A DNA stretch of 64,000 nt from an uncultured Candidatus Saccharibacteria bacterium (GTDB lineage Bacteria; Patescibacteriota; Minisyncoccia; Phycocordibacterales; UBA9973): assembly GCA_964573395.1 (NCBI GenBank), contig CAZNJI010000004.1:27379-91378 (forward strand), written 5' to 3'. How positions within the stretch are numbered: the stretch's first letter is position 1; each line of letters begins with the position of its first letter. Under the pieces are notes generated by a model. That model was given only the letters and a program-made list of their open reading frames with translations. It searched no databases and was not told where the DNA came from. Positions 1 to 64,000 of the stretch are shown here, one piece after another. The position numbers and the translations under genes are program-made.

Positions 1-1
1 A

Positions 2-175
2 GCGCGCGGCATGAACCAGGTGGTTAACGCCGTAGTGCCGCTTTCGGAAATGTTTGGATACATGACCAGCTTGCGTTCGATGACCGAAGGGCGCGCCGGG
101 TTCACGATGGAATTCCTCAGATACGACATAGTACCCCAGAACGTTGCCGATACGATTATCAAATCTCGAAGCTAG
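2..175 (+). CDS. fusA: Elongation factor G, C-terminal fragment (5' end lies outside the window)
   Basis: Frame-2 translation ...[44 protein letters not shown] matches the conserved EF-G C-terminus. Stop codon at 173-175. Confidence 0.8.
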
Positions 176-183
176 ATAGAGAA

Positions 184-213
184 ATGAAAAATCCCCTTTC
201 AAGGGGATTTTTT
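184..213 (+). terminator. Rho-independent terminator hairpin AAAATCCCC-TTTC-AAGGGGATTTTTT
   Basis: Perfect GC-rich stem plus T-run directly after the fusA stop. Confidence 0.7.
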
Positions 214-215
214 GA

Positions 216-247
216 TTGACAAATAGAAAAAACCAGGTTAGTATAAA
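216..247 (+). promoter_or_regulatory. Candidate sigma70-like promoter (TTGACA, 17 bp, TAGTAT)
   Basis: TTGACA at 216-221 and TAGTAT at 239-244, upstream of the ORF starting at 265. Confidence 0.3.
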
Positions 248-264
248 GAAAAATATAGTACATT

Positions 265-783
265 ATGCAATTACAAATGAAAAACACCGTACAACTGTGG
301 CCCGAAAGGCTATTTTTTAATCTCTCTCATCTCGCTTGTGATCAAGCATATCTAGAAAGAGTTGAGGTAGTTCCGTATCTCGTGCAAATGCTTCCAGTTG
401 CAATTGGCAAAGGCGATCAAAGAGGTGAAATGTGCATTGGTCTTCATACAGACTATTACACCACCACGTTCATTCTCTTTAACTCACCTTATCCGTATCG
501 TGAAAAACAGGCAAAGTCGCCCGTTATTCTAACAATAACCGGAGGGAGCGTAATAGGACCTCTTGATAATCAAGAGTATAAAAATTTGGTTTATTTTTCC
601 ACGGAAGCCCCGAAGCTGAAATTGAAGCCAGGAAGCTACTACTCAACAATGATTGCGCGGATATACCAAGAGTATGAAGCTCTGAGTCAAAGCATGAAGT
701 TAACTGAAACCAAGATTATTCCTATTGATCAGGTTCAAAAACTTCGGCCATTAGTTGGTGCAAATACGATTGGTGCGTATTAA
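265..783 (+). CDS. Hypothetical protein (172 aa)
   Basis: Clean ORF with its own terminator; no motif recognised. Confidence 0.5.
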   Translation: MQLQMKNTVQLWPERLFFNLSHLACDQAYLERVEVVPYLVQMLPVAIGKGDQRGEMCIGLHTDYYTTTFILFNSPYPYREKQAKSPVILTITGGSVIGPLDNQEYKNLVYFSTEAPKLKLKPGSYYSTMIARIYQEYEALSQSMKLTETKIIPIDQVQKLRPLVGANTIGAY

Positions 784-793
784 AAAGCAATAA

Positions 794-820
794 AAGGAGG
801 CAGCTGCCTCCTTTTTTATT
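794..820 (+). terminator. Rho-independent terminator (GGAGGCAG/CTGCCTCC + T-run)
   Basis: Perfect 8-bp stem followed by TTTTTTATT. Confidence 0.65.
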
Positions 821-865
821 TACGGATTAGGCAATTTCGTGTACGCTCAGGTAAAATCGTTACTT

Positions 866-1543
866 ATGAATAAAAAAGCAGCTCTCGTTATTGGAGGAAC
901 CGGCGACATTGGCGGAGGATTTGCGCAACTGTTCTCAGATCTCGGTTGGAAGGTATATGCTCCGGTTCGCGACCCTGCTTCACCAAAGGCAGTTACCCTA
1001 CAAGCGCTTCCTGGGGTGTACGTTTCTGGGTGCAATGTAGAACACGCTGAAGAAACCGAGCACTATATTCGGCAGCTCCATCTAACCGAATCAAGTATTG
1101 ATGCAGTGATTCTGGCGGCCGGAACGCATAAATTCGATACTGATTTTCCTCGCTCAACGGAAGAAGAGATGGTGGCAGCCGCTACCGATGCGCTGATGAA
1201 GGCAAACTTTAATACAAAGCGAAACGTTGTTGAGGCGCTTGAAAGGGCGTATGGTCCGGAGTTAAAGAAAACAGTATGCGTTGTCATCAGCTCGCACATT
1301 GTTGATAAGGACTTTCCAAACCAGACAGGGTACCGAACTGCCATGACGCGTGTTTTCAACTACGGAGAAGAAGTAGCTCCGCTCTTTCTGAAAATGATTA
1401 CGAAGAAAACCGAAGTGGTAGATACTGAAGCGAATCGAAGGAATTTAACGAAAGAGAAGATTGGAACCGAGCCTGATTGGAGCACCGTGCCAAAGCCGCT
1501 TGAATATGCACGCACCGTTCTCTCTGAAACCGGCCTGGTATAG
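866..1543 (+). CDS. NAD(P)-binding short-chain dehydrogenase/reductase-like protein
   Basis: N-terminal KAALVIGGTGDIGGG is a Rossmann GxxGxxG motif. ATG at 866 preferred over the GTG at 839 given in the ORF track. Confidence 0.55.
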   Translation: MNKKAALVIGGTGDIGGGFAQLFSDLGWKVYAPVRDPASPKAVTLQALPGVYVSGCNVEHAEETEHYIRQLHLTESSIDAVILAAGTHKFDTDFPRSTEEEMVAAATDALMKANFNTKRNVVEALERAYGPELKKTVCVVISSHIVDKDFPNQTGYRTAMTRVFNYGEEVAPLFLKMITKKTEVVDTEANRRNLTKEKIGTEPDWSTVPKPLEYARTVLSETGLV

Positions 1544-1601
1544 GCTGGTTTTTTATGTACAAAATTTACATTTATGGTATTTTTATAAAAAAGTACCAAC
1601 C

Positions 1602-2177
1602 ATGACTATACCTCTTACACCCCAACCGCTGGTTTCCGGCTGCTTTGTATGGCAGCCAATCTCATTACTTGTTGCTGAACTGCGAAAGAACACTGCCTGC
1701 TTTCTTCAAAACTGGCTGGAAAACTATGTTACGTATCGTTATTCCAGTTTAATTTTTTTTCGGCAGAAAAGTGAGAAACTTATTCCTCAGGCTGTTTCAG
1801 CCTCAGGTGAACTGGTTGACCCGATGTTTCCGAACTATATTGAACAATCAGATATAGAGCCGGCTGACACTAAAATCAATTTCACTTTTCCGGAATGGGT
1901 TAAGAAAGCGCTCAACGAACAGCTCGAGAAAAGCCCTGCAGCTCTGCTGGTGGTTCTTGAGAAGGGAAATTTGTTAGTCGAAACGGAAGACTTCGTGTAT
2001 TCTGCGTATGCAGTAAAGGTAAAAGGTCATTCGGGTATTATCGATAGAACCAAGATGAAAAAGGTTAAACCCAGAATGACAATGCCTTCGGTGTATTGCC
2101 GGAAGAAAAACAGAATTTATTACGAACCTATCAATTTCACTAAAGGCTTCTTTGCAGAGGAATCGATTCTTTCATAA
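1602..2177 (+). CDS. Hypothetical protein (ATG 1602 chosen, in frame with ORF 1461..2177)
   Basis: The ORF-track start overlaps the upstream gene, so ATG 1602 (MTIPLTPQPL...) is more likely. Followed by a terminator. Confidence 0.4.
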   Translation: MTIPLTPQPLVSGCFVWQPISLLVAELRKNTACFLQNWLENYVTYRYSSLIFFRQKSEKLIPQAVSASGELVDPMFPNYIEQSDIEPADTKINFTFPEWVKKALNEQLEKSPAALLVVLEKGNLLVETEDFVYSAYAVKVKGHSGIIDRTKMKKVKPRMTMPSVYCRKKNRIYYEPINFTKGFFAEESILS

Positions 2178-2193
2178 GGTACCAGCCGTTTAA

Positions 2194-2217
2194 AAACCCG
2201 CCACCAGGCGGGTTTTT
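2194..2217 (+). terminator. Rho-independent terminator (AAACCCGCC-ACCA-GGCGGGTTTTT)
   Basis: Stem-loop plus T-run. Confidence 0.7.
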
Positions 2218-2334
2218 CTACTATAGTTTATTGACAAACCGGGGGTATTTGCTACGATGGGTAGCAATCGCAGTTTTTGCGTTGTTTTTATTTGCGAAAC
2301 TTTATTATTGTTTAATTAATCTTCATTAAATTTT

Positions 2335-3525
<1,191 letters not shown>

Positions 3526-3550
3526 TACATCACTTGCTCTTTAGAAAAAA

Positions 3551-3931
3551 ATGACTGCTGCAACGAAAACAACCAAAGAACCAAAAGCAAAAACTACTAA
3601 GAAAGCTGCTTCAAAATCAGATGTTCCAAGTATCCTTCGCATCCGCGTACGCGCATACGAGAATAAGATTCTTGATGCCAGCACGAAGCAGATTATCGAT
3701 ACCGCACTTCGCTACGATGCAGTGGTGCGCGGACCGATTCCGCTTCCAACTGAAATCAAAAAGTACACTGTGAATCGCTCATCATTCGTGTATAAAAATT
3801 CACGAGAGCAGTTCGAGATGCGGGTACACAAACGTTTGATCGACATTGAAAATCCATCACCGAAGGTGATTGAAGCACTCACTAATCTCTCAATGCCATC
3901 TGGTGTTGATATTGATGTGAAGATGATGTAA
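3551..3931 (+). CDS. rpsJ: 30S ribosomal protein S10 with a Lys/Thr-rich N-terminal extension
   Basis: ILRIRVRAYE...RGPIPLPT...FEMRVHKRLIDI is the S10 core. Confidence 0.9.
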   Translation: MTAATKTTKEPKAKTTKKAASKSDVPSILRIRVRAYENKILDASTKQIIDTALRYDAVVRGPIPLPTEIKKYTVNRSSFVYKNSREQFEMRVHKRLIDIENPSPKVIEALTNLSMPSGVDIDVKMM

Positions 3932-3940
3932 TCAAAACAA

Positions 3941-3970
3941 AAACTCCCCAAAAGGGGAGTTTTTGTTTTC
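3941..3970 (+). terminator. Rho-independent terminator (AAAAACTCCCC-AAAA-GGGGAGTTTTTGTTTT)
   Basis: Hairpin plus T-run after rpsJ. Confidence 0.7.
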
Positions 3971-4008
3971 CCCTTGTTTTTTGGAATAGTGCGCCATACA
4001 ATAGGGGC

Positions 4009-6744
4009 GTGAAAAACAATAGAGTGCTTATCTGGCTCATTGTTTTAGTAAGTATCGGCAGTTTTCTGCCTCCTCTCTTCACGACTCCCGCAAAGGCCGT
4101 TACCTATCTCACCGAAGGGTATCGGCTTGTCTGGTCTGCACCTCCGTTATGGGAAGAAGCGGAGATTATCATCCTTCCCGAATCAACAGCTTTTATACCG
4201 CCTGAATCTGTTACGGGGTTTTTGGATGTATTACCGAGCCACACCGGTTCGTACTCAGGAGAACTTTTCTCTGTTACAGGGGACAGTGCGCGGCAATTTC
4301 TCGGTACCACAAAAGACGATGATGGATTGACGCTTTCGGCTGGTAACTACGAATTAGATATCTATAAAAATAAGCCGGTCTTTCAGGTTCGCCGGGAAAC
4401 GGTACTAGAAAAATTTGCTGCATTACTTATGCCAAGAGCGTATGCGGGAGAAGTATTTGATGATGAATACTATATAGGCACCATCCGCTTTACTATTACC
4501 GACGAACCGGAACCTGCCTGCTGTTCTTCGGTGTTGTTTCTGCCAGGACTGATGGCGTCGCGATTGTATGAAGGAGGGGAAAAGCGGTGGGAACCAACCG
4601 GAGACACTGATATTGAAGAATTATATTTGGATGAACAGGGAAAGAGTTTAAATGAAATAACTGCTACGGAAATTTTGGAAAAATTCGATGGTCCTTTATT
4701 TTTGAACAAAGATATTTACAAATCATTTCTCATTGACCTTGATAGTTTAAAACAGAGCAACACAATCGCTGACTATCAGGCAGTTTCTTACGATTGGCGT
4801 CTTTCACTCTCAGACATTCTTGCAGATGGAAGTATTGAACAAACGCTTCGATCGCTTGCTTCGGAATCAAAATCGGGGAAGGTAACGATCGTTTCCCATT
4901 CAAATGGCGGGTTGCTCGCAAAAGCGCTTATGAACGAACTTGGCCCGGATGCGGCAGACTTGGTTGACCAGATGATTTTTGTTGGAGTCCCTCAGCTTGG
5001 AACGCCGCAGGCAGTTGGAGCATTACTGCATGGGTATGATACTGGTTTGCCAACCAACTTAATACCATTCCTGCTTTCTCCGGAGCGCGCTCGAGATTTT
5101 GCCAAGAACATGCCCGGCGTGTATCAGCTCTTGCCGCAGCCTGACTATTACGAAAATGATGGCGTTTCCATCTATTCTCCGATCATCAGTTTCGAGTCCG
5201 GTGCGGCAACCGAAGCTCTTATCAATGAATATGGAACAACGATTGATACCGGCGAAGAACTCCATAATTTTCTCGTTGGTGCCGAAGGAAGAACGGCCCC
5301 ATTATTTAATGATTTAAAAAATCCTGGCGTTGCAAACAGTACGCTCCTTGAAAATACGAAGTTGCTCGCAGAAGCCGTTGGCTCATCGTGGGAGCCGCCG
5401 GAAGGGGTTGCGGTGCACGAAATTGCCGGCATCGGAGAACCAACGCTCTCTGGCATCACTTACAAAACCGTTCAAAAATGTACTCAGGTAATTCCGATTC
5501 CGCTTTCTGTTTTTCCCGGCTGTGCACAGTATGAGCCAACACTTTCATACGTGCCGAATGAGACCATTGACGGAGATGATACCGTAGTAGTGCCAAGCGC
5601 ACTTTTGATGGAAGAGAGCGGACAGATAAATCGGTGGTGGGTTGATTTAGCTGAACATAATCAATTTTTTAACTTTAAGAAAAATCGAGACCACGCAGAT
5701 CTCCTTGAGATTGATAATCTTCGATCTTTTATACTTGAAAATCTCATTACTAATTCATCTACAATACCTCCTGAGTTTATAGCCAACGAGAAGCCAATTA
5801 TTAGTAAAGGAAAACATCTATCTTTTATACTTCATTCACCGCTTTCTCTTTCTGCGGTTGATAAAAACGGCAATCGTACAGGCGAAGAATTCGATGATAT
5901 CCCTGGTGCTTCGTACAAAAGATATGGCGAGGTACAAGTGCTCCATGTCCCTGCCGATGTCGAGCCAACAATTAATTTAAATGGTATTTCTGATGGATCA
6001 TTCACGCTTGAAATCAAAGAGCTTGATAACGAAGAAATTGTTGCTGTTACTACGTTTTCTGGCATCCCATCCGTTGCGGATACTAAAGCAACAATTTCGT
6101 TTGCCGATGGTACGATTGAAAATGCTGGTGATCTTACGATCGACTATAACGGCGACGGTTCAACCGATATTGCACTCTCACCCGAGCCGGGCGAAGTCGT
6201 TACCCTCCCTGAAGCTTCCCTTGATGCAACGGCACCGGAAGCACGCATCGAGTTTTCAACTACGCTGAACAAAATTGCCATTACCGGATTCGATGAAAGC
6301 TCGGAAACGACGGACGCAACGGCTAAAAATAAAACTACCATTACTGATGCGGCAGGGAATAGTCTTGCGCTTACCCATGCAATCAAAGGGTCAAAAGCAA
6401 CTGCAATCGCAGAAATAAAACAGCTTGCCTACAATACCGCTGATACTATTTTTGCTCCCAAAACAGTGGTACGGTACCATTTCCTTAAACTGCCGAGATT
6501 GGGGCGTTATGCAGCATTTGTTGCCCACATTCGTACGCCTCATGAAAATTTGCTGGCACTCTATCATCCGGCTAAAGACAAGACCATGCTGATAACCATT
6601 CCGAAGCAGCAGGCCGAACCTGACCTTACAAGCATCGCCCTCCTGCAAAAGCCGCCAAAAGGGTCGGCGGTAAAGCAGACGCTTAATGGTTTGGTGATTC
6701 CATTCGTGGAAACGAAACAAGGAAAAATGATTATTAAGTATTAA
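4009..6744 (+). CDS. Secreted alpha/beta-hydrolase, lipase-like (911 aa)
   Basis: GTG start and a signal peptide MKNNRVLIWLIVLVSIGSFLPPLFTTPAKA. Nucleophile elbow VTIVSHSNGGLLA is a GxSxG motif of lipase/LCAT/PGAP1 type. The long C-terminal region has no recognised motif. Confidence 0.55.
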   Translation: MKNNRVLIWLIVLVSIGSFLPPLFTTPAKAVTYLTEGYRLVWSAPPLWEEAEIIILPESTAFIPPESVTGFLDVLPSHTGSYSGELFSVTGDSARQFLGTTKDDDGLTLSAGNYELDIYKNKPVFQVRRETVLEKFAALLMPRAYAGEVFDDEYYIGTIRFTITDEPEPACCSSVLFLPGLMASRLYEGGEKRWEPTGDTDIEELYLDEQGKSLNEITATEILEKFDGPLFLNKDIYKSFLIDLDSLKQSNTIADYQAVSYDWRLSLSDILADGSIEQTLRSLASESKSGKVTIVSHSNGGLLAKALMNELGPDAADLVDQMIFVGVPQLGTPQAVGALLHGYDTGLPTNLIPFLLSPERARDFAKNMPGVYQLLPQPDYYENDGVSIYSPIISFESGAATEALINEYGTTIDTGEELHNFLVGAEGRTAPLFNDLKNPGVANSTLLENTKLLAEAVGSSWEPPEGVAVHEIAGIGEPTLSGITYKTVQKCTQVIPIPLSVFPGCAQYEPTLSYVPNETIDGDDTVVVPSALLMEESGQINRWWVDLAEHNQFFNFKKNRDHADLLEIDNLRSFILENLITNSSTIPPEFIANEKPIISKGKHLSFILHSPLSLSAVDKNGNRTGEEFDDIPGASYKRYGEVQVLHVPADVEPTINLNGISDGSFTLEIKELDNEEIVAVTTFSGIPSVADTKATISFADGTIENAGDLTIDYNGDGSTDIALSPEPGEVVTLPEASLDATAPEARIEFSTTLNKIAITGFDESSETTDATAKNKTTITDAAGNSLALTHAIKGSKATAIAEIKQLAYNTADTIFAPKTVVRYHFLKLPRLGRYAAFVAHIRTPHENLLALYHPAKDKTMLITIPKQQAEPDLTSIALLQKPPKGSAVKQTLNGLVIPFVETKQGKMIIKY

Positions 6745-6754
6745 AATAAAAGGT

Positions 6755-7186
6755 ATGGAATTTTTGAAAAGAAAAAATGTTTTTATTACTTCTTTAATTT
6801 TGGTTGCACTATTTGTGTTGCTTGGTCTTATAATGAGATCTAGTCAGTGTAAACTAGATTCGGTATGTAGTTCTTTATATTGGAGTGAATTTTGGAGCGA
6901 AAAACTTCCAACTATTCTATTTGTTTTAATAATCTCAATTTTTCCTTTCTCTACCCTTACTCTTTTTGCTCCAAATAATGCCTTTGATCGCTGGAAACGA
7001 TTTGCAGTATGGGCAGTTCCTATTCTGGCCTTGCTTACATTACCTATCATAAAAGCGCTTTCTGGTGATTGGCTTGATGTTGCAACTCCAACTCTTGTCT
7101 TTCTCTACGGCATTTATTTTATTATTTCTCTTGCCATTATCATCCGCGCATGGAGAAAGGAACGAAAGCTAAAAAATAATCCTTAG
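6755..7186 (+). CDS. Hypothetical polytopic membrane protein (143 aa)
   Basis: Three to four hydrophobic helices and a good RBS (AAAAGG). Confidence 0.5.
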   Translation: MEFLKRKNVFITSLILVALFVLLGLIMRSSQCKLDSVCSSLYWSEFWSEKLPTILFVLIISIFPFSTLTLFAPNNAFDRWKRFAVWAVPILALLTLPIIKALSGDWLDVATPTLVFLYGIYFIISLAIIIRAWRKERKLKNNP

Positions 7187-7200
7187 ATGGTAGTTGGATC

Positions 7201-7226
7201 AAAAATCCCCGAAAGGGGATTTTTTG
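7201..7226 (+). terminator. Rho-independent terminator (AAAAATCCCC-GAAA-GGGGATTTTTT), near-identical to the hairpin at 184-213
   Basis: Hairpin plus T-run, followed directly by TTGACA at 7228-7233. Confidence 0.7.
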
Positions 7227-7290
7227 CTTGACAACAATATAAAAGTCAGTAAAGTCTCTGAGAACAATTTTCTTAACCAAATTTAAACCC

Positions 7291-7467
7291 ATGGTTCGTT
7301 GGACGCTTATTTTCCTTATTATTGCCATTATTTCGGCAATATTCGGATTCGGCGGTATTGCAGCAGGAGCTGCAGGAATCGCCAAAGTTCTATTTTTCAT
7401 ATTCCTGGTTCTGTTCATACTCTCGCTCTTCGTCGGGGGCAGATCATCGCCGGATTATGAGGAATGA
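7291..7467 (+). CDS. DUF1328 (UPF0391/YtjA-like) small membrane protein, 58 aa; absent from the ORF track because it is under 60 aa
   Basis: Translation [58 protein letters not shown] matches the DUF1328 signature. Confidence 0.6.
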
Positions 7468-7522
7468 CCTCCAGATTATTGTCGCCAATTCTTGCATGAG
7501 AATTGGCTTTTTCTGTTAAAAC

Positions 7523-7550
7523 TTGCGCGCTTTTAAAACCCGTGTATAAT
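7523..7550 (+). promoter_or_regulatory. Candidate promoter for the rplC segment (TTGCGC, 16 bp, TATAAT)
   Basis: -35-like 7523-7528 and perfect TATAAT at 7545-7550. Confidence 0.4.
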
Positions 7551-7559
7551 CCTCCTACC

Positions 7560-7600
7560 AACCCGGTAGTAGATCTTATTGGCATAAGCTCACTACCGGG
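7560..7600 (+). promoter_or_regulatory. 5' leader stem-loop upstream of rplC (CCCGGTAGT ... ACTACCGGG)
   Basis: 9-bp perfect inverted repeat in the predicted 5' UTR. It shares the motif CCCGGTAGTAG with the rpsS leader. Confidence 0.4.
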
Positions 7601-7670
7601 CAGTTAAATACTCTTTAAATGGTCCAATACCCAGCCGTAATTTCAAATTTACAGCTCGGCAAGAACATTC

Positions 7671-8273
7671 ATGAAATTCATTGTAGGAACAAAATCACAT
7701 ATGACCCAGCTGTTCAACGATAACGGAACGGTTATTCCAGTTACCGTGGTAAAAGCGGGTCCAATTACCGTTACCAAGGTAAAAACGGCCGATTCAGACG
7801 GCTACAGCGCCGTGCAGGTTGGTTTCGGAGACCAGAAAGAGTCTCGATCGAACAAGCCTACCCTTGGTTCTTTGGGCGGCAAGGCATACCAATTAGTGCA
7901 AGAATTCCGGGTGGATAATCCAACCGTTGCGGCAGGAGATACCATTGATGCGTCTGTTTTCTCTGAAGGAGACACCGTAACCGTTACTGGCACCTCAAAA
8001 TCAAAAGGGTTCCAGGGGGTAGTGAAGCGCCATGGGTTTGCTGGCGGTCCGCGCACGCACGGCCAGAAACACTCAGAGCGAGAACCAGGATCCATCGGCG
8101 GCGGACTTCGAACGCGCGTGCCAAAAGGAATGCGCATGGCAGGCCGCACTGGCGGGGATACGATAACGGTAAAACACCTTTCAATTGTTGCGGTTGATGC
8201 CGAAAAAGGAGAGCTCTACATTAAGGGGGCAGTGCCTGGTCGACGAGGAACATTTGTTAGCATTGTCGGATAA
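7671..8273 (+). CDS. rplC: 50S ribosomal protein L3
   Basis: MKFIVGTKSHMTQLFNDNGTVIPVTVV... is a typical L3 N-terminus. Confidence 0.95.
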   Translation: MKFIVGTKSHMTQLFNDNGTVIPVTVVKAGPITVTKVKTADSDGYSAVQVGFGDQKESRSNKPTLGSLGGKAYQLVQEFRVDNPTVAAGDTIDASVFSEGDTVTVTGTSKSKGFQGVVKRHGFAGGPRTHGQKHSEREPGSIGGGLRTRVPKGMRMAGRTGGDTITVKHLSIVAVDAEKGELYIKGAVPGRRGTFVSIVG

Positions 8274-8278
8274 ACTAT

Positions 8279-8989
8279 ATGGCTACAGCAAAAACTACAA
8301 CTAAAAAAGAGGCAGCAAAAGAGCAGAAAAATCTTGAAGCAGTGCTCTATACCCAAGTGGGAAAAGAATCAGGCTCTATTACGCTTCCTGAATCAGTATT
8401 CGGTTTGAAATGGAATGCTGACTTGGTGCACCAAGTTGCAACCAGCATGATGGCAAATGCTCGCGCAGGAACGGCGCACACCAAAGACAGAAGCGATGTT
8501 TCTGGCGGCGGCAAAAAGCCATGGAAACAGAAGGGAACCGGCCGCGCTCGCCACGGCTCGACGCGCAGCCCAATTTGGGTTGGCGGAGGAGTAACGTTCG
8601 GCCCTCGATCCGATAAGGATTACTCGAAGAAAATCAACAAGAAGATGCGCGCAAAAGCACTCTTCACCGTACTGTCGAAGAAATTCAATAATAGCGAATT
8701 GCTGTTTGTCGACAAGCTCTCTCTTGATGCGGTAAAAACAAAAGAAGCGCAACAGGTACTTGAGAACCTTGCAAAGATCAAAGGATTTGAAAAATTGAAC
8801 ACCAAAAAGAAAACCGGATCATTCGTAGTGCTTCCGGAAAAGAATGAAGCCGTCGAGAAATCATTTAGAAACATTCCAGGCGTTACTGTGGGAACGGTGC
8901 AAGACTTAAATGTTGTTTCAGCGCTTCATTTCAAATCGCTCGTTTTTGTCGGAAACGCAGCAGGCGCGCTTGAAGCAAAGCTAAAGTAA
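8279..8989 (+). CDS. rplD: 50S ribosomal protein L4
   Basis: KPWKQKGTGRARHGSTRSPIWVGGGVTFGPR motif. Confidence 0.95.
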   Translation: MATAKTTTKKEAAKEQKNLEAVLYTQVGKESGSITLPESVFGLKWNADLVHQVATSMMANARAGTAHTKDRSDVSGGGKKPWKQKGTGRARHGSTRSPIWVGGGVTFGPRSDKDYSKKINKKMRAKALFTVLSKKFNNSELLFVDKLSLDAVKTKEAQQVLENLAKIKGFEKLNTKKKTGSFVVLPEKNEAVEKSFRNIPGVTVGTVQDLNVVSALHFKSLVFVGNAAGALEAKLK

Positions 8990-9003
8990 CCGAGTAAGAT
9001 TGT

Positions 9004-9315
9004 ATGGCACGAACGAAAACAACAGAATCAAAGCAGGTAACCGCGCAGCATGGCATTTTGAAGCACCCGCGCATTACCGAAAAAGCGGCAACCGTTACGT
9101 CGTTTAACGTTTATGTATTCGACATCCTTCCTACCGTTACCAAAAGCGAAGTGGCGAAAGCGTTTTTCGCACAGTACGACATTAAGCCGGTAAAGGTGAA
9201 TGTGGTAAATAATAAGCAGAAAGCTGTGTATCGCCGCGGAGTCCTTGGATTTAAAGCTGGCATTAAAAAAGCATATGTCTATCTGCCGAAAGGAAAGACA
9301 ATTGATATCGTATAA
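9004..9315 (+). CDS. rplW: 50S ribosomal protein L23
   Basis: PRITEKA...FDI... L23 fold; operon position. Confidence 0.9.
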   Translation: MARTKTTESKQVTAQHGILKHPRITEKAATVTSFNVYVFDILPTVTKSEVAKAFFAQYDIKPVKVNVVNNKQKAVYRRGVLGFKAGIKKAYVYLPKGKTIDIV

Positions 9316-9323
9316 AACCAAGT

Positions 9324-10175
9324 ATGAAAAAGCATAAACCAACAACTCAATCTCGCCGCGCAACCATTACGCTTGAATATCGCAAGCTGCTTTCTCGCAC
9401 CACGCCGGAGAAGAAACTCACCAAAGGGGTAAAGCGCTCAGTTGGCCGAAACAACCAGGGCCGCATTACGACGCGGCACAAGGGAGGCGGAAACAAGCGC
9501 CTGTACCGTGCGGTAGATTTTGTATACGACAAGAAAAATATTCCGGCAAAGCTTTCTTCCATTGAGTACGATCCAAATCGCAGCGCATTCATCGGCGTAG
9601 CGGTATACCAAGACGGAGAAAAGCGCTATACAATCGTGCCAAAGTCGATGAAAGTTGGAGACAAATTCCAAGTGTCTGAAACAGCGCCAATTGCCCCAGG
9701 AAACCGTTTGCCGCTAAAGAACATTCCGGTTGGTACGTTTATTTTTAACATTGAACTGAAGCCAGGAAGCGGTGCAAAAATGGTTCGCTCTGCAGGAACC
9801 TTCGCGCAACTCGTAGCGCTCTCTGACGGCTACGCGCAGCTCAAGATGCCATCAACTGAAATTCGAAAAGTGATGGATGATTGTTGGGCAACTGTAGGTG
9901 AAGTGTCAAACGATGAGCACAAGCTCGTTTCCTACGGAAAAGCAGGGCGCTCTCGATGGAAGGGAATTCGCCCAACAGTGCGCGGTACTGCCATGAACCC
10001 GGTTGATCACCCATACGGTGGAGGTGAAGGACGACAGGGGCGCGGTACGAAGCGACCAAAGACCATGTGGGGTAAGATTACCGGCGGCCGCAAGACCCGC
10101 ACGCCGAAGAAATACTCGAACGACCTTATCGTCTCTCGACGCCGAGTCGGCAAGAATCGAAAGTCTGCAAGTTAG
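9324..10175 (+). CDS. rplB: 50S ribosomal protein L2
   Basis: GRNNQGRITTRHKGGG...GTAMNPVDHPYGGGEG motifs. Confidence 0.97.
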   Translation: MKKHKPTTQSRRATITLEYRKLLSRTTPEKKLTKGVKRSVGRNNQGRITTRHKGGGNKRLYRAVDFVYDKKNIPAKLSSIEYDPNRSAFIGVAVYQDGEKRYTIVPKSMKVGDKFQVSETAPIAPGNRLPLKNIPVGTFIFNIELKPGSGAKMVRSAGTFAQLVALSDGYAQLKMPSTEIRKVMDDCWATVGEVSNDEHKLVSYGKAGRSRWKGIRPTVRGTAMNPVDHPYGGGEGRQGRGTKRPKTMWGKITGGRKTRTPKKYSNDLIVSRRRVGKNRKSAS

Positions 10176-10182
10176 TTTTCAA

Positions 10183-10210
10183 AAACTCCCGTACGGGGAG
10201 TTTTTGCTAT
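10183..10210 (+). terminator. Rho-independent terminator (AAAAACTCCC-GTAC-GGGGAGTTTTTGC)
   Basis: Hairpin plus T-run after rplB. Confidence 0.7.
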
Positions 10211-10220
10211 ACTTTCCACC

Positions 10221-10625
10221 ATGGAATCTTCGCATCAGTCTTCGAAAAAGCAGTTCTCTGTTACTGCTCGGGCAAACAGCTTAAAGCATGCCCTGCGGGG
10301 AATCAGGCTCTTTTTCAAAACCCAGCACAATGCCTGGATCCAGCTTGCGATTGCCATTGTTGCGCTTTTTGCCGGCTTTTTCTTTTCTATTACCAAAGCG
10401 GAATGGATTGCGGTCATTTTTGCCATTATCATCGTTTTCATAGCCGAAGCTTTCAATACTGCCATCGAAATAGACATTAATTTAACGAGCCCTGAGTATC
10501 ACCCCTATGCCAAAGATACTAAGGATGTGGCAGCCGGAGCGGTACTCCTTGCCGTAGCAGGGGCTGGAATCATCGGAATTGTCGTCTTTTTGCCCTATAT
10601 AAAAGATTTTTTGTTGCCCAAGTAG
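10221..10625 (+). CDS. dgkA: Diacylglycerol/undecaprenol kinase family membrane protein
   Basis: LKHALRGI...IQLAIAIVALFAGF...AEWIAVIFAIIIVFIAEAFNTAIE...AKDTKDVAAGAVLLA are DgkA hallmarks, and there are three TM helices. Confidence 0.75.
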   Translation: MESSHQSSKKQFSVTARANSLKHALRGIRLFFKTQHNAWIQLAIAIVALFAGFFFSITKAEWIAVIFAIIIVFIAEAFNTAIEIDINLTSPEYHPYAKDTKDVAAGAVLLAVAGAGIIGIVVFLPYIKDFLLPK

Positions 10626-10645
10626 TAGAGCTTATTTTCCTTATC

Positions 10646-10915
10646 ATGTTCTACATTTACAGCCTTCAAAGTAAAAATCATCCTCGCCAGTTTTATTTTG
10701 GTTTTACTCGAGATTTGAAGAAAAGGGTTGTAGAACATAATAAGGGTTTAAATATTTCAACGAAACGATACAAACCATGGGAGCTTATTTATTACGAAGC
10801 TTGCCTGTCTGAAATAGACGCAAAACGTAGGGAAAAATATTTAAAAACAACTGTGGGACGCCGAATGTTTAAAAAACGCATACGAGATTACCTGTTAATT
10901 ACCACTAAGAATTGA
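10646..10915 (+). CDS. Stand-alone GIY-YIG nuclease-domain protein (89 aa)
   Basis: YIYSLQS...YFGFTRDLKKRVVEHNKG...PWELIYYE...REKYLK is a GIY-YIG/URI-domain signature. It is paralogous to the gene at 32018-32281. Confidence 0.75.
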   Translation: MFYIYSLQSKNHPRQFYFGFTRDLKKRVVEHNKGLNISTKRYKPWELIYYEACLSEIDAKRREKYLKTTVGRRMFKKRIRDYLLITTKN

Positions 10916-10919
10916 GCTC

Positions 10920-11045
10920 ACTACTGGGCTAACCCGGTAGTAGAAACTGGCAGGCTTAGGATAGATAAAATACCTAAAAAGCCTTGCCAGTTCTTACTAT
11001 CCGGGTTGACTTCTTTGGCTAATTTGCTACTATAGCCGGTACGGC
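10920..11045 (+). repeat. Structured intergenic leader with repeated CCCGGTAGTAG / CTACTA(N)CCGG motifs and small hairpins
   Basis: Hairpin CTACTGGG-CTAA-CCCGGTAG at 10922-10941; imperfect inverted repeat AACTGGCAGGCTT/AAGCCTTGCCAGTT; direct copies of CTACTATCCGGG at 10995 and CTACTATAGCCGG at 11027. Confidence 0.5.
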
Positions 11046-11069
11046 CTAGAAGGGCTTGTTTTATTTGCA

Positions 11070-11420
11070 ATGACACGATCACTTTCAAAGGGTCCTTACG
11101 TTGACCCGAAACTCCTCAAAAAGATAGAAGGAAAGAACCCGCTTCAGAGCGGGGTGATTAAGACATGGTCGCGCGATTCTCAAATCGCGCCTGAAATGGT
11201 TGGGTTTACCTTCGGCGTGCACAACGGCCGCCAGCACATTGAAGTGCTCGTGAGCGAAGACATGGTCGGCCACCGATTGGGTGAATTTTCTCCAACCCGC
11301 AAATTTACCCGCCACGGCGGTAAGATGCAGAAGGAGCTCGATCAGAAGAAGAAAGAAGCAGAAATCGCTGCAGCAAAGACCGCTAAGGCTGCAACTACCG
11401 ATGCTGCCGCAAAGAAATAA
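11070..11420 (+). CDS. rpsS: 30S ribosomal protein S19 with a Lys/Ala-rich C-terminal tail
   Basis: [11 protein letters not shown]...[11 protein letters not shown]...[13 protein letters not shown] motifs. Confidence 0.95.
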
Positions 11421-11447
11421 TAAAACAACCCCTACGCTACTAATTTT

Positions 11448-11861
11448 ATGAAAGCATCACTCAAAAATTATCGACAGTCTCCGCGAAAGGTTCGCCTGGT
11501 TGCAGGAGCGGTAAAAGGAAAGAGCGTTACCCACGCTGATGCGGTGCTCTCATACATGCCAAAGCGTGGCGCGCTTCCGATGCAGAAACTGATTCAGTCA
11601 GCGGTTGCCAACGCCGAGCTGCAGGGCGCAAAGCGGGAAGATTTAATCGTAAAAAATATTGAAGTGAACAAAGGGCTGGTGATGAAGCGATTCATGCCAC
11701 GAGCATTCGGTCGAGGAGCGCCCATCATGAAGCGCACTAGCCACGTTGCGGTTGAGCTTGCTGAAAAGCCAGTAAAGAAGGCTAAAAAAGCTCAGAGTGA
11801 GACTAAATCAGCGCGAAACGCTGATCGTCCGGCCATCAAAGATGGTTTAGGAAATAAGTAA
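11448..11861 (+). CDS. rplV: 50S ribosomal protein L22
   Basis: SPRKVRLVAGAVKGKSV...A L22 motifs. Confidence 0.93.
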   Translation: MKASLKNYRQSPRKVRLVAGAVKGKSVTHADAVLSYMPKRGALPMQKLIQSAVANAELQGAKREDLIVKNIEVNKGLVMKRFMPRAFGRGAPIMKRTSHVAVELAEKPVKKAKKAQSETKSARNADRPAIKDGLGNK

Positions 11862-11862
11862 T

Positions 11863-12534
11863 ATGTCTAAAGTAGTACATCCATACGCACATCGTCTTGT
11901 CATCCTTCGCGACTGGAAAAGCCGCTGGTTTGCGACGAATAAAAATTACGTTGCGCAGCTGAAAGCTGACGTAACCATGCGTGAATTTTTGGAAGAACGC
12001 CTTCGCGGATTTTACGTTTCTTCAATAGAAATCGAGCGCGGCCAGAAATCGGTTCGGCTTATTATCCGTACCTCGCGCCCTGGCATGATTATCGGCCGCA
12101 GCGGCGAAGGAGCAACGAAGCTCCGTGCCGATCTCTTTAAGATGCTCGGCCGAAAGAAAATCGTGCTCGACGGCGAACTGAAGATCGAAATCGTGGAAGT
12201 GCCGCAGCCTGAAGCTGATGCAAAAATCGTCTCCTACATGATTGCCGAAGGGCTCGAGAAGCGCATGCCGTTTCGCCGAGTATTAAAACAGCTCATCGAA
12301 AAGGTGATGCAGATTCGCGGCGTGGAAGGAGCCCGCTTCGTCATCGGCGGCCGGCTCGGCGGCGCTGAAATCGCTCGAACCGAACAGATTAAGCGCGGCT
12401 CCATTCCGCTCCAAACCTTCCGTGCAGACGTCGATTTCGCTCGAGAGCGAGCGCACCTTCCGTACGGCGATATCGGCATTAAGGTGTGGATCTACAAGGG
12501 CGAGGTCTTCAATAAGGAAGAAAAGAAAAAATAA
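11863..12534 (+). CDS. rpsC: 30S ribosomal protein S3
   Basis: KH and S3-C domains (GRSGEGATKLRADL..., RAHLPYGDIGIKVWIY). Confidence 0.95.
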   Translation: MSKVVHPYAHRLVILRDWKSRWFATNKNYVAQLKADVTMREFLEERLRGFYVSSIEIERGQKSVRLIIRTSRPGMIIGRSGEGATKLRADLFKMLGRKKIVLDGELKIEIVEVPQPEADAKIVSYMIAEGLEKRMPFRRVLKQLIEKVMQIRGVEGARFVIGGRLGGAEIARTEQIKRGSIPLQTFRADVDFARERAHLPYGDIGIKVWIYKGEVFNKEEKKK

Positions 12535-12540
12535 AAAGCC

Positions 12541-12957
12541 ATGTTATTCCCGAAGAAAGTAAAATTTAGAAAGTGGCAGAAATTCCGACAGAATCCTGCA
12601 AAAGTAAAAGTCGAAACGCGCGGCACGACGCTCTCTTTCGGCTCATACGGGCTGAAAGCTGAAACTGATGCCCGCATTACCTCAAACCAGCTTGAAGCGG
12701 CTCGAAAGGCAATGTCTCGAAAACTCACGAAGGTCGGCCGCGTTTGGACCCGAGTATTTCCCGACATGCCGTTCACGACGAAAGCGGCAGAAGTGCCGAT
12801 GGGAGGCGGAAAAGGCGATCTGCAGGGATACTGCACTCAAGTTTATCCAGGGCGCATCATTTTTGAAGTTGATGGCGTTAATGAAGAGACCGCTCGAGAA
12901 GCGCTCCGAAAGGCCGGAACAAAATTGCCAATAAAAACTAGAATCATTGTCCGCTAA
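12541..12957 (+). CDS. rplP: 50S ribosomal protein L16
   Basis: MLFPKKVKFRKWQK... typical L16 start. Confidence 0.95.
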   Translation: MLFPKKVKFRKWQKFRQNPAKVKVETRGTTLSFGSYGLKAETDARITSNQLEAARKAMSRKLTKVGRVWTRVFPDMPFTTKAAEVPMGGGKGDLQGYCTQVYPGRIIFEVDGVNEETAREALRKAGTKLPIKTRIIVR

Positions 12958-12974
12958 ACGCGAAGTTTTTTACC

Positions 12975-13172
12975 ATGAAGCGAGTTGATACCAAAGGAAA
13001 AGACAAGGCAACCATTGAGAAGGAAGTGCTGGCATTGCGCACGAAACTTCGAGATTTGGCATTCAAAGCGGCCGGTGCCCGAGCTGACAACGTGAAAGAA
13101 CGCCGCCAGGCGAAAAAAGACATCGCACGGCTCTTAACTGCGCTTCGCGCATTGAGCGCTACGGCTGAGTAG
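12975..13172 (+). CDS. rpmC: 50S ribosomal protein L29
   Basis: 65 aa, LRTKLRDLAFK helix, operon position. Confidence 0.85.
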   Translation: MKRVDTKGKDKATIEKEVLALRTKLRDLAFKAAGARADNVKERRQAKKDIARLLTALRALSATAE

Positions 13173-13216
13173 ACAAGCCCCAGAAAATAAGTATTATTGG
13201 AACTTCACCTATACTC

Positions 13217-13459
13217 ATGACGAAATCAACAAGCCACAAAAGAACATTGAAAGGGACGGTAGTCTCAGACAAGATGGAAAAAACCATCGTGGTTTCCGTA
13301 ACGCGCTTCGTCAAGCATCCAAAGTATAAAAAGTACATGAAGATTACGAAGAAGTACAAAGCGCACGATGAGGGAAATGCGGCTCAGGTTGGCGAAATTG
13401 TTACCATTCGCGAGACGAAACCGCTCTCGAAAGATAAACATTTTGAACTCGTAAAATAG
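13217..13459 (+). CDS. rpsQ: 30S ribosomal protein S17
   Basis: LKGTVVSDKMEKTIVV...VGEIVTIRETKPLSK motifs. Confidence 0.93.
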   Translation: MTKSTSHKRTLKGTVVSDKMEKTIVVSVTRFVKHPKYKKYMKITKKYKAHDEGNAAQVGEIVTIRETKPLSKDKHFELVK

Positions 13460-13463
13460 GCTT

Positions 13464-13835
13464 ATGTTGCAGGACGGATCAATCGTAAAAATTACAGATA
13501 ACGCCGGAGGAAGGATTGGAAAAATCTTTAAGATCCTCGGCGGCTCAAAGAAGCGATACGCAAGCATCGGCGATGTCGTGGTGCTTTCAATCAAAACGGC
13601 AGAACCGCGCAAGCTCGTGAAGAAAAAAGACGTGTGCTATGCGGTGGTCGTTCGCCAGAAGAATGCATTCCGCCGCAAAGATGGCTCATACATTCGATTC
13701 GATGATAATGCGGTCGTGATCCTTGAGAAAGGAAAGCAGGAACCGCGCGCCGGACGCGTGTTCGGTCCGATCCCTCGAGAGCTTGCCGAGCTTGGTTACC
13801 AGAAAATTATTTCGCTCGCACCTGAAGTCTTATAA
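13464..13835 (+). CDS. rplN: 50S ribosomal protein L14
   Basis: MLQDGSIVKITDNAGGR..., 123 aa. Confidence 0.95.
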   Translation: MLQDGSIVKITDNAGGRIGKIFKILGGSKKRYASIGDVVVLSIKTAEPRKLVKKKDVCYAVVVRQKNAFRRKDGSYIRFDDNAVVILEKGKQEPRAGRVFGPIPRELAELGYQKIISLAPEVL

Positions 13836-13866
13836 ATCAAGGAGCAAGGCGACTATGATTTATTGA

Positions 13867-13967
13867 CCCCGCCCTAATTTATTGATTAGAGAACGATGGT
13901 GTGATAAGGTAGGCGAGGCAAAAATTTTTATGCAAGCAGTTAATGTAATGAATAAATTAGGGCGGGG
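13867..13967. repeat. Perfect 17-bp inverted repeat (CCCCGCCCTAATTTATT ... AATAAATTAGGGCGGGG) with a 67-bp loop between rplN and rplX
   Basis: Arms at 13867-13883 and 13951-13967 are exact reverse complements. Confidence 0.85.
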
Positions 13968-14013
13968 TAGCGATTTTTATACTCGCGTTACTCGTTAAAA
14001 ATCAGCCATACGT

Positions 14014-14316
14014 ATGAAACTTAGAAAAGGAGACAACATCATCGTGATAGCCGGCAAAGACAAAGGCACTAAGGCAAGCATTAAAAAAGTGCTTCCTTCA
14101 GGACGCTTGGTGGTTGACGGCGTTGCAAAAATAAAGCGGCACCAGAAATCTCGCCGCCGGAATGAATCAGGGCAGATTATCGAGCGGGAATCGTCAATCC
14201 ACAGCTCGAACGTGTTGCTCGTTGATGCAAAATCAGGAAAGGGAACCCGCGTCGGCAAGAAGCTGGTGGGAGAAAAATGGGTTCGCGTTGCCAAAAAGAG
14301 CGGCGAACAGGTATAG
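14014..14316 (+). CDS. rplX: 50S ribosomal protein L24
   Basis: MKLRKGDNIIVIAGKDKG is a KOW motif. Confidence 0.93.
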   Translation: MKLRKGDNIIVIAGKDKGTKASIKKVLPSGRLVVDGVAKIKRHQKSRRRNESGQIIERESSIHSSNVLLVDAKSGKGTRVGKKLVGEKWVRVAKKSGEQV

Positions 14317-14328
14317 TGAGTTACTATC

Positions 14329-14865
14329 ATGCAATTAACGAAGGAAAAAGAACAATCATCATTTCAGGCGCTCGCTGAGTTTGGATACAAAAACAAGCTT
14401 GCTTCTCCGCGCCTCACTAAAATCGTCGTATCCGTTGGTACCGGTTCAGCGATGAAAAAGGCAAATGACAAAAACGAAAAGATAGCTGAGCGCCTGGCGA
14501 AAATTACCGGCCAGAAGCCGGCATTGCGCGCCGCAAAGAAATCAGTGGCAAGCTTCAAAATTCGCCAAGGAGACCCGGTCGGGCTCATGGTAACGCTCCG
14601 CGGCGCTCGGATGTACCACTTCCTCGACAAGCTCATTCATATTGCGTTTCCGCGCACCAAAGACTTCCGCGGGCTTGATGCAAAGGCGGTTGATTCAATG
14701 GGGAACCTCACTATCGGCATCAAGGAACATACTATTTTTCCGGAGACGGCCGATGAAGACCTCCGCGACGTGTTCAGCCTTGCCATTACGCTCGTCTCTA
14801 CCGCAAAGAGCAAAGAAGCAGCGACTGCATTTTTCGCTCACCTTGGCATTCCTTTCAAGAAATAA
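14329..14865 (+). CDS. rplE: 50S ribosomal protein L5
   Basis: L5 motifs (RLTKIVVSVGTG, NLTIGIKEHTIFPE). Confidence 0.93.
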   Translation: MQLTKEKEQSSFQALAEFGYKNKLASPRLTKIVVSVGTGSAMKKANDKNEKIAERLAKITGQKPALRAAKKSVASFKIRQGDPVGLMVTLRGARMYHFLDKLIHIAFPRTKDFRGLDAKAVDSMGNLTIGIKEHTIFPETADEDLRDVFSLAITLVSTAKSKEAATAFFAHLGIPFKK

Positions 14866-14880
14866 CTGCTTTTCTTGACA

Positions 14881-14914
14881 TCAGCCACCGTCTTCATCTG
14901 AAGACGGTGGCTGA
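14881..14914 (+). other. Perfect 15-bp stem-loop (TCAGCCACCGTCTTC-ATCT-GAAGACGGTGGCTGA) with no U-tract
   Basis: Seen directly. Preceded by TTGACA at 14875-14880. Confidence 0.7.
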
Positions 14915-14958
14915 TTGACTTTTCAGGGGGAGAACATACGATGTTTTAAAAGTAACAT

Positions 14959-15594
14959 ATGAATATAGATGCCCTAACGGTTGTTTGCCTACTGTTTTTT
15001 CTGATCATACTCTGGCAAGGCATGCGCATACGGCGACAGGGAAGCCTGCTTCGATCCTTCTACAAGAGCAGTATGCATCATTCGCTTAAATGCGAAAAGG
15101 AAACGCTGACCTATCGAAAAGTTATCGATTTGTGGAGCAATTCTCCCGAGTTCCTTGCAAGCCGGCGCACGCTTCTTGGCGTGCTCAGGTCCCTCTTTCG
15201 ATACATCACTTTTGCCCTTTTTGGAAAAAAGCTAGGATCGAAAGAGAAATGGGCATTCGATACAAAGGCGGAGTTCATGAGCCTGGCGACCTTGCCGCTT
15301 ATCTTGCGCATAAATGCGATTCAGTCTTACCATCTACTCCAGCTCTTTTTCAGCGGCTATGAAAAATCTTCTCCCAAGGTAATCCATGCTATCCATTTGC
15401 GGGTGGTGCATGCTACGGCAGGGCACGTTGCTGTCCTTCTGGTAAAGGAATTAGAGGCGCAAGAAAAGCGCATGCGAGAAAAACCCGAGGGTAGATTTGT
15501 CGAACAGTTCATCAGGATGGTTCAGTATACTCCTGCATTTAAGCCTTATTTGGAGCATCCAGTAGTGATCCAAGCATTGCAACCGTTTTCGTAA
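14959..15594 (+). CDS. Hypothetical protein (211 aa) inserted between rplE and rpsN
   Basis: Clean ORF with an N-terminal hydrophobic segment and its own terminator; no motif recognised. Confidence 0.45.
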   Translation: MNIDALTVVCLLFFLIILWQGMRIRRQGSLLRSFYKSSMHHSLKCEKETLTYRKVIDLWSNSPEFLASRRTLLGVLRSLFRYITFALFGKKLGSKEKWAFDTKAEFMSLATLPLILRINAIQSYHLLQLFFSGYEKSSPKVIHAIHLRVVHATAGHVAVLLVKELEAQEKRMREKPEGRFVEQFIRMVQYTPAFKPYLEHPVVIQALQPFS

Positions 15595-15595
15595 A

Positions 15596-15632
15596 GACTC
15601 CCTGAAAACTCAGAAGGGAGTCTTTTTCTTTC
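15596..15632 (+). terminator. Rho-independent terminator (GACTCCCTGA-AAACTC-AGAAGGGAGTC + TTTTTCTTTC)
   Basis: Hairpin plus T-run. Confidence 0.65.
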
Positions 15633-15787
15633 TTGACCAAAAGGGTCTATTCTGGTAGGATTGCCTGACTCCTCTTTCGAATCCGTTTTCCTCTCTTTGA
15701 TCCCGCCTTGGTCCCACCATACAAGGAATTAAAGAAAGTTACACGCGATATTCTTAGGGGAAAAGAGGTTTTATTATTTTTTTTATT

Positions 15788-15973
15788 ATGGCTAAAACAT
15801 CAACAGTTGTCCGATCTCAAAAGAAACCGAAGTACAGCACTCGGGCGGTAAACCGCTGTTTCCGCTGCACTCGCCGCCATGGCTACATGCGCGACTTCGG
15901 CCTCTGCCGCATTTGTTTCAGAGAGCTCGCAAACGAGGGACAAATTCCAGGTGTTCGCAAGTCTTCTTGGTAA
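15788..15973 (+). CDS. rpsN: 30S ribosomal protein S14, zinc-binding type Z
   Basis: 61 aa with [23 protein letters not shown] (CxxC...CxxC). Confidence 0.92.
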
Positions 15974-15974
15974 T

Positions 15975-16364
15975 ATGGACGGAATCGCAAACATGCTCAT
16001 CAGCATAAAGAACGGCAGCCTCGTCTCAAAAGAGACAGTCGTGGTTCCGTTTTCAAACATGAAGCTTGCAATCGCTGAATGCTTGAAAATAAACGGCTTT
16101 GTCGGCAGTGTGTCGAAGAAAACCGAGAAGAACAACGTTCCGGTGCTTGCAATCGAGCTGCTCTACGGAGATGCCGGTTCGAAGATCCACGACGTAAAGC
16201 GGATCTCAAAGCCGTCTCGCCGGATGTATTCTGGCGTAAAGGATCTTCGCCCGTTTAAAAACGGACACGGCATGTACGTGCTCTCAACGCCGAAGGGAAT
16301 TTTGAGCGACAAGCAGGCGAAGAAAGAACAGGTCGGCGGAGAGTTACTTTTTTCAATTTGGTAA
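15975..16364 (+). CDS. rpsH: 30S ribosomal protein S8
   Basis: MDGIANMLISIKNG is the S8 N-terminus. ATG at 15975 is in frame with ORF 15879..16364 and avoids overlap with rpsN. Confidence 0.9.
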   Translation: MDGIANMLISIKNGSLVSKETVVVPFSNMKLAIAECLKINGFVGSVSKKTEKNNVPVLAIELLYGDAGSKIHDVKRISKPSRRMYSGVKDLRPFKNGHGMYVLSTPKGILSDKQAKKEQVGGELLFSIW

Positions 16365-16368
16365 ACAT

Positions 16369-16902
16369 ATGAGTCGTATCGGCAAACAACAACTTACAGT
16401 TCCCGCAAACACTAGCTGTTCATTCGAAAACGGCGTCTTTACCGTCAAAGGCCCGCTCGGAACGCTTGCAAAAACGTTCAAGCCGGCAGTAGAGATTACG
16501 ATTGCAGATAACATAGTAACGTTTCGCCCAACTGCCGAAGATCCGTTTACCCGCGCACTCTGGGGAACATATGCTTCTCACGTGAAGAACATGATTGCGG
16601 GAGTAAATACCCAATACGTGAAGCGTCTGATTCTCGAGGGGGTCGGATTTAAGAGCGAAGTGAAAGGAAAGGAAATCCACTTTGCACTTGGGTTCTCGCA
16701 CCCGGTTGTAGTAGCAATTCCGGAAGGGCTTACCGTTACTGCTGAAAAAAACAACATCACTATTTCCGGAATTGATAAGGAGCTCGTCGGGCAGTTTGCG
16801 GCAAAAGTTCGCGCCATGAAGAAGCCTGAGCCGTATAAGGGAAAAGGATTCCGGTACGATACTGAAGTTATTCGCCGAAAAGCTGGCAAGAAAACAGCAT
16901 AA
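16369..16902 (+). CDS. rplF: 50S ribosomal protein L6
   Basis: MSRIGKQQLTVPANT...; two L6 repeats. Confidence 0.93.
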   Translation: MSRIGKQQLTVPANTSCSFENGVFTVKGPLGTLAKTFKPAVEITIADNIVTFRPTAEDPFTRALWGTYASHVKNMIAGVNTQYVKRLILEGVGFKSEVKGKEIHFALGFSHPVVVAIPEGLTVTAEKNNITISGIDKELVGQFAAKVRAMKKPEPYKGKGFRYDTEVIRRKAGKKTA

Positions 16903-16910
16903 AAATAATT

Positions 16911-17258
16911 ATGTCTAAGCAAACCACACAAGAAAAGAAGGCAAGAATCAAGCGAAAGATCCGCAGCCGGATTTCGGGTACGGAAGCGCGCCCGCGGCTC
17001 TCCGTGTACCGATCAAACGCGTTCATTTACGCTCAGCTCGTCGACGATCAGAATGGAAAAACCATTGCTGCAGCTTCAGATCTTAAAATGAAGAAAATGA
17101 AAAAAGTTGATGCGGCAAAAGCGGTTGGAAAGGAAATTGCGGCGAAGGCATTGGCGAAAGGGATTACTGCGGTATCGTTCGATCGAAACGGATTCAAGTA
17201 TACTGGCCGGGTAAAGACGCTTGCCGATGAAGCGCGAGCTGCAGGGCTTATTTTTTAA
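16911..17258 (+). CDS. rplR: 50S ribosomal protein L18
   Basis: RPRLSVYRSNAFIYAQLVDD motif. Confidence 0.93.
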   Translation: MSKQTTQEKKARIKRKIRSRISGTEARPRLSVYRSNAFIYAQLVDDQNGKTIAAASDLKMKKMKKVDAAKAVGKEIAAKALAKGITAVSFDRNGFKYTGRVKTLADEARAAGLIF

Positions 17259-17264
17259 TTACGT

Positions 17265-17855
17265 ATGACTGAAGAAAAGAAAACAACATCATCAAAGAGA
17301 CCATCAAACCGTTCAGGCGGAAGAGATGAAGGCGGCCGCCGATCGTTTGCCGACCGGCCAAAGGAATTCGACCAGAAGATGCTCGAGGTTCGCCGCGTAA
17401 CTCGCGTGGTTGCCGGAGGACGCCGCATGAGCTTTGCTGTTTCAATGATTATTGGAGACAAAAAAGGAATGGTGGGTGTTGGAACCGGCAAGGGAAACGA
17501 CACCTCTCTGGCAATTGCAAAAGCGCTTAAGAATGCCCGAAAGAATGCGGTGAAGCTCAAACTTACCGAATCGGGCTCGATCCCGCACGAAATCGGCGCG
17601 AAGTACTGCAGCTCAACGGTAACAATCTTTCCGAATAAGGGCCGCGGGTTGGTATCAGGCGCAGCCGTTCGCGCCATCCTTGAAATTGCCGGAGTAAAAG
17701 ACGTTACGTCGAAAGTACTTTCGGGAAGCAAGAACAAGCTCAACACCGCTCGCGCCGCTATTGAAGCGCTCTCAATCATTGCAACCAAGTATCAGCCGCA
17801 GGCAAGCGCTCCAGCGCGGGCTCCTGAAGAAGCTGCCGCTCCTATTGAAAGTTAA
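17265..17855 (+). CDS. rpsE: 30S ribosomal protein S5 with a C-terminal extension
   Basis: RVTRVVAGGRRMSFAVSMIIGDKKG motif. Confidence 0.93.
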   Translation: MTEEKKTTSSKRPSNRSGGRDEGGRRSFADRPKEFDQKMLEVRRVTRVVAGGRRMSFAVSMIIGDKKGMVGVGTGKGNDTSLAIAKALKNARKNAVKLKLTESGSIPHEIGAKYCSSTVTIFPNKGRGLVSGAAVRAILEIAGVKDVTSKVLSGSKNKLNTARAAIEALSIIATKYQPQASAPARAPEEAAAPIES

Positions 17856-17866
17856 GAATTATTACC

Positions 17867-18304
17867 ATGCTACATACGCTGAAACGAACAACGAAAAATA
17901 AAAAGCCAAAGCTTGTCGGGCGAGGGGGAACGCGCGGTAAAACTTCTGGCCGCGGTACGAAAGGGCAGAAAGCGCGCGCTGGGCACAAGATTCGCCCGCA
18001 GCTTCGCGATACCATCAAAAAGCTGCCAAAGCTTCGCGGCCGAGGGAAGAACGTCAATAAGGCATTCCGCCAGCGGGCGGCAGTGGTAAACCTTGCCGCA
18101 ATCAATGCACACTTTGATGCCGGCACTATTATTCGGCCGCAAACGCTTTTTTCGGCTGGCCTAATTCGACGAACCAGCGGAGCGCTTCCGGAAGTGAAAA
18201 TACTTGCTGCCGGAGAGATTACCAAGGCGTTTTCATTCTATAACTGCACCATTTCAGCCGGAGCAAAAGAAAAAATTGAGAAAGCGGGGGGAACCGTCAA
18301 GTAA
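17867..18304 (+). CDS. rplO: 50S ribosomal protein L15; no rpmD (L30) lies between rpsE and rplO
   Basis: GRGGTRGKTSGRGTKGQKARAGHK motif. Confidence 0.92.
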   Translation: MLHTLKRTTKNKKPKLVGRGGTRGKTSGRGTKGQKARAGHKIRPQLRDTIKKLPKLRGRGKNVNKAFRQRAAVVNLAAINAHFDAGTIIRPQTLFSAGLIRRTSGALPEVKILAAGEITKAFSFYNCTISAGAKEKIEKAGGTVK

Positions 18305-18310
18305 AAAGTC

Positions 18311-19588
18311 ATGCAGGCATTTTTTTCAAAAGCAAAAATCCTCTTCACCGACAGCCAGCTTCGAAACCGACTCCTTTTCATGCTCGGCGCGCTCTTTGTG
18401 TTCCGGCTTCTTGCCGCGGTTCCGATTCCGGGCGTTGATACCATTCGGTTGAACCAGTTCCTGTTCGATAACCAAGCGTTCGGCCTTTTCAATATTTTTT
18501 CCGGCGGCGGACTTTCTAATCTTTCAATCGTCATGCTCGGCGTCGGGCCGTACATTACTGCTTCGATCATCATGCAGCTCCTTACCATGATGGTTCCGCG
18601 CATGAAGGAAATGTATCAAGAGAATGGCGAGATGGGGCGAAAAAAGTTCAGCCACATTACCCGCATGATTACGGTGCCGATCGCAATCCTTCAAGGGTTC
18701 TCGTTCCTCCTCTTGTTCAAGCGCCAAGGGATCCTTCCGCTCTTAACTCCGTTTGACATGGGAATCAACATCGCAATTATCGTTGCCGGATCGATGCTGC
18801 TGATGTGGATCGGCGAATTGGTAACCGAATTCGGTATCGGAAACGGGGTTTCGCTCATCATTTTTGCCGGCATCGTGGCTGCCATTCCAACCAGCGTTTC
18901 GCAATTCCTCTTTACCTATACTGCGGCACAGCTACCAACTACCATCCTTTTTGCTGCAGTGGGAATTCTGGTCGTTGCCGGAGTCGTACTGATCGGCGAA
19001 GCTGAGCGCCCGGTGCCCGTAACCTATGCGCGCCAAGCGCACGGCGGCGGACAGCCGGCATCGGGGAAGAGCGCAAGCTACCTGCCGCTTCGCCTGAACC
19101 AGGCAGGGGTCATTCCGATTATTTTTGCGCTCTCAATTCTCTTGTTTCCGCAGATGCTCGCTAACTTCTTCCAATCTTCCGCGAATCCAACCTTGCAAGC
19201 CATTGCGCTCAACATTACCTCATTCCTCCAGAATACCTGGGCCTATGCCGCAGTATACTTTGTGCTCGTAATCGCCTTTACCTATTTTTATACGGCCGTA
19301 ACGTTCGACCCGAAGCAGATTGCAACAAACCTCCAGCGCGGCGGCGCGTTCATTCCCGGCATCCGTCCGGGTGAATCAACCATGCAGTTCTTGGGAAGCG
19401 TGGTAACCCGCATTACGCTCGTGGGCTCCATTTTCCTCGGTTTAGTGGCTGTCCTTCCGCTCATTGTGCAGGCGGCAACCGGCATCACCGCGTTAACGCT
19501 TGGCGGCACAGCACTCCTCATCGTCGTCTCTGTCATTTTGGATATTGCCAAAAAGCTTGATGCGCAGATCTCGATGCACGAGTACTAG
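18311..19588 (+). CDS. secY: Preprotein translocase subunit SecY
   Basis: 10 TM helices; LGVGPYITASIIMQLL and GIGNGVSLIIFAGI motifs. Confidence 0.95.
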   Translation: MQAFFSKAKILFTDSQLRNRLLFMLGALFVFRLLAAVPIPGVDTIRLNQFLFDNQAFGLFNIFSGGGLSNLSIVMLGVGPYITASIIMQLLTMMVPRMKEMYQENGEMGRKKFSHITRMITVPIAILQGFSFLLLFKRQGILPLLTPFDMGINIAIIVAGSMLLMWIGELVTEFGIGNGVSLIIFAGIVAAIPTSVSQFLFTYTAAQLPTTILFAAVGILVVAGVVLIGEAERPVPVTYARQAHGGGQPASGKSASYLPLRLNQAGVIPIIFALSILLFPQMLANFFQSSANPTLQAIALNITSFLQNTWAYAAVYFVLVIAFTYFYTAVTFDPKQIATNLQRGGAFIPGIRPGESTMQFLGSVVTRITLVGSIFLGLVAVLPLIVQAATGITALTLGGTALLIVVSVILDIAKKLDAQISMHEY

Positions 19589-19633
19589 TTTGGTCTGCAT
19601 ACCTGCTTATTATTTGGGCTATTTTCATTTATA

Positions 19634-20242
19634 ATGAACCATATGCTACAAGAACCGCTCGTCTGCATCTTTATCGGACAATCAGGCTGCGGCAAGGGAA
19701 CTCAGGCAGACCTGCTTGAAAAACGGCTTCGTGAATTAAATCCGGAACGGTCAATGTTCCGAGTGGAAACGGGGGACACTTTTCGGGAGTTCATTACCGG
19801 TTCTTCGTATACGGCGCGCCTTACTAAGGCAATCATGGACGAGGGGAAGCTTGCGCCTCCGTTTTTGGCAATCCACGTGTGGTCGCACATTTTAATCGAG
19901 TCGTACAAGGGAAACGAGCATGTCATTTTCGACGGAACGCCGCGCGTGTTTGCCGAAGTCTCTGCACTTGATTCAGCGGTGAGTTTTTACAAGTGGCATC
20001 CGCATGTCGTGTTCTTAAACGTTTCAGACGGCTGGGCGCGGAAGCGGCTGGGCGAACGGAAGCGGGAAGACGATCTGGAAGCATCAGACGTTGAAGAGCG
20101 GCTCCATTGGTACCACACGACAGTCGTTCCGGTTGTGGAGTATCTCCAGCACACGCCGCCCTATCTGTTCCATGAAATCAACGGCGAACAGACCATTGAA
20201 GATGTTCATCGAGACGTGGTAAAGGCAATTGGCCTTCAGTAA
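19634..20242 (+). CDS. adk: Adenylate kinase-like nucleotide kinase
   Basis: P-loop IGQSGCGKGTQA; operon position between secY and map. Confidence 0.7.
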   Translation: MNHMLQEPLVCIFIGQSGCGKGTQADLLEKRLRELNPERSMFRVETGDTFREFITGSSYTARLTKAIMDEGKLAPPFLAIHVWSHILIESYKGNEHVIFDGTPRVFAEVSALDSAVSFYKWHPHVVFLNVSDGWARKRLGERKREDDLEASDVEERLHWYHTTVVPVVEYLQHTPPYLFHEINGEQTIEDVHRDVVKAIGLQ

Positions 20243-20247
20243 TTTCT

Positions 20248-21009
20248 ATGATTATCATCAAAACCAAAGAAGAAATAGAGAAGCTCAGACGGGGCGGGCC
20301 GATTCTCGCCCGCATTTTAAAGCGCGTCGGAAAAGCAGTGAAACCAGGGGTTACCACGCTTGAGCTCGATGCGCTTGCCGAAAACCTGATCCGCGAGGCG
20401 GGCGGAGAGCCGTCGTTTTTGCACTACAAGCCCTACGGCGCGCATTTTCCCTACCCGGCAAGCCTCTGCGTTTCCATTAATAGCGAAGTGGTCCATGGTA
20501 TTCCTGGCACACGAAAAATAAAAGCCGGCGACATTGTTTCGCTTGATTTAGGGCTCAAATACGAAGGAGTATTCCTTGACCATGCTATTACCGTTACGGT
20601 CGGCGCCGTTCCGGCGAAAGATAAAGAATTGGTTGCAGTATGCCAAGAAGCGCTCGATGCTGGAATCGCGCAGGCAGTTCCGGGGAACACCACTGGCGAC
20701 ATTGGACACGCAATTGAATCGGTGATTAAACCGCACAAATTCGGCATCCTTCGAACCTTTACGGGGCACGGCGTCGGACGTGCGATCCATGAAGATCCCT
20801 ACGTTCCCAATTACGGGAAGCCAGGAAAGGGCGACAAGCTGAAGGCCGGCATGGTCATTGCAATAGAGCCCATGATTACCCGCGGTAAAGAATCGGTGTT
20901 CGTGGCACGCGACGGCTATACGGTAAAAACGACCGACAATTCCCGTGCGGCGCATTTCGAGCATACGGTACTGATTACTGAGAAAGGGCCGGAAATACTA
21001 ACCAAATAA
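20248..21009 (+). CDS. map: Methionine aminopeptidase type I
   Basis: Pita-bread fold motifs (VHGIPG, DIVSLDLG, FTGHGVGR, HFEHTVLIT). Confidence 0.95.
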   Translation: MIIIKTKEEIEKLRRGGPILARILKRVGKAVKPGVTTLELDALAENLIREAGGEPSFLHYKPYGAHFPYPASLCVSINSEVVHGIPGTRKIKAGDIVSLDLGLKYEGVFLDHAITVTVGAVPAKDKELVAVCQEALDAGIAQAVPGNTTGDIGHAIESVIKPHKFGILRTFTGHGVGRAIHEDPYVPNYGKPGKGDKLKAGMVIAIEPMITRGKESVFVARDGYTVKTTDNSRAAHFEHTVLITEKGPEILTK

Positions 21010-21040
21010 AAAACCATCCCTATAGGGATGGTTTTTTATT
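21009..21040. terminator. Bidirectional terminator (AAAAACCATCCCTATAGGGATGGTTTTTTATTTT) between convergent map and rplT
   Basis: Palindromic hairpin flanked by A-run and T-run. Confidence 0.75.
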
Positions 21041-21048
21041 TTACAAAA

Positions 21049-21396
21049 TTATTTCGTCGCTTTTTCGTAAATTCGCTTGAAGGATTCAGGGTTGTTCTGT
21101 GCAAGAGTAGCAAGCACTTTTCGGTCTACTTCAATCTTTGCTTTCTTCAGCGATCCGGCGAATTTGCTGTACGATCCGCCGAGTTCTCGAACGGCAGCGT
21201 TAATCTGTACTTGCCAGAGCGCTCGCGCGTCGGCTTTCTTGTCGCGTCGGTGCGCGAACGAATATGATCCGGCGTGTACAATCGCTTCATGTGCCTGGCG
21301 CTGCTTAGTGCTTCGTCCGAAGCGGTATCCTTTCGTTTGGCTTAATACGTTCTTTCGGCGCTTATTGGCAATAGTTCCTCGTTTTACTCGTGTCAT
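21049..21396 (-). CDS. rplT: 50S ribosomal protein L20
   Basis: MTRVKRGTIANKRRKNVL...GYRFGRS is the L20 signature. Confidence 0.95.
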   Translation of the reverse strand: MTRVKRGTIANKRRKNVLSQTKGYRFGRSTKQRQAHEAIVHAGSYSFAHRRDKKADARALWQVQINAAVRELGGSYSKFAGSLKKAKIEVDRKVLATLAQNNPESFKRIYEKATK

Positions 21397-21420
21397 GGTA
21401 GATAATTAAATTTATTTAAA

Positions 21421-21606
21421 TTAGCTGTGTGGGATGAATCGGGAAGCATTCTTATTCGTCATCGTAAAAGCCACCCCTTTTTTGCCGGCAAGCTGCTTGG
21501 TGCGAGACTGCTTCGCGTTGAAGTGGTTGAATCCTGGTTTTCGGCCGATAACTTTTCCGGTCTTGGTCAGTTTCAGGCGTTTCGTGTATGACTTATTTGT
21601 TTTCAT
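21421..21606 (-). CDS. rpmI: 50S ribosomal protein L35
   Basis: MKTNKSYTKRLKLTKTGKVIGRKPG... Confidence 0.9.
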   Translation of the reverse strand: MKTNKSYTKRLKLTKTGKVIGRKPGFNHFNAKQSRTKQLAGKKGVAFTMTNKNASRFIPHS

Positions 21607-22123
21607 GGTTTTTTGCTGACTTATCTCGCTCGATGACGATAGAGAGCCCTTTCGGGCCTCGTTTATGTGGCTCCGAAATCTTATAGTGTTCGGTTATAAA
21701 ATGCAAGACTCGATCGAGGCGCTCTTTTAAGAACGCGTCGCCCATGCCTTTTGCCCGGCCGGCCAAATACAGTTCCACCTTAATGCGATGTCCTTCCTTG
21801 AGCCATTTTGAGGCGGTTTTTGCCTTGAGCTCTAAGTCGTGGTCGCCGGTTTGAATCTTGATTTGGATTGCTTTCGTCTCTGTTGGTTTTGCCCCCTGCT
21901 TTGCTTTTTTCGCTTTCTTCGCCTGTTCATACTGGAATTTTCCAAAATCCATCAGTCGGGCAATCGGCGGCACTGCGTTTGGGCCAATTTCAATCAGGTC
22001 GACTCCTTGCTCTTCTGCCATTCGAAGCGCTTCAGCAATAGAAAACACACCTAAGTTCTTTCCTTCGTGATCGGTGACCCGAAGTTCCTGAGCGCGTATT
22101 TGCTTGTTGATTCGTTCCTTCAA
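21593..22123 (-). CDS. infC: Translation initiation factor IF-3
   Basis: INKQIRAQELRVTDHEGKNLGV plus IF3 C-terminal domain motifs; standard infC-rpmI-rplT order. Confidence 0.93.
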   Translation of the reverse strand: MKERINKQIRAQELRVTDHEGKNLGVFSIAEALRMAEEQGVDLIEIGPNAVPPIARLMDFGKFQYEQAKKAKKAKQGAKPTETKAIQIKIQTGDHDLELKAKTASKWLKEGHRIKVELYLAGRAKGMGDAFLKERLDRVLHFITEHYKISEPHKRGPKGLSIVIERDKSAKNHENK

Positions 22124-22148
22124 AATCGGTAGAGTGAGTACGATCTAA

Positions 22149-22934
22149 ATGAGCCATTATTCTAGCCTAAAACAAGAGCCTGGTCAAGGTATGCCTGGCG
22201 TTTTTCCGTTCTGGAAAAAAGCCGGCGAAACGCTTGCGGCCGCTTCCGTCCGGTTTCGGAACGAGCGGGGCATGGGGAGCGATGAAAAAATAACTTATGC
22301 GGGCAGGCTTGATCCGGCAGCAGAGGGGCTTGTGCTGTTTTTGGCGGGTGAAGCTCGCTACCAAAAAAACGAGTATCTGGGGCTTGATAAAACATATCGA
22401 CTGACGGTGCTCTTCGGCATACAGACCGACACGGGAGATTTGCTGGGCATTCCGGTGAGCGTATTGCCGAGTGAGTGCGTTCCCGCAGTGAGCGATTTCC
22501 CGAAAATATTTTCAGGTGAACAAACGCTGCCGTACCCGCTTTATTCGTCTCGTCCGGTAAAAGGAAAGCCGCTGTTCATGTATGCGCGAAGCAATGAACC
22601 GGTAGAGATACCCGAAAAAACAATAACGATACGAAAGATTGCGCTCTTGAGCGAAGAAACTCTTGATGCGAATGCGCTTCTCAACCGAGTTCGGTTCTTC
22701 ACGGAAACGGTTGTGGGCGATTTTCGCCAGGCGGCAATTAAAGAAAGTTGGGAAGAGAAACTAAAAAATGGTGGCGCGCAATTCAAACTTGCAACTTTCC
22801 GCATCACCTCTTCTTCAGGAGCGTACATGCGGAGCGTGGCAGAGAAAATGGGGGAGCAGATGCAAATTCCGGCCTGCGCCTATGCAATCATTCGGGAGAA
22901 AATAGGAGATTTTGAGGTGAGTGAATTTAATTAA
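22149..22934 (+). CDS. truB: tRNA pseudouridine(55) synthase TruB-like; the true start may be ATG 22191
   Basis: GRLDPAAEGLVLFLAGEARYQKNEYLGLDKTYRLTVLFGIQTDTGDLLG matches the TruB catalytic-Asp and KxY...G..TDT.D motifs. Confidence 0.7.
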   Translation: MSHYSSLKQEPGQGMPGVFPFWKKAGETLAAASVRFRNERGMGSDEKITYAGRLDPAAEGLVLFLAGEARYQKNEYLGLDKTYRLTVLFGIQTDTGDLLGIPVSVLPSECVPAVSDFPKIFSGEQTLPYPLYSSRPVKGKPLFMYARSNEPVEIPEKTITIRKIALLSEETLDANALLNRVRFFTETVVGDFRQAAIKESWEEKLKNGGAQFKLATFRITSSSGAYMRSVAEKMGEQMQIPACAYAIIREKIGDFEVSEFN

Positions 22935-23264
22935 AGTTTTTTAAAAGCGTGCAATTAAGCGCTCGCTTGAAATGCCGTTTCGGGAACACGCATAAAATTC
23001 TCGTGAATTTTTGATCCGCTCGCCTTACGCCGACTGCGCGAGTTTCCCAAAACGGTATTTCTGCACTCGCTTCCGAGTTCTTGCCTTGAGGAATTTTGAT
23101 CATACGAACCGGTGAATCGAAGCATTCCGAAGGAAAAAATAATCTGTCTGAGGCTTTGCGAGTTTTTATTTTTAGCGAAGGTGAGCCTCGTGAGTATTCA
23201 AAATTTCGAGGACAAGCCGGCTTTTTGCTTACTTTTTTCCGGCGAAAAAGTAAGGTATATATTA

Positions 23265-23293
23265 TTGACTAAATAGGCAAACTATGCTATAAT
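23265..23293 (+). promoter_or_regulatory. Consensus sigma70 promoter TTGACT, 17 bp, TATAAT
   Basis: TTGACT at 23265-23270 and TATAAT at 23288-23293, upstream of the ORF starting at 23328. Confidence 0.6.
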
Positions 23294-23327
23294 AGCAAAA
23301 ATTTCAAAACGTTAAATATAGAAATAA

Positions 23328-23951
23328 ATGAGAAAAATATGCATGCTGATGTTCGCGAGTATTATGCTTGCCGAATCAGCCGCTCAGTCTTCTTTCTTCA
23401 TTGAAGGCCAAGCAGTATACCCGACCTTCGGAGCAAAAGTGGACGGCCCCGACTACTATTTCATAAATCCTTTCTTTTCTGCAACGAACAAGAAAGGGAA
23501 CGGGTTTTTCATCGAAGGATCGTTTGAGCCGGAAGTGTTCTCTATTTCTCCAGGGTTGCTGATCTCACGCACCGGAAAGGGAAAAGCCAAAGTCTACAAA
23601 GAGTTCGGCGTCGGGATGGGGTTTGAGTTTCCGCGATTGAAAGGCGGGCAGAAGGAGTTGTTCTTAAACGACTACTTCTACCTTGAATCCCATTCGGAGG
23701 ACAGCGTTGACGTGAGGAAGAGAAATAAAATTATTCTGAATTTCAACCACGCCTACGCAGAATCATGGAAACACTGGTACATGCTCTCTGCTCTTTATTT
23801 TCCTTTGAAGTGGCTTGGTATTGGCGCTCATGCCCAAAGCTATGCCGCAACCGGCGCGCGCGTACAGCTTGCGCTTCCAAGCGGAATTAATATCTGGGCG
23901 GCAGGCTGGCCGAAGGAGAAAATGCAGTTTGCAGTGAATGTGTACTTTTGA
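23328..23951 (+). CDS. Hypothetical secreted protein (signal peptide MRKICMLMFASIMLAESAAQS)
   Basis: Signal peptide; aromatic-rich, beta-barrel-like composition; own promoter and terminator. Confidence 0.5.
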   Translation: MRKICMLMFASIMLAESAAQSSFFIEGQAVYPTFGAKVDGPDYYFINPFFSATNKKGNGFFIEGSFEPEVFSISPGLLISRTGKGKAKVYKEFGVGMGFEFPRLKGGQKELFLNDYFYLESHSEDSVDVRKRNKIILNFNHAYAESWKHWYMLSALYFPLKWLGIGAHAQSYAATGARVQLALPSGINIWAAGWPKEKMQFAVNVYF

Positions 23952-23961
23952 ATGAAGAGTC

Positions 23962-23999
23962 TTAAAAAAAGAAACCGCCCTCTTAGGGGCGGCTTTTTG
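23962..23999 (+). terminator. Rho-independent terminator (AAACCGCCCTCTTAGGGGCGGCTTTTTGTT)
   Basis: Hairpin plus T-run. Confidence 0.7.
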
Positions 24000-24031
24000 T
24001 TGGTTTGTAACTTTTTTTGAAGGACGATTCT

Positions 24032-24436
24032 TCATGCACTGACAGCGTTTTGCATTGCTTTTTTGATTTCTGAAACGGCTTCGTTCTTTAAAACGACGAT
24101 TCCGTCTTTGCTGTAATGAACAGCAGGATGCATGTCGGTTACCTTGGGTCGGCCGACTGAGTCTTCTCCGAATACGTCGGGGTTAATGGTTTTCATTTGG
24201 TTTAAATCAACCAAATACCTGGTGTTTCCCGGCATTTTCAGTTGGCATGCCGCTAAATTTTTCGATCGCATTTCCTGTCCAACTTCGGCAACTGCCATAT
24301 TTAAGGCAGGCTTGGAGGTAGAAACGGTTTCTGTGAACTGGCAGTTCAGAAATGGGTTTGCAGAGGCTTTAACGCTTGTCATGGGATGATTTGTTTTAAA
24401 GTGCATAAAATAAAAAGTGTTTTCAACACTATACAC
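24032..24436 (-). CDS. Hypothetical protein (134 aa or shorter; start uncertain)
   Basis: Only an ORF; no motif recognised. Confidence 0.35.
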   Translation of the reverse strand: MYSVENTFYFMHFKTNHPMTSVKASANPFLNCQFTETVSTSKPALNMAVAEVGQEMRSKNLAACQLKMPGNTRYLVDLNQMKTINPDVFGEDSVGRPKVTDMHPAVHYSKDGIVVLKNEAVSEIKKAMQNAVSA

Positions 24437-24506
24437 TCTTTTCCATAAAAATCAACTATTATTTGACAGTACCTTTTGAAAAGCGTACAGTCTAAAAAAA
24501 CAAATT

Positions 24507-24815
24507 ATGCACCTCCTAAACGCTTTTTCCCCGATTGAACACCCCATTGTACGGGGCATTCTCGCCCTCAGTGGGCTTATCATCCTCTACTTTATTTGCC
24601 GGGCTATCATTGGGCCGGAATTATACGTCGAAGTGGAAATCACTTTCGACAAAGAACAGAAGCTCGTACGGCGGTACAAAAAGGATGGCAAGTATTTCAT
24701 CGTTGAGCCTGCCGGAAACGGAGATGAGGAAAAGCTTATTGAACCGAACGAAAGCGAGGCGAAGATTATTGCAGAAGAATTTATCATCAAGCTTCAGTCT
24801 TTAAAAGTTGCCTAA
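24507..24815 (+). CDS. Hypothetical small membrane-anchored protein (102 aa)
   Basis: N-terminal TM helix followed by a charged region; terminator downstream. Confidence 0.4.
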   Translation: MHLLNAFSPIEHPIVRGILALSGLIILYFICRAIIGPELYVEVEITFDKEQKLVRRYKKDGKYFIVEPAGNGDEEKLIEPNESEAKIIAEEFIIKLQSLKVA

Positions 24816-24827
24816 TGGTACAGTAGT

Positions 24828-24862
24828 GAACCCGCGCAGTCTTAGTTGCGCGGGTTTTTGAC
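24828..24862 (+). terminator. Rho-independent terminator (GAACCCGCGCAGTCTTAGTTGCGCGGGTTTTTG)
   Basis: Hairpin plus T-run. Confidence 0.7.
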
Positions 24863-25065
24863 TCTGCGGCAGATATAGGTAAAAGAGGGAAAAGGCCACG
24901 AAAAATGAAAAAATAAAGTCTTGCTTGCCCGCTACTTTTTCAGTGTACTGCGCATAAACGGGGTTATCCACCTGGCTTCCGCCCACGCTTCTTGCTACAG
25001 TTGGTTTAGTAGTTTCGAAATATTGAAATTACTGCTTTTTTGCAATCACGAAAACGTTCTTTTAT

Positions 25066-25692
25066 ATGACACACATAACGAATTCAATGGAATGGGTTGA
25101 ATATGACCGCGGGCACAGCGTGGAATTGGTGCGGCGGCGGGAAAAGGATTGCTGGGAATGGCTCTTTCGGGGCAAAACCCTTGATTTCATCGTAAGAAAA
25201 CTCAGTAATCTACTTCCGCTTAACCAGAAAGCAGTGCTTCTTCCGTCGAAGGCAGACTGCGTTCTATTTGCCAACCCGCACCGCCCCGAAGAAATGGCTC
25301 TTGCTCTGCAGCAGCTATTTGAGCGCGAGCGTGCTCTGTGGGATGTGGTGCTCACGGCGCATGCATGGCGCGCGCCGCTCGAGCTTCCCGTACGCACCGA
25401 CCAAACAAAACGGATTATGCTCACGAAAAAAGACGAGGCGTGTTTCGACGTTTTGTTTCAGAAGAAGAATCTGGATTTCATTGCTGCCAAGCTGAATGCC
25501 GTCTGGCTTCCGGATGACGTGCGGATATTTTTTCCGGCGGCATGGAAAGAGGCGATTGTCGTGCACCGAAAAGATCTTGCCGGCGCGATATCTCAGGCAA
25601 AAGATCTGTTGTCCCGCATTGGCTCGCGGTACGACATTGGCCTTGCATGCAAGGAAGAGACGGCGCGGTTTCCATTCATGAAAGCGGTATGA
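25066..25692 (+). CDS. Hypothetical protein with an internal tandem duplication (208 aa)
   Basis: Two homologous ~60-aa segments: WEWLFRGKTLDFIVRKLSNLLP... and FDVLFQKKNLDFIAAKLNAVWLP... Locally GC-rich. Confidence 0.45.
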   Translation: MTHITNSMEWVEYDRGHSVELVRRREKDCWEWLFRGKTLDFIVRKLSNLLPLNQKAVLLPSKADCVLFANPHRPEEMALALQQLFERERALWDVVLTAHAWRAPLELPVRTDQTKRIMLTKKDEACFDVLFQKKNLDFIAAKLNAVWLPDDVRIFFPAAWKEAIVVHRKDLAGAISQAKDLLSRIGSRYDIGLACKEETARFPFMKAV

Positions 25693-25734
25693 ACCCATTC
25701 AATAACGGCTCCAGTTGACTGGAGCCGTTTCTAT

Positions 25735-26058
25735 TTGCATACTTTAGAAACTATGAAAATAAAAAAACCGCTTCCTCGTGCCGCTTATGAGCGCAACGCG
25801 GAAACCTATAAGATTCTCGCCAACCCGAAACGGCTTGAAATACTGAATCTGCTTCGAGAACAGGAAATGTCCGTTGAAGATCTGGTGAAAACGCTCGGCG
25901 TTCCGAAAGCGAACGTTTCCCAGCATCTTGCACTCCTTCGTTATGCAAAGCTAGTAACTGTGCGCCCGGATGGGTTGAACCGCCACTATGCAATCGTTGA
26001 CCCTCGGATCGTTGAGCCATGCCGTATTTTGCATCAGCTGTACTTGAAAAGGGGCTAA
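25735..26058 (+). CDS. ArsR/SmtB-family HTH transcriptional regulator
   Basis: ANPKRLEILNLLREQEMSVEDLVKTLGVPKANVSQHLALLRYAKLV is a winged helix-turn-helix of ArsR type. Confidence 0.75.
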   Translation: MHTLETMKIKKPLPRAAYERNAETYKILANPKRLEILNLLREQEMSVEDLVKTLGVPKANVSQHLALLRYAKLVTVRPDGLNRHYAIVDPRIVEPCRILHQLYLKRG

Positions 26059-26123
26059 CGGCAAAAACATCCTCATTTCAGCGTAATTAACGCGGGGGAG
26101 AGGGAAAATGGTATCATGGCGAC

Positions 26124-26969
26124 ATGCAAAAGCGTTTTATTCCAGCACTTTTTCTCGTGGTTTATGGCGCGCTCCTGATCAAGGTAATGGTATTCAAAGA
26201 CGTGCCGCTTATGAGGGTGGGCGGAATTATGCTTAATTTTGGAGGAACGGCCGAAGGCCAAGCCAACCTCGTGCCGTTCAAGACCATCGTGCCGTATTTC
26301 TTTGGCGAGCAGGGGTTGATTATCGCGGGCATTAATCTTGCCGGAAACATTGCTTTACTGGTGCCAATCGGATTTCTTATTCCATTCGTTTATCGGAACA
26401 TGCAATGGAAAAAATCTTTGGCTCTTGGTGTCGCCGCCGGCCTTACCATCGAAGGAGCGCAGGTTTTGTTTCGCGTGGGCATATTCGACATTGATGACGT
26501 GATACTGAACGCGCTGGGGGTCATGATCGGCCACTTCACATGTACGATTCTTGGAAAGTGGGTACGTGAAAAAAGATATATAAACATACTTATTGCAGTA
26601 ATTATTGTTATTGCCGCCACTGCGGGTGCGTTTTATGCACTTTATCCGAAAGATCAACCGGTGAACCCAAGAGGTGTTGTTGGCAACAGTCAGGCTGGTG
26701 CAATTCTCCAAAATGGCGATCTCTGCGGTGGCACGGGCGGCAACGGGGAAATTGCCAGCGTAGGAATAAGTAATTTTATCATCAAACGAAATGATAACGA
26801 CAGTGGTCAGATCATCCATCTTACAGGCCGGGCCAGAATCGAAACTTCAACAGGTTCGGCAACTCTATCCGATTTGAAAATAGGAGATCATGTAACGCTG
26901 GTTGGAGGACCAAACCCCGATGGTAGTTTTACCGCGGAGGCTGTTTTCCTCTGTAATCCAACATACTAA
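26124..26969 (+). CDS. VanZ-like membrane protein with a C-terminal soluble beta-rich domain
   Basis: VanZ-like TM core (NLVPFKT..., DIDDVILNALGVMIGH). C-terminal GDHVTLVGGPNPDGSFTAEAVFL looks like a DUF5666-type beta domain. Confidence 0.55.
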   Translation: MQKRFIPALFLVVYGALLIKVMVFKDVPLMRVGGIMLNFGGTAEGQANLVPFKTIVPYFFGEQGLIIAGINLAGNIALLVPIGFLIPFVYRNMQWKKSLALGVAAGLTIEGAQVLFRVGIFDIDDVILNALGVMIGHFTCTILGKWVREKRYINILIAVIIVIAATAGAFYALYPKDQPVNPRGVVGNSQAGAILQNGDLCGGTGGNGEIASVGISNFIIKRNDNDSGQIIHLTGRARIETSTGSATLSDLKIGDHVTLVGGPNPDGSFTAEAVFLCNPTY

Positions 26970-27006
26970 AAAACATGAGCGCCCGAGAGGGCGCTCATGT
27001 TTTAAC
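26970..27006 (+). terminator. Rho-independent terminator (AAAAACATGAGCGCCC-TCGAGA-GGGCGCTCATGTTTT)
   Basis: Long perfect stem plus T-run. Confidence 0.75.
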
Positions 27007-27099
27007 AGGTGTGTTTATTGTACCAAGTTAGAACCTATTTCCAAAATCGCTGACAATGTGCCACGCGCGAAGCGCGAGGTGACTCTAAACTAAATCATA

Positions 27100-27330
27100 C
27101 GCTCCACGAAAGCCCCGCCACCGCCTCGCTTCACTCGACAACCCCGAAAGAAAACACTCCTTGCTTTTTGTTTTTGCGCGGGGGTGAATTTTTTCTGAAA
27201 AAGGAAAGGGTGTTTTCTTTCGGGGTTCTGCCCTCAATGCTTCGGGCAGGTGGCGGGGCTTCAATGCGGACTCGGTTTTGCGAAAACTATTTTTCTGGGG
27301 ATTTGGATTTTCGCAAAACCGAGACTAATT
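27100..27330. repeat. Nest of perfect palindromes in a GC-rich non-coding stretch
   Basis: Three inverted-repeat pairs. 13 bp: AAGCCCCGCCACC 27111-27123 / GGTGGCGGGGCTT 27250-27262. 18 bp: AACCCCGAAAGAAAACAC 27140-27157 / GTGTTTTCTTTCGGGGTT 27210-27227. 16 bp: CTCGGTTTTGCGAAAA 27272-27287 / TTTTCGCAAAACCGAG 27308-27323. Confidence 0.85.
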
Positions 27331-27370
27331 TGTTTTTGGATTTTGTCCGCGCGGAGGAGGGGTCTGGGGA

Positions 27371-27412
27371 GGAATCCGCGCGGGCTTTCTGATTTTTTGG
27401 CGAGTTTGACAA
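27371..27412. repeat. Left copy of a perfect 42-bp inverted repeat (GGAATCCGCGCGGGCTTTCTGATTTTTTGGCGAGTTTGACAA) bounding the copper cassette
   Basis: Exact reverse complement of 31425-31466. Contains the 3' arm of a terminator-like hairpin (TCCGCGCGGA 27344-27353 / TCCGCGCGGG 27375-27384), a T-run, and a TTGACA -35 box. Confidence 0.9.
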
Positions 27413-27443
27413 ATATACCCCCTAGGGGGTATATTTGTTTTAT
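27405..27443 (+). promoter_or_regulatory. csoR promoter with an overlapping CsoR-type operator palindrome (ACAAATATACCCC-CTAG-GGGGTATATTTGT)
   Basis: TTGACA 27405-27410; perfect 13-bp-arm palindrome 27409-27438 with an ATACCCC/GGGGTAT core like known CsoR operators. Confidence 0.6.
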
Positions 27444-27452
27444 ATGAAATAC

Positions 27453-27719
27453 ATGAATGAAAATAGTAAGGCAAAAGTCGTGCGCCGCCTAAAACTTTTA
27501 GAAGGCCAGGTTCGCGGACTTCAAAGGATGGTGGAAAACGACACCTACTGCATTGACGTGATCACGCAAACATCAGCGGTAAAACAAGGCTTGTCTAATG
27601 TCGAAGACTTGCTTCTTGAAAATCACCTTGGTCATTGCGTTTTCCATCAGGTGCAATCTGGTCAAACCAAAAAGGCCAAGGAAGAAATTATCAAAGTATA
27701 CAAGCTAAAGAGAAAATAA
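27453..27719 (+). CDS. csoR: Copper-sensing transcriptional repressor, CsoR/RcnR (DUF156) family
   Basis: [36 protein letters not shown]...HLGHC motif. ATG 27453 is in frame with the ORF-track start at 27435. Confidence 0.8.
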
Positions 27720-27720
27720 T

Positions 27721-30015
27721 ATGCATACACAAACTTACAAAGTAAAAGGCATGCATTGCGCTTCCTGTTCCTCGGTCATCGAGAAAACGTTTAAGAAAGT
27801 TGAGGGAGTGCAATCTGCAGAGGTGAATTACGGCACAGAGAAAGCCAAAGTTTCTTTTGATCCGTCAAAAACGAATCCCCACGATCTTTCCAAGCACATC
27901 GAGCCACTTGGTTATTCTTTGGAGGTTCCTTCCACCGCCGAGGAGATGGGCATGTCGGAGAGTGAGCATGCGGCGCATTTGGGGTTGAATCAATCGAAAA
28001 AAGAAAAGCTTGCAGAGGTTGCGGATATGCGGATAAAAGTGCTTTCGGCTATTCCTATCGCTATTTTTGCGGCCCTCGTTATGGGTTGGGAGATTCTGGC
28101 GAAGTATGGCCTTGTCTCCGAGATGAGTACCGTGCTCGAGGAATTTTTCCACCATCTCCTCCCCGTGTTGGCGACATACATTCTTTTCGTTGTTGGTAAG
28201 CCATACCTGCTTGGTTTTTACAGATTCCTTCGATACGGCAAGGCAAACATGGACACCCTGATCGGCATTGGAACCGTTGCCGCATTTTTATATAGCTTTG
28301 CAGTTACCGCCTTTGAGGAAACGCTCAAGCCTTTTATAAACGTTGAGTATCAGTATTACGACGTGACAATCGTTGTCATTACGTTCATTGCACTTGGTAA
28401 ATATTTGGAGGCAAGATCAAAAATAAAAACAGGAGATGCAATTGAAAAACTTCTTAACCTCCAAGCTAAGACTGCGCTTGTCATTCGTGACGGCAAAGAG
28501 ATAGAAATTTCAGTAAACGACGTTAAGCATGGAGATTTGATTATTGTAAAACCCGGAGCAAAGATTCCGGTGGATGGCATCATAACCGAAGGCAGTTCTT
28601 TCGTTGATGAGTCTATGGTCACCGGAGAGCCGATGCCAGCACAGAAAAAAGTCGGAGATGGTGTAGTGTCAGGAACTATTAACACGAGCGGTTCATTTAC
28701 GTTTAAAGCCACGAAAGTTGGCTCGGAGACTTTGCTTGCCCAGATAATCAAGATGGTTGAAGAGGCTCAAGGGAGTAAAGCACCGATTCAAGCACTGGCA
28801 GACAAAATCTCATCTGTCTTTGTGCCTATCGTGCTTGTAATCGCATTCCTTACTCTTGGTGCGTGGCTCATTGTCGGCTCACAGTATATAGGATTCTCCC
28901 AATCTCTATCGTTTGGCCTAGTGTCGTTTGTCGGCATCCTAGTGATTGCGTGTCCATGCGCTTTGGGACTTGCTACCCCTACCGCCATCATTGTTGGTGT
29001 TGGCAAAGGGGCTAAGGAAGGCATTCTCATCAAAGATGCCGCTACCCTTGAAAAATTGCACAAGGTGGACACGGTCATTGTCGACAAAACCGGAACGATC
29101 ACTATTGGAAAACCAACGCTTGTCGATATTCAAAACCTCTCAAATCTAAAAGATGATGAACTAGTCTCAATTATTGCTTCGTTAGAGAAAAAATCAGAAC
29201 ATCCGATCGCCCATGCAATCGTAAGCTACGCTCAAGAAAAGAATATCCCATTATCAGAGACTTCAGCGTTCGAAGGGATACAAGGCAAAGGTCTCAAGGG
29301 TAGAGTTAAAGAAACTGAATACTTTGTCGGTAATGCAAAACTCATAAGTGATCTAGAACTTTCTTTTGATGCTACAAAATTTCATGAGTTTACATCCCAA
29401 GGCAAGACACCCGTTATTCTCTCTACCAAAGAAAAGGTGCTCGGTTTTGTGATGGTAGCTGATGAAATAAAACAGGAGTCAAAACAGGCTATCTCTGATC
29501 TCCATAAGCTGGGCATCAAGGTCGTCATGCTCACTGGCGATGATGAAAAAGCGGCAAAATATATTGCTTCGCTTGTCGGCATTGATGATGTTGTCGCCCA
29601 TGTGCTACCACAAAACAAACTTGAGAAGATACAGTCACTTCAATCACAAGGACGGATAGTGGCCATGGCTGGTGATGGTGTAAACGATGCTCCAGCACTC
29701 GCTCAGGCAGATGTGGGCATCGCTATGGGAACTGGAACTGATGTGGCGATTGAGTCAGCCGGTATCACGCTTCTTGGTGGCGATATCTCAAAACTTGTGA
29801 AGGCCATCAGACTCTCCAAGATCACCATGAGAGGAATCAAGCAAAATTTATTCTGGGCATTTATATACAACGTAGTGGGCATTCCACTTGCGGCAGGAGT
29901 TTTCTATCCGATTTTCGGATGGTTATTAAACCCTATTTTTGCCGGATTCGCCATGGCGATGTCATCGGTGTCAGTGGTGTCGAACTCACTCCGAATTAAA
30001 ACTAAGAAATTATAA
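27721..30015 (+). CDS. copA: Cu(I)-translocating P1B-type ATPase
   Basis: N-terminal HMA domain (GMHCASCSS), TM CPC motif ([11 protein letters not shown]), [15 protein letters not shown]. Confidence 0.95.
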
Positions 30016-30018
30016 ATT

Positions 30019-31026
30019 ATGAAATCATACACATTCCACGTTTCCGGTACTCATTGTGCATCATGCAAAATATTCATTGAAGACACTCTTAATGAACAGA
30101 TTGGTATTGAGCGTACTCATGTTGATTTGAAAAGTGAAACTGTCTCGATTGACACTACCCTTGAAGAGAGCCAGCACAAACTCGCAGAAATATTGACTGA
30201 AAAAATAAAGCACAACGGCTATTCTCTGTCCGTCGAGAAGAAGGTTAAAGAAAAACAGAACGGTGATGTGATTTGGAAAGCATTGCCAATTGGAATTGGT
30301 TTTCTTGTTTTGTTTTTCTTACTACAGAAGTCAGGAATCCTTAATCTTGGAATTGGCGGACAAACTACACCAGTTACAAGTTTTATTATTGGTCTCATAG
30401 CGTCAGTGTCCAGCTGTCTTGCCATCGTGGGAGGTTTGGTTTTATCTCTCTCCGCTAAGATATCACAGGACAACGTGAGCGATACAAAGACGTTCGTGCT
30501 TTTTCACGCAGGAAGGCTTGTAAGCTTTGCGGCCCTGGGTGGTGTTCTTGGGGCGGTTGGCAGTGCAATCGGCATTAACTTTACGCTTACCTCAATACTG
30601 GGGCTTTTGGCATCGGTGGTAATGCTGTTACTCGGTCTGAACTTGGTCGGAGTGTTTGAAAAAAATAAAGTTGCGCTACCTTCAGGACTATTCAATTTTT
30701 TTAGGAGAATCGAGCATAAGACATTCACCCCTCTTGTTCTTGGTTTTGCTACATTTTTCTTGCCGTGTGGCTTTACACAGTCGATGCAGGTTTCTGCACT
30801 GGGAAGCGGATCGTTTATGTCCGGACTTTTTATCATGCTTGCATTCGCACTTGGAACACTGCCAATGCTCGTGCTTCTTTCATTCGGTTCGGCCTCGTTT
30901 GCCCACGGGAAGCACGCTCCATTGTTTTTTAAGTCAGCAGGAATAGTGGTGATCGGACTCGGACTGTTTGCGTTTCTCGCTGGACTTGCCGGGCTCGGAA
31001 TTATTAACCCACTATTTAACATTTAA
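30019..31026 (+). CDS. HMA-domain membrane protein with a DsbD/CcdA-like transmembrane thiol domain
   Basis: N-terminal GTHCASC metal-binding fold; six or more TM helices with membrane-embedded Cys (SSCLA, FLPCGF). Confidence 0.6.
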   Translation: MKSYTFHVSGTHCASCKIFIEDTLNEQIGIERTHVDLKSETVSIDTTLEESQHKLAEILTEKIKHNGYSLSVEKKVKEKQNGDVIWKALPIGIGFLVLFFLLQKSGILNLGIGGQTTPVTSFIIGLIASVSSCLAIVGGLVLSLSAKISQDNVSDTKTFVLFHAGRLVSFAALGGVLGAVGSAIGINFTLTSILGLLASVVMLLLGLNLVGVFEKNKVALPSGLFNFFRRIEHKTFTPLVLGFATFFLPCGFTQSMQVSALGSGSFMSGLFIMLAFALGTLPMLVLLSFGSASFAHGKHAPLFFKSAGIVVIGLGLFAFLAGLAGLGIINPLFNI

Positions 31027-31030
31027 TTTT

Positions 31031-31423
31031 ATGAATAAAACCGCTTCCATTATCATCACGCTCGCACTTGTTATAGGTCTTGGCATTGTGTTTTTAGGGC
31101 AATCAAAAAATAACTCCGAGTCTACGACTGGATCAGCTCAAAACGTCGAAATACGAGACGGGGTTCAGTACGTCACCATTAACGCTCGAGGCGGATACTC
31201 TCCCAAGGTGACTAAAGCGCAAGCCAACATGCCGACAAAATTGATTGTTAAAACCAATGGCACATACGATTGTTCGGCATCGCTCGTTATCAGATCAATT
31301 GGTTATCAGAAAATCTTACCTCAAACAGGAGAAGAACTTATTGATCTTGGTACTCCGCAAGCTGGAACAGTCCAAGGTCTTTGCAGTATGGGAATGTACA
31401 ATTTCGCAGTCAATTTTAAGTAG
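31031..31423 (+). CDS. Membrane-anchored putative copper-binding protein (cupredoxin-like?), 130 aa
   Basis: N-terminal TM anchor; conserved Cys/Met pattern (TYDCS...GLCSMGMY); sits in the cop cluster. ATG 31031 is in frame with ORF 30968. Confidence 0.45.
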   Translation: MNKTASIIITLALVIGLGIVFLGQSKNNSESTTGSAQNVEIRDGVQYVTINARGGYSPKVTKAQANMPTKLIVKTNGTYDCSASLVIRSIGYQKILPQTGEELIDLGTPQAGTVQGLCSMGMYNFAVNFK

Positions 31424-31424
31424 C

Positions 31425-31466
31425 TGTCAAACTCGCCAAAAAATCAGAAAGCCCGCGCGGATTCCC
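31425..31466. repeat. Right copy of the perfect 42-bp inverted repeat bounding the copper cassette
   Basis: Exact reverse complement of 27371-27412; lies 93 bp from the tmRNA 3' end. Confidence 0.9.
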
Positions 31467-31500
31467 CTGCGGATTCTGAGCGAAATTCAGGCGAAACACA

Positions 31501-31525
31501 GTGGGCGTGCCTTCGGCACGCCCAC
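31501..31525 (-). terminator. Hairpin GTGGGCGTGCC-TTCG-GCACGCCCAC downstream of the ssrA 3' end
   Basis: Perfect 10-bp stem; read on the minus strand it follows the tmRNA and precedes a U-rich run. Confidence 0.5.
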
Positions 31526-31559
31526 GCATTGGCTCGTTCAGAGCCTCTTAGTTCTGTTT

Positions 31560-31944
31560 TGGTGGAGATGGGGGGAATTGAACCCCCGTGCAATAGGGAA
31601 TGACATACAAATCTCCGTGCGCAGCACAACTTGGGCGTTTAAGCGATGCACGAACAAGTCGTGCAAACTGTGCATTGCCGATCCTTTACGTTGTCGTTTT
31701 GCTCTTAAGGAAAAGAGCAGAATCTATTCTGATGTTCTTACACCTCTACCTTTCTATCAGAAATTGAAAGGAGAGACGCCAGCTTGGCTTACGCGAAAGC
31801 TGGAGCGAAGGCCTTACCGAAGTAAGGAGACTTCACCTTAGCGACACTGTTGCCAGATATCGTGTGAACGAAGGTTGCGGGATTACGTCCGTACCCGGCA
31901 CGCATGCATGTCTAATTCTTCTATTGTCGATGCCGATCATCCCC
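31560..31944 (-). ncRNA. ssrA: tmRNA (SsrA), about 385 nt, with encoded CCA
   Basis: Minus-strand 5' end GGGGAUGAUCGGCAUCGAC resembles the tmRNA consensus GGGGCUGAUUCUGGAUUCGAC. The 3' end is GGGGGUUCAAUUCCCCC-CAUCUCC-ACCA, a T-arm plus acceptor pairing with the 5' GGGGAUG, with a G3:U wobble. The internal ORF GCU AAG GUG ... GCG UAA predicts the tag AKVKSPYFGKAFAPAFA. smpB lies just upstream. Confidence 0.85.
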
Positions 31945-32017
31945 CTAAATCATTTTGCTCTGCAAAATGATCGGGCGAACATCCTAGCCCGAAACGGGCG
32001 GATGTTTTAGCCATAAA

Positions 32018-32281
32018 TCACTTATTCTGCGATTTTAAATAATCAACTTTTAGTTTCCTTTTAAACCGACCTGCCCACAGGCTTTTGAGAAATCTTTCTC
32101 GGCTAAATGCCTGTACCTTACTCTCAAATTTTTCTGAGTGAATAAGCTCAACAGGTAAGCGGTTTTGTGTGGCAGGAACATGTCCATCTTGATGACGTTT
32201 AAGTCGATTATTTAAATTGCTTGTACAACCGACGTATAACTTTTTATCTTTAAGAGATATGAGTATATAGACGATATACAT
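32018..32281 (-). CDS. Stand-alone GIY-YIG nuclease-domain protein (87 aa), wedged between smpB and ssrA
   Basis: MYIVYILISLKDKKLYVGCTSNLNNRLKRHQDG...ELIHSE...RERFLK is a GIY-YIG/URI signature. Paralogue of the gene at 10646-10915. Confidence 0.75.
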   Translation of the reverse strand: MYIVYILISLKDKKLYVGCTSNLNNRLKRHQDGHVPATQNRLPVELIHSEKFESKVQAFSRERFLKSLWAGRFKRKLKVDYLKSQNK

Positions 32282-32293
32282 ACAAGTAAGGGT

Positions 32294-32731
32294 TTACGCA
32301 TATTCGCGCCGCAGTTCGCGGTCGAGGTCGCGTTTTTTGATTCTGTCGCGTTTGTCAAAGCGCTTCTTTCCGCGAACAATGGCCACTCGGGCCTTAATTC
32401 GCTTGCCTTTGGTATACAGCGAAACAACGACTGCTGTCAAACCTTTTTCTTTCATTCTTCCAGAAATATCAAGCAGTTCTTTTTTATGGAGCAACAGCTT
32501 TCGGGAACGGTACGGGTCGAAGTCTTCTTTGGTATTCCCAGGCTGATGCGGGGGTATGTGGGCGCCAAGTAAAAACAGTTCGCCCGAAAGGAGGGCAACA
32601 TAGGAACCGTCGAGGCTGCCTTTGTGCGTTCGAATCGATTTCGTTTCGGTGCCCAAAAGCTCAATCCCTGCTTCGTAGGTCTCAAGGATTTCATACTCAA
32701 ACGAAACTTTTTTGTTCGACAAAAGCGTCAT
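32294..32731 (-). CDS. smpB: SsrA-binding protein SmpB
   Basis: YEILETYEAGIELLGTEVKSIR...GSYV...LLGAHIPPH...RKLLLHKKEL motifs. Confidence 0.92.
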   Translation of the reverse strand: MTLLSNKKVSFEYEILETYEAGIELLGTETKSIRTHKGSLDGSYVALLSGELFLLGAHIPPHQPGNTKEDFDPYRSRKLLLHKKELLDISGRMKEKGLTAVVVSLYTKGKRIKARVAIVRGKKRFDKRDRIKKRDLDRELRREYA

Positions 32732-32766
32732 ATCGTTATCCTAGCACAATATGTTATATTGGCCGG

Positions 32767-34539
32767 ATGGAAAAATATAAGACTGAATGGGATTTAGCTC
32801 TCCTCTATAAAAGCGATAATGATCCGCAAATCGAAAAAGACATGCAGACAATTGAAAAAGCATGTGCCGATTTTGAGAAAAAATATCGGAACAAAGACTT
32901 TACCTCAACTCCAGAAAAACTTCGAAAGGCTTTAGAGGATTCAGAAGCGCTCAGTAAAAAAATAATGGGACATAAGCCATGGTGGTATTTCATGCTTCGA
33001 TCTCATATGGACTCAGAAAATAGCGTAGCAAAGGCCATGGTAACACAATTTGAACAGCGTCTTACAAAATCATCCAACAAAATAACTTTTTTTTCACTAA
33101 AAGTTGCTGCGATTCCTAAAAAAGACCAAAAGAAATTTCTCACCAATTCTTTACTTAAGCCATTTAAATATAATCTTGAGCATTCATTTGAAAATGCAAA
33201 ATATAACTTGACTGAGGCGGAAGAAAATATGGCTAGCCTGTTTTCACAAACCAGTTATTCAATGTGGGTAAGCGCACAAGAGAAAAGTTTATTCCAGCAG
33301 TTAATTGATTTTAAAGGAGAAAAGATTCCCGTCTCTAAAGCAAGAGAATTACTCGCCGATCTTCCCAAAAAGGACCGTCATGAGTTATATAAAAAAATCA
33401 CTGACACACTTAAATTTGTTAGTCAATTTGCCGAAGCCGAAATAAACGCAATATGCAATTATAAAAAAGTACTCGATGAAAAGCGTGGATATAAAGAACC
33501 CTACAGTGCTTCGGTTATTGGTAATGAAAATACAGAAAAAGAAATTGAATTGCTCGCATCTGTCGTTACTAAATATTTTTCAATTAGTCATCGGTTTTAT
33601 AAATTACACGCAAAACTTCTTAAAGAAAAAACGATAACCAGAGCAGATGCAAGTGCAAAAATCGGAGAGATAAAAAAGAAATTTAATTTCCCTGAAATGG
33701 TTAAGGTTATTAATAATGCTTTTGAAAAAGTTGGGCCATGGTATGTCGACATGTTCAAAAAATATTTAACCCAAGGACAAATTGATGTATATCCACGGAA
33801 AGGAAAATACTCAGGAGGGTATCACTGGAAAACCGGCAGTAATCCTTCTTTTATTTTACTTAACCATGTTGACAGTATTAGATCAGTAGAAACACTGGGA
33901 CATGAGATGGGACATGCTTTTCATGGCGAGCTGAGTCAATTGCAGCCTCCGCGCTATCAAGATCATCCATCTTCAACGGCAGAAGTGGCGAGTACGTTTT
34001 TTGAACAGATTGTTACCGACGAAATTGAAAATATTCTTTCCGATAAAGAGAAAATTATTATGACTCATAGTAAATTGGCGCGCGATATCCATACTATTTT
34101 TACTCAAATTGCTTGCTTTAATTTTGAAACAGACCTGCATAAAAAAATTAGAGGAAAAGGACAGCTCTCAAAAGATGAAATAGCAGAATTAATGGGAAAA
34201 CACTTAAAGGCATACACTGGCCCAGCTATGAAAATTAATTCTGATGATGGATATATTTTTGTTTCTTGGATGCATCTGAGAATGTTTTTCTATACGTATA
34301 CCTATGCATATGGACATATCATAAGTAAGGCAATGTATGAGTGCTGGAAAAAAGATCGTTCTTTTGAATCAAAAGTAAGAGAATTTCTCAGTGCTGGAAG
34401 TTCAATGAGTCCTCGAGATATCTTTAAAAAAATTGGAATTGACATTAACGATCCAAAGTTTTTTGAGTCAGGACTTAAAGCCATTGATGCTGATATCACT
34501 AAGCTTGAAAAACTAGCAAAGAAAAACGGGCTGATTTAA
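32767..34539 (+). CDS. pepF: Oligoendopeptidase F, M3B family
   Basis: Zinc motif HEMGHAFH plus a downstream Glu; 590 aa. Confidence 0.85.
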   Translation: MEKYKTEWDLALLYKSDNDPQIEKDMQTIEKACADFEKKYRNKDFTSTPEKLRKALEDSEALSKKIMGHKPWWYFMLRSHMDSENSVAKAMVTQFEQRLTKSSNKITFFSLKVAAIPKKDQKKFLTNSLLKPFKYNLEHSFENAKYNLTEAEENMASLFSQTSYSMWVSAQEKSLFQQLIDFKGEKIPVSKARELLADLPKKDRHELYKKITDTLKFVSQFAEAEINAICNYKKVLDEKRGYKEPYSASVIGNENTEKEIELLASVVTKYFSISHRFYKLHAKLLKEKTITRADASAKIGEIKKKFNFPEMVKVINNAFEKVGPWYVDMFKKYLTQGQIDVYPRKGKYSGGYHWKTGSNPSFILLNHVDSIRSVETLGHEMGHAFHGELSQLQPPRYQDHPSSTAEVASTFFEQIVTDEIENILSDKEKIIMTHSKLARDIHTIFTQIACFNFETDLHKKIRGKGQLSKDEIAELMGKHLKAYTGPAMKINSDDGYIFVSWMHLRMFFYTYTYAYGHIISKAMYECWKKDRSFESKVREFLSAGSSMSPRDIFKKIGIDINDPKFFESGLKAIDADITKLEKLAKKNGLI

Positions 34540-34582
34540 GAAAAACCCTGGGCAGTCAAGGTTTTTCGTGTATAATCGCCTT

Positions 34583-36499
34583 ATGCCGGAATTAAAAAAA
34601 CCGAACAAGCAGCCGCTCCCGCCGCGACCAAAGCTCACGTCGTATATTTTCAGCGCGCTTCTTATTTTTGTACTCATCAGCGTGCTCTACTCGAGCATCT
34701 CGAAGCTCGTTCCGAAGAAGCTTGAAACGATCCCGCTCTCCGACGTAGCGGCACTCGTTAACCAAGGTGCAGTAACTGCCATTACTGTTGACGGACAGGA
34801 GCTTGAAATAACGAAAACCGATGGAACGATGGTGAAGTCGAAAAAGGAAGCCGACGCATCGCTGATTGAGACGTTCTCAGCGTATAACGTCGATCAGGCA
34901 AAACTTTCTGCAACCAAAATTACGATTGCCGAAGAAAGCGCTGGATTCTTTTTCCTGGTTACGCTTCTGCCAATTATTCTGCCGGTTGGCTTGATTATTT
35001 TCTTCTTCTGGATGCTCACCCGCCAGGCGAAAGGGGCAGGAATGCAAGCATTCTCATTTGGGCAGTCGAAGGCGCGCGTTACCGACCCCTCTGACAAGCG
35101 CAATCGCGTTACTTTCAAAGACGTTGCCGGAGCAAAAGAAGCAAAAGAGGAATTGAAAGAAATCGTTGATTTCCTGCGGAACCCGAAAAAGTTTCTTGAT
35201 ATCGGTGCGCGCATTCCGAAAGGCGTGCTCTTAACCGGTGCACCAGGAACGGGAAAGACCTTGCTTGCTCGCGCAGTTGCAGGGGAAGCAGGCGTGCCAT
35301 TCTTCCATCTTTCTGGGTCCGAATTTGTTGAAATGTTTGTGGGCGTTGGCGCATCGCGCGTTCGTGATTTGTTCAAAATGGCAAAGCGGGCGGCACCGGC
35401 AATTATTTTCGTAGACGAAATTGATGCAGTTGGCCGCGTGCGCGGTACCGGCTACGGCGGGGGAAACGACGAGCGCGAACAAACGCTCAACCAAATTCTG
35501 GTTGAAATGGATGGCTTCGAGCCCAATGACAAGGTAATCGTGATGGCGGCAACAAACCGCTCAGACGTGCTTGATCCGGCACTGCTTCGCCCGGGCCGAT
35601 TCGACCGGCGTGTCATGCTTGATTTGCCTGACCGAAAAGACCGAGAAGAAATTTTGAGCGTGCACTCAACCAAGAAGCCGCTTGCTGAAGATGTAAATTT
35701 GAAAGTCGTTGCAGAGCGAACTCCGGGATTTTCCGGCGCCGATCTTTTCTCGCTCATGAACGAGGGGGCAATTTTGGCAGCGCGCGAAAACCGAAAGAAG
35801 ATTTCGCAGTACGATTTGATTCGTTCGATCGAAAAAGTCATGCTTGGCCCTGAGCGAAAGAGCCACCTGCTTTCAAAAAAAGAAAAAGAAATCACCGCGT
35901 ACCATGAAGCGGGGCATGCGCTTGTTGCATCAGTTCTTCCACATGCCGATCCGGTGCACAAAGTTTCGATTGTTGCCCGCGGGCGCGCTGGGGGCTACAC
36001 ACTCTCGCTGCCGCTTGAAGAGCGCAAGCTGCAATCTCGAAAAGAATTCTTAGACGATCTGGCAATGAGCTTGGGCGGCTATGCAGCCGAGCAGTTGGTA
36101 TTCGGCGACATTACCACCGGTCCGTCGAATGACCTGCAGGTTGCAACAAACCTGGCGCGGGCGATGGTAACCCGCTGGGGAATGAGCGAAACCATTGGGC
36201 CAATTGCGCTTGAAAATGACGGCGGAAAAGTACTCTTCGGTTCGGGCGTTGACGGAAAAGACTACTCTGAAAAAGTGAGCGCGCTTATTGATGCGGAAGT
36301 AGAGCAAATTATGAAAACCGCACTTGAACGCGCGCAGACGGTATTAACCGAATACCGTAAGGCACTTGATGCTATCTCGTCTAAATTAATGGAGGTTGAA
36401 ACGCTGGAGCAAGATTCGTATGAACAGCTGATTTCCTCATTTGGCATTACACTCAAAAAAGATAAACCGGCAACGGCAGAATTCGGGCCGGAGCAATAA
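34583..36499 (+). CDS. ftsH: ATP-dependent zinc metalloprotease FtsH
   Basis: TM helices; AAA Walker [24 protein letters not shown]; SRH; protease motif HEAGHAL. A TATAAT at 34571-34576 suggests ATG 34583 is the start, possibly on a leaderless mRNA. Confidence 0.95.
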
Positions 36500-36505
36500 T
36501 ATTCT

Positions 36506-38095
36506 ATGGTTAAGAAACTTTTTATCACACTGCTATTCTTGAGCGGGATACTTCTCCTCGTTCTCTGGAATGATTCTTTATCCGGCTCAAAAATCCAGTC
36601 GGAACTTTCTGCCATTAAATCCATCTTGGCGGTCGAGGAAAAATCGGAACCGATTACCGTGGCCTTCGTTGGCGACATCATGCTCGATCGCGGCGTGAAG
36701 AGTTCAGTAGTCAAAAATTTCGGCGGCGATTACGGAGCGTTGTTTGCGAATGTTCCCGAGCTGCGGTCGGCAGACATTGCTTTTGCGAATCTTGAAGGAC
36801 CGGTTTCCGATACCGGTAAAAACGTGGGAAGCAAGTATTCGTTCCGGATGGATCCGAACGTATTGCCCATGCTTCGCGAGGCGGGCTTCGACGTGTTCTC
36901 GTTTGCGAACAATCACGTCGGCGATTGGTCGAAAAGTGCGTTCGACCAGACGCTTGAACTTTTACGAGCACAGGGAATACTTTTTGCCGGAGCGGGAAAA
37001 AACTACCAGGAAGCAATTACTCCGCAGATTATAACCGTGCACGATACAAAAATAGGATTCTTAGCATTTTCGGATGTGGGTCCGAATTGGATGGCCGCAA
37101 CCAGCGAGCAGTCGGGGATTCTGCTTGCTACCGACAAACAGTTGCCTGAAATAATTTCTGCTGCAAAGGCCCAAACCGATTATCTGTTCGTTTCCTTCCA
37201 CTGGGGCGTTGAATACGATCCGGCAACTACTAGGCAAAAAACGCTGGCGCGCCAAACGATTGATGCCGGCGCAGACGGCGTTATCGGGCACCATCCGCAC
37301 GTTATTCAGGCAAACGAAACCTATAACGGCAAGCCGATTTTCTACAGCCTCGGCAATTTTATTTTTGATCAGTATTTTTCTCCTGAAACGATGCGCGGCA
37401 TGCTGGCGCTTGTTACCATTTCGCCAGAAGGAGAAATTTCGTCTGAACTATTTACTACCACATTGAGCAAGCAGTATCAGCCAGGGCCGTTTGCGCCATA
37501 TAAAACATCTGATGCGGTGCTGACGAAAAAGGCGGTACCGTTTAGTTGCCCGAAGCCAAAAACAACTTCTCCTAACTATTGGATGATTTCGCTTCCCAAC
37601 AAGGAAATTACACTGAAGGATCACACTCCGAATAATTTGGTGAAAGTTTCAAATAGCGTCACGGGAGAAAACAACATTTGCATTACGAAGGAAACCTATG
37701 CCGCGTATGAGGAGATGCGCAAAGACATGGAAGAAGACGGGGTGTCGGCACATGTGCTTTCGGGGTATCGCGATGCAAAAACACAGGCTGAAAATGTGGC
37801 TGAACGAAAAGAGCTTGCTGCGCCGGTGGGGCAATCAGAACACCACTTAGGAACGGCAATCGATTTCACCTCCGGGACGAAGCCGGTGAAATTTGAAGAA
37901 AGCCCTGAATATCCGTGGATGGTGGAAAATGCCTGGAAGTACGGATTCGTGCAGAGCTATCAGGCAGATAAGGAAGGGAAGACCGGCTTTAAGGGGGAAG
38001 CATGGCACTGGCGCTATGTGGGAGAAGACATTGCCCGAAAATTGCGGCGAAGCACCAAGCCGCTCAATGATTACCTTGAAGATCTAGCCGACTAA
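36506..38095 (+). CDS. Fusion protein: CapA/PGA-type metallophosphatase domain plus LAS/M15B (VanY-like) D-Ala-D-Ala carboxypeptidase domain
   Basis: N-terminal signal/TM. CapA-like motifs (VAFVGDIM, NLEGPV, FANNH, GHHPH). C-terminal M15 motifs (SGYRDAKTQ, EHHLGTAIDF, WHWRYVG). Confidence 0.7.
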   Translation: MVKKLFITLLFLSGILLLVLWNDSLSGSKIQSELSAIKSILAVEEKSEPITVAFVGDIMLDRGVKSSVVKNFGGDYGALFANVPELRSADIAFANLEGPVSDTGKNVGSKYSFRMDPNVLPMLREAGFDVFSFANNHVGDWSKSAFDQTLELLRAQGILFAGAGKNYQEAITPQIITVHDTKIGFLAFSDVGPNWMAATSEQSGILLATDKQLPEIISAAKAQTDYLFVSFHWGVEYDPATTRQKTLARQTIDAGADGVIGHHPHVIQANETYNGKPIFYSLGNFIFDQYFSPETMRGMLALVTISPEGEISSELFTTTLSKQYQPGPFAPYKTSDAVLTKKAVPFSCPKPKTTSPNYWMISLPNKEITLKDHTPNNLVKVSNSVTGENNICITKETYAAYEEMRKDMEEDGVSAHVLSGYRDAKTQAENVAERKELAAPVGQSEHHLGTAIDFTSGTKPVKFEESPEYPWMVENAWKYGFVQSYQADKEGKTGFKGEAWHWRYVGEDIARKLRRSTKPLNDYLEDLAD

Positions 38096-38099
38096 TTTT

Positions 38100-38576
38100 T
38101 TACGAAGCGGTTGTTTTGTCTTCTCCTCGCTCGGAAAGCTCGCCTTCAGCAAGTTCGAGCAGTTCATAATGCCAGTTGATTCCTTCGTGGGCAAAAGTAA
38201 GGAGCGTTTCATTATTCAGCCCCTCGGCAACTCCCCGGATGACTGCCCAGTGCACGATTGCCGCTCCTTCGAAAAATCCGCTCCACTCGAAGAGTTCGGT
38301 GGTGTTGTCCCACTCTTCTCCAATATAGAGATCGCGCATTTTTCCAAGCTTCTCTTTGGTTTTTTCTGCTTTCGCCAGTACTATTTCTTGCACTCCGGCA
38401 TCGGCTGCAATTTTTAAGATGCCGTCGCCATGTAGGCGGAACTTCTCTTCCATGTCGGCAAGCGGGGCTTCTCCCAGGGCAGAGGCGAGGGCATTCCTTC
38501 CTTTCTCGATCGTTTCAAGGCCTACTTTATTAAAGGCGAGGATTTCGCCAAGTTTTTTCGCAGCAAATTCATTCAT
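38100..38576 (-). CDS. Hypothetical protein, possibly a ferritin-like helical bundle (158 aa)
   Basis: Helical acidic protein; no confident motif. Confidence 0.35.
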   Translation of the reverse strand: MNEFAAKKLGEILAFNKVGLETIEKGRNALASALGEAPLADMEEKFRLHGDGILKIAADAGVQEIVLAKAEKTKEKLGKMRDLYIGEEWDNTTELFEWSGFFEGAAIVHWAVIRGVAEGLNNETLLTFAHEGINWHYELLELAEGELSERGEDKTTAS

Positions 38577-38644
38577 ATATAAAGTAAAACATGAAGTTGT
38601 GAATTATTCCAACCTTGGCTAGAATCAGTGTCAGTTCTTTCGAT

Positions 38645-38718
38645 GGGAGTATAGCTCAGTTGGTTAGAGCATCGAGCTTATACCTCGAGGGTCGATGGTT
38701 CGAGTCCATCTACTCCCA
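38645..38718 (+). tRNA. tRNA-Ile with anticodon UAU (reads AUA); CCA not encoded
   Basis: Cloverleaf folded by hand. Acceptor GGGAGTA/TACTCCC; D-stem GCTC/GAGC. Anticodon stem TCGAG/CTCGA with loop CTTATAC, so anticodon TAT. T-arm GATGG-TTCGAGT-CCATC. Discriminator A. Confidence 0.8.
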
Positions 38719-38829
38719 CCCGTTTGGATGCATTATCTGAAGGCTTACCTGACCTTTATCCACAAGCAGGATTCTGGCATCTGGTTTCTCTGTGGACTTT
38801 CGTATCTCTACTGCGATACAATAAAGGGC

Positions 38830-41800
38830 ATGAACAAATATATAGGGGCACTATTATCAGCAGGTTTTTTCTTGTTAATCATTGGTTTCGGCGTCGTTCC
38901 AGCTCACGCGCAAACAACTACGCCTTTTACTACTAATCTCTCGATCGGCTCAACCGGCCCCGAAGTACTCAAGCTGCAGCAGTGGCTCAATGCAAACGGC
39001 TTCGTTGTTGCCCAATCCGGGCCTGGTTCTCCTGGGAACGAAACAAGCAGCTACGGACGGGCAACTGCGAATGCGGTGCTGAAATTCCAAGAAGCGCACT
39101 TCTCGCAGATTCTTGCCCCGCTTGGCATCTCAAAAGGAACTGGCAGATTTGCCGCCGCAACCAGAAACTACCTGAATTCTCTTTTGGGAGGAATGGTGTT
39201 AGGGGAAACAACTGAATCGTTCCTGGCATCTGCCGGCACTCCTGCAGGAATTGAAGACAATACCTCTTCGTTGGAGATCGGCATGAAGTTCACTCCGAAT
39301 GTTTCTGGAAAGATTACCGGCGTTCGCTTCTATAAAGCGTCAAACAACTACGGCACGCACACCGGAACGCTCTGGGGTTCGAACGGCTCGCGCCTTGCTA
39401 CTGGTACCTTTACCAACGAAACGAGCTCTGGCTGGCAAACCCTTACCTTCGATGCTCCTGTTTCTGTTACTGCCGGCACAACGTACACTGCCTCGTACTT
39501 TGCGCCACAGGGAAGATACTCGTTTACCTGTAACTACTTCACTTCTCCTCGAACCGTGGGTAATATTTCTACTCCAACATCTGCCGGCGTTTACCGATAC
39601 GGATCATCCTCTGCATTTCCAAGCCAGACCTTTAATTACTGCAACTACTGGGTAGACGTGGTTTTTGTAACCGGATCAACTGATCCGGCTCCTACGCCAA
39701 CACCTACCCCGACACCAACACCTACTCCAACTCCGACACCTTCAGGAACGGTATCTCTGTGGTCAAATAGCACCACGCCAACGCTCGTTACCGACATTCA
39801 GGCATACCCGGTTGAACTCGGAATAAAATTCAGCACTACCGTTCCGGGAACGATTACCGGCATTAAATACTATAAAGGTCCGCAGAATACCGGCACTCAC
39901 ACCGGAACGCTCTGGAGCAGTAATGGATCAAAACTTGCAAGCGTCACGTTCACGAACGAAACCAGCTCGGGCTGGCAGACGGCGCTCTTCTCGAATCCGG
40001 TATCAATTCAGGCAAACACGACATATGTCGCTTCCTACTTTACCCCGGTCGGATTCTTCTCAGTTGACATGAATTATTTCACCGCTTCCCGATCGTTTAA
40101 TACCTACTTCAATACTTCGGTTGGAGCTGGCGTATTTAAATACGGATCCGCAGGTTTCCCAACCACGACCCTCTATTCTAATTACTGGGTAGACGTGCTC
40201 TTCGTGCCAAGCACTGGCGGAACAACTCCACCTCCACCACCTCCGCCAAGTAATGACACCAGTTCTCCAACCGTTTCATTGACTGCTCCGGGAAACCGAT
40301 CGACGGTAAGCAACACGGTTACCGTTTCAGCGAGCGCCTCTGACAATGTGGGGGTTGCCGGCGTACAGTTCCGAGTGGATGGCAACAATATTGGTGGAGA
40401 AGATACGGTTGCACCGTACGTAATAGATTGGGATACCCGAAGCATTGCGAATGGACGGCATTACCTAACCGCGGTTGCGCGCGATGCAGCAGGAAATACC
40501 CGAACCTCAAGCCAGCGCCGCGTTACGGTAAGTAACACCACCACGACTCCTCCATCTAGTGATACGACTGCACCAACCGTTTCAATTACCGCTCCGGCAA
40601 ATGGCGCAACAGTTTCTGGAACGACTACCGTTTCAGCGAGCGCCTCTGATAATATGGGCGTAGTAGGCGTACAGTTCAAGTTAAATGGTACGAACCTCGG
40701 CCTTGAAGACACCAGTTCGCCATACTCAACTTCATGGAACACGACCGGTGCGGCAAACGGAACTTATACCCTTACCGCAACTGCGCGCGATGCGGCAGGA
40801 AATACCAGAACGACAAGTGCTGTTTCGATTACCGTGAATAACGTTGTGACGCCGCCAGCTGACACAACCAATCCAAGCGTCTCATTTTCTGCTCCAGCAA
40901 GCGGTGCAACGGTAAGCCTTGCGACTACCGTCTCGGCAAACGCTTCCGACAATGTCGGTGTTGCGAGCGTCCAGTTCTTGGTTGATGGCGTTAGTATCGG
41001 AGAAGACACTACTGCGCCATATTCAGTTTCATGGATTACCACGACAACTACGAATGGCTCGCATACCCTTTCGGCAATTGCTCGCGATGCGGCAGGAAAC
41101 ACCGCAACCGCAACTCGATCGGTAACGGTTAACAATGCAACTGCTTCGAACGATACGACTCCGCCGGTCGTTACCATGCTAACGCCGATTAATAACAGCA
41201 CCGTATCGGGTACTGCTCTCGTTACCGCTTCGGCAACCGATAACATTGGCGTGGTAGGCGTACAGTTCAAACTAAACGGCCAGAATCTTGGTTCTGAAGA
41301 CACTACGCTTCCATATGAATACTCATGGAACACCAGCGACTATGCGAATGGTTCATACACGCTTACCGCAACCGCTCGCGATGCGGCAGGAAACACGAGA
41401 ACAGCGCCTGGATTCGGAATCAACGTATCGAACGGAACTGTACCGCCGCCAACCGGAGGGAGCAGTTTTACCTTTACCCAAATTCCTTACTCAGATCCTG
41501 ACATCATCGCGCCAGGACGCGGAGCGGAACAGTGGCACAATAGTACTGCGCGAATTCCGAATCCAACCGAGAGCCAATCACGAACAACCGAGAACTCGCT
41601 TGACGTGTACTACCGATTCGAATGGGCAAGAATTGAAGGGGCAACCCAAGGTTCATACAACTGGACGTACTTCGATAACTTAATACGAGGTGCAATTAAC
41701 AACGGACAGAAATTCTCGTTCGGTATCATGACTCACTACAGCGACGGCGGATATGTTTCATATGACGGTGGTACCTCTTCTTATCCACAGTATCTGCACA

Positions 41801-42924
41801 ACATGATGCAAGCTGAGAGTCCGAAAGATTGGCGCAGCTCTAACGGCGTGTGGGTGCCAAACTGGAATAGTCCAAGCTACCTCAACCGATTAAGAGCGCT
41901 GCACGAAGCACTCTATGCACACATCATGAATACCTCTTACACTCCTACGACAGGACCGCGTGCAGGACAAAGCATTCCATTCAAAGATGCTATCTATGCA
42001 ATCGATATCCGCGGATTCGGTAACTGGGGCGAATGGCACACCGGAGACATCGTTGACTGGAATGCACACCCAGCAGGAACCGCGCCAACTATCGCAACAC
42101 TCAAAACGATTATCGATCACCACACACAAGTATTTAAAGATTGGCCGCTTGTATTCATGGTTGCTGGCTATGATGGTGGTGCTACTGGCATTTCACTCTT
42201 CCCTCCATACCCAGAAGTTGCGTACTATGCGCTTACGGCAAAGAACGCCTGGGGTGACGTTGGATTCCGCCGCGACCAATGGGGTGCAACTGACAGCTAC
42301 CTCCATACGCTCATGGCAGGAAACAATAAAACATACAATGGATCAGTGCCATTTAAGACACTCATTCTCAACAAGTACAAGACGGCACCGATTACTGGCG
42401 AGCCGATGCCTGCAAGCCTCGACATGGCTGACCTTGAAAACCAGGTAAATACCTACCATGCTACCTCGTTTGGAAATGGAAACTACGGAGCATACCCAAG
42501 TTCACAAACAACACGAGACAGAATTCGAGCAGCGTTCAAACGGGCTGGATACCGACTGATCCTTGAAGGAGGAAGCGTTGGAAACATCAGTCGCGGTTCG
42601 GCATTTTCGATCAGCTTAGACTGGAAAAACGTTGGAATTGCGCCAACATACGAAAACTGGGTTCCGACGTACGAGCTGAAGAATTCAAGCGGTACCGTTG
42701 TTTGGTCAGGAACTTCAAGCTTTAATCCGAAACTCTTCCTTCCGGAAAGCGGCACGAAGAAGGTAACGGACAGCTTCGTTGTTCCAACATCAGTACCGGC
42801 AGGAACCTATACGCTTTCGTTGAAAGTGAAGGATCCAGCAAACTACCGCCAGCCGCTTCCGCTCGCTATCCAGGGAAGACAGTCTGATGGAAGCTACGTC
42901 TTGAAGAGCGTAACCGTGCAGTAG
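38830..42924 (+). CDS. Large secreted multi-domain surface protein (1364 aa): PG-binding domain, two paralogous beta domains, PT linker, five Ig-like repeats, C-terminal glycoside-hydrolase-like domain
   Basis: Signal peptide MNKYIGALLSAGFFLLIIGFGVVPAHA. PG_binding_1-like segment (GSTGPEVLKLQQWLNANGF...ATANAVLKFQ). Two homologous ~150-aa domains (GVRFYKASNNYGTHTGTLW / GIKYYKGPQNTGTHTGTLW). (PT)n linker. Five ~100-aa repeats (SASASDNVGV.GVQF..DG...G.EDT..PY...W.T....NG.H.L.A.ARDAAGNT). C-terminal region with NWGEWH. Confidence 0.7.
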   Translation: MNKYIGALLSAGFFLLIIGFGVVPAHAQTTTPFTTNLSIGSTGPEVLKLQQWLNANGFVVAQSGPGSPGNETSSYGRATANAVLKFQEAHFSQILAPLGISKGTGRFAAATRNYLNSLLGGMVLGETTESFLASAGTPAGIEDNTSSLEIGMKFTPNVSGKITGVRFYKASNNYGTHTGTLWGSNGSRLATGTFTNETSSGWQTLTFDAPVSVTAGTTYTASYFAPQGRYSFTCNYFTSPRTVGNISTPTSAGVYRYGSSSAFPSQTFNYCNYWVDVVFVTGSTDPAPTPTPTPTPTPTPTPTPSGTVSLWSNSTTPTLVTDIQAYPVELGIKFSTTVPGTITGIKYYKGPQNTGTHTGTLWSSNGSKLASVTFTNETSSGWQTALFSNPVSIQANTTYVASYFTPVGFFSVDMNYFTASRSFNTYFNTSVGAGVFKYGSAGFPTTTLYSNYWVDVLFVPSTGGTTPPPPPPPSNDTSSPTVSLTAPGNRSTVSNTVTVSASASDNVGVAGVQFRVDGNNIGGEDTVAPYVIDWDTRSIANGRHYLTAVARDAAGNTRTSSQRRVTVSNTTTTPPSSDTTAPTVSITAPANGATVSGTTTVSASASDNMGVVGVQFKLNGTNLGLEDTSSPYSTSWNTTGAANGTYTLTATARDAAGNTRTTSAVSITVNNVVTPPADTTNPSVSFSAPASGATVSLATTVSANASDNVGVASVQFLVDGVSIGEDTTAPYSVSWITTTTTNGSHTLSAIARDAAGNTATATRSVTVNNATASNDTTPPVVTMLTPINNSTVSGTALVTASATDNIGVVGVQFKLNGQNLGSEDTTLPYEYSWNTSDYANGSYTLTATARDAAGNTRTAPGFGINVSNGTVPPPTGGSSFTFTQIPYSDPDIIAPGRGAEQWHNSTARIPNPTESQSRTTENSLDVYYRFEWARIEGATQGSYNWTYFDNLIRGAINNGQKFSFGIMTHYSDGGYVSYDGGTSSYPQYLHNMMQAESPKDWRSSNGVWVPNWNSPSYLNRLRALHEALYAHIMNTSYTPTTGPRAGQSIPFKDAIYAIDIRGFGNWGEWHTGDIVDWNAHPAGTAPTIATLKTIIDHHTQVFKDWPLVFMVAGYDGGATGISLFPPYPEVAYYALTAKNAWGDVGFRRDQWGATDSYLHTLMAGNNKTYNGSVPFKTLILNKYKTAPITGEPMPASLDMADLENQVNTYHATSFGNGNYGAYPSSQTTRDRIRAAFKRAGYRLILEGGSVGNISRGSAFSISLDWKNVGIAPTYENWVPTYELKNSSGTVVWSGTSSFNPKLFLPESGTKKVTDSFVVPTSVPAGTYTLSLKVKDPANYRQPLPLAIQGRQSDGSYVLKSVTVQ
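40255..41440 (+). repeat. Five tandem ~300-bp coding repeats (Ig-like domain array) inside the 1364-aa gene
   Basis: Repeated protein motif seen five times; the DNA repeats are diverged. Confidence 0.7.
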
Positions 42925-42946
42925 AATCAATAAATTAAAATTCAGT

Positions 42947-42990
42947 TTTAAAACAATAAAACCATTCTTGCGAATGGTTTTATTGTTTTA
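42947..42990 (+). terminator. Rho-independent terminator (AAAACAATAAAACCATTC-TTGC-GAATGGTTTTATTGTTTT)
   Basis: Long perfect hairpin plus T-run. Confidence 0.75.
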
Positions 42991-43107
42991 AGTTTTCAAC
43001 ATCCGCATGGTTTTTCTCGTTCCATCGGCATCGTGCGCGTTATATACTGTAAAAGATTACCCCTGCAATGGTCATGCGCGTGGTAATCAAAGTGGATGTA
43101 GCTTACA

Positions 43108-43509
43108 TTGAAACATATGCATGTACAAAAATTAGCAAAAGTATTCGGGTGGATATTCATCCTGCTTGGCGTCCTTGGTTTCGTACCGGGAGTAACCAGT
43201 GCAGACGGTATGCTCCTCGGTATTTTTCAAGTGAGTCCGCTGCATAATGTGCTGTACCTCATTTCTGGCGTACTCGCATTATGGCTCGGTAGAAGCGGTG
43301 CAGGTGCAAAATCTTACTTTAAGATTTTCGGTATTGTCTACGCGCTCGTGACCGTACTTGGATTCCTAAGCGGAGAAGTACTTGGTCTCATCAGCGTGAA
43401 TTTGGCCGACAATGTCTTTCACCTGGTAATCGCCGTTGTTGCCCTTTGGACAGGGTTTTCAAGAAGCACTCCAAGAATGCCAAACCTGCAACAGGGGCAG
43501 CAGATGTAA
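43108..43509 (+). CDS. DUF4383-like small membrane protein
   Basis: Four TM helices; FGWIFILLGVLGFVPG and GVLALWLG motifs. Confidence 0.5.
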   Translation: MKHMHVQKLAKVFGWIFILLGVLGFVPGVTSADGMLLGIFQVSPLHNVLYLISGVLALWLGRSGAGAKSYFKIFGIVYALVTVLGFLSGEVLGLISVNLADNVFHLVIAVVALWTGFSRSTPRMPNLQQGQQM

Positions 43510-43559
43510 TTTTGGAAAGCTTATTTGAAAAACCCTCTGCTTACTAGCAGAGGGTTTTT

Positions 43560-45743
43560 CTATTCAAAATGCACCTGCGCGAGCATTCCTGCTTTTTCTT
43601 TCAAGAGGGGATAAGAATCTAAAGCAACATCTTCTGAAACTATTTTCTGTGCTTCGAGACGCGCCGCCTCAACGAGTTTGAGGTTTTTTATTGCATCCAT
43701 GCCGATATCGGTAATGCCCCACTGCTTGAGGCCGGTCAGCTCGCCGGTGCCGCGCAGTTCGAGATCATATTCGGCAAGTTCAAAGCCGTTCTTCGCTTGA
43801 GTAAATAACCGAAGCCGCTCGATGGTCTTTTCCGTTTTAATATCGGCAAAAAGGTAGCAATATGCCTGCAGGTTGCTCCGAGCGATGCGTCCGCGGAGCT
43901 GGTGCAGCTGCGCCAATCCGAACCGTTCAGCCCCTTCGATAATCATGAGCGTTGCATTCGGCACGTTCACGCCCACTTCGACGACGGAAGTTGCCACCAG
44001 AATGGCAATGGTTCCCTCATGAAACGCACGCATCACAGATTCTTTTTTCTGCTTGGTCATTTTGCTGTGCAGGATGCCAATGTCGTATTCGGGGAAGACA
44101 TGTTCCTTTAACCGCCGTGCTTCTTCAGTCACTGATTTCACCTGCAGCTTCACTGCTGTTTCAGGATCGGCTTCGGCTATGCGCGGACAGATAACGTACA
44201 ACTGCCGTCCACTCTGCAGTTCTTGCTGTATCCTTTCATAGATCTGGTTTCGGTTTTCCGGAATGACTATTTCGGTGGCAACCGGTTTCCGTCCAAGCGG
44301 CATTTCATCGAGGAGCGAAAGATCAAGATCACCATACATGGTAAGCGCGAGCGTTCGAGGAATCGGCGTTGCGGTCATCGATAACAGGTGCGGAAAATGC
44401 TCGTCTTTTTTTGCAATTGCTTTGCGTTGATTTAATCCAAAACGGTGCTGCTCGTCGATGATGGCAAGGGCAAGATGTTTGAACTTTAGCGATTTCTGAA
44501 TCAGCGCGTGCGTGCCGATGACCATCGGAATTTCTCCATTCGCTATCCATTTTGCAAGCTGTGCTCGCGAGATGGCGGTCCATGGTGTAGCTGCACTTGC
44601 TACCTTGCTCGGGAATTTGCGGCAACCACTGCCGGTGATGAGCGCAATTGAAATGCCGCTTCCTTTAAAATAGTTAATAAAGGATTCGAAATGCTGGGTC
44701 GCCAGGATTTCAGTGGGAGCCATGTAGGCAACTTGCAAATTGCCGTACGTTTGGCGTTTTCCTGCCACCGACGGCCGATTGGTAACCGTTACGTAGGCTG
44801 CCGCTGCGGCAACCGCCGTTTTTCCCGATCCAACATCGCCTTCAAGCAGCCTCGACATCGGGACGGTTTTTTCGAGGTCACTTCCAATTTGTAGAATGGC
44901 GCGCTCCTGCCCCTTGGTGAGCGGAAACGGGAAGCGATCCGTGAATTGCTTCAACGCTTTCTGATCGATTGTTATTGCATATGAAATATTTTTCTTTAAG
45001 AGTTCTCGTTCTTGTAGCCGCGCGAGCTGCAAGAAAAAAATTTCTTCGAACGAAAATCGTTTCCGGGCAACGAGGGCATCGGCGCGCATTTTCGGCTGGT
45101 GAATCCAAATGAAGGCACTCTTCAGCGTTGGCAGGCTGTACTGATTCAGTATGTTCTCCGGCAGGTATTCCGGAAATTCATTCAGCAGGCGGAGCGTTTT
45201 TTTAACGGTGTGCTCGATCCAGTTCGATGAAATCCCTTTTGTTTCTCCATAGACTGGCTGGAGCGCACCTTTTGCATCTTGGCCGAAGATGCTGTCGTGC
45301 GAATCGATCGGCAATATTTTTACCTTGTTGATGGAAGGGTTGGCAAGCGTTAAACCGCTGCGCTGCCGGCTCACTTTTCCGGAGAGCGATACGGTCGTTC
45401 CTGCGGGGTACATTTTTGCAATGTAGGGCTGATTGAACCACACGGCGCGCAGCGTGCCGCTCGGATCCTCAATGATTCCTTCGGTCATCGGGGTTTTCGT
45501 TTGGTGGGTTTTTTTCGTCTCCATCCTTTTCAGGATTCCGTATACGGTAACTTGCTCTTCGGCTGTAATGCTGCTTATTGATCTGAATTCTGCAGCGTCA
45601 GCGTACCGTGCAGGGAAGTAGCGGAGCAGATCTTCAAGGGTCTTCAGTTTCAGCCGAATGAGCCCGTCGCGGACGGGTTTTTCAAGCCGGAAGTGCTGCT
45701 CGATTGTATCGGAGAGATGTGCCATGCAAAAACACGCCGGCAA
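43560..45743 (-). CDS. recG: ATP-dependent DNA helicase RecG
   Basis: Wedge/OB N-terminal region; helicase motif I GDVGSGKTAVAAAAA; DEQH box IIDEQHRFG; motif VI QLHQLRGRIAR. Confidence 0.93.
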   Translation of the reverse strand: MPACFCMAHLSDTIEQHFRLEKPVRDGLIRLKLKTLEDLLRYFPARYADAAEFRSISSITAEEQVTVYGILKRMETKKTHQTKTPMTEGIIEDPSGTLRAVWFNQPYIAKMYPAGTTVSLSGKVSRQRSGLTLANPSINKVKILPIDSHDSIFGQDAKGALQPVYGETKGISSNWIEHTVKKTLRLLNEFPEYLPENILNQYSLPTLKSAFIWIHQPKMRADALVARKRFSFEEIFFLQLARLQERELLKKNISYAITIDQKALKQFTDRFPFPLTKGQERAILQIGSDLEKTVPMSRLLEGDVGSGKTAVAAAAAYVTVTNRPSVAGKRQTYGNLQVAYMAPTEILATQHFESFINYFKGSGISIALITGSGCRKFPSKVASAATPWTAISRAQLAKWIANGEIPMVIGTHALIQKSLKFKHLALAIIDEQHRFGLNQRKAIAKKDEHFPHLLSMTATPIPRTLALTMYGDLDLSLLDEMPLGRKPVATEIVIPENRNQIYERIQQELQSGRQLYVICPRIAEADPETAVKLQVKSVTEEARRLKEHVFPEYDIGILHSKMTKQKKESVMRAFHEGTIAILVATSVVEVGVNVPNATLMIIEGAERFGLAQLHQLRGRIARSNLQAYCYLFADIKTEKTIERLRLFTQAKNGFELAEYDLELRGTGELTGLKQWGITDIGMDAIKNLKLVEAARLEAQKIVSEDVALDSYPLLKEKAGMLAQVHFE

Positions 45744-45760
45744 TCGGCGTGTACAAACTG

Positions 45761-46126
45761 CTACCCGACGATTCCTTTTATCTTTTGCACAATCTCGTCG
45801 AGGGTGTAATTTGCTTTAATGATGAATTCAGTCGCTCCGGCAGCTTTTGCTTTTTCCATGTCTTTTTCGTCCGAAAGATTCGAAAAAATGATGACGGGAA
45901 CATTCTTCGTTTTTTCGTCCATTTTCAGTTTTTCAAGAATTTGGAATCCATCGAGGCCGGGAAGCACAAGGTCGAGCAGTACTATGTCAGGAGTAATTTC
46001 GCCTAAAATGCGATTGATGTCTTCATTGGAGGTAGCGGGGAATACTTCAAAACCTTCTCGGTTAAATTTCGAGCTCTCAAGGTTTTTGAGGAATGAGTCG
46101 TCTTCGACTATCAGGATCTTCTTCAT
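45761..46126 (-). CDS. Single-domain response regulator (REC only, CheY-like)
   Basis: ILIVEDD...DLVLPGLDGF...IIFSNLSDEKD...K motifs, with the phospho-acceptor Asp. Confidence 0.85.
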   Translation of the reverse strand: MKKILIVEDDSFLKNLESSKFNREGFEVFPATSNEDINRILGEITPDIVLLDLVLPGLDGFQILEKLKMDEKTKNVPVIIFSNLSDEKDMEKAKAAGATEFIIKANYTLDEIVQKIKGIVG

Positions 46127-46141
46127 ATCTGGCTAGTATAC

Positions 46142-46906
46142 CTAAGAAGCGGGCTTTTCGGAAGTGGCAAGCGGAATGGTAATGGTAAAGGTGGTTCCGA
46201 CCCCTTCTTTACTCTCAAACGCAATGGTTCCGCCATGCTTTTCGATGATCTGCTTGGTGGTATAGAGGCCGAGCCCCGAGCCGACCATTTCCTTCTTGAT
46301 GGCGTTCGTTGCGCGGAAGAATTTGTTGAAAATGTTCTGCTGTTCCGATTCCGGAATGCCGATGCCGCCGTCTTTAACGAGCAGTGTGGCATTTTTTTCA
46401 TCAGCCGAGAGGGCAACTGAGACGCGCTTGCCCGGCTCGCTGTACTTGATGCCGTTTTCAATTAAGTTTTGAATGACGACGCGAAGCTTCAGCTGATCGG
46501 CAAAGACAATCATCTGATTTGCCGGTTTGATGAAAACCAGTTCAACGCCGCGCTTGAATCCTTCGCTTCTGAAATCGAATATCACTTCATCAACGAGCGA
46601 AACGAGATCGAGCTCGGAAAAATCATACTTGATGGTCGCATTATCGGTATGGTTGAGCGTGAGGACGTCGTTGACGAGGCTGACCATGCGGTCGTTTGAA
46701 AGTATGGCCCGCTCAAGGAGCGAATGCTGGCCTTCGGAAAGGGTGCCGAAATCGCCGTCAACGAGCATCTTCAACAGCCACTTTACCGCGGAGAGCGAAG
46801 TGCGAAGTTCATGTGCAGAAATGGAAATGAGATCGGCTTTGTTCTGATTGGCGGTTTGGAGCCGTTTAATCTCTGCTTCGTATACTTCTTTTTCAGATTC
46901 CGTCAT
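46142..46906 (-). CDS. Soluble sensor histidine kinase (HisKA + HATPase_c, no TM segment)
   Basis: H-box ISAHELRTSLSAVKW; N, G1 and G2 boxes (IENGIKYS, DGGIGIPE, GSGLGLY). Confidence 0.85.
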   Translation of the reverse strand: MTESEKEVYEAEIKRLQTANQNKADLISISAHELRTSLSAVKWLLKMLVDGDFGTLSEGQHSLLERAILSNDRMVSLVNDVLTLNHTDNATIKYDFSELDLVSLVDEVIFDFRSEGFKRGVELVFIKPANQMIVFADQLKLRVVIQNLIENGIKYSEPGKRVSVALSADEKNATLLVKDGGIGIPESEQQNIFNKFFRATNAIKKEMVGSGLGLYTTKQIIEKHGGTIAFESKEGVGTTFTITIPLATSEKPAS

Positions 46907-46912
46907 GGTTCT

Positions 46913-47392
46913 TTAGCAGGTGCACACGCCTTTGATGCAATCACATCCTGGTTTGCAGTTGCACTTCTCGCCATGGATGGAGCAGACGCCGTTTTTGCAG
47001 TCAGCGCAGTGCGCTCCGCCGTGCCTGCAGGCGTGGCAGCTGCACCAGCTTGATCGAAGGTATGAACCAACCCATACCAGGAAGAGGGCACCGCCGGCAA
47101 TCAGGCCGCTCATGCCAAGCATTAATTCAACTGCCACTGCGCCGCCAAGGACGCTGCTTGCAGCAAGAATGGCAAAGCGGTGCGTTTTAGGAATCCAGAG
47201 GAGGACGGTAAGAAGTATTTCAACGACGCCGAGCGCTACGCGGTATTGATCGATGCCGAGTGATTGAAACAGAATTGTTTCCTGGGAAGCGCCTGAAATT
47301 TTCCCGAAGCCGTTAATGAAGAGTAGAAGCGTGGGAAGTGCCAATACTATGCTGCCAATGATTTTTTTTGCCGAATGGGTGCCTAATGTCAT
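46913..47392 (-). CDS. DoxX-family membrane protein fused to a Cys-rich metallothionein-like tail
   Basis: Four TM helices. C-terminal CSCHACRHGGAHCADCKNGVCSIHGEKCNCKPGCDCIKGVCTC carries 14 Cys in 42 aa. Confidence 0.6.
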   Translation of the reverse strand: MTLGTHSAKKIIGSIVLALPTLLLFINGFGKISGASQETILFQSLGIDQYRVALGVVEILLTVLLWIPKTHRFAILAASSVLGGAVAVELMLGMSGLIAGGALFLVWVGSYLRSSWCSCHACRHGGAHCADCKNGVCSIHGEKCNCKPGCDCIKGVCTC

Positions 47393-47491
47393 GCGAATAT
47401 ATGTAATTGATAGATAATGACTTATTGTAGCATTTTCGGCAGTCGATAGAAAAAAGCGCTTTTTTATGTTAGAGTTTGCCGGAATATATAT

Positions 47492-47581
47492 GGAGACGTG
47501 GCTGAGCTGGTCGAAAGCGCCTCACTGCTAACGAGGTAAGCCCGTTAAACGGCTTCGAGGGTTCGAATCCCTCCGTCTCCG
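47492..47581 (+). tRNA. tRNA-Ser(GCU) with a long variable arm; CCA not encoded
   Basis: Acceptor GGAGACG/CGTCTCC; D-arm GCTG-AGCTGGTCGAA-AGCG; anticodon loop CTGCTAA, so anticodon GCT; variable arm TAAGCCCGTTAAACGGCTTC; T-arm GAGGG-TTCGAAT-CCCTC; discriminator G. Confidence 0.85.
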
Positions 47582-48006
47582 CAAAGTCTTGAGCGAAGTG
47601 AAAGCTTTGCAGAGACGAGCAAAACAGGGTTTTGCGTGGGGGATTCGAACGACGGAGGCAATTGAGTATTCAAGAGAATACGAAGCCGAGTCGGTGCCCA
47701 GACTAACATTTTCGGGCGAGAAAATTTAAGTCGCGGGCGAATCCTCCGTCTCCGCCAACCCCCGACCCCCATGTTGGACACCTTCGATTTCCAACGCTAT
47801 CGCTGCCTTCCACCACAGGGGTTGGCGACAATCGCACAATGAGGCGCGATTGCGGAGACGGTGACATACTTGAGTATGTCACGGGAGGGATTCGAAAAGC
47901 GCAGCGATGTTTTGCGAGCCAGCAAAACCGCGAGCTGGGGTCGAGAAATTTTAAGAGCGACGGCGAATAAAATATTCGTGACCGAATATTCCCCCGTCTC
48001 CGCCAG
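47582..48006. repeat. Array of direct and inverted copies of the tRNA-Ser 3' end (att-scar-like repeats)
   Basis: Direct copies GGCGAATCCTCCGTCTCCGCCA at 47737-47758 and CGAATATTCCCCCGTCTCCGCCA at 47983-48006, each preceded by CGAGAAA(A)TTT(T)AAG. Minus-strand copy at 47855-47903, where GCGGAGACGG-TGACATACTTGAGTATGTCAC-GGGAGGGATTCGAA reverse-complements to the T-loop and acceptor end with a 22-bp palindrome inserted. Scrambled inverted fragment TGGGGGATTCGAACGACGGAGG at 47637-47660. Confidence 0.8.
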
Positions 48007-48084
48007 TACAGATTTCTTGACATTAGTTTTTATATATGATACAAAAATATTGAAAAAGCTTTTTCTAAAATTAAATTTTTAATT

Positions 48085-48306
48085 ATGCAAAAAAAGACGA
48101 ACACCCGTTTTAAAGACAATGATTTCAAGAAAGGAACGGGTAGTGACGGTAAGCCCTTTTGCTGTGTAATGGTCGCTCGTGATAAAGATGGAGTGGCTGT
48201 TCGTGACAGTAAGGATTCGAAAAAAAACACCCTTCACTTTAATAACAAGGAATGGGAAGTTTTTCTTCAAGCCATCAAGGATGGAGAATTTGAAGTAGTG
48301 AAATAA
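48085..48306 (+). CDS. DUF397-domain protein (73 aa)
   Basis: FKKGTGSDGKPFCCVMVARDKDGVAVRDSKDSKKNTLHFNNKEWEVFLQAIKDGEFE matches the DUF397 signature (..RDSKDP....L.F...EW.AF...VK.GEFD). This is a family mostly known from actinomycetes. Confidence 0.65.
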   Translation: MQKKTNTRFKDNDFKKGTGSDGKPFCCVMVARDKDGVAVRDSKDSKKNTLHFNNKEWEVFLQAIKDGEFEVVK

Positions 48307-48361
48307 TTTCTGATTTTAGAAAGTAGTTAATCACTACTTTCTTTTTTATTAAAAAAATATT

Positions 48362-48859
48362 ATGCATCAAAAAGATAAAAAACTTTATATTATTCCAGGA
48401 TACCGAGAATCTACTAGGAAAAAACCCTATAGACAGATAGCAGCCCTTGGGTTAAAGAAAAAATATAAAATCATTAAGATAAATCCAAAATGGAACGTAT
48501 CGTTAGTATCACAAATCGTTCCTGTGGGTAAGAATGATGTTATTTTTGGTTTTTCTCTCGGGGGTATTCTTGCTCTTTTGATTGCTCAAAAATTTGCTTG
48601 TAAAAAAGTAATACTTGCTTCTGCTACTACGCATAAATGTGCTAATGATTTAAAAACATTTCTACCTGCTGATATCATAAAAGATATTAGAAAAACAAAG
48701 AAAAATGTTGCAAGTAAGGTAATTAGGTTCTATGGAGAGTTCGAACGAGAGGATGCAATAAAATACTTACCGGAAGGTGCTTCTATACAGAAATTTATTT
48801 CAAAAACTGAGCACAATCTATCCGAGGCTTATATTGATGCTATTGATAAGGTACTTTAA
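48362..48859 (+). CDS. Small alpha/beta-fold serine hydrolase (RBBP9/YdeN-like esterase)
   Basis: Nucleophile elbow VIFGFSLGGILAL is a GxSxG motif; ~165 aa; very AT-rich gene. Confidence 0.5.
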   Translation: MHQKDKKLYIIPGYRESTRKKPYRQIAALGLKKKYKIIKINPKWNVSLVSQIVPVGKNDVIFGFSLGGILALLIAQKFACKKVILASATTHKCANDLKTFLPADIIKDIRKTKKNVASKVIRFYGEFEREDAIKYLPEGASIQKFISKTEHNLSEAYIDAIDKVL

Positions 48860-48996
48860 AAATTCTGAAAATAAATTTAACTTCGTACATATAGAGTCAA
48901 TAGTAAAAACTACCCATCTCTAATAAAAAATACTCGTTTGATTTCACACATAAAAAATCAAAAAAATCAGGGAAATATACTATACTATAAGGAACC

Positions 48997-51900
48997 ATGA
49001 GACGAATCCGCTCCGGCATATTTCGGCGTTACCGAATGACCATTCTCGGTTTGCTTGGAGCATTCCTTTTTTCGGCCATCATCTCATTTGCCGCTCCACC
49101 CAGCTCACCATACACTCCCGGAGAAACGCTTGATCCAACCTGTGCGCCGGGAGACGCGAATTGTTACGTTGAAAGTTCAAGCGGAGATTCTTTTTATACC
49201 GATGATGGCGCGCTAACTGGAAACAGAGCAATCGATTTAGATGGCAACACACTTAGTTTTACTGGCGGAACGGTTTTAATCGGCGGAACACCAACGTTTT
49301 CCGGCTTCTCAACAAATGGCGGGCTCCTTTATACAAACGGCTCCGGCGTCGTCTCACAAACAGGCGCAGGCACTGCCAACCAAGTGCTCCACGGCGGAAT
49401 CAATCCGACATACTCAGCAGTCTCGCTTTCTGCTGATGTTTCTGGTGATCTGCCGTTTGCAAACCTCGCCCAGATTACCGGCCTTTCAGTATTAGGTGTT
49501 ACCGGAACCAGCACCGCTGATGTTGCGGCAATTACCGGTACGGCAAATCAGGTGCTTCGCATTAATGCAGGCGGAACAGCGCTTGGTTTTGGCACGATAG
49601 CAAATGCAGGGCTTGCAAACTCCTCAATTAGTTTCGCGACCGGAACTTCAGGTACTAACGTGAACTGGTCTTCATCTCCCGTTTCTCTGGGCGGAACGGC
49701 AACCTTAAATATCCCCGATGCTAGTGCTTCGGCGCGAGGCTTGGTAACAACAACCGGCACGCAAACCTTTGCTGGAGACAAAATCTTTACCAGTGAAGTG
49801 GCAGTTGGCACCGATTTGGTAGACGGCCGATTCCAAGTAAGTTCTGCGGAGGGAAATTACCTGCGCATAGACAACGACAACGGAATTTACGGAATAGGAG
49901 ATCTCAGCGGCCTCTATAATGGCAGTTACTTTCAGATTGATGATGCTAATCACGAGATAGACCTTTGGGTTACCGGAGAAGTAACTGAAAATAATTTTGA
50001 AATTGGTGATGGGTATGGAGGTTTTTCTAGCTACTATCAAAATGGAACCGTAACAGCATCAAGCGAGTATTATTTGGAGGCACTTGGCGGAATTACTATT
50101 AGTTATGATTATGAAGATACGAATACAACTCAAGTTATAGATTCCGGCCTCCGTTTTGATGGAAATTTTATTGAGCTAAAAACAGAAGAAAATTATGATA
50201 ACGGAGCCGAAGTATCTTATGCTGGTCTTATGCTCAATCAAGCTTGGGCAGAGCTTGGTGCAAGTTATGAATTTAATAATTACGACTATGATGCAACGAT
50301 CCAAACCTCAAATGGTGGTACCGAGCTCTATTCTTCTCGAGAGTACAATGGAGAAACTGAAGCATTTTCAGAACTGAGCCTCAGACCTGATATTTCAGAA
50401 ATGATAACTCCTCGGTTAGGTATTGTGGGCACCTATGCCTATAACGACACGCTTCCGTTTCAAGACGCTCAGGTTGCAATTCTTGGCGGATTGGGGCCGG
50501 AAGAGATTACGAACGGCACTTTCACCGGCAATGCCAATGGATGGGTAACGGGAGGAGATGACGATACGCTTCCTTCTGATAACTGGGCGTATGGCACCAA
50601 TAATGCACAGCATACTCCCGGGGAAGATGTTGTTCTTCGCCAAGATGGTGAGCTGGTATACGGAGAAACATATAAAGCTCAATTTACTATTGGCGGCACA
50701 ACCGGTTGGGTACAGGTATGTTTGGGTGAGAACGGCGACTGTGCAGAGTTTGATGCAGGAGACGGTTCGGTAACTTTTACGGGAAGTTGGGAGGCGCTGA
50801 CCAGCAGTAAGATACTTTTTTACCCATCATCCGATTTCGACGGCACGATCGACAATGTGTCGGTAAAGCGCGTGTTCTCTAACCGGCATGCTGCGCTTGA
50901 TGTGCAAGGGAAAACCAACCTGCAGAATTTGGCGATATCAGGCACCGCCCTTGGCGATTTATATGGTGCCGAATTGATAACGAACGGAACCTTTACGGCT
51001 AATACAGATGGCTGGCAAACGGAAGATCCAGGGGGCGGTAATCCGGAAGCGCTTGATTCAAAAGGTTGGGCATATGATAACCGGGGATGGGTTGAATTTG
51101 ATTCGGGTACGCAACAATCAAATTACCTGACCCAAGTCATAGATTTGACTGAAGGCGCCCAATACCGTGTTTCGATAAAGGTACAAGATGGAGACGGAAG
51201 AGTATACGTAGCGCTTGGAGGGGATAATGATGCAAATTATATCGAGCTTAGTGGAGAGAGTGGTATTACTACTGTAACGCTTACTGCTGGCGCGGGTGAT
51301 TTTCTCTGGATTGTTCCTGACACGGACAATAACGGCGATTGGTTTAGTGGTTTTATTGATGAAGTATCCGTAAAAGAGGTTACCGGAGAAGCGGCGCTGA
51401 GTGTTACTGGCAACACCGTGCTACATAGTTTGGCCGGAAACGGGAGCGGTTTTGTTTCGGTTGATAACGATGGCGTGCTTTCGTGGAGTGCAGGCGGAGC
51501 CGGCGGGGTGGGGGGTAGCAATACGCAGCTGCAATTCAACGACGATGGCAACATGGCTGGCGCAACTGATGTTCTCTATAGTAAAGGAGCTTCCGGTAGT
51601 TCAGGCGATTCATTGGGCGACGAAGAAATAACTAATGGCTCTGTTACTGGAAATACAAATGGCTGGACGGCCATTAATGGCGACCCACTCCCAGCGAACA
51701 ACTGGTCTTATGGCAGTAACAACCTTAATTACGACCCAAACGGAGGAAACCCAGTTGCACAACTAGGAGAACTTGTGGAAGGAGCAACCTACAGAATTAC
51801 ATTTACAGTAACTGGAACTGCTGGAACAATAAGCGTAAGACTCGATGGTGACATTGATGCTGAATATGCTTATAACGCCGGCACAGTAACACTAGATAAA

Positions 51901-54735
51901 ATCTATGGATTCGATAACGGTACGAAAATTGTTTTTTCTCCATCAAATGATTTTGATGGAAATCTTGATGATATCTCAGTAAAAAGAGTTAATCTTGAAG
52001 AGGGTGCAGAGCAAATTACGAATGGCACCTTTACCGGCAATGCTGATGATTGGGAGTCGAATGGTAATCCGCTTCCTGACGGAAACTGGGCATATGGCAG
52101 TAATAATGTAGAGCACACCTCAGGTTCTATAGAACCTGTCTATCAATTCGGAAACTTGGTTGAAGGTGGAAGGTATATTGTTCGGTTTGATATTGGAGGA
52201 ACTACTGGAAGCGTTAATGCTTGTCTAGGCAACGGCGATTGTGAACAATTTGCTGCAGGCGATGGGTCAGTGGAATTTTTAGGTCACTGGCAAGATCTTT
52301 TTGGTATTTCAATCTATTTTGAACCAACTACTGATTTTGACGGCACGATTGACAATGTTTCAGTAAAACCAATTCTCTATGAGGAAGGCAGTGAAGAGTT
52401 AACGAACGGCACCTTTACTGGCAATGGGGATGATTGGGTCACAGATACTAATGATGTTCTTCCTTCAAATGATTGGGCCTATAGCAGTAACAATGTCGAG
52501 CATACTGCAGGTACTGCAGTTCGGTTTAGACAGGATGGAGAATTAACACAAGATGGTCACTATATCGCTCGGTTTAATATTGGAGGAACAACAGGAACGG
52601 TTGAGGCATGCTTGGGAGAGAACGGAGACTGCTTCGAAGTTAGTGCCGGAGACGGGGATGTAACATTTATTGGAACATGGAGAGCGATATTAAGCAGTAA
52701 AATATTATTTGATCCATCAAGTGATTTTGACGGTACCATCGATAATGTGTCAGTAAAAAGCATCACCTATTCTGCTAGTGAGACTACTACTACTAGCCAG
52801 GCAAAATTCGGCATCGGCTATACCGATATTGCAGAATTTACGAGCGCAAAAGTTTCAGTGAGCGGGCTTGGCGACGAAGAGTTGACGAATGGGAAGTTTA
52901 CCGGCAACGCAACTGGATGGGACCTCGGATCAAATTGGGATTATGACGATAACACTGTTGTGCACGACCCGGTTGGAGAGACTATTCTTTCTCAGGACGG
53001 AAGTTTAACTGATGATGTTACCTATCATGTCAGTTTTACAATGACAGGAACTGACGGGATAGTTACGGTTTATTTGGATGAAAGTGCTTCGTATACGTTC
53101 ACAGGAGATACCAATGGTACAACAAGAACGTTTTCATTTACGCATACTTATGACGATTCGAGTGCTCTCGATACAGAAATAATTGTATTTTTTCCCGATA
53201 GTGATTTTGACGGTACGATAGACAATGTCTCAATTCGGGAGGTTCTAAATTCAGATTCAATCAATGCAATCGGAAACATTGCTATTAAAGGAGAGTTAGA
53301 CGTAGAACATAGAGTTACCCAAGATGCTGATTTATACGGCGTGCGAAGCGAGGTATCTCTTAATGATACGGATAATGGAAGCTTGAATTATCAGTACGGA
53401 GGCTACTTTAGTGCCACAAGCTTGGGAGAAGTAGGTTCGTACGGCGTATACGCAGTATCGGAAACTGATGGCGAGATAAGCGTCGGCGTATACGGGCGAG
53501 GCGCACGCGGCGTTCATGCGGTATCAACGTCAGATGATGCCGGCGCGGCTCTGTACGCTGAATCAATCAATGGGCCAGTTTTATACGGAGAAACTGCAAG
53601 AGTGGCCGCAACAGGAGAAGTTTTTCCAGCATTGTATGTACAGAATACGGGAACGTTTGATACTACTGCAGAGGAACTTATTTCCTACGGTGCGGTTCTT
53701 GATACCACTACCACTCGATCTGCCGGTGCAAATGATTTAATTAATATCGGATTAGCGATTTCCGTGAGTGGAGGCCAGGAAAATTACGCGCTCATAACTA
53801 CTGGCGGTAATGTTGGTATTGGAAATAGTACTCCCAATGTGCTACTCCATGTGGGAGATGATTCAGTAACAGATTTCACTGATTTGCTTACCCTAGAAGA
53901 CGAAGACTCAATTTGTAGTTTCAATGCTGATTCTGGTTCGCCAACATGCGGATCTGATTTGACGCTGAAAAAAGACATCGAAAGCTTGAATACGGTCGAC
54001 ATCCTGATGAAAGTTTCGCTCTTGAACCCTGTGTCATATCGCTGGAAGACGGATGAAGAGGGCAAGCCAGTACAGTTCGGATTCATTGCCCAGGAAGTAG
54101 AAGAGCAGTTTCCGGAGCTGGTAACCGAACGCGAATGGATAGACGGCAGTACGAAAAAATTCCTCAACATTGGCGGGCTGATGCCATATGCGATCGGTGC
54201 CATAAAAGAGTTGAATTTGAAGGTAGCGAATATTGAAAATATTTCTGCGCCCGAAAACTCGTTCGCGGCGATATTGAAAGCGTGGTTTGCCGATGCGGCA
54301 AATGCGATTGAAGAATTCGTAGCAACGAGAATTAAAGCTCGCGAAACATTCTGCATCAATGAAACCTGTTTGACTGAAACGGAATTGAAAGCACTGCTTG
54401 AAAATGCCGGTATTGCAATTCCGCCGCCGGCAGTTACTGAATCGGAAAATAACGAAGCACCTGAAGAAGAAATGCCCGAACCTACGCCGAGCGAGACAGA
54501 AACTGAAACCGAAGACCTTGTGTCTCCAGTAGAAAATCCGCCTACCGAAGAACCAATAGAAGAAGAGTTATCTGACGGGCCAGTCGAAGAGTCTGGCACT
54601 CCTCTGGAGCAACCGGTGGAGGAATATACAGAAGATACGCCAACTCCTCCAGAGAATTCTCCTGAACCAGAACCAGGTGAACAAGAAGAAAGTAATTCTG
54701 GAGAGACGCCAGCAGTTCCTCCGGCTACTCCGTAA
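48997..54735 (+). CDS. Giant surface protein (1912 aa): N-terminal TM anchor, Gly/Thr-rich fibre-like region, six tandem ~125-aa beta-sandwich modules, C-terminal S74-type intramolecular chaperone domain, acidic Pro/Glu-rich tail
   Basis: N-terminal TM helix. Six modules with the pattern EE.TNG.FTGN..GW...........W.Y......H.........Q.G.L......Y...F...GTTG.V..CLG.NGDC..F.AGDG.V.F.G.W........I.F.PS.DFDGTIDNVSVK. C-terminal LTLKKDIESLNTVDILMKVSLLNPVSYRWKTDEEGKPVQFGFIAQEVEEQFPELV matches the peptidase-S74 chaperone domain of phage tail fibres. Confidence 0.75.
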   Translation: MRRIRSGIFRRYRMTILGLLGAFLFSAIISFAAPPSSPYTPGETLDPTCAPGDANCYVESSSGDSFYTDDGALTGNRAIDLDGNTLSFTGGTVLIGGTPTFSGFSTNGGLLYTNGSGVVSQTGAGTANQVLHGGINPTYSAVSLSADVSGDLPFANLAQITGLSVLGVTGTSTADVAAITGTANQVLRINAGGTALGFGTIANAGLANSSISFATGTSGTNVNWSSSPVSLGGTATLNIPDASASARGLVTTTGTQTFAGDKIFTSEVAVGTDLVDGRFQVSSAEGNYLRIDNDNGIYGIGDLSGLYNGSYFQIDDANHEIDLWVTGEVTENNFEIGDGYGGFSSYYQNGTVTASSEYYLEALGGITISYDYEDTNTTQVIDSGLRFDGNFIELKTEENYDNGAEVSYAGLMLNQAWAELGASYEFNNYDYDATIQTSNGGTELYSSREYNGETEAFSELSLRPDISEMITPRLGIVGTYAYNDTLPFQDAQVAILGGLGPEEITNGTFTGNANGWVTGGDDDTLPSDNWAYGTNNAQHTPGEDVVLRQDGELVYGETYKAQFTIGGTTGWVQVCLGENGDCAEFDAGDGSVTFTGSWEALTSSKILFYPSSDFDGTIDNVSVKRVFSNRHAALDVQGKTNLQNLAISGTALGDLYGAELITNGTFTANTDGWQTEDPGGGNPEALDSKGWAYDNRGWVEFDSGTQQSNYLTQVIDLTEGAQYRVSIKVQDGDGRVYVALGGDNDANYIELSGESGITTVTLTAGAGDFLWIVPDTDNNGDWFSGFIDEVSVKEVTGEAALSVTGNTVLHSLAGNGSGFVSVDNDGVLSWSAGGAGGVGGSNTQLQFNDDGNMAGATDVLYSKGASGSSGDSLGDEEITNGSVTGNTNGWTAINGDPLPANNWSYGSNNLNYDPNGGNPVAQLGELVEGATYRITFTVTGTAGTISVRLDGDIDAEYAYNAGTVTLDKIYGFDNGTKIVFSPSNDFDGNLDDISVKRVNLEEGAEQITNGTFTGNADDWESNGNPLPDGNWAYGSNNVEHTSGSIEPVYQFGNLVEGGRYIVRFDIGGTTGSVNACLGNGDCEQFAAGDGSVEFLGHWQDLFGISIYFEPTTDFDGTIDNVSVKPILYEEGSEELTNGTFTGNGDDWVTDTNDVLPSNDWAYSSNNVEHTAGTAVRFRQDGELTQDGHYIARFNIGGTTGTVEACLGENGDCFEVSAGDGDVTFIGTWRAILSSKILFDPSSDFDGTIDNVSVKSITYSASETTTTSQAKFGIGYTDIAEFTSAKVSVSGLGDEELTNGKFTGNATGWDLGSNWDYDDNTVVHDPVGETILSQDGSLTDDVTYHVSFTMTGTDGIVTVYLDESASYTFTGDTNGTTRTFSFTHTYDDSSALDTEIIVFFPDSDFDGTIDNVSIREVLNSDSINAIGNIAIKGELDVEHRVTQDADLYGVRSEVSLNDTDNGSLNYQYGGYFSATSLGEVGSYGVYAVSETDGEISVGVYGRGARGVHAVSTSDDAGAALYAESINGPVLYGETARVAATGEVFPALYVQNTGTFDTTAEELISYGAVLDTTTTRSAGANDLINIGLAISVSGGQENYALITTGGNVGIGNSTPNVLLHVGDDSVTDFTDLLTLEDEDSICSFNADSGSPTCGSDLTLKKDIESLNTVDILMKVSLLNPVSYRWKTDEEGKPVQFGFIAQEVEEQFPELVTEREWIDGSTKKFLNIGGLMPYAIGAIKELNLKVANIENISAPENSFAAILKAWFADAANAIEEFVATRIKARETFCINETCLTETELKALLENAGIAIPPPAVTESENNEAPEEEMPEPTPSETETETEDLVSPVENPPTEEPIEEELSDGPVEESGTPLEQPVEEYTEDTPTPPENSPEPEPGEQEESNSGETPAVPPATP
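50500..53245 (+). repeat. Six tandem ~375-bp coding repeats (putative carbohydrate-binding beta-sandwich modules) inside the giant gene
   Basis: The EE(I/L)TNGTFTGN...DFDGTIDNVSVK unit recurs six times. Confidence 0.75.
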
Positions 54736-54743
54736 ACTTGCGC

Positions 54744-55415
54744 TTACTTTTCAAGCGGCGCATGCGCCAATGCGAATCCGATCGATCGCTTTGCTCCCGC
54801 CATTTCAAGCGCTTTTCGGGCGGCAGAGAGCGTTGCTCCGGTAGTTACCACGTCATCAACGCATATATACATAGTGCGAGGGTTCGTTTCTGCGCCAAAC
54901 GAAAATATCTGCTCCATGTTCCGAAGCCGCGCTTCGCGATTTTGCATTTTGGTCTGCGGCAACGCCTGCTTCGTTTTTTGCAGAGCGTTTTGAATCGATA
55001 TATGTTCAAACGGCAGCGTTTTCTTGAGCGCTTTTGCGATGACGAGCGATTGGTTGAATCCGCGCGCCCGGCCGTGCTGTGTGCTGGCAGGAATCGGAAC
55101 AAGAACGATGCGCGTACCTGCATCCGTTTCCATCCGTTCATCGAGATGGCTAATGAGCACGTCGCCTGCAAGGCGGGAAAGCAGCCGTGCGCCTTGGGTG
55201 CGATGGCGGTACTTCAAATCGTGGATGCAGGTTTTTATGAGCGTGTCCCGATAGGAGAAAGCGCCCAAAACGCCAGGTATGCCGGTTTCCCGCGCCGGTG
55301 CTAATCGAGCGCTGCAGGGAGAGCAAAGATAAAAGCCATGCCTACCGCAACCGAGGCACTTTGGCGGAAAGAGAAAATCGAGGAGGCGGCCGAGCATAGA
55401 AGAAGCACGATGCAT
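54744..55415 (-). CDS. comF: ComF-family protein (competence protein F / phosphoribosyltransferase-like)
   Basis: N-terminal Cys4 motif (CLGCG...CSPC) and C-terminal PRTase motif YICVDDVVTTGATL. Start taken at the internal Met (MHRASSM) because the ORF-track start would overlap divergent pilM. Confidence 0.7.
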   Translation of the reverse strand: MHRASSMLGRLLDFLFPPKCLGCGRHGFYLCSPCSARLAPARETGIPGVLGAFSYRDTLIKTCIHDLKYRHRTQGARLLSRLAGDVLISHLDERMETDAGTRIVLVPIPASTQHGRARGFNQSLVIAKALKKTLPFEHISIQNALQKTKQALPQTKMQNREARLRNMEQIFSFGAETNPRTMYICVDDVVTTGATLSAARKALEMAGAKRSIGFALAHAPLEK

Positions 55416-55434
55416 AGCGTATACTATAACAATA

Positions 55435-56562
55435 ATGGAAAAACTGATTTCGGCAATGAAAAGAATGTTTGCCTTCGGAGGAGGCGATAATAATGTCGCC
55501 ATTGGCATTGATATTGGCACCTCTTCAATCAAAGTAGTGCAAATCAAAAAAGAGGGAGGCCGGGCAGTGCTCGATACCTATGGTGCGCTCGCGCTTGGCC
55601 CGTATGCAGACGAAAAGGGAATGATCGGCCAGGTAACGAATCTCTCTCCCGAGCAGCTTGCCCGGGCGCTGAAGGACGTACTGCGGGAAACGAACATTAC
55701 GAGCAAGAATGCGGTGCTCGGCATTCCATCCATTTCATGCATCATTTTCATCATCCAGCTGCCGGCAGTCATCAATGAATCCGAATTTGCGACCGTCATT
55801 CCAAACGAAGCGAAGAAATTCATTCCGGTTCCGCTTTCTGACGTCACGCTCGATTGGTACGTGATTCCGCGCCGCGAAGACTCGAGTACGCAGGTTGACG
55901 CGCTTGCCGCCAGCGGCGGAGAGCTGAAAGTTTCCATTCTGGTCGTCGCGACGCTCAATGATACGCTGGTGAAATACACGAGCACGCTCCAAAAAACAGG
56001 GCTGCCGGTCGATGCGCTTGAGATTGACGTTTTTTCAAGCATCCGCTCGATCCTCTCACGGGAACTTTCGCCGGTACTGCTCATGGACATTGGCGCATCG
56101 AAAACAAAGCTCGCAATCGTAGAGCATGGCATCGTTGAGACGTTCCATTTGGTAAACAAAGGAGGGCAGGACATTACCCTTGGCATTGCGCGGAGCTTGG
56201 AAATTCCGTTCGATCGGGCTGAAGTAATTAAAAAAGAGCACGGGCTGGTGCCGGGAACGGATTATCCGAAGCTTCCCGAGATCATCAAGGGCCAACTGGC
56301 AACCATTATTACGGAGACGAACACCATTTTGCTCGCGTACGAGAAGCGCTATAACAAAAATGTCTCGAAGGTCATCTTTACGGGGGGCGGCGCGCTGACT
56401 CGCGGCATCTTTGAATATGCGCGAGAGCAGTTTTCAGCAGAAGTAGAGCTGGCAAATCCGTTCTCGAAGGTTGATGCGCCGGTATTTTTGCAAGGCGTGC
56501 TCAAAGCAACTGGCCCTGAGTTTGCCATTGCCATCGGATTGGCGCTGAAGCGGCTGCAATAA
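55435..56562 (+). CDS. pilM: Type IV pilus assembly protein PilM (actin-like ATPase)
   Basis: VAIGIDIGTSSIKVVQIK start and actin/FtsA-like fold motifs; followed by pilN/O-like genes. Confidence 0.85.
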   Translation: MEKLISAMKRMFAFGGGDNNVAIGIDIGTSSIKVVQIKKEGGRAVLDTYGALALGPYADEKGMIGQVTNLSPEQLARALKDVLRETNITSKNAVLGIPSISCIIFIIQLPAVINESEFATVIPNEAKKFIPVPLSDVTLDWYVIPRREDSSTQVDALAASGGELKVSILVVATLNDTLVKYTSTLQKTGLPVDALEIDVFSSIRSILSRELSPVLLMDIGASKTKLAIVEHGIVETFHLVNKGGQDITLGIARSLEIPFDRAEVIKKEHGLVPGTDYPKLPEIIKGQLATIITETNTILLAYEKRYNKNVSKVIFTGGGALTRGIFEYAREQFSAEVELANPFSKVDAPVFLQGVLKATGPEFAIAIGLALKRLQ

Positions 56563-56617
56563 GTGCAAAACTTTGTTTGTTTGCGTTTTCTCCGTGTTAT
56601 ACTTTTATGAGCAGCGC

Positions 56618-57274
56618 ATGGATCCAATCATCCCAACATCATTTATTCCAAAACGGCCAATCGTAACCGAACCGGCTGCGAATGTTTCTCGACGCTCGTC
56701 GAGTATTTGGTCGCTCCTTATTCCGGTTATCTTAGCCGCAACGCTTTTGGCGGCAGGCGGAGTATTCCTCTTCGAGCGCCAGCTTGAATCTCAAGTACAG
56801 CAGATGGAGAAAAAAATCAGCGCGGCGCGCGAATCATTCGGCAGCGACTTCATTACCCAGATGAAAACGCTCGACAACCGCATTACGGCCATCAAGAAAC
56901 TCATCCAAAGCCACGTCATCGTAACGCCTATTTTCCAAGCACTCCAAGATGCAACACTCCGTTCGGTGCAGTACAAATCATTTACCTATACGCTCGGAAC
57001 CGATGAAGTGAGCAAGCGCCGGGTTGTTAGAGTCGAAATGAACGGTACGGCACGCAATTACGAAACCATTGCGCTTCAGTCGGATGCGTTTGCAAAAAGC
57101 AAATTCATCAAAGATGCCGTATTTGCTAATTTGGTCGTCGACGAAAGAAAGGGAACGATTAATTTCAAGCTTAATTTCAACATTGACGCCGCAGCGGTGT
57201 CGTATCAGTCATACATTGATGCCTTGGCACGGCCAACGCCTGGCCAGTCACCGGTTGACGGAGTTACCCTATGA
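56618..57274 (+). CDS. pilN: PilN-like bitopic pilus assembly protein
   Basis: Single TM helix then coiled-coil; operon position. ATG 56618 is in frame with ORF 56573. Confidence 0.6.
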   Translation: MDPIIPTSFIPKRPIVTEPAANVSRRSSSIWSLLIPVILAATLLAAGGVFLFERQLESQVQQMEKKISAARESFGSDFITQMKTLDNRITAIKKLIQSHVIVTPIFQALQDATLRSVQYKSFTYTLGTDEVSKRRVVRVEMNGTARNYETIALQSDAFAKSKFIKDAVFANLVVDERKGTINFKLNFNIDAAAVSYQSYIDALARPTPGQSPVDGVTL

Positions 57275-57825
57275 TGCGATTTTTCACTTTCATTATTATT
57301 CTTGGCGCAAGCGTTGCAACCATCGTGCTGTTTGTGAATCCGCGTTATGCCCACATTAAAGAGCTCCGCGCGCAGGTGCGTTCCTACGACACGGCGTTGC
57401 AAAATGCCGAAGAACTTAAACGTGAGCGCGAAGAACTGCAGGCAAAGTACAATGGCATTCGGGTAGAAGACATCCATGCAGTTGAAACGGTGCTTCCTGA
57501 TAACGTTGATAACATACGGCTCATTATTCAAATGAATTCAATCGCGCTCAAAACGGGCATGTCATCGCTTCGAGACGTAAACTACAGCACCGAAGCAAAA
57601 ACGAATGTGGAAAAAAGCAAGGAGAGCGAACTCTACGGAGAATTTGAAACGAGTTTTTCCACTACCGGATCCTATAAGAATTTCTTGAACTTCATTGCTT
57701 CGCTTGAGCAGAACCTTCGCTTGGTAGACATTACGAAAGTGGCGTTCGAGGTGGTTGAAGATCCGACGAAGGTCGATAACAATAAATATACCGTTACGCT
57801 CAAAACGTATTGGCTGAAAAATTAA
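57271..57825 (+). CDS. pilO: PilO-like pilus assembly protein
   Basis: TM helix plus coiled-coil (IKELRAQVRSYDTALQNAEELKREREELQ); 4-bp overlap with the previous gene. Confidence 0.6.
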   Translation: MMRFFTFIIILGASVATIVLFVNPRYAHIKELRAQVRSYDTALQNAEELKREREELQAKYNGIRVEDIHAVETVLPDNVDNIRLIIQMNSIALKTGMSSLRDVNYSTEAKTNVEKSKESELYGEFETSFSTTGSYKNFLNFIASLEQNLRLVDITKVAFEVVEDPTKVDNNKYTVTLKTYWLKN

Positions 57826-57826
57826 T

Positions 57827-58510
57827 ATGATATCAAAACAGGTCAAAAAAATACTCATCGGGCTCGCAGTGGTTGCTCTTGCCATTTTGGGAATTGCCTA
57901 TGGCGGAAGAGGCAGCACCAGTCAGGAATCAACGGGGCTTACCAGCAGCCGAGTTGACGGCCCCATTGAAGAAGGGGTGGTTGCGCAGAGTAATGATGAA
58001 TTTCTGAGCATGCTCTTAAACGTTCGAAACATTACCATCGATACGTCTCTATTTAAAAACGAAGCATTTCTTTACCTCAAAGACCACCCGATTGTATTGG
58101 GAACGGATACCATCGGCCGCCCAAACCCATTCGCTCCGGTTGGAACCGATCCGTTGTACCAGAATGTTTCAGTGAACCAGCCAACCAGCCAGCAGTTCGG
58201 CTCAACTGCGCTTCCGGCAACAGGTATCGAAACGCTTCAGCCCGGCAAGGTGCGCGCAACGAGTGCCGAACTGGGAGCAAGCGTAAACTTTCCTGCAGGA
58301 ACCGGCCCTGCGGTAGTAACGTTTGAATACGGTACCAGTGAAGCGTCGTTTGTCCCAACTGAATCGCTCATCATTAATGCGGCGGGAACGGTAACATTGC
58401 CAGTCTCAGGACTTTTGAGAAATACGAAATACTTTGTTCGCGCATCGCTCGGTTACGGAACGCAAACGCTTCGAGGGTCGATTATGAGCTTTACGACGCC
58501 TGCGCAGTAG
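57827..58510 (+). CDS. Hypothetical bitopic protein in the pilus operon (PilP/PilX-like?)
   Basis: TM anchor then extracellular beta-rich domain; operon position only. Confidence 0.4.
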   Translation: MISKQVKKILIGLAVVALAILGIAYGGRGSTSQESTGLTSSRVDGPIEEGVVAQSNDEFLSMLLNVRNITIDTSLFKNEAFLYLKDHPIVLGTDTIGRPNPFAPVGTDPLYQNVSVNQPTSQQFGSTALPATGIETLQPGKVRATSAELGASVNFPAGTGPAVVTFEYGTSEASFVPTESLIINAAGTVTLPVSGLLRNTKYFVRASLGYGTQTLRGSIMSFTTPAQ

Positions 58511-58530
58511 GCACGCTACTCTTTATTTAA

Positions 58531-60261
58531 ATGACCTTTCTCGATTTTCTGTTAGAGCAGAATATTATCACTCCTTCCCAGCACCAGGACATATTGACGA
58601 GACTTGATACGGAGTTCCATGGCAGCGTTACGAACGCTGTCGCTGCACTTGGCATTCCTACGGAAACGCTGACGCAGGCAAAAGCAACATTTTACCGCGT
58701 GCCGTATCAAAAAGTAAATTCCCAGAACGTCCCGTTTGAAATCATGCGGTTTATTGAAGAGGATGCCGCACGGCATTACCGCTTCGTGCCGATCGCGTTT
58801 TCCGATGACGTGCTTTCGGTTGGCATTACCGAACCTGAAAATATTGAAGGAATGAATGCGCTCCAGTTCATTTCTGCAAAACTGAATGTGCCATTCAAGG
58901 TATTTCTCATTTCAGAAAACGATTTTAACGACGTGCTGCAGAATTACCGGGGCGTAACCCATGAGGTAGACCGCGCGCTGGATGACTTGAATACCGAACT
59001 GACGGAAGCAAGCGCAGAAGTCTCGAAAGAAAAAACGCAAAAGCAGAAAGTAGAAGAAAAAATCAACGCTGAAAAAATCATTGAAGACGCACCGATCATC
59101 AAGATCGTGGCGGTGATCATCAACCACGCCGTTGAAGGATCCGCGTCAGACATTCATATTGAGCATACCGGGGAAAAAGTGAAAGTGCGCTACCGCGTTG
59201 ACGGAGTGCTGCACACGACGCTCATCATGCCTCTCAATACGTTCGACGGCATCATTGCCCGCATTAAAATCTTGGCGAAACTGCGCCTCGATGAAAAACG
59301 AAAACCGCAAGACGGAAGCTTTGCGACGATTGTCGAAGGAAGAAAGATTGAATTCCGTGTCTCAACCTTTCCGGCATACTACGGCGAAAAAGTGGTAATG
59401 CGTATTCTCGATTCCGAGCGGGGAGTAGTAGCACTTGAGTCATTGAATCTTTCTGAAACCAACTACAAGCTAATTAATGACGCACTCAGTAAACCGCACG
59501 GCCTCGTACTTATTACCGGCCCAACTGGATCTGGTAAATCAACAACGCTCTATTCGATGCTCAGTAAAATCGATCGGGAAGGATACAATGTTGTTTCTTT
59601 GGAAGATCCGGTTGAGTATCAGGTGGCTGGTGTTTCGCAATCGCAAGTACTGCCCGAGATTGGCTATACGTTTGCAACCGGTCTGCGCTCCATTTTGCGC
59701 CAAGACCCAGACATCATCATGGTGGGGGAAATCCGCGATAAGGAAACCGCACAGCTTGCGATCCAGGCGTCGCTTACCGGACACTTGGTATTCTCAACCC
59801 TCCACACCAATACTTCGATTGGCGCAATTCCTCGATTGATCGACATGGGAGTTGACCCGTACCTCATTGCGCCAACCTTGAAACTGGTGATTGCGCAGCG
59901 TCTGGCTCGCCGGGTCCACCCGAGTGCGCGAAAGAAGATTCCGATAGATAATGCGACAAAAGAATTCGTTAAAAAACAGTTTTCCGATCTTCCGGAAGCG
60001 TTCTTGAAGACGCTGCCGATCGGGGAGTCGATGTATGAGATTGTTCCATCTTCAGAATGCCCATCGGGGACGAGGGGCCGCATTGCCGTATTTGAAATGT
60101 TCGAAGTGGATAACGATCTGCAGGAGCTTATATTGAAAGGCCCGGGCGAGCAGGAGCTTTTTGAGATGCTTCGCAAAAAGGGCATGCTGACGATTCGCGA
60201 AGATGCCCTCTTGAAGGCGCTCCAGGGGGAGATTATGATGCAGGAAGTGTATAGCTTCTAG
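58531..60261 (+). CDS. pilB: Type IV pilus assembly ATPase PilB (GspE family)
   Basis: Walker A LITGPTGSGKSTTLYSML; Asp box; His box GHLVFSTLHTN; tetracysteine-like CPSG...; N-terminal GspE_N domain. Confidence 0.93.
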   Translation: MTFLDFLLEQNIITPSQHQDILTRLDTEFHGSVTNAVAALGIPTETLTQAKATFYRVPYQKVNSQNVPFEIMRFIEEDAARHYRFVPIAFSDDVLSVGITEPENIEGMNALQFISAKLNVPFKVFLISENDFNDVLQNYRGVTHEVDRALDDLNTELTEASAEVSKEKTQKQKVEEKINAEKIIEDAPIIKIVAVIINHAVEGSASDIHIEHTGEKVKVRYRVDGVLHTTLIMPLNTFDGIIARIKILAKLRLDEKRKPQDGSFATIVEGRKIEFRVSTFPAYYGEKVVMRILDSERGVVALESLNLSETNYKLINDALSKPHGLVLITGPTGSGKSTTLYSMLSKIDREGYNVVSLEDPVEYQVAGVSQSQVLPEIGYTFATGLRSILRQDPDIIMVGEIRDKETAQLAIQASLTGHLVFSTLHTNTSIGAIPRLIDMGVDPYLIAPTLKLVIAQRLARRVHPSARKKIPIDNATKEFVKKQFSDLPEAFLKTLPIGESMYEIVPSSECPSGTRGRIAVFEMFEVDNDLQELILKGPGEQELFEMLRKKGMLTIREDALLKALQGEIMMQEVYSF

Positions 60262-60268
60262 TCCGGGT

Positions 60269-60372
60269 CCAGCCGTAGTTTTGCGTTATATAGAGAGCGC
60301 GTGAGTAGTTCTTATTGGGGTGCGCAGTCTTCTTAAATTAACAAGCCGCAGGACTAGCAAAACTACGGCTGG
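60269..60372. promoter_or_regulatory. 16-bp perfect inverted repeat (CCAGCCGTAGTTTTGC ... GCAAAACTACGGCTGG, 72-bp spacer) abutting a TATAAT -10 box
   Basis: Arms 60269-60284 and 60357-60372 are exact reverse complements. TATAAT at 60377-60382 lies 11 bp before the REC start codon. Confidence 0.6.
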
Positions 60373-60392
60373 GCGGTATAATAAAAAGCAGT

Positions 60393-60791
60393 ATGGAAAA
60401 AGAAAAGAACAAGAAAACGATTTTTATTGTTGATGATGACAGTTTCCTCCTCGACATGTACGCGCTTCGCTTCACCCAAGCAGGGTTTCAGGTTGAAACC
60501 GCAATGAATGCCGAACAGGCGCTTGAAAAGCTCCGTGCCGGATTAGTTCCCGACGTGATGCTCCTTGACATCGTGATGCCAATCATGGACGGCTTCGAGC
60601 TTTTAGAGGCGATTAACGCCGAAAAGCTTATTTCCGGATCGGTAAGAATCATTCTCTCTAACCTCGGCCAGCAGCAGGATTTTGACCGCGGCAAAGAGCT
60701 TGGCGCGGATAGTTACATCGTGAAGGCAAACAGCACTCCGTCGGAGGTCGTTGCGCACGTAAACGACGTCTTAAAAGAGCACGGAAAATAA
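60393..60791 (+). CDS. Single-domain response regulator (REC only) embedded in the pilus operon (PilH/PilG-like)
   Basis: IFIVDDD...MLLDIVMPIMDGF...IILSNLGQQQD...K motifs. Confidence 0.85.
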   Translation: MEKEKNKKTIFIVDDDSFLLDMYALRFTQAGFQVETAMNAEQALEKLRAGLVPDVMLLDIVMPIMDGFELLEAINAEKLISGSVRIILSNLGQQQDFDRGKELGADSYIVKANSTPSEVVAHVNDVLKEHGK

Positions 60792-60793
60792 CT

Positions 60794-61852
60794 ATGCAAC
60801 ACCATAAGGAGTTAGAAGAATTGTTCGAGATTTTGGTCCGAGAAGGAGGATCTGATCTGTACATTGCATCCGGACGGTTTCCAACCATTCGCGTTAATGG
60901 CGAACTCGTTTTTTTGATGACCCGAGCGCAGTTTACCGAAGATGATGTCCGGTCGATATTGAAACTGCTTATTTCAAAAACTCATTATGAACATTTTGAA
61001 AAAGAACAGGAAGTAGATTTTTCATACGAATATAAAAAAGAGGCGCGTTTGCGCGGAAACGCCTTCATTCAGCGCGGTGTCTGTTCAATCATCATGCGCC
61101 TGATTCCGAAAGTGAAAACGCTTGAGGAGCTCAATTTGCCGCCGATTCTTGCTGATTTTGCCCGAAAGCGGCAAGGGTTCTTCCTGGTGGTCGGACCGGT
61201 CGGTTCCGGAAAATCTTCAACCATGGCTTCGATGGTCAATATCATCAACCAAGAGCGGGCCGCTCATATCTTAACGGTCGAAGATCCGGTCGAGTATGTC
61301 TACGACCAAGGGAAATCGATTATCGACCAGCGGGAAGTAGGCATTGATACGAAAGATTTTGCTTCAGCGCTCAAGTCGGCATTCCGGCAGGACATGAATG
61401 TCATCTTGATTGGAGAAATGAGAAACCCGGAAACAATCTCAAGCGCCGTAACCGCCGCTGAAACGGGGCACCTGGTGCTCTCGACGCTCCACACGAACAC
61501 TGCATCGCAAACTATCGACCGCATCATCGACTCATTCCCGCCTGCACAGCAAGACCAGATTCGCATCCAGCTTGCCGCCTCTTTGGTCGGAGTATTTTCA
61601 CAGCGTTTGGTGCCGAAGGTAACCGGAGGCCGCATTCCGGCGTACGAGCTCATGATGAACAACAACGCGGTTGCGAACCTGATCCGCGAAAAACGAACGC
61701 ATGAAATCGACATCGTGATTGAAACCGGGTATGAGCAGGGAATGGTCGACATGAACCGATCGCTGGTCGACTTAGTTCGCCGCGGAGAAATTACCATCGA
61801 AAATGCGTACGCATTTTCGACGAATCCGAAGACGCTTGAGCGACTTCTATAA
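60794..61852 (+). CDS. pilT: Twitching-motility retraction ATPase PilT
   Basis: Walker A FLVVGPVGSGKSSTMASM; GHLVLSTLHTN; AIRNLIRE-like ANLIREKRTHEI motif. Confidence 0.92.
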   Translation: MQHHKELEELFEILVREGGSDLYIASGRFPTIRVNGELVFLMTRAQFTEDDVRSILKLLISKTHYEHFEKEQEVDFSYEYKKEARLRGNAFIQRGVCSIIMRLIPKVKTLEELNLPPILADFARKRQGFFLVVGPVGSGKSSTMASMVNIINQERAAHILTVEDPVEYVYDQGKSIIDQREVGIDTKDFASALKSAFRQDMNVILIGEMRNPETISSAVTAAETGHLVLSTLHTNTASQTIDRIIDSFPPAQQDQIRIQLAASLVGVFSQRLVPKVTGGRIPAYELMMNNNAVANLIREKRTHEIDIVIETGYEQGMVDMNRSLVDLVRRGEITIENAYAFSTNPKTLERLL

Positions 61853-61854
61853 TC

Positions 61855-63063
61855 ATGATCTATCGCTACACTGCAGTAACTGAAAAAGGGGAAAAACGGG
61901 ACGGCGTCATCGAAGCGGTGAGCCGCGAACTTGCCGTTGCCGGCTTGCAGCGCCGCGGGCTGATCGTTACCTCGCTGAAGACCGAAGCGGAGTCGAAGAA
62001 ATGGTTTGAAATAACAATCTTCGAGAAAGTGCCGATGAAAGAGATTGTGATTCTTTCCCGGCAGATGGCAACGCTGTTCGAAGCCCAAGTCTCCGCGCTC
62101 AAGGCGTTTAATCTGCTTGCAGGGAACACTGAAAACAGGCTCCTGCAGCAGAAGCTCACCCAGGTAGTTGCCGACTTGCAGGCCGGCGCCTCAATTGCAA
62201 ACGCGCTCGGAAAGCACACCGATGTTTTTTCCGAATTTTACGTCAACATGGTTCGTGCCGGGGAAGAGTCGGGTAAATTAACGGATGTATTCAACTATCT
62301 TGCCGACTATCTCGATCGCCAATATGCGCTCACCTCAAAAACGAAACACGCGTTGGTGTACCCATCGTTCGTGATTGGTATTTTCATTTTGGTGATGTCG
62401 CTTATGTTTACCGTCGTCATTCCGAAGCTCTCTGTTATTATTCTTGAAAGCGGGCAGGAAATTCCTATTTACACGCGCATGGTTATTGCTACCAGTAACT
62501 TTTTTGTGAACTACGGCTTATACTTGCTTATTTTCCTTGTTGTACTCGGTTTTTACTTCTTCCAGCTTTCTCGTTCTCCAAAAGGGAAAGCGTACCTTGA
62601 TGAAGCGAAGTTGACGTTTCCAGTGTTTGGAAACCTGTACCGAAAGCTCTACCTTGCCCGAATTGCAGACAACATGGACACGATGCTTTCGGCCGGCATC
62701 CCGATCGTTCGCGCCATTGAAATTACGGCAACGGTTGTTGGCAATCGCCGCTACCAGGGAATTATGACCGAAGCAATGCAGGCAGTGAAAAGCGGTAAGG
62801 CATTCTCGCAGTCGCTCGAAGGGCATCCGAAGGAAATTCCGGCGCTTATGCCGCAGATTATTCGCGTAGGAGAAGAAACCGGAAGCCTGGGCTCAATTTT
62901 GAAGATGCTTGCGAAGTTCTACAAGCGTGAAGTTGATGAGGCGATTGATACGCTGGTTGGCCTTATTGAACCATTCATGATTATTGTGCTCGGGTTAGGG
63001 GTAGGGCTCCTTCTGGTCTCGGTATTGGTGCCAATTTATAATATTGCGGGAAGTATCAGCTAG
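61855..63063 (+). CDS. pilC: Type IV pilus platform protein PilC (GspF family)
   Basis: Two GspF repeats and three TM segments; operon position. Confidence 0.9.
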   Translation: MIYRYTAVTEKGEKRDGVIEAVSRELAVAGLQRRGLIVTSLKTEAESKKWFEITIFEKVPMKEIVILSRQMATLFEAQVSALKAFNLLAGNTENRLLQQKLTQVVADLQAGASIANALGKHTDVFSEFYVNMVRAGEESGKLTDVFNYLADYLDRQYALTSKTKHALVYPSFVIGIFILVMSLMFTVVIPKLSVIILESGQEIPIYTRMVIATSNFFVNYGLYLLIFLVVLGFYFFQLSRSPKGKAYLDEAKLTFPVFGNLYRKLYLARIADNMDTMLSAGIPIVRAIEITATVVGNRRYQGIMTEAMQAVKSGKAFSQSLEGHPKEIPALMPQIIRVGEETGSLGSILKMLAKFYKREVDEAIDTLVGLIEPFMIIVLGLGVGLLLVSVLVPIYNIAGSIS

Positions 63064-63068
63064 TTTCG

Positions 63069-63121
63069 TCATAGTTTTTCACACATGTTGTTGTGAAAAA
63101 CTATGATTGGGGGTGTATAAT
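63069..63121 (+). promoter_or_regulatory. 15-bp perfect palindrome (TCATAGTTTTTCACA-N8-TGTGAAAAACTATGA) plus TATAAT -10 upstream of the major pilin
   Basis: Arms 63069-63083 and 63092-63106; TATAAT at 63116-63121. Confidence 0.6.
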
Positions 63122-63182
63122 AAAAGGGTTACAAAGCGATTTGTAATAATCGATTATTAGCAGATACGAAAAAAAGTTTTTT

Positions 63183-63680
63183 ATGAAAAAGAATTTCAAT
63201 AGAGGTTTCACCCTGATTGAACTGTTGGTGGTTATTGCCATCATCGGTATCTTGGCCTCAGTGGTGCTTGCTTCTCTTAACTCTGCTCGAACCAAAGGAG
63301 CAGATGCAGCGATTAAGGCAAACCTGAATAACATGCGCGCACAGGCTGAGTTGTTCTATGACAGCAATAATAATTCATACCTCCCTTCAGGTGGTACGGC
63401 TATTACTACTGCAGCAACTTGCCCTACGTACAGCGCGACAGGAACAAGCATGGTTGCAAAAGATCAAAATATTGCAAATGCAATTGCTCAGGCAACAACC
63501 CAGGGTGGTGCAGGAAATGCATGTTACAATTCCGGATCCGCATGGGCAGTCGCTGTAACACTGAAGTCTGCAAACACTACTGCGTGGTGTGTTGACTCAA
63601 CTGGCCAGTCAAAACAGGCAACAATTACAGCAAGTACTCCTGCTGGTGCTATTTCAAACACCACAGGCGCTTGTAACTAA
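63183..63680 (+). CDS. pilA: Type IV pilin (prepilin with class III signal peptide)
   Basis: MKKNFNRG|FTLIELLVVIAIIGILASVVLASL is the prepilin peptidase site plus N-methylation helix. C-terminal Cys pair. Confidence 0.93.
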   Translation: MKKNFNRGFTLIELLVVIAIIGILASVVLASLNSARTKGADAAIKANLNNMRAQAELFYDSNNNSYLPSGGTAITTAATCPTYSATGTSMVAKDQNIANAIAQATTQGGAGNACYNSGSAWAVAVTLKSANTTAWCVDSTGQSKQATITASTPAGAISNTTGACN

Positions 63681-63698
63681 GCAGTATTGGTTTACATA

Positions 63699-63735
63699 AA
63701 AACACCAAACTATTATGTTTGGTGTTTTTTGTTTA
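63699..63735 (+). terminator. Rho-independent terminator (AAAAACACCAAAC-TATTATG-TTTGGTGTTTTTTGTTT)
   Basis: Hairpin plus T-run between the two pilin genes. Confidence 0.75.
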
Positions 63736-63747
63736 TAATAGAGAGGT

Positions 63748-64000
63748 ATGAATAAAAAGAAATACGACAAGGGATTTACCCTGCTTGAACTCTTAATAGT
63801 TATTGCGGTCATTGGAATTTTAACAGCAATTGTTGTTGCGTCATTAAGTAGTAGCCGGGCAAAGGGAGCTGATGCGGCGATTAAATCGAATCTAGCAAAT
63901 ATCCGCGCACAGGCTGAACTTGTTTCACCAACGCTCGGGAATACTTATGGAACTCGTGCCTCAGGTAGTTGTCCGGGTATTGCAAATACAGGAACTGGCA
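63748..64000 (+). CDS. Second type IV pilin paralogue, 3'-truncated by the window edge
   Basis: MNKKKYDKG|FTLLELLIVIAVIGILTAIVVASL prepilin leader; RBS GAGAGG. Confidence 0.88.
   Translation, partial: MNKKKYDKGFTLLELLIVIAVIGILTAIVVASLSSSRAKGADAAIKSNLANIRAQAELVSPTLGNTYGTRASGSCPGIANTGTG

Follow-up and report, generated by a model that had tools for sequence, protein, structure and literature searches.

In cyanobacteria, plastids and archaea the gene for ribosomal protein S10 is reported to go with the str/tuf unit and not with the gene for L3, whereas in a canonical S10 operon rplC directly follows rpsJ and is co-transcribed with it. Ribosomal-protein operons can be autoregulated through their leaders, as in E. 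coli, where the S10 leader is bound by L4 and a site in spc by S8 (Fu et al. 2013, PMC3616713). One documented way in which the ribosomal cluster evolves is through small gene insertions between its operons (PMC8046335). Here we analyse a 64,000-nt stretch of DNA (the window) from a tiny-genome CPR/Paceibacteria bacterium in which the adjacency of rpsJ and rplC is lost to a 3739-nt gap with three ORFs that are extra to the usual S10-L3 arrangement. Every feature that the original prediction for this locus had described is present where it was placed, and the further interruptions of the cluster that it listed, by dgkA, a GIY-YIG gene, an inverted repeat and a 211-aa ORF, are all real (Table 1). 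We consider it probable that the S10-spc region is a chain of separately promoted units in which an old break between rpsJ and rplC has come to hold lineage-specific cargo, including a predicted lipid-active module.

Table 1. Features of the rpsJ-rplC interval and of the other interrupted junctions. Promoters and terminators are predicted, being consensus matches or conservation-based assignments.
Feature	Position	Strand	Basis or detail
Promoter-like site 5' of tuf-rpsJ	2231-2258	+	promoter scan
tuf-rpsJ two-gene unit	2335-3931	+	tuf 2335-3525, rpsJ 3551-3931, 25-nt spacer; Pfam
Terminator-like hairpin ending tuf-rpsJ	3934-3969	+	16-bp stem, A-tract and T-tract at flanks
Possible weak promoter, TTGTTT-17-TACAAT	3974-4002	+	by eye alone; uncertain
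911-aa hydrolase gene	4009-6744	+	GTG start; PF02450 LCAT
143-aa four-helix membrane protein gene	6755-7186	+	ORF; four hydrophobic segments
Terminator-like hairpin after hydrolase/partner pair	7201-7226	+	sequence reading; repeat family D8
Promoter-like TTGACA-16-TAAAGT, DUF1328 gene	7228-7255	+	consensus scan, 10/12 matches
DUF1328 (UPF0391/YtjA-like) gene, 58 aa, two-helix membrane protein	7291-7467	+	PF07043
Terminator-like hairpin (7484-7507) and T-run after DUF1328	7484-7517	+	scan
rplC promoter	7523-7550	+	TTGCGC (7523-7528), 16-nt spacer, TG + TATAAT (7543-7550); conservation
rplC leader, 120 nt	7551-7670	+	fold and conservation
rplC-rplD-rplW-rplB unit	7671-10175	+	then terminator 10180-10206
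Second cargo bay	10221-11069	+	dgkA 10221-10625, GIY-YIG 10646-10915
Second bay, further parts			palindrome 10916-11005; rpsS promoter 11006-11033; short hairpin and U-run leader
Inverted repeat interrupting the ribosomal cluster	13866-13968		
Third cargo bay	14880-15787	+	rplE terminator 14880-14915, promoter 14915-14942
Third bay, further parts			211-aa ORF 14959-15594; rpsN promoter 15633-15661; structured rpsN leader 15680-15752

The tuf-rpsJ unit (rpsJ product PF00338, E 6e-32 in Pfam), whose upstream promoter and leader hairpin are kept in relatives, ends in the strongest terminator-like structure of the region. The gap from there to rplC (7671-8273; TIGR03625, 219 bits in NCBIfam) contains three terminator-like hairpins and two promoter-like sites. 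The hydrolase gene starts 39 nt 3' of the rpsJ terminator; the consensus scan, which did not outperform chance overall (24 sites against 20.5 expected), listed no promoter 5' of it, and the -10 element of the possible weak site ends 6 nt before its start codon. The rplC promoter was also not listed by the scan; it was read from the sequence and is conserved in 12 relatives. With 10 nt between them and a common terminator, a hairpin that agrees with the one after rpsJ in 23 of 26 positions, the 911-aa and 143-aa genes form one unit. The bay consists of two independent units, this hydrolase/partner pair and the DUF1328 gene with its own predicted promoter and terminator. The earlier description of three unrelated genes, each with a terminator and promoter, is inexact, the first two being a conserved pair.

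The arrangement was compared with 155 related loci; the relatives are species-level representatives with an EF-Tu identity of at most 90%. Against the 3739 nt found here, the median rpsJ-rplC spacing is 70 nt among 75 related genomes and 87 nt among 60 loci from metagenomes. Spacings above 500 nt occur at this junction in 14 of the 75 genome loci, including 8 of the 12 closest relatives, at rplB-rpsS in 38 of 53 (median 991 nt) and at rplE-rpsN in 13 of 29. These are the only junctions of the S10-spc cluster with variable length in Paceibacteria, the only ones that often exceed 500 nt, and they are the three that are interrupted here; four others do so in one or two loci each and the remaining spacers never do (the rpsN-rplF interval spans rpsH and is no true spacer). 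An independent metagenome sample gave the same pattern of long junctions, and in distant taxa the rplB-rpsS and rplE-rpsN junctions are tight. The insertion is thus real yet typical for its group, in that relatives have the gap too with other genes in it, and fragmentation on this scale, which had been thought unusual, is not so within the clade, where the same three junctions have been expanded repeatedly. Nor is dgkA a private insertion, as it occupies the rplB-rpsS junction, directly after rplB, in 19 related loci.

On sequence comparison the operon break appears ancestral in the subclade and the cargo specific to this lineage. All 12 closest relatives share the break, with an rpsJ terminator and an rplC promoter, including those whose gap measures just 153 nt, and it therefore predates the insertion. 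Terminator equivalents lie directly 3' of rpsJ in two of the relatives (L006 and L008), and across the 12 almost every base of the rplC promoter is conserved whatever the length of the gap, which ranges from 153 to 2620 nt, the empty ones measuring 153-154 nt. The age of the insertion itself is bounded rather than dated, because the relatives compared reach at most 90% EF-Tu identity. Cargo of relatives at this junction includes PemK (three times), HicB, DUF4258 with DUF2283, ParE, HlyIII and pilin-like genes, functionally unrelated cargo that includes toxin-antitoxin pairs; the hydrolase, its partner and DUF1328 stand there in none of the 155 related loci. It is barely credible, then, that the three genes have occupied the junction for as long as the clade has existed, with losses elsewhere: the ancestral break would suit such a history, but the absence of all three from every related locus contradicts it, as do the empty gaps and unrelated genes of the closest relatives. 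The synteny check proposed with the original prediction therefore gives no ancient fixed gene order.

The same comparison bears on whether the contig is chimeric, with 3.7 kb from another population joined into a metagenome-assembled genome. The organism is uncultured and the composition of the partner gene deviates, which would fit such an artefact, but it would need two precise chimeric joins in intergenic DNA, and both flanks carry the lineage-specific signals expected here, on the upstream side the terminator of rpsJ and on the downstream side the conserved promoter and leader of rplC. The same proteins also co-occur on one 91.8-kb NCBI contig, and relatives independently carry 0.6-5.8 kb of cargo at this junction. 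We regard an artefact as very improbable.

The conserved leaders are the newest part of the finding, above all that of rpsN, in which conserved structure is clearly supported by covariation. The leader of rplC had been predicted to be structured; it is, with a fold z of -2.8, and it is also conserved. In its first hairpin, P1, the 3' strand is formed by the conserved AAAUGGUCC (UGGUCCA at 7620-7626), a motif present in 11 of the 12 closest relatives, with a variant in the other (L005); nested within P1 is a 39-nt hairpin (7562-7600) private to this genome. The second hairpin, P2 (7630-7659), is variable and is followed by GAACA (7663-7667) just 5' of the ATG. Pairing at the P2 base involves 41 of 48 cells, through CG, UA and GU pair types; slid registers give 8-22. 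Twelve sequences, from this genome and 11 of its 12 closest relatives, have this two-hairpin architecture; RNAalifold on a MAFFT alignment of the rplC leader returned no consensus. Rfam gave no match at gathering thresholds in the window and no relevant match at E<=5 in 3900-16000.

The product of the 911-aa ORF is predicted to be exported and scores by HMM, catalytic triad and fold as a serine hydrolase of the LCAT/LPLA2 type, and the earlier assignment to the alpha/beta hydrolases is borne out. PF02450 (LCAT) matches residues 257-530 at 49.3 bits, above the Pfam gathering threshold of 21 (E 5.8e-13). The N-terminus has a signal or anchor helix (residues 5-19) and an AKA-V site near residue 29, within a low-confidence segment (20-79); a catalytic core (approximately 170-590) with a hydrolase fold and LCAT-type additions is followed by C-terminal beta-sandwich domains (600-911). 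The Ser298-Asp523-His562 triad is intact, and 65 aligned homologues show no variation at H297, S298, G300, D523 (in G-D-x-T-V) or H562. An elbow of the (A/G/S)HSxG type is usual among LCAT-type enzymes. The GxSxG elbow described originally is present as a nucleophile elbow but not as the literal motif, since the sequence reads S-H-S-N-G (SHSNGG; family consensus A-H-S-N-G-G).

The 143-aa partner, with four hydrophobic segments by hydropathy, has no Pfam match and no similarity to known immunity families; it has invariant Cys32, Cys38 and Ser125 and a conserved F-x-x-W-K-x-F-A-x-W-A-V-P motif. In nine of nine other genomes a hydrolase homologue is followed by a four-helix gene of the same family (TM143), so that hydrolase and partner constitute one conserved module, which is widespread in Parcubacteria. 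The downstream DUF1328 protein is matched over its full length (PF07043, E 1.5e-14; NCBIfam PRK13682), has two hydrophobic helices by hydropathy and shows no distinctive feature relative to other DUF1328/UPF0391 (YtjA-like) small membrane proteins.

Recent horizontal acquisition of the module, perhaps with DUF1328, on a transposon-like or integrating element whose mobility genes have since been lost would explain several observations. The partner gene has the third-lowest GC among the 63 ORFs of the window (GC 0.34, GC3 0.25, z -3.1) and the hydrolase gene, too, lies under the mean (GC3 0.405, z -1.2); an IS200/IS605-type Y1 transposase lies within two genes of the module in three of the five contexts first examined; the module is flanked by the two hairpins that agree in 23 of 26 positions; and relatives' bays contain typical mobile cargo such as the toxin-antitoxin pairs, with one rve transposase at rplE-rpsN. 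However, no ORF in 3932-7670 was matched to a transposase, integrase or recombinase by Pfam, NCBIfam or PADLOC (the last gave no matches), and that interval has no tRNA, the nearest being at 38.6 kb, and no flanking direct or inverted repeat besides the terminator hairpins. Hairpins of the D8 style also occur at 189, 2193 and 10181, which makes them the ordinary terminator design of this genome. The Y1 transposases of the other contexts have no tblastn match in the window, the composition of the hydrolase gene lies within 1.2 sd of the window mean and that of the DUF1328 gene is about average. We therefore regard such a recent acquisition as unlikely.

The position of the hydrolase gene, with no convincing promoter so soon after the rpsJ terminator, also raises the possibility of selected co-expression, in which partial read-through from rpsJ would tie a lipid-harvesting enzyme to very strong, growth-rate-controlled transcription. 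In two other genomes (L001 and L085) a homologous module immediately precedes rplJ-rplL, and dgkA, likewise a lipid gene, is stably retained behind rplB. In six of the nine other contexts, though, the module is away from ribosomal genes (the L002 copy is 6 kb away), the cargo of relatives at the same junction is functionally unrelated, and the rpsJ hairpin that would have to be read through, with a 16-bp stem, is the strongest structure of terminator type in the region. Selection for co-expression is accordingly a doubtful explanation. It should be noted that a hydrolase gene with no clear promoter may still need rpsJ read-through, and in that case the picture of an insulated bay would be incomplete.

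According to the reading that we favour, of separately promoted units with an old break, the S10-spc string does not form one or two long operons but comprises tuf-rpsJ, rplC-rplB, rpsS-rplN(-rplX-rplE) and rpsN-secY, each under its own predicted promoter. The boundary between the first two, made up of the rpsJ terminator and a dedicated promoter and two-hairpin leader for rplC as predicted from conservation, is older than its cargo. Insertions that fall between one terminator and the promoter that follows it would leave ribosomal-protein expression undisturbed, and such boundaries may for that reason tolerate and accumulate genes, with cargo that differs by species. The module may have arrived by relocation within the genome or by transfer from another Parcubacterium; a single joint history does not account for the differing GC3 of partner and hydrolase. 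CPR bacteria have incomplete lipid synthesis, are enriched in lysolipids and have been proposed to take up lipids from other cells (PMC7242380). The module probably attacks or harvests host membrane lipids, a role that, like the activity, the substrate and the part played by the partner, is read solely from fold and gene order. The hydrolase would most likely be a phospholipase A or acyltransferase at the cell surface, acting on foreign (host) membranes and freeing fatty acids or lysolipids for an organism unable to make its own lipids, and the partner would serve as its immunity or anchor protein, much as in effector/immunity pairs.

Among known enzymes the closest are LCAT and LPLA2 (PLA2G15, PF02450), to which the hydrolase is 16-18% identical; its sequence has no significant match to solved structures. 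It differs from them in being bacterial and, by prediction, Sec-exported, in having approximately 140 extra N-terminal residues and approximately 310 residues of C-terminal beta-sandwich domains, and in always being paired with a small membrane protein. It also resembles in structure the T6SS lipase effector Tle4 of the Tle4-Tli4 pair (PDB 4r1d). Unlike Tle4, however, it would be exported by an N-terminal signal sequence, T6SS genes (VgrG, Hcp, PAAR) are absent beside the module both here, where its neighbours are tuf, rpsJ, DUF1328 and rplC, and in the nine other contexts, and its partner, a membrane protein of four helices, is not detectably related to known immunity proteins.

The rplC and rpsN leaders are like the ribosomal leaders of E. 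coli in being conserved, structured and directly upstream of the first gene of a unit, but their sequences and structures are, as far as we can tell, unrelated to these, and a cis-regulatory role is a candidate one. With the lineages that carry S10 on the str/tuf unit the locus shares closely spaced tuf and rpsJ genes, then a terminator, and a new unit opened by rplC; in contrast to them, the part of the window that precedes tuf lacks rpsL, rpsG and fusA, and any relation would be convergent. Finally, the locus resembles documented insertions into translation clusters (PMC6735719) in that a few unrelated genes stand at an operon boundary and are lineage-specific, often with no sign of distant transfer. 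It departs from them in that its boundaries (S10-L3, L2-S19 and L5-S14) are intra-operonic in E. coli and Bacillus, in that the same three boundaries have been struck repeatedly across a whole CPR class, and in that the downstream units have conserved promoters and leaders of their own.

The ORF list, the Pfam scan and the promoter and terminator scans bear out the coordinates originally predicted for a 3.7-kb insertion between rpsJ and rplC (3932-7670). The insertion is real and accurately located, and it is one case of a class-wide pattern in which three fixed breaks in the ribosomal protein cluster store variable genes. Its cargo, the genes held between a terminator and the next promoter, is a conserved, uncharacterised module, consisting of the genes for a predicted 911-aa LCAT/LPLA2-like hydrolase and its 143-aa four-helix membrane partner, together with a DUF1328 gene. 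Each of the three had been predicted to possess a terminator and promoter of its own; three inserted genes are indeed present, but the first two form one unit and no convincing promoter was found upstream of the 911-aa gene. A -10-like hexamer, TACAAT, ends 6 nt 5' of its GTG start at 4009 (window 3997-4011), and another, TATACT, ends 6 nt 5' of the dgkA ATG at 10221 (window 10209-10223); the transcripts of both genes may be leaderless. The ORF list and Pfam scan of the window contain no L30 gene between rpsE and rplO, an absence that is, to our knowledge, typical of CPR bacteria.

Genes and signals of the ribosomal protein cluster in the window
Feature	Position	Basis or remark
tuf	2335-3525	ORF list, Pfam scan
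rpsJ	3551-3931	ORF list, Pfam scan
911-aa ORF, GTG start	4009-6744	ORF list, Pfam scan
143-aa ORF	6755-7186	ORF list
DUF1328 gene, 58 aa	7291-7467	ORF list, Pfam scan
rplC	7671-8273	ORF list, Pfam scan
rplD, rplW, rplB (after rplC)	to 10175	ORF list, Pfam scan
dgkA	10221-10625	ORF list, Pfam scan
GIY-YIG gene	10646-10915	ORF list, Pfam scan
rpsS, rplV, rpsC, rplP, rpmC, rpsQ, rplN	to 13835	ORF list, Pfam scan
rplX, rplE (after 100-nt inverted repeat)	to 14865	ORF list, Pfam scan
211-aa ORF	14959-15594	ORF list
rpsN, rpsH, rplF, rplR, rpsE, rplO, secY, adk	3' of 211-aa ORF	ORF list, Pfam scan
Terminator-like hairpins	3934-3969, 7484-7507, 10180-10206, 14880-14915	hairpin scan
Terminator-like hairpin	7201-7226	plain in sequence; repeat family D8
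Promoter-like sites	2231-2258, 7228-7255, 11006-11033, 14915-14942, 15633-15661	scan
Promoter TTGCGC-16-TATAAT before rplC	7523-7550	validated by conservation
rpsN leader	within 15633-15787, core 15680-15752	between promoter TTGACC-17-TGGTAGGAT and rpsN

The boundary between rpsJ and rplC is older than the genes it now holds, because the closest relatives keep the same boundary signals around gaps that are empty or filled with different cargo. Across the 12 closest relatives (EF-Tu identity 84-90%) this gap ranges from 153 to 2620 nt, and all 12 have a terminator-like hairpin 3' of rpsJ and share the rplC promoter of the window, (C)TTGC(G/A)C, 16 nt, TGTATAAT. Two of these loci, L006 and L008, have a gap of 153-154 nt with the terminator, promoter and leader only, and in the remaining loci one to four genes separate the terminator from the promoter. 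Where rpsJ abuts rplC, in more distant relatives, neither the promoter nor the leader motif is present. According to Pfam, the relatives' cargo at this junction includes PemK/MazF toxins (three genomes), HicB, DUF4258 with DUF2283, ParE, a haemolysin-III protein and a pilin-like protein, most of the other genes having no Pfam family. The original prediction had set a recent insertion against an ancient and fixed gene order shared with relatives; when synteny was compared, none of 155 loci carried the LCAT-like gene, the partner or the DUF1328 gene at rpsJ-rplC. The most economical reading is a history in two steps, the break first and the cargo later, in which an ancestor of the subclade uncoupled transcription of rplC from that of rpsJ and the space between terminator and promoter then took up different genes in different species.

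One genome per species was scanned with the S10 protein, giving 80 loci, nearly all labelled Paceibacteria, Parcubacteria or Nomurabacteria, or generic CPR; the window's own genome is not in this sample, where the best S10 identity is 92%. Twenty cluster genes were placed in every locus by tblastn and each spacer was measured. Three junctions stand out: rpsJ-rplC (n=75, median 70 nt, 14 above 500 nt, maximum 5830 nt), rplB-rpsS (n=53, median 991 nt, 38 above 500 nt, maximum 6444 nt) and rplE-rpsN (n=29, median 238 nt, 13 above 500 nt, maximum 3619 nt). Spacers above 500 nt also occurred at tuf-rpsJ and at rplC-rplD, in two loci each, and at rplX-rplE in one, and the remaining true spacers of the genome loci, among which the rpsN-rplF interval is not counted since it spans rpsH, never exceeded this length. 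A second, independent sample of 80 metagenome loci found with L3 gave the same pattern (above 500 nt in 4/60 at rpsJ-rplC, 16/41 at rplB-rpsS and 9/22 at rplE-rpsN), with rplB-rpsS and rplE-rpsN tight in the most distant metagenome loci (L3 identity below about 52%). Fragmentation of the operon had been considered unusual; in both samples the three junctions cut in the window are the three that vary across the class, and it is for this reason a property of the lineage and not a peculiarity of one genome. The L3 metagenome scan gave no closer relatives (at most 64% identity), so the insertion is not datable more finely. Our literature searches found no paper on interruption of the S10 operon in CPR bacteria.

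At rplB-rpsS the commonest cargo of relatives is dgkA, which encodes diacylglycerol kinase; after it come pyrimidine-synthesis genes, sensor kinases, HicA and many single families. Since it is conserved in 19 related loci, the placement of dgkA directly after rplB is an old arrangement, and its stability would be in keeping with an important role for lipid salvage in these organisms. The neighbouring GIY-YIG gene is private to the window genome, with one distant tblastn match in locus L132, and a Y1 transposase gene lies inside the same bay of L043 (6421-7092). Cargo at rplE-rpsN in relatives comprises pilin-like genes (three), a deaminase, an rve transposase, PemK and a sigma factor; the 211-aa ORF of the window has no family and no homologue in the relatives' gaps. 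Between rplN and rplX, where the spacer in relatives has a median of 18 nt, the window contains an inverted repeat (13866-13968) whose 23-nt arms are 96% complementary and stand 57 nt apart; a search of the window and of 172 loci found no second copy.

The insertion showed neither a transposase or integrase gene nor a tRNA or bordering repeat, and PADLOC gave no match to a defence system. The composition of the three cargo genes gives mixed signals, third positions being strongly AT-rich in the partner gene (GC3 0.25, z -3.1), mildly so in the hydrolase gene (z -1.2) and average in the DUF1328 gene. The hairpins that bracket the module match at 23 of 26 positions, and the second resembles the rpsJ terminator of L008; we do not take them as a footprint of insertion because hairpins of this design are found at three further sites within the first 10 kb. 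In three other genomes a gene for a Y1 transposase (IS200/IS605-type, PF01797) is no more than two genes away from the module (L002, 14605-15279; L085, 2924-3616; L088, 8382-9020). No such gene is present in the window, so a link at this locus was rejected, and the association elsewhere is a lead, not evidence for this locus. The module may have arrived either by relocation within the genome or by transfer from another Parcubacterium.

The assignment of the 911-aa protein to the LCAT/LPLA2 family is supported by its sequence profile, its catalytic residues and its predicted fold. The HMM search agreed with the prediction of an alpha/beta hydrolase, giving a match to Pfam LCAT (PF02450) above threshold, and the lipase elbow first described as GxSxG is actually SHSNG. 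Its homologues number more than 1000, and those that are named come from Kaiserbacteria, Zambryskibacteria, Moranbacteria, Yonathbacteria and other Parcubacteria. Alignment with 64 homologues reveals invariant His297-Ser298-x-Gly300 (consensus AHSNGG), Gly522-Asp523 (GDGTV) and His562, and a second conserved block at residues 596-720. The AlphaFold model (pLDDT 85, pTM 0.73) has a helix at 5-19, a low-confidence stretch at 20-79, a confident core at about 170-590 and beta-rich C-terminal domains at 600-911. By hydrophobicity, no segment other than the N-terminal one could span a membrane, and the A-K-A/V that follows this segment is, by eye, a typical signal-peptidase site. The Pfam profile and the fold alone reveal the relation to LCAT and LPLA2, PDB sequence searches giving no significant match to either; PADLOC and NCBIfam returned nothing for the hydrolase, the partner, the GIY-YIG protein or the 211-aa ORF, and no publication about LCAT-like enzymes of CPR bacteria turned up in the literature searches.

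In every other readable context of the hydrolase gene (L001, L002, L085, L086, L088, L170, L171, L172 and one context without DNA, with L086 and L172 sharing much the same neighbouring genes and so not fully independent) the gene 3' of it lies on the same strand, overlapping or nearly touching, and encodes 132-147 residues with no Pfam family. A word-index homology search with the 143-aa protein returned only itself; a full HMMER scan gave 98 representative homologues, almost all of 135-150 aa, and a profile built from them matches 8 of 8 downstream proteins (E from 8e-37 to 8e-8). Because the lipase gene is always followed by one for a small membrane protein, and because the hydrolase resembles the T6SS lipase effector Tle4, our analysis suggests an effector/immunity-like or enzyme/anchor pair. 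The module lies just upstream of rplJ-rplL in two other genomes (L001, 14339-15365; L085, 7307-8553) and has no association with ribosomal genes in six of its nine other contexts; a preference for ribosomal neighbourhoods holds in only three of ten contexts and was rejected as a rule. Enzymes of the LCAT/LPLA2 type take off or transfer a phospholipid acyl chain at the membrane surface, and an exported one would fit the need of CPR bacteria for outside lipids. Lipid synthesis in these bacteria is incomplete, their membranes are rich in lysolipids, their lipids are proposed to come from other cells, and phospholipase A has been mentioned as a route to lysolipids (PMC7242380). The module is a concrete, testable candidate for how lipid-auxotrophic CPR bacteria get fatty acids or lysolipids from other cells.

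A leader of the window type precedes rplC in 11 of the 12 closest relatives, L005 having a variant. The 3' strand of its first hairpin, P1, is an invariant (A)AUGGUCC in per-sequence folds, the second, P2, differs greatly in sequence between species, and an invariant GAACA stands a few bases 5' of the rplC ATG. Pairing at the foot of P2 was counted from two conserved anchors, alongside per-sequence folds: its four base pairs (pair types CG, UA and GU) are formed in 41 of 48 cells, compared with 8-22 in slid registers. RNAalifold predicted no pairs for P2 on a MAFFT alignment because MAFFT cannot register hairpins of unequal length, and owing to this failure support for the structure is moderate. 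Rfam has no family for the leaders or hairpins, and weak matches at 3931-4032 correspond to the terminator hairpin. Nested in P1 at 7562-7600 is a 39-nt hairpin (CCCGGTAGTAG...CTACCGGG) that none of the 11 relatives sharing this leader has. A longer palindrome at 10916-11005, just 5' of the rpsS promoter, again contains the 11-mer CCCGGTAGTAG and its partner, and the hairpin may be a small palindromic repeat element.

Units downstream of the other junctions likewise keep their own conserved promoters and leaders in relatives, and among the leaders that of rpsN is the best supported. Present in at least 26 Paceibacteria loci, it has two helices, each of 9 bp, on either side of an internal loop whose UCUC and AAAA strands are conserved, with compensatory changes in 15 of 18 pairs, 93.6% of cells paired against 35-57% in slid registers, and a covariation score of 0.68, which in slid registers stays at or below 0.18. 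Rfam has no match to it, and it is a candidate ribosomal-protein leader, perhaps for S8 or S14. At rpsS (window 11006-11069) and tuf (2231-2334) a conserved promoter precedes a short GC hairpin and a U-run that lie immediately 5' of the start codon, a design shared by many relatives that in some genomes stands before rpsN; the hairpin could act as an attenuator or stabilise the 5' end. We know of no ribosomal-protein feedback regulators in this lineage, and the conserved rplC and rpsN leaders are candidates for such a role.

Several features lie outside the cluster. Two perfect 41-nt inverted repeats (27371-27411 and 31425-31465), each with TTGACA and 4013 nt apart, bracket genes for a copper-type P-type ATPase (27721-30015) and an HMA-DsbD-like protein (30019-31026), adjoining the tmRNA gene (31560-31944); this may be a metal-resistance segment that is invertible or mobile, or the repeats may be duplicated divergent promoters. 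The M3 oligopeptidase gene at 32767-34539 is markedly low in GC (0.35, z -2.9), as is a 165-aa ORF of no family (48362-48859; 0.32, z -3.5). The latter is just upstream of the gene for one of two giant repeat-rich surface proteins, of 1912 aa (48997-54735; CshA repeat, Peptidase_S74 chaperone domain); the other has 1409 aa (38695-42924; DUF4082, Big_7, peptidoglycan-binding domain). ARAGORN finds a tRNA-Ile with anticodon TAT (UAU) at 38644-38721, which is an uncommon way for bacteria to read AUA.

The 16 syntenic ribosomal genes of the cluster are standard markers for placing uncultured bacteria and are usually treated as a contiguous block. A class-wide break at three junctions, with kilobases of variable cargo, bears on binning, marker extraction and the reading of gene neighbourhoods, and the junctions provide a natural experiment on where genes fit into an essential, highly expressed cluster. 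The undescribed rplC and rpsN leaders and the hydrolase/partner pair, as a candidate lipid-harvesting system, are the parts most worth pursuing. It is conceivable, though we consider it rather unlikely as a whole, both that the Paceibacteria S10-spc string has been re-cut at three fixed, lineage-wide cargo bays, each unit under its own undescribed leader RNA (candidates being the two-hairpin UGGUCCA leader of rplC and the two-helix, covariation-supported one of rpsN), and that the module is a Sec-dependent effector/immunity-like pair by which lipid-auxotrophic episymbionts harvest host membrane lipids. No established idea is overturned, the insertion itself being an ordinary event: evolution by insertion of a few genes at operon borders of the S10-spc cluster has been described for Gammaproteobacteria and Bacilli (PMC8046335, PMC6735719), and as an event the one seen here is a variant of this known kind.

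Follow-up and report, generated by a model that had tools for sequence, protein, structure and literature searches.

Two small GIY-YIG nuclease genes lie beside conserved genes in the 64-kb stretch of DNA analysed here (the window), which stems from a CPR bacterium resembling Paceibacteria/Nomurabacteria, one between dgkA and rpsS (copy 1, GIY1) and one between smpB and the tmRNA gene ssrA (copy 2, GIY2). This raises the question of whether they are ordinary residents of the genome or insertions at these sites. The reading that we favour, and hold to be reasonably probable, is that copy 1 is the sole gene carried by a selfish or semi-domesticated cassette of about 310 bp, and that copy 2 represents a second, more ancient lineage of such genes. 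We regard it as unlikely that both genes instead encode UPF0213/YhbQ-type nucleases with ordinary housekeeping duties in repair or recombination, inherited vertically, with repeats that are RNA structures and neighbours that have been scrambled in small, fast-evolving CPR genomes. On that account the RNA repeats could serve translational control, RNase III-type processing from the host transcript, or termination.

GIY1 encodes 89 aa from an ATG start and GIY2 encodes 87 aa, and both match PF01541 above its cutoff of 22.6 bits (55.3 bits, E 8e-15, and 51.7 bits, E 1e-13, respectively). As they share 34% identity over 83 aa, the earlier note on this DNA was right to report a GIY-YIG gene at smpB-ssrA, but the term paralogue applies only in a distant sense. 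The two are members of two old subfamilies, fam1 and fam2, and not recent duplicates. A phmmer search at maximum sensitivity in all six frames found no third GIY-YIG copy or pseudogene in the window. Across 65 fam1 and fam2 sequences the catalytic set Y5, Y17, G19, R27, H31 and E51 is invariant, as would be expected of housekeeping enzymes, and R62, E63 and K67 are invariant as well.

The AF2 model of GIY1 (pLDDT 91.9) has the order strand-strand-helix-strand-helix-helix-helix and consists wholly of catalytic core. Its top Foldseek matches are GIY-YIG domains throughout, with the nuclease domain of SLX1 in first place (34% identity, rmsd 1.2 A across 70 columns), and the closest PDB sequences are 1ywl and 1zg2 (UPF0213) and 7wme and 7cq2 (SLX1/HIGLE). 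Neither GIY1 nor GIY2 has an additional Pfam domain. By sequence and model, both are single-domain catalytic-core proteins of the SLX1/UPF0213 (URI-only) branch. SLX1 cuts branched and stem-loop DNA. A search of cluster representatives returned 5,900 mini GIY-YIG clusters at E 1e-3 or better; the usual annotation of such proteins is 'excinuclease ABC subunit C' or 'GIY-YIG nuclease family protein', and no role is known for them.

The features around copy 1 are the following:

7562 to 7600, forward strand: mini-1, a 39-nt ORF-less hairpin, CCCGGTAGTAGATCTTAT-TGGC-ATAAGCTCACTACCGGG, in the rplC 5' leader (motif search, 1 mismatch)
10180 to 10206, forward strand: terminator-like hairpin directly 3' of rplB (11-bp stem, consensus scan)
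10221 to 10625, forward strand: dgkA, the host gene, its 3' end fused to the left arm (DAGK_prokar, E 2e-31)
10617 to 10928, forward strand: complete fam1 cassette of 312 bp, consisting of left arm, 8-nt spacer, GIY-YIG ORF and right arm over the stop codon
10617 to 10637, forward strand: left arm CCCAAGTAGTAGAGCTTATTT, homologous to the left arm CCCGGTAGTAGAGCTTTGATT at the rny, uvrB and glyA loci
10639 to 10745, forward strand: internal hairpin in which the AUG region CCTTATCATGTTCTACA pairs with the V-E-H-N-K codons TGTAGAACATAATAAGG
10646 to 10915, forward strand: GIY1 ORF, fam1 (Pfam, catalytic residues, AF2 model, GC3)
10910 to 10928, forward strand: right arm AATTGAGCTCACTACTGGG, overlapping the TGA stop at 10913 to 10915 and homologous to the right arm AATCAAAGTCTCACTACCGGG of other loci
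10933 to 11005, forward strand: mini-2, a 73-nt ORF-less hairpin with cassette-type ends CCCGGTAGTAGA...TACTATCCGGG, adjoining the -35 box of the rpsS promoter
11006 to 11033, forward strand: promoter-like site TTGACT-16-TG-TACTAT ahead of rpsS (consensus scan)

The GIY1 ORF starts 20 nt past dgkA, as the earlier note had it, and ends 154 nt, rather than 150, ahead of rpsS (11070). In the dgkA frame, the first 9 nt of the left arm (CCC AAG TAG) are the last two codons and stop of dgkA, as checked against ORF 10221-10625. In the RNA minimum-free-energy fold the terminal stem closes the entire 312-bp unit. The internal hairpin pairs 17 nt at 94% complementarity (fold z-score -4.1), and an equivalent pairing of the AUG region is present in three related genomes (L113, L002, L114). 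The RNA fold predicts both the terminal stem and the hairpin at the start codon, which also fits a housekeeping gene with structured RNA. Pairing between the two arms of the window copy is broken by single-base indels, and for this reason the window bracket alone is no outlier (score 6.5).

Both genes have a foreign-looking base composition. GC3 is 0.31 in GIY1 and 0.295 in GIY2 compared to 0.49 +/- 0.09 over 70 window ORFs, i.e., about 2 SD lower, which vertical inheritance leaves unexplained. The same tendency is seen at other loci, where the GC3 of the GIY gene is below that of the upstream host gene in 10 of 11 cases. The window and a contig from the same species (L001) are identical over about 4 kb save for 17 differences in 10640-10737. 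All 17 fall inside the internal hairpin and five are synonymous codon changes; the cluster has the appearance of a conversion-like patch.

Units of the fam1 type were found in other genomes by means of a regular expression for the shared ends. They measure 308-317 bp in the window, L002, L099, L101, L104, L113 and L114, with L009 as the exception among the seven fam1 species loci examined. The ORF in L113, L104, L101, L099 and L002 is flanked by 21-nt arms that are 81% complementary and lie 266-270 nt apart. The rny-linked brackets score 11, a value attained by 1.3% of 1035 control ORFs, and divergent GIY genes in L031 and L047 have unrelated bracketing repeats (0.3% and 1.3% of controls). When six elements are compared, 6 of the 21 stem pairs carry changes in both partners and no pair has a change in one partner alone, and all cells of the stem pair except at four central positions, which hold A.C/G.T mismatches.

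The genes upstream of the fam1 unit are rny (four species), uvrB, glyA and dgkA (window/L001 and L009). An rny-linked fam1 copy is carried by the Nomurabacteria genome CP060230.1. The unit is co-directional with the upstream gene in every case and lies 15-26 nt behind it (56 nt in L009). Rearrangement of neighbours around a resident gene does not explain why the same 20-nt arms accompany the ORF to four unrelated neighbours. In this small sample, whose loci were traced by way of the GIY gene and are biased accordingly, fam1 most often resides at the 3' end of rny (4 of 7 species) and not in the ribosomal operon. Neither rny nor uvrB, both sought in the window for cassettes, is present there.

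Perfect 4-nt direct repeats flank the arms at the rny loci (TTTG, TACG, TTTG and TACG, i.e., two variants in four lineages) and at uvrB (TAGG). Of the five independent insertion sites examined, three have none, namely the window cassette, glyA and mini-1. On the far side of the right arm, a second copy of the last rny codons is retained at the rny loci; despite synonymous differences it still reads F/Y-A-R-stop. Within each genome the F/Y codon agrees between left and right, although it differs between L113 and L104, whose RNase Y proteins are 87% identical. Neither the direct repeats nor this leftover, codon-like rny 3' end is accounted for by a housekeeping origin. Other features of the rny loci do fit one: the spacing behind rny is an identical 17 nt in the four species, and GIY identity (77/75/70%) tracks RNase Y identity (87/78/69%), as in long vertical co-inheritance. 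Overall, identities among the fam1 copies (64-77%) form a star without clustering by neighbour, so a fam1 tree based on context is uninformative. Near-identical copies in different contexts were not found among the sampled loci, and recent movement of fam1 is therefore not demonstrated.

The earlier note had taken the rplB-rpsS stretch to be normally contiguous and the ribosomal operon to be the invaded target. Neither view holds in the related genomes, where the rplB-rpsS gap is 250 nt or less at only 17 of 74 informative loci. Within the clade this junction varies generally, and in the window it is already furnished with the terminator-like hairpin and a conserved rpsS promoter (TTGACw...TGCTAnTAT also precedes rpsS in L009, L013, L014, L018 and L049), and the ribosomal protein cluster is not broken by the GIY1 gene. 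A GIY gene occupies the dgkA-rpsS interval in the window, in L001 and in L009. The interval is empty in L013, L014, L018 and L049, where dgkA lies between rplB and rpsS and adjoins the rpsS promoter without a GIY gene.

In total, the 64-kb window holds one ORF-bearing unit and two diverged ORF-less hairpins. Hairpins with identical ends elsewhere in the genome are a further feature that a housekeeping nuclease does not explain. The arms of mini-2 are 20 nt long and 80% complementary, with a fold of -40.6 kcal/mol (z -7.5), and L009 has a counterpart at the equivalent position (8690-8761) that carries compensatory changes. Since both stems are kept by compensatory changes, a selected structural role for mini-2, e.g., as a terminator or insulator, is indicated rather than mobility. 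Mini-1 (fold z -4.65) is missing from the otherwise conserved rplC leader of L009, L011, L012, L013, L014 and L018. The view of mini-1 as a perfectly clean insertion had to be softened, as a few bases further downstream the relatives have a small hairpin of their own, which the window lacks.

The second copy lies in the following setting:

31560 to 31944, reverse strand: ssrA/tmRNA (Rfam RF00023, 103 bits)
31945 to 32017, reverse strand: 73-nt spacer with two hairpins, motif GGCTAAAACA..TGTTCGCCCGA..TGTT
32018 to 32281, reverse strand: GIY2, fam2 (Pfam), with no bracketing repeat in the window genome
32294 to 32731, reverse strand: smpB (Pfam SmpB, E 1e-46)

GIY2 is located 12 nt past smpB and 73 nt ahead of the tmRNA, which ARAGORN failed to detect in the window; Rfam detected no introns in the window. 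The fam2 gene lies between smpB and the tmRNA in all five carriers (window, L106, L109, L111, L117), and the spacer motif is kept in all five and missing where smpB adjoins ssrA. The GIY2 homologues in the other four are 65-70% identical, and the same range holds among the carriers, compared to 44-57% for the adjacent SmpB. This constant position and a conservation above that of SmpB, the latter of which we also count in favour of the cassette reading, are what a housekeeping gene would show. However, such a gene does not account for the empty sites in the nearest relatives. The smpB-ssrA junction is empty, with a gap of 3-13 nt, in L119, L089 and L096. Judged by a matrix of SmpB identities, L119 is the nearest sampled relative (SmpB 60%) and has an uninterrupted junction, and L089 nests among the carriers. 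Within 45 nt of the fam2 ORF no bracketing repeats above control level were found, and they are absent in the window, L109 and L111; only in L106 and L117 is the tmRNA 5' end repeated, in inverted form, ahead of the fam2 ATG.

Uninterrupted junctions in relatives, which the earlier note proposed to look for, thus exist at both sites (three at smpB-ssrA, four with dgkA and no GIY gene), and for neither copy do all relatives have the gene at the same position. These filled and empty sites uphold the proposal of site-specific insertion next to conserved genes. They do not, together with the core-only proteins and the cassette ends, support a classical homing endonuclease. What remains of the selfish, homing-like insertion put forward in the earlier note is that the insertions are discrete, precise in site and patchy; a DNA-binding domain and phage relatives were not found.

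Classical free-standing homing endonucleases, which cut an empty site sequence-specifically so that repair copies the gene in, as in phage T4 Seg/Mob, are very improbable here: patchy occupancy of precise sites beside conserved sequence (the rny C-terminus, the smpB/tmRNA junction), AT-rich composition, weak N-terminal matches to TIGR01453 and to a PHROG homing-endonuclease family, and GIY-YIG ORFs in CPR rRNA non-intron insertions (PMC11270868) would agree with them, but the TIGR01453 match, confined to residues 4-31, scores 23.7 bits where the cutoff is 56, the proteins are 87-89-aa catalytic cores with no extra domain in the model, the nearest sequences and folds are SLX1/UPF0213 and not I-TevI, and fam1 is found at four or more different sites. 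Searches of 50,697 phage records and of IMG/VR gave no relatives, and target-site duplications, ORF-less hairpin copies and terminal inverted repeats are not products of homing. A phage or defence origin was likewise rejected, as there was no phage or IMG/VR match and no credible PADLOC match, a result that a housekeeping gene would also give.

Returning to the cassette reading, a mechanism can be proposed. Imperfect inverted repeats of about 21 nt bracket the ORF of a minimal SLX1/UPF0213-type nuclease. As enzymes of this type are structure-specific, GIY1 probably recognises DNA shape and not a long sequence. The cassette would insert co-oriented, at or a few bases from the stop codon of a housekeeping gene, where its left arm can supply replacement codons and a stop (CC CGG TAG, Ala-Arg-stop, at rny; CCC AAG TAG, Pro-Lys-stop, at dgkA). 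Because the left arm rebuilds these codons, the host protein would be left intact and the nuclease gene transcribed by read-through. The conserved hairpin over the start codon is predicted to hold translation low, and in the predicted fold the terminal stem closes the whole ORF. The hairpins at 7562-7600 and 10933-11005 would be cassette derivatives or non-autonomous relatives. For copy 2, smpB-ssrA is the sole sampled site, and its carriers are phylogenetically scattered Paceibacteria. We infer that the nuclease itself drives insertion, either by break-and-copy or by cut-and-paste. The cassette hairpins would act on DNA and not only on RNA, and the fam1 element may still be active.

With regard to the features of a transposon, inverted repeats are present in fam1, where the window copy is homologous but degraded, and not in the window fam2 copy; there is no recognised transposase, only the GIY-YIG ORF. 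We know of no GIY-YIG enzyme that acts as a transposase. The 89-aa core also has no obvious means of target recognition, an observation that counts against mobility of the cassette.

A bolder proposal, which we put forward tentatively as a possibility, is that these units form a new class of mobile element. It would be a unit of about 310 bp with an SLX1-like nuclease that recognises the hairpin or cruciform of its own repeats, inserts at the last codons of essential genes, rebuilds their C-termini and spawns ORF-less hairpins, i.e., a GIY-YIG counterpart of REPIN-RAYT. If even a single large subfamily of mini GIY-YIG genes were shown to be an insertion cassette bracketed by hairpins, this would explain their multiplicity and scatter in small CPR genomes and add one more nuclease family to the few enzymes tied to bacterial miniature repeats. 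It would also be a compact, possibly structure-guided way of inserting at the 3' ends of genes while sparing the host protein. Annotation would be affected, as the stop codon and last residues of a host gene can be element-derived and uvrC-like names for such ORFs are misleading.

Among known systems, the SLX1/UPF0213 proteins (YhbQ, YazA, EF2693, BH0048; COG2827) are close in type; like UPF0213, GIY1 and GIY2 have one domain and a length of about 90 aa, and they share its catalytic residues. To our knowledge, bracketing inverted repeats, insertion into the 3' ends of other genes and accompanying ORF-less hairpins have not been described for bacterial UPF0213 genes. SLX1 has a zinc-finger domain and requires SLX4 (PMC7017083).

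The T4 Seg/I-TevI-like genes resemble the cassettes in being small nuclease genes between conserved genes, co-transcribed, patchy and AT-rich, with a hairpin over the translation start. Their enzymes, found in phages and introns, are about 200-270 aa long and carry a DNA-binding module at the C-terminus. These genes lack terminal inverted repeats, target-site duplications and miniature derivatives.

REPIN-RAYT and MITE/IS systems share with the cassettes a repeat-flanked nuclease gene, a long-lived association with the lineage and a low ORF copy number, and, as far as the two hairpins in the window show, ORF-less hairpins with the same ends. However, RAYTs are HUH/Y1 tyrosine transposases whereas the cassette protein is a GIY-YIG nuclease, and REPINs occur in tens to hundreds of copies compared to two hairpins in 64 kb here. 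A separate RAYT-like gene flanked by palindromes is found in L034. In the literature searched on GIY-YIG with terminal inverted repeats, MITE, REPIN/RAYT and Patescibacteria, the present arrangement was not found described.

ORF-bearing intervening sequences of rRNA are alike in being stem-closed inserts with one small ORF that are tolerated in an essential gene or next to it. For CPR rRNA genes, non-intron insertions with 30 GIY-YIG ORFs are reported (PMC11270868), and these share both lineage and GIY-YIG family with the cassettes. These insertions sit in rRNA, whereas the cassettes are hosted by protein-coding genes and the smpB-ssrA junction, and on the bolder proposal the two may be the work of the same agent.

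Copy 1 is better explained as a compact insertion cassette than as a normal resident gene, and this preference rests on its anatomy, scars, empty sites, derivatives and base composition. The earlier note was right that an 89-aa GIY-YIG open reading frame follows dgkA by 20 bp, and that a second GIY-YIG gene lies between smpB and ssrA. The features concerned are as follows.

10221-10625, dgkA, ending 20 nt before GIY1
10646-10915, + strand, GIY1, the copy 1 gene, 89 aa, Pfam GIY-YIG E 8e-15
32018-32281, - strand, GIY2, the copy 2 gene, 87 aa, GIY-YIG E 1e-13
31560-31944, - strand, tmRNA (ssrA), Rfam, 103 bits
10617-10928, copy 1 cassette, delimited by a regular expression for the shared ends
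7562-7600, mini-1, ORF-less hairpin with cassette ends, 39 nt, z -4.65, in the rplC leader
10933-11005, mini-2, ORF-less hairpin with cassette ends, 73 nt, z -7.5, between the cassette and the rpsS promoter
10180-10206, terminator-like hairpin directly after rplB
ahead of rpsS, promoter-like TTGACT-16-TG-TACTAT, kept in relatives

GIY1 ends 154 nt before rpsS (start 11070). GIY2 is preceded by smpB at a distance of 12 nt and followed by the tmRNA at 73 nt. The two proteins share 34% identity, and no third GIY-YIG copy was found in any frame of the window. Homologues and RplB-anchored loci place the host among Paceibacteria/Nomurabacteria-like CPR bacteria. The tmRNA was unreported by ARAGORN, which may miss CPR tmRNAs systematically. 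Elsewhere in the window, a mechanically called 1409-aa ORF from 38695 overlaps the 3' part of a tRNA-Ile (anticodon TAT, 38644-38721), and its true gene start must therefore be further downstream.

The operon holding copy 1 had been described as normally contiguous, which does not hold in this clade. Among 80 related genome loci anchored on RplB (67-77% identity), 74 were informative. Only 17 of these had rplB and rpsS within 250 nt of each other, against 30 with 251-1000 nt and 12 with more than 1 kb between them; in the other 15, rpsS was absent within 3.3-4 kb of rplB. The gaps carry dgkA (8 ORFs by Pfam), FtsW, ComEC, FolD, superoxide dismutase, PAP2, glycosyltransferases and toxin-antitoxin genes including AbiEii/HicA toxin genes, and only 2 of 134 gap ORFs are GIY-YIG genes. 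The terminator-like hairpin after rplB and the conserved rpsS promoter indicate that, with or without the GIY gene, the cluster is split at this point. The junction (window 10176-11069; loci L009-L088) is a general variable spot in the clade, with unrelated cargo up to >4 kb. One such gap (L034:5718-6389) holds a 223-aa IS200/RAYT-like protein with the motif NHFHIL and the palindrome GTACTAGGCCTTGCCTAGTAC on both sides, and appears to be a genuine CPR example of a REP/RAYT-type arrangement. Short palindrome copies, e.g. AGGTGTCCAACACCT, also flank rplW on either side in two relatives (L035:3683-3958 and L083:1390-1671); repeated hairpins therefore occupy ribosomal-operon spacers of some relatives.

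The copy 1 family (fam1) follows different genes in different hosts. Across seven species the upstream gene is rny in four and uvrB, glyA and dgkA (L009) in one each, and it is also dgkA in the window species (window and L001); the fam1 gene is always co-directional with it. Whatever the neighbor, the 20 nt before the fam1 ATG are conserved and are the reverse complement of the sequence right after the stop codon. In five loci (L113, L104, L101, L099 and L002) a repeat search returned arms of 21 nt that are 81% complementary and separated by 266-270 nt, and the shared ends delimit units of 308-317 bp in all fam1 loci but L009. The rny-linked brackets fall in the top 1.3% relative to 1035 control ORFs, and the brackets of two divergent GIY genes (L031, L047), made of unrelated repeats, fall at 0.3% and 1.3% of controls. 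The window arms are recognizably homologous with pairing interrupted by single-base indels, and alone they are no outlier against the controls. Each element combines a GTAGTAGAGC-type with a GTAGTGAGAC-type arm and thereby contains four central A.C/G.U positions; outside these, pairing is complete in all six elements aligned. Both sides have changed in 6 of 21 stem pairs and one side only in none, a covariation that with only six sequences is suggestive, not significant. In RNA folds the terminal stem closes the whole ORF in both the L113 and the window unit, and AUGUUCUA pairs with UAGAACAU in a second conserved hairpin.

The junctions carry what look like scars of insertion. In all four rny loci the left arm starts within the penultimate rny codons, where G|CC CGG TAG restores Ala-Arg-stop, and a second native rny end lies just past the right arm (TTT GCC CGA TAA, TAC GCG AGA TAA, TTT GCA AGA TAA and TAC GCG AGA TAA). 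All four second ends read F/Y-A-R-stop with synonymous differences only. Within each of these genomes the 4 bases adjoining the arms match left and right (TTTG or TACG), and this holds in both L113 and L104, which differ in F versus Y despite 87% identity between their RNase Y proteins. The flanking repeat at the uvrB locus is TAGG; none was found at the window cassette, the glyA locus or mini-1. In the window, dgkA takes its last two codons and stop from the left arm, whose CCC AAG TAG continues the dgkA reading frame. In four relatives (L013, L014, L018 and L049) dgkA is followed directly by the rpsS promoter, without a GIY gene, while L009, the closest sampled genome by RplB, has a fam1 gene after dgkA with a left junction that differs from the window's.

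The two ORF-less hairpins are candidate derivatives. Mini-1 is missing from the otherwise conserved rplC leader of six relatives, which have a small native hairpin near the site that the window lacks. The positional counterpart of mini-2 in L009 keeps its stem via compensatory changes, which suggests that mini-2 has been co-opted as a structural element. The rplC 5' leader itself (window 7520-7670; L009, L011-L014, L018) is conserved and carries, in this order, the promoter TTGCRN-17-TGTATAAT, CCAATTAAAA, a small hairpin with covariation, AATGGTCCAATACCC, another hairpin and, ahead of the ATG, CAAGAACAT. It matched no Rfam family at gathering score and may be an undescribed ribosomal-protein leader.

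The window and the same-species locus L001 are identical over ~4 kb save 17 differences, all within 10640-10737 (L001:3469-3566), inside the start-codon hairpin and first third of GIY1. Five of the codon changes are synonymous and four non-synonymous; the remaining differences lie in a few bases 5' of the ATG and include a 1-nt indel. Such a conversion-like mosaic bears the signature of a tract converted from a different functional allele or from a paralogue.

Third-position GC is 0.31 in GIY1 and 0.295 in GIY2, against a mean of 0.49 +/- 0.09 for 70 window ORFs and 0.51-0.56 for the immediate neighbors. GIY GC3 was also below that of the upstream host gene in 10 of 11 other loci, and is partly ameliorated in GC-rich hosts. 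Three other window ORFs (32767-34539, 48362-48859 and 6755-7186), one of them a 590-aa oligoendopeptidase-like gene divergent from smpB, have GC3 of 0.22-0.29, at or below the GIY genes, and may be further horizontally acquired genes.

Copy 2 belongs to another family (fam2), whose sampled carriers share one address. Each of four independent fam2 homologues, 65-70% identical, sits between smpB and tmRNA, 2-95 nt after the former and 64-131 nt before the latter, and shares a two-hairpin spacer with the window. This spacer (window 31945-32017, - strand; L106, L109, L111, L117) holds tandem hairpins with the motif GGCTAAAACA..TGTTCGCCCGAACA..TGTT just ahead of the point where the mature tmRNA begins in all GIY2 carriers, is missing where smpB abuts ssrA, and has its first motif doubled in L111. 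GIY2 is more conserved among carriers (65-70%) than the adjacent SmpB (44-57%). These carriers were found via the GIY gene, and a second sampling via SmpB gave a different occupancy picture. On the same contig as L009, L119 has its tmRNA 13 nt after smpB and no GIY gene (SmpB 60% to the window); the gap is 5 nt in L089 and 3 nt in L096, and the SmpB of L089 is as close to the carriers as these are to one another. Occupancy is thus patchy, and at least two gains or two losses are needed. No bracketing repeat surrounds fam2 in the window. In L106 and L117 (both 3481-3500) an inverted copy of the tmRNA 5' end (-5 to +14) fills the 20 nt ahead of the GIY2 ATG, so the ORF is bracketed with the tmRNA acceptor strand itself as right arm. 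Directly 3' of the L106 tmRNA (L106:4175-7267), a 521-aa serine recombinase and a HEPN/AbiV gene form what looks like an island integrated at ssrA.

The proposal that these genes behave like homing endonucleases did not hold for the classical type. A classical sequence-specific homing endonuclease is ruled out by protein architecture and relatives: the proteins consist of the nuclease core only, and at 87-89 aa are too small to hold a DNA-binding module like that of I-TevI/Seg enzymes. Their nearest solved sequences are UPF0213 proteins and SLX1, the latter classed together with YhbQ and YazA (PMC7017083), and no phage or defense-system relatives were found. The best superposition of the AlphaFold model (pLDDT 92) is with the nuclease domain of SLX1 (rmsd 1.2 A, 34% identity), and the TIGR01453 score is far under that model's cutoff. 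The catalytic set is intact, since Y5, Y17, G19, R27, H31, E51, R62, E63 and K67 are invariant in a 65-sequence alignment. Fam1 and fam2 are separate large subfamilies, and the databases contain hundreds of members of each that are 60-75% identical. A cluster-representative search with a limit of E 1e-3 returned 5,900 clusters, most of them of 85-125 aa. An SLX1-like structure-specific nuclease encoded within an imperfect inverted repeat suggests that DNA shape is recognized; we infer such recognition, and the element may still be mobile.

Site-specific invasion, as first suggested, is supported in part: scars, empty sites, derivatives and composition speak for it. All fam1 copies are 64-77% identical, without near-identical pairs at different sites, and the divergence of rny-linked copies tracks that of RNase Y, which argues against current activity. 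Both sets of facts would be reconciled if the association were old and mostly vertical, with re-insertion now and then, as described for REPIN-RAYT systems. Neither a GIY-YIG cassette bracketed by hairpins nor miniature elements associated with one turned up in the literature, where our coverage was incomplete and an earlier description may exist. Previous work counted 30 GIY-YIG ORFs in non-intron insertions of CPR rRNA genes and left their spread unexplained (PMC11270868), and a survey of horizontal transfer in Patescibacteria listed a GIY-YIG protein among the predicted donations from this group to other bacteria (PMC12455944). We favor reading the cassette as a variant form of selfish nuclease-gene insertion, itself a known kind; that it is a distinct element class is conceivable, though we lean against it.

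Follow-up and report, generated by a model that had tools for sequence, protein, structure and literature searches.

Large serine recombinases (LSRs) move several well-described kinds of elements, including serine integrase prophages, the serine transposons Tn4451/Tn5397 with TnpX/TndX, and SCCmec with CcrAB. Patescibacteria (CPR) have tiny genomes, are thought to be poor in mobile elements, and acquire their accessory genes in ways that are poorly understood. The stretch of Patescibacteria DNA analyzed here (the window, 64 kb in length, from a Parcubacteria/Kaiserbacteria-like genome) carries a noncoding nest of palindromes, followed by a copper-resistance (cop) cassette and the tmRNA gene, ssrA. 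The nest is a previously undescribed element; no description was found in the literature, and it has no Rfam family. We read it as the probable distal arm (terminal repeat or boundary module) of a cargo island that is associated with an LSR and lies at the 3' end of ssrA.

How do such islands compare with the known LSR-moved elements? Shared features are an LSR gene at one extremity, beside a tRNA-type gene, in related loci although not in the window itself; termini that are mutually inverted, as attP half-sites are (41 nt in the window, at least 141 nt in contig L101, and 198 to 354 nt in contigs L200, L201, and L202); and accessory cargo (metal resistance, beta-lactamase/VanY, or restriction-modification). 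The arms, however, are 150 to 500 bp long, hairpin rich, and near identical, whereas att half-sites are about 20 bp long and imperfect. In addition, the recombinase gene lies between inverted repeats of about 147 bp and is found in both orientations, and cargo units lacking a recombinase bear their own arms and can stack (locus L132). The Hin/Gin/Cin/Pin switches and shufflons offer another parallel. As in those systems, segments bounded by inverted repeats occur in both orientations in near-identical contigs; as with hin, a serine recombinase is encoded beside or within the invertible segment, and a flip could couple or uncouple the external promoter of the A-block, the outer terminus of the element. 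The recombinase here is a large one, not a small invertase, and the repeats are 5 to 20 times longer than hix/gix sites. Unlike in Hin-type switches, flipping the cargo should leave its expression unchanged, because the identical arms both carry the -35 box of the promoter.

Mosaic palindromic repeats, such as BIME/REP in Escherichia coli, BOX in pneumococcus, Correia in Neisseria, and MITE-flanked cassettes (for example, integron mobilization units), are likewise modular noncoding sequences in which palindromes are nested and some units are optional; they sit behind terminators, hold promoter- and terminator-like signals, and can flank cargo in pairs. The element described here differs in its apparently low copy number (one in the 64-kb window), in its strict polarity to tRNA and LSR genes, and in lacking target duplications or an associated DDE/RAYT transposase in the loci seen. 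The integron (intI, attI, attC), too, combines a recombinase gene, an adjoining structured noncoding region that holds a divergent promoter, and, beyond it, arrayed accessory cassettes that are poor in promoters and delimited by palindromes. Here, though, the neighboring recombinases are of the serine rather than the tyrosine type, inverted copies bracket each cassette in place of a single attC at the cassette 3' end, and regulators and promoter parts come with the cassettes themselves. No GTTRRRY core pair (attC R''/R') was found in the arms.

The element and its locus

The three perfect inverted-repeat pairs reported by the first-pass annotation are all present (Table 1), and two of them, of 13 and 18 bp, do nest into one hairpin of about 152 nt (H1), as had been proposed. 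Are these palindromes more than chance would supply? For the 18-mer pair, 0.07 is expected in shuffled sequences, and 2 matches were reached in 0 of 100 shuffles; neither the 13-mer nor the 16-mer is rare by itself once mismatches are tolerated. The whole 361 nt folds with z scores of -5.7 (+ strand) and -10.4 (- strand), and 0 of 100 shuffles folded as well. As a set, the palindromes are far above chance expectation. Other claims needed revision. The limits of 27040 to 27345 were too narrow, the true extent being about 27008 to 27402/27411; the flanking repeat, given as 42 bp, is 41 nt long; and a region described as GC rich relative to its surroundings has a G+C content of 0.49, barely higher than that of its neighbors (0.43 to 0.49). 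Taken literally, the statement that no open reading frame fits fails, as mechanical frames of 59 to 74 amino acids overlap the region, while its substance holds: the region is noncoding, because homologous copies differ by many 1- to 2-nt indels.

Table 1. Features of the element and its locus (positions in the window)
Feature	Position	Strand	Basis or remarks
Host flank, bidirectional terminator hairpin of VanZ-family gene (26124-26969)	26970-27003	+	15-bp perfect inverted repeat, A-run and T-run; Pfam VanZ
A-block, conserved outer terminus	27008-27053	+	Sharp left homology boundary, near-invariant columns (16-copy alignment)
H0 hairpin, optional module, CCACGCGC-GAA-GCGCGAGG	27061-27080	+	Inverted repeat, fold
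H1, 152-nt branched palindrome	27110-27261	+	Outer 13-bp stem, 30-nt inner stem (27140-27169 / 27198-27227), side hairpin 27228-27248
Inverted repeat, 13 bp	27110-27122 / 27249-27261		Perfect pair
Inverted repeat, 18-bp perfect core	27140-27157 / 27210-27227		Extends to 30-nt arms, 27140-27169 / 27198-27227, 90% complementarity
H2 hairpin, 16-bp perfect stem, conserved loop (AAACTATTTTT...)	27271-27323	+	Inverted repeat
Inverted repeat, 16 bp	27271-27286 / 27308-27323		Perfect pair
H3, GC-rich 11-bp stem (hairpin 27345-27385, two copies of TCCGCGCGGA), then T-rich run	27345-27399	+	Fold, inverted repeat
Left copy of 41-nt perfect inverted repeat	27371-27411	+	H3 3' arm, T-run, GGCGAGTTTGACA
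Cargo: csoR operator, csoR, copA, HMA-DsbD_2, cupredoxin-like gene	27412-31424	+	Pfam
Right copy of 41-nt inverted repeat, putative remnant of proximal inverted element copy	31425-31465	-	Match to 27371-27411
Putative LSR-unit arm remnant (type a'), directly downstream of tmRNA 3' end	31466-31559	-	Colinear with tRNA-proximal LSR arms of L202, L200, L201, L132, L131
tmRNA gene (ssrA), tRNA-like 3' end as presumed island anchor	31560-31944	-	Rfam RF00023, 103 bits

The element starts 4 to 5 nt past the VanZ-gene terminator hairpin, and at other loci it likewise begins right behind an unrelated terminator hairpin or a tRNA. On its minus strand, the A-block reads TTGGAA-16 nt-TGgTACAAT, a predicted sigma70-like promoter directed outward (leftward), with a scan score of 9/12 and an extended -10 box (27044->17). 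In relatives, the A-block end abuts the LSR unit, and the sole recombination junction seen, a single case (L187 versus L132), falls inside the A-block after ..ACCAA. The module at 27054-27107, which includes H0, is missing from L143, L193, L123, and L192, and in L174 the H0 stem has a different, compensated sequence. H1, aligned in 36 homologous copies with a mean column identity of 79%, also forms, by itself, the arms of invertible segments (L105, L139, L141, and L159). H2 is missing from L131, L172, and L178. The full element is not bounded by terminal inverted repeats, as its A-block does not match its 3' end in inverted orientation; such repeats, of 13 bp, are found only in H1.

An intrinsic (Rho-independent) terminator consists of a GC-rich stem, a loop of 3 to 8 nt, and a U-tract directly behind the stem. 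H3 has the stem and a conserved T-rich tail (TTTCTGATTTTTT); its conserved, purine-rich loop (GGAGGGGTCTGGGGAGGAA) is 19 nt long, and a consensus terminator scan called none. Judged by sequence, H3 and its T-run appear to form a terminator-like inner end that faces the cargo. An H3-type hairpin, T-run, and GGCGAG also close the arms of the LSR unit. The last 6 nt of the left 41-nt copy are the -35 box of the predicted csoR promoter (TTGACA-18-TATATT; scan score, 11/12). In the window, Rfam 15 at the gathering threshold detected only the tmRNA and two tRNAs, leaving the element unmatched, and at E values up to 10 the interval 26900-27500 gave only sub-threshold matches to unrelated hairpin families, such as miRNAs.

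The order in the window is element, cop cassette, 41-nt mirror fused to an LSR-arm remnant, and tmRNA. DNA homology to other Patescibacteria cop cassettes covers exactly 27412/3 to 31417/22 and ends at the arms. In L101, whose cassette is 99.9% identical, the right arm extends over at least 141 nt that mirror H3 and H2; L101 may thus be the undeleted form of the window arrangement, although its terminal inverted repeats, like those of L156, could be assembler fold-backs. The LSR-arm remnant shares a 23-nt exact hairpin match with L202. By self-search, the 64 kb contain one full element and one 41-nt fragment; homology of the left and right arms along their full length was rejected, as beyond the 41 nt they are not significantly alike (24/300 shuffles). 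There is no LSR gene in the 64-kb window, so the link to a recombinase rests on relatives. No direct target-site duplication was found at the 27007 / 31466 flanks or at those of other copies, nor was a duplicated tmRNA 3' end found in the window as an att repeat. In L004, a relative, VanZ lies directly beside ssrA with no island; a duplicated ssrA 3' end is present in this locus, which is too diverged to give attB. The region 3' of ssrA is variable in relatives, with different inserted genes in L012, L015, and L068. Among 80 VanZ-based loci from species genomes, no element homologue was found, and VanZ-ssrA synteny without an island was seen. Exact-protein look-ups of VanZ, CsoR, and the cupredoxin returned only identical short Logan contigs, which are uninformative on orientation and flanks because they stop inside the 41-nt repeat.

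Conservation and covariation

Scanning metagenome contigs with the H1 18-mer gave 90 loci, of which 58 are homologous to the window; chosen in this way, the 58 are a biased sample. Many of them match the entire 27008-27402 stretch at 73 to 92% identity. In an alignment of the copies, the element has sharp boundaries on the left and right, and modules are gained and lost as whole units, while the neighboring genes are different in nearly every locus. The interval 27008-27411 is a full copy of a conserved, modular, noncoding element of about 400 bp.

Do the stems covary? In H2, both sides changed in 7 of 16 pairs among 20 copies, with one-sided (G-U) changes in 0 of 320 cells. H3 has at least four covarying stem variants around a conserved loop. 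For H2 and H3 combined, 93.8% of cells are paired (79.3 +/- 1.4% in shuffles; 0/500), 67 cells carry double changes (30 in shuffles; 0/500), and the covariation score is 0.325, compared with 0.107 in shuffles and at most 0.117 in slid controls. The H2 and H3 stems covary while remaining strictly Watson-Crick. Both conservation and covariation are thus present in relatives; their absence was what the first-pass annotation would have taken as the mark of a decaying remnant. For the H1 inner stem, column-based counts gave 22 G-U and 25 A-C pairs; these counts were partly spoiled by misalignment and have been superseded by per-copy folds and the dedicated H2/H3 alignment. RNA folds of 26 copies contain 211 G-U pairs on the + strand versus 72 on the - strand, and the minimum free energy of the + strand is the lower one in 22 of the 26. 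This + strand excess hints at a role at the RNA level, of which the arm model covers termination only.

Inverted pairs, recombinases, and tRNA genes in relatives

Inverted pairs, 24 in all, occur in 17 of the 58 element loci (30 to 526 nt and 93 to 100% identical, mostly 99 to 100%), as opposed to 1 of 80 control loci, which were unmatched for lineage. The inverted element copies enclose 1 to 5.5 kb of cargo, for example, copper export genes, VanY with a beta-lactamase, or a restriction-modification system. In L132, six segments, each between inverted repeats, abut one another in a chain, and LSR genes are present in two of them. The LSRs have the Pfam domains Resolvase, Recombinase, and Zn_ribbon_recom; in relatives, the LSR gene is found at a tRNA gene 3' end, between its own inverted repeats of about 147 bp. 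Nine loci of the 18-mer set, or 12 when L200, L201, and L202 are counted, have an LSR gene on the side of the A-block. About 15 loci have a tRNA gene on that side, and none has one on the H3 side.

An independent test used those three long contigs, picked by LSR homology only: L200 (138 kb), L201 (426 kb), and L202 (154 kb). In each of them, the order is tRNA, inverted repeat, LSR, inverted repeat, element (-), cargo, element (+). There are two element copies per island, and the arms of 198 to 354 nt are 99.4 to 100% identical.

In relatives, segments between arm repeats occur in both orientations. The near-identical contigs L186 and L132 differ only in the orientation of an LSR segment, and L139 and L141, which are 99.6% identical, differ only by inversion of an arm-flanked segment. 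Contigs with the window's own cop segment break within the repeat. Arm lengths and inner junction sequences vary among copies, which fits repeat expansion or truncation more than a fixed recombination site and counts against the arm model. One arm in L131 stops exactly at the H1 apex; at most occupied sites, the arms have complete H1 or H3 hairpins, with the cargo behind the T-run, not in the loop. Among the contigs compared, no crossover dinucleotide, att core, excised circle, or empty-versus-occupied site pair was identified. Viral contigs scanned with the H1 arm, H2 hairpin, H3 loop, and A-block gave no real matches and no link to phages. The cop cassettes of the P0158 type were considered as arm bearing and ruled out; they belong to a 5.5-kb LSR element of ordinary type that lacks inverted repeats.

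A terminal arm and its alternatives

What, then, is the element? Three origins had been offered from the sequence: a structured RNA, a site for a recombination or partition protein, and stacked scars of earlier insertions. The recombination site comes closest, as a conserved arm brackets cargo beside LSR genes and inversions are seen; that the LSR acts on the arms we infer, as we do their mode of action in transcription. The arms constitute a family of noncoding modules of about 200 to 400 bp with fixed polarity. The outer terminus is the A-block, with its predicted outward promoter and the ..ACCA|AG.. junction motif, followed by the optional H0, H1, and H2; the inner end is the GC-rich hairpin H3, the T-run, and GGCGAG. 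Complete islands read tRNA gene, LSR gene with inverted repeats of about 147 bp, arm (A-block on the LSR side), 1 to 5 kb of cargo, and inverted arm. With the arms as terminal repeats, the LSR or homologous recombination in these conserved sequences could move, swap, and flip cargo. The A-block promoter of the proximal copy would drive the LSR gene, and the hairpin stack, H3, and T-run would stop outside transcription before the cargo promoter, whose -35 box sits in the arm. In the window, a deletion probably removed the proximal arm and the LSR gene; its endpoints would be the inner ends of the LSR arm and of the proximal element copy, which resemble each other and point the same way, and its product would be the 41-nt mirror repeat joined to the LSR-arm remnant beside the tmRNA. 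The window fits the island layout because L004 is island free, cassette homology stops at the arms, the ssrA-side flank matches LSR arms, L101 has a mirror arm, and the inner ends share a common design. Counting against the arm reading, serine recombinases are not known to require structured repeats of 150 to 400 bp.

A broader proposal, to be taken as tentative, is that Patescibacteria carry a two-part serine-recombinase cassette system made up of an autonomous LSR unit of about 1.9 kb and nonautonomous cargo units bracketed by arms, one of which would be the nest in the window. The LSR gene would lie between inverted arms of about 147 bp and may be turned on or off according to which way it faces an outside promoter. 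Units would stack at tRNA/tmRNA 3' ends, flip freely, and trade cargo between genomes through the conserved arms. Such a system would be integron-like in function, with a different chemistry and site logic.

Could the element instead be a stand-alone structured RNA gene of about 350 to 390 nt on the + strand, ending at H3 and either acting in trans or processed from tRNA/tmRNA-linked transcripts? Compensatory changes do keep H2, H3, and H0; loops are conserved; a T-run follows the terminator-like H3 in most copies; the + strand has the G-U excess and better folds described above; and tRNA genes that share the element's orientation are often found immediately upstream of it. Yet no convincing promoter is seen on the + strand, the conserved promoter-like hexamers being on the - strand, and nothing but generic hairpins matched in Rfam. 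The H1 inner stem showed no G-U preference in the column counts, whole modules come and go among ever-changing neighbors, and inverted copies that are 99 to 100% identical, with variable truncation, surround cargo. The lack of G-U intermediates in H2, the lack of an Rfam family, and the inverted pairs favor a DNA-level palindrome or cis element, and we regard an RNA gene as quite unlikely. A selfish palindrome mosaic like MITEs, BIMEs, or BOX, moved by an unrelated transposase in trans and found near cargo and LSR genes only because all occupy variable regions, is an unlikely explanation as well. The modular, optional units, an H1 that occurs alone with its 13-bp terminal inverted repeats, sharp boundaries in many flanks, and insertion just behind terminator hairpins all suit it, and pairs of a noncoding repeat of about 400 bp around cargo recall MITE-flanked composites. 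Against it stand the single copy in 64 kb, the lack of any target-site duplication or mutually inverted ends of the full element, and the lack of a DDE, HUH, or RAYT transposase gene among the Pfam-annotated neighbors, along with the strict polarity toward tRNA genes and the LSR genes beside the A-block in 12 loci, including all three LSR-selected contigs.

The hairpins might also fold, perhaps as single strands, into sites for recombination or docking in the style of integron attC or CTX-phage attP. Cargo inserted at palindrome centers would come to be flanked by inverted repeats, and the strictly Watson-Crick stems, the abutting palindrome-like pairs of L132 (pattern a a' b b' c c'), the L131 arm that ends at the H1 apex, and cassette homology that stops exactly at the arms are all in keeping with this. 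There is little chance that it is correct: the arms of most occupied sites hold whole hairpins rather than halves, with cargo after the T-run, the H2 and H3 loop sequences are conserved, no tyrosine recombinase was found in the loci examined, and LSRs are known to act on duplex sites. The variable region 3' of ssrA in L004, L012, L015, and L068 is what a functionless pile of terminators and decaying insertion scars would produce. That view is hardly credible, because some 395 nt are kept as one ordered unit at 73 to 92% identity in at least 58 contigs that come from many sites, dozens of the contigs being unrelated; moreover, the stems covary, and the architecture recurs in L200, L201, and L202. 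Three further candidates were discarded: a group II intron, prompted by the boundary GTGTG right after terminators (no intron-family matches and no domain V); oriC (cumulative GC skew without a sign change); and binding sites of the neighboring ArsR regulator (no support).

Overall, a conserved, structured, noncoding module marks the borders of accessory cargo beside tRNA-type genes, and the LSR family of these islands is extremely abundant in the phylum. Cargo and recombinase gene both lie between long, perfect inverted repeats that flip in nature. The islands are under-represented in metagenome-assembled genomes because the repeats break short-read assemblies (many contigs are of about 1.9 kb and 4.1 kb). 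If the probable reading is right and the arms are cargo handles, they would give islands a DNA signature to search for, in a phylum whose annotation reveals little. They would also be a new type of large-serine-recombinase substrate, with possible use in genome engineering, and would explain the wide spread of copA, whose protein is 89 to 93% identical across many different CPR genomes.

A conserved palindromic element

The non-coding unit in front of the copper-resistance (cop) cassette runs from an outer A-block through hairpins H0 to H3 to an inner T-run. The three perfect inverted-repeat pairs of the first-pass annotation are confirmed at 13, 18, and 16 bp; the 13- and 18-bp pairs are nested, forming a branched hairpin, H1, of 152 nt. 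The chance expectation for the 18-mer pair is 0.07, and compared with dinucleotide shuffles the region folds with z = -5.7 (plus strand) and -10.4 (minus strand). The adjoining repeat exists as well, but as an inverted repeat of 41 nt rather than one of 42 bp. The G+C content, thought to exceed that of the surroundings, shows no notable increase. Mechanical ORFs overlap the region, contrary to the annotation, yet its non-coding reading stands because homologous copies carry frame-breaking indels. The Rfam comparison proposed there matched no family to the element.

Features of the window
Feature	Position	Strand	Remarks
Long-range stem	13866-13968		intergenic; 23-nt arms, 57-nt loop; begins ACCCCGCCC
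ArsR-family regulator, then VanZ-family gene			upstream of element
Bidirectional terminator of VanZ-family gene	26970-27003
A-block	27008-27053		sharp outer bound
H0	27061-27080		short hairpin, precedes H1
13-bp perfect pair (H1)	27110-27122 / 27249-27261
18-bp perfect core pair (H1)	27140-27157 / 27210-27227		extends to 30-nt arms, 90%
16-bp perfect pair (H2)	27271-27286 / 27308-27323
H3	27345-27385		TCCGCGCGGA twice around purine-rich loop, then T-run
41-nt inverted repeat	27371-27411 / 31425-31465		right copy follows cupredoxin-like gene; then 95 nt to tmRNA gene 3' end
csoR promoter, operator	TTGACA at 27406; palindrome 27409-27438		follows palindrome region; TTGACA lies in left 41-nt repeat
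csoR			first cop gene
copA	27721-30015
HMA-DsbD_2 gene, then cupredoxin-like gene			after copA
tmRNA gene (ssrA)	31560-31944	minus
Small GIY-YIG-type ORF	32030-32260	minus	putative, from reading the translation
smpB			after GIY-YIG-type ORF
tRNA-Ile gene	38644-38721		anticodon TAT directly encoded
Diverged tandem/periodic repeats	40315-41407; 50811-53232
Long-range stem	60269-60372		intergenic; 16-nt arms, 72-nt loop

How widespread is this structure? Homologous structured regions, which the first pass suggested looking for next to ssrA or cop loci of related genomes, do exist. Scanning public metagenome contigs with an 18-mer from the H1 arm, by which this first sample is biased, gave 90 loci; in many of these the arm is present on each strand, at a spacing of about 70 nt. 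By BLAST, 58 of them are homologous to the window, many across the whole of 27008-27402, at 73 to 92% identity. Alignments, of 36 copies for H1 and of 16 for the full element, resolve a single unit that is polar and modular: the A-block, an optional H0, H1, an optional H2, and H3 with its T-run and a GGCG-rich end. Outside both boundaries the sequence differs in nearly every locus; a tRNA gene or an unrelated terminator hairpin typically makes up the left flank. On its minus strand the A-block carries TTGAAA/TTGGAA, 16 nt, and TGgTAAAAT/TACAAT, with hexamers and spacing both conserved, and is predicted to be a good outward-pointing promoter.

Covariation was tested in the H2 and H3 core of 20 distinct copies, with 500 shuffles and slid controls. 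Paired cells reach 93.8%, versus 79.3 +/- 1.4 in shuffles (0/500), double-sided changes occur in 67 cells versus 30 (0/500), and the covariation score, 0.325, exceeds both that of the shuffles (0.107) and those of the slid controls, which reach 0.117 at most. At least four stem versions are present for H2 and at least four for H3 (one compensated insertion included), while the loops are conserved. The first pass would have taken a lack of covariation, conservation, and transcription as the mark of a decaying repeat remnant; the stems covary, and homologues are numerous. At which level is the structure maintained? H2 has zero one-sided (G-U) changes and the H1 inner stem has G-T and A-C mismatches in equal numbers, as expected of a DNA-level palindrome or of mutually homogenised arms. 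By contrast, when 26 distinct copies are folded, G-U pairs number 211 on the plus strand versus 72 on the minus strand, and the plus strand gives the better fold in 22 of the 26; some RNA-level constraint on that strand is therefore likely, e.g., on transcripts that read through from outside and stop at H3. The two signals are compatible.

Recombinase genes, inverted arms, and inversion

About 15 loci have tRNA genes within ~35 to 400 nt of the A-block side; on the H3 side, none of the element loci has one. Large serine recombinase (LSR) genes (Resolvase + Recombinase + Zn_ribbon_recom) adjoin the A-block in nine loci. Long-range inverted repeats (30 to 526 nt, 93 to 100% identical) flank segments of 1 to 5.5 kb in 17 of the 58 element loci (24 pairs), compared with only 1 of 80 control loci, unmatched for lineage. 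The commonest pattern, as in the window, is a full element, cargo, and then the inner end of the element again, inverted. Contigs frequently break off in the far arm, and faulty assembly may account for some of those that end in inverted repeats.

The LSR gene itself lies between inverted repeats of ~147 nt (arms a and a'), one of which overlaps its 3' coding end. In L200 (10001-11596), L105 (3777-5321), and L131 (73-1719), the LSR frame stays open across the neighbouring tRNA gene, read in antisense, and the predicted C-terminal tails include ..GFEPRTY.. and ..RREDSNL. The 13-kb contig L132 (1-13228) consists of six abutting segments, each between inverted repeats. LSR genes make up two of the six; the others hold a nucleotidyltransferase and DinB, a NUDIX protein and a methyltransferase, DHDPS and an aminotransferase, and an MFS transporter. 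Chains of the form a a' b b' c c' also occur in L105 (3800-7800) and L131, with arms of 68 to 181 nt that are mostly 98 to 100% identical. Repeat expansion by gene conversion, or insertion into palindromes, is a possible source of the perfect arms in these three chains.

Do the segments invert? L139 and L141 are 99.6% identical, their sole difference being the inversion of a 1,064-nt segment between H1-containing arms. Between L186 and L132 (85 to 93% identical), the LSR segment is in opposite orientation relative to the element.

Members of the LSR family are very numerous in Patescibacteria and often lie on contigs of ~1.7 to 2.1 kb, close to the combined length of the gene and both arms. 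Three contigs, L200 (ENA, 138 kb), L201 (NCBI MAG, 426 kb), and L202 (JGI, 154 kb), were selected solely for encoding an LSR homologue. All three have the order tRNA (Val, Tyr, Val), arm a', LSR gene, arm a (145 to 149 nt), element in minus orientation, cargo, and element in plus orientation. The A-block of the proximal copy adjoins the LSR, its promoter pointing into that gene; the LSR segment faces the opposite way in L111 and L186. The cargo, 1.9 to 3.1 kb, encodes GreA and a radical SAM protein, a peptidase S51, or VanY and a beta-lactamase. The distal copy (198 to 354 nt) is 99.4 to 100% identical to its partner, with its A-block outermost, where a host terminator immediately precedes it. 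H1 is absent from L201 and L202, and the result is therefore independent of the 18-mer of the first scan.

The probable island at ssrA and its copper cassette

Homologues of VanZ place the organism among the Patescibacteria/Parcubacteria. The Kaiserbacteria relative L004 has the order VanZ, ssrA, GIY-YIG, smpB, and ftsH, as in the window, with only 288 bp between VanZ and ssrA. In the window, the stretch from ~27008 to ~31560 has therefore been inserted at the ssrA 3' end, where other relatives have different genes. L004 also has an ORF where the window has the one between ssrA and smpB, and in L015 a GIY-YIG-like ORF adjoins ssrA. L004, which is island-free, carries a second ssrA 3' end and terminator 207 bp from the real one (8906-8975, 9108-9185), each copy within a ~65-nt hairpin; the duplication resembles an att-type scar that an earlier element targeting ssrA may have left.

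For CopA, cluster representatives number more than 120, in many Patescibacteria and at 89 to 93% protein identity over the full length, whereas identity to VanZ reaches no more than 66% in its best relative; horizontal spread of the cop genes therefore looks likely. Between the window and those cassettes, DNA homology spans exactly 27412/3 to 31417/22, and the 41-nt repeats adjoin the transferred cargo but lie outside it. One large group has the same cassette in a conventional 5.5-kb element with an LSR gene and without inverted repeats. The stretch 27412-31424 looks like a phylum-wide mobile copper-resistance cassette. In one group, an identical CopA protein occurs in at least 10 genomic contexts inside the 5.5-kb LSR element, and many CopA-bearing contigs are ~4.08 kb long, which equals the spacing of the repeats.

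The window has no LSR gene, and its two arms show no significant likeness beyond 41 nt. The ssrA-side flank (31421-31566, minus strand) is colinear with the tRNA-proximal LSR arms of L202, L200, L201, L132, and L131, with the shared order of a tRNA-like ..CACCA end, AAACAGAACTAAG, a GC hairpin (a 23-nt exact match with L202), CTGTTTCGCCTGA, a second hairpin, a T-run, and GGCGAG. LSR arms and element arms have a common inner-end design. In the simplest history, the original island would have read ssrA, a', LSR, a, element(-), cop cargo, element(+). The inner ends of a' and of the proximal element copy resemble each other and point the same way; a deletion from one to the other would have eliminated the LSR and joined a' to the final 41 nt of the element. 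In L101, from another sample and 99.9% identical over 4,195 nt, the right arm continues as a mirror image of H3 and H2 over 141 nt or more, as the undeleted form should, though this mirroring may be an assembler fold-back. Read on the template of L200 to L202, the palindrome region is thus probably the island's distal arm, intact from A-block to inner end.

Elsewhere in the window, one of the two further long-range stems (13866-13968) is reminiscent of the H1 outer stem; neither matches Rfam at the gathering threshold, and both are possibly uncharacterised leaders or small RNAs. The tRNA-Ile gene is also present in L008, L012, L068, and L120; a directly encoded TAT anticodon is unusual in bacteria. 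The two diverged repeat regions include ~300-nt units (3 to 4 copies, 63 to 72% identity) and a 52-nt motif present five times at spacings of 384 to 1,116 nt, and probably lie inside repeat-domain protein genes.

A proposed mechanism and its relation to known systems

The arm is conserved and its stems are maintained, near-identical inverted pairs surround cargo by LSR genes and tRNA ends, and segments invert. What might the arms do? Promoter, terminator, and recombination-site functions are predicted from sequence, and the proposals follow in decreasing order of support. (i) The arms would be terminal repeats of LSR-associated cargo units, with greatly extended termini; to our knowledge, the termini of elements moved by serine recombinases are always mutually inverted. 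(ii) Long identical arms would make flipping possible and, because arms are conserved between genomes, cargo could be replaced by recombination within them. (iii) The A-block would be an outward promoter for the recombinase and perhaps also a recombination junction. (iv) With H3 and the T-run at its end, the hairpin stack would shield the cargo from outside transcription, with the arm providing the -35 box of the cargo promoter in either orientation.

A candidate junction comes from a single case: L187 (9330-9380) and L132 (383-402) share the element and 2.5 kb downstream of it at 99.7% identity, but within the A-block their sequences part abruptly, immediately past ..TTTTACCAA (..ACCAA). Beyond the break, L187 leads to infB (IF-2) and L132 to an LSR unit. 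The ACCA|A(G)..TAGAAC motif also follows real tRNA ends in LSR arms. No excised circle or att core was found. Island sites recur downstream of infB, rplS, and prfB (L105, L143, L088, L170, and L151).

Is this a known kind of element? The element is probably not a MITE, as its two ends are not inverted repeats of each other and its flanks show no target-site duplication, nor an attC site, as the neighbouring recombinases are of the serine type, cargo lies between inverted copies, and the arms show no GTTRRRY core pair. LSR-moved elements, serine invertase switches, and mosaic palindromic repeats (BOX, BIME) have some features in common with it and the integron platform resembles it by analogy, but none fits fully, and a full-text literature search returned no description of the element. 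Our preferred reading is an island that is associated with an LSR, ends in long, structured repeats, and contains units able to invert; less probably, the element represents a distinct cassette system.
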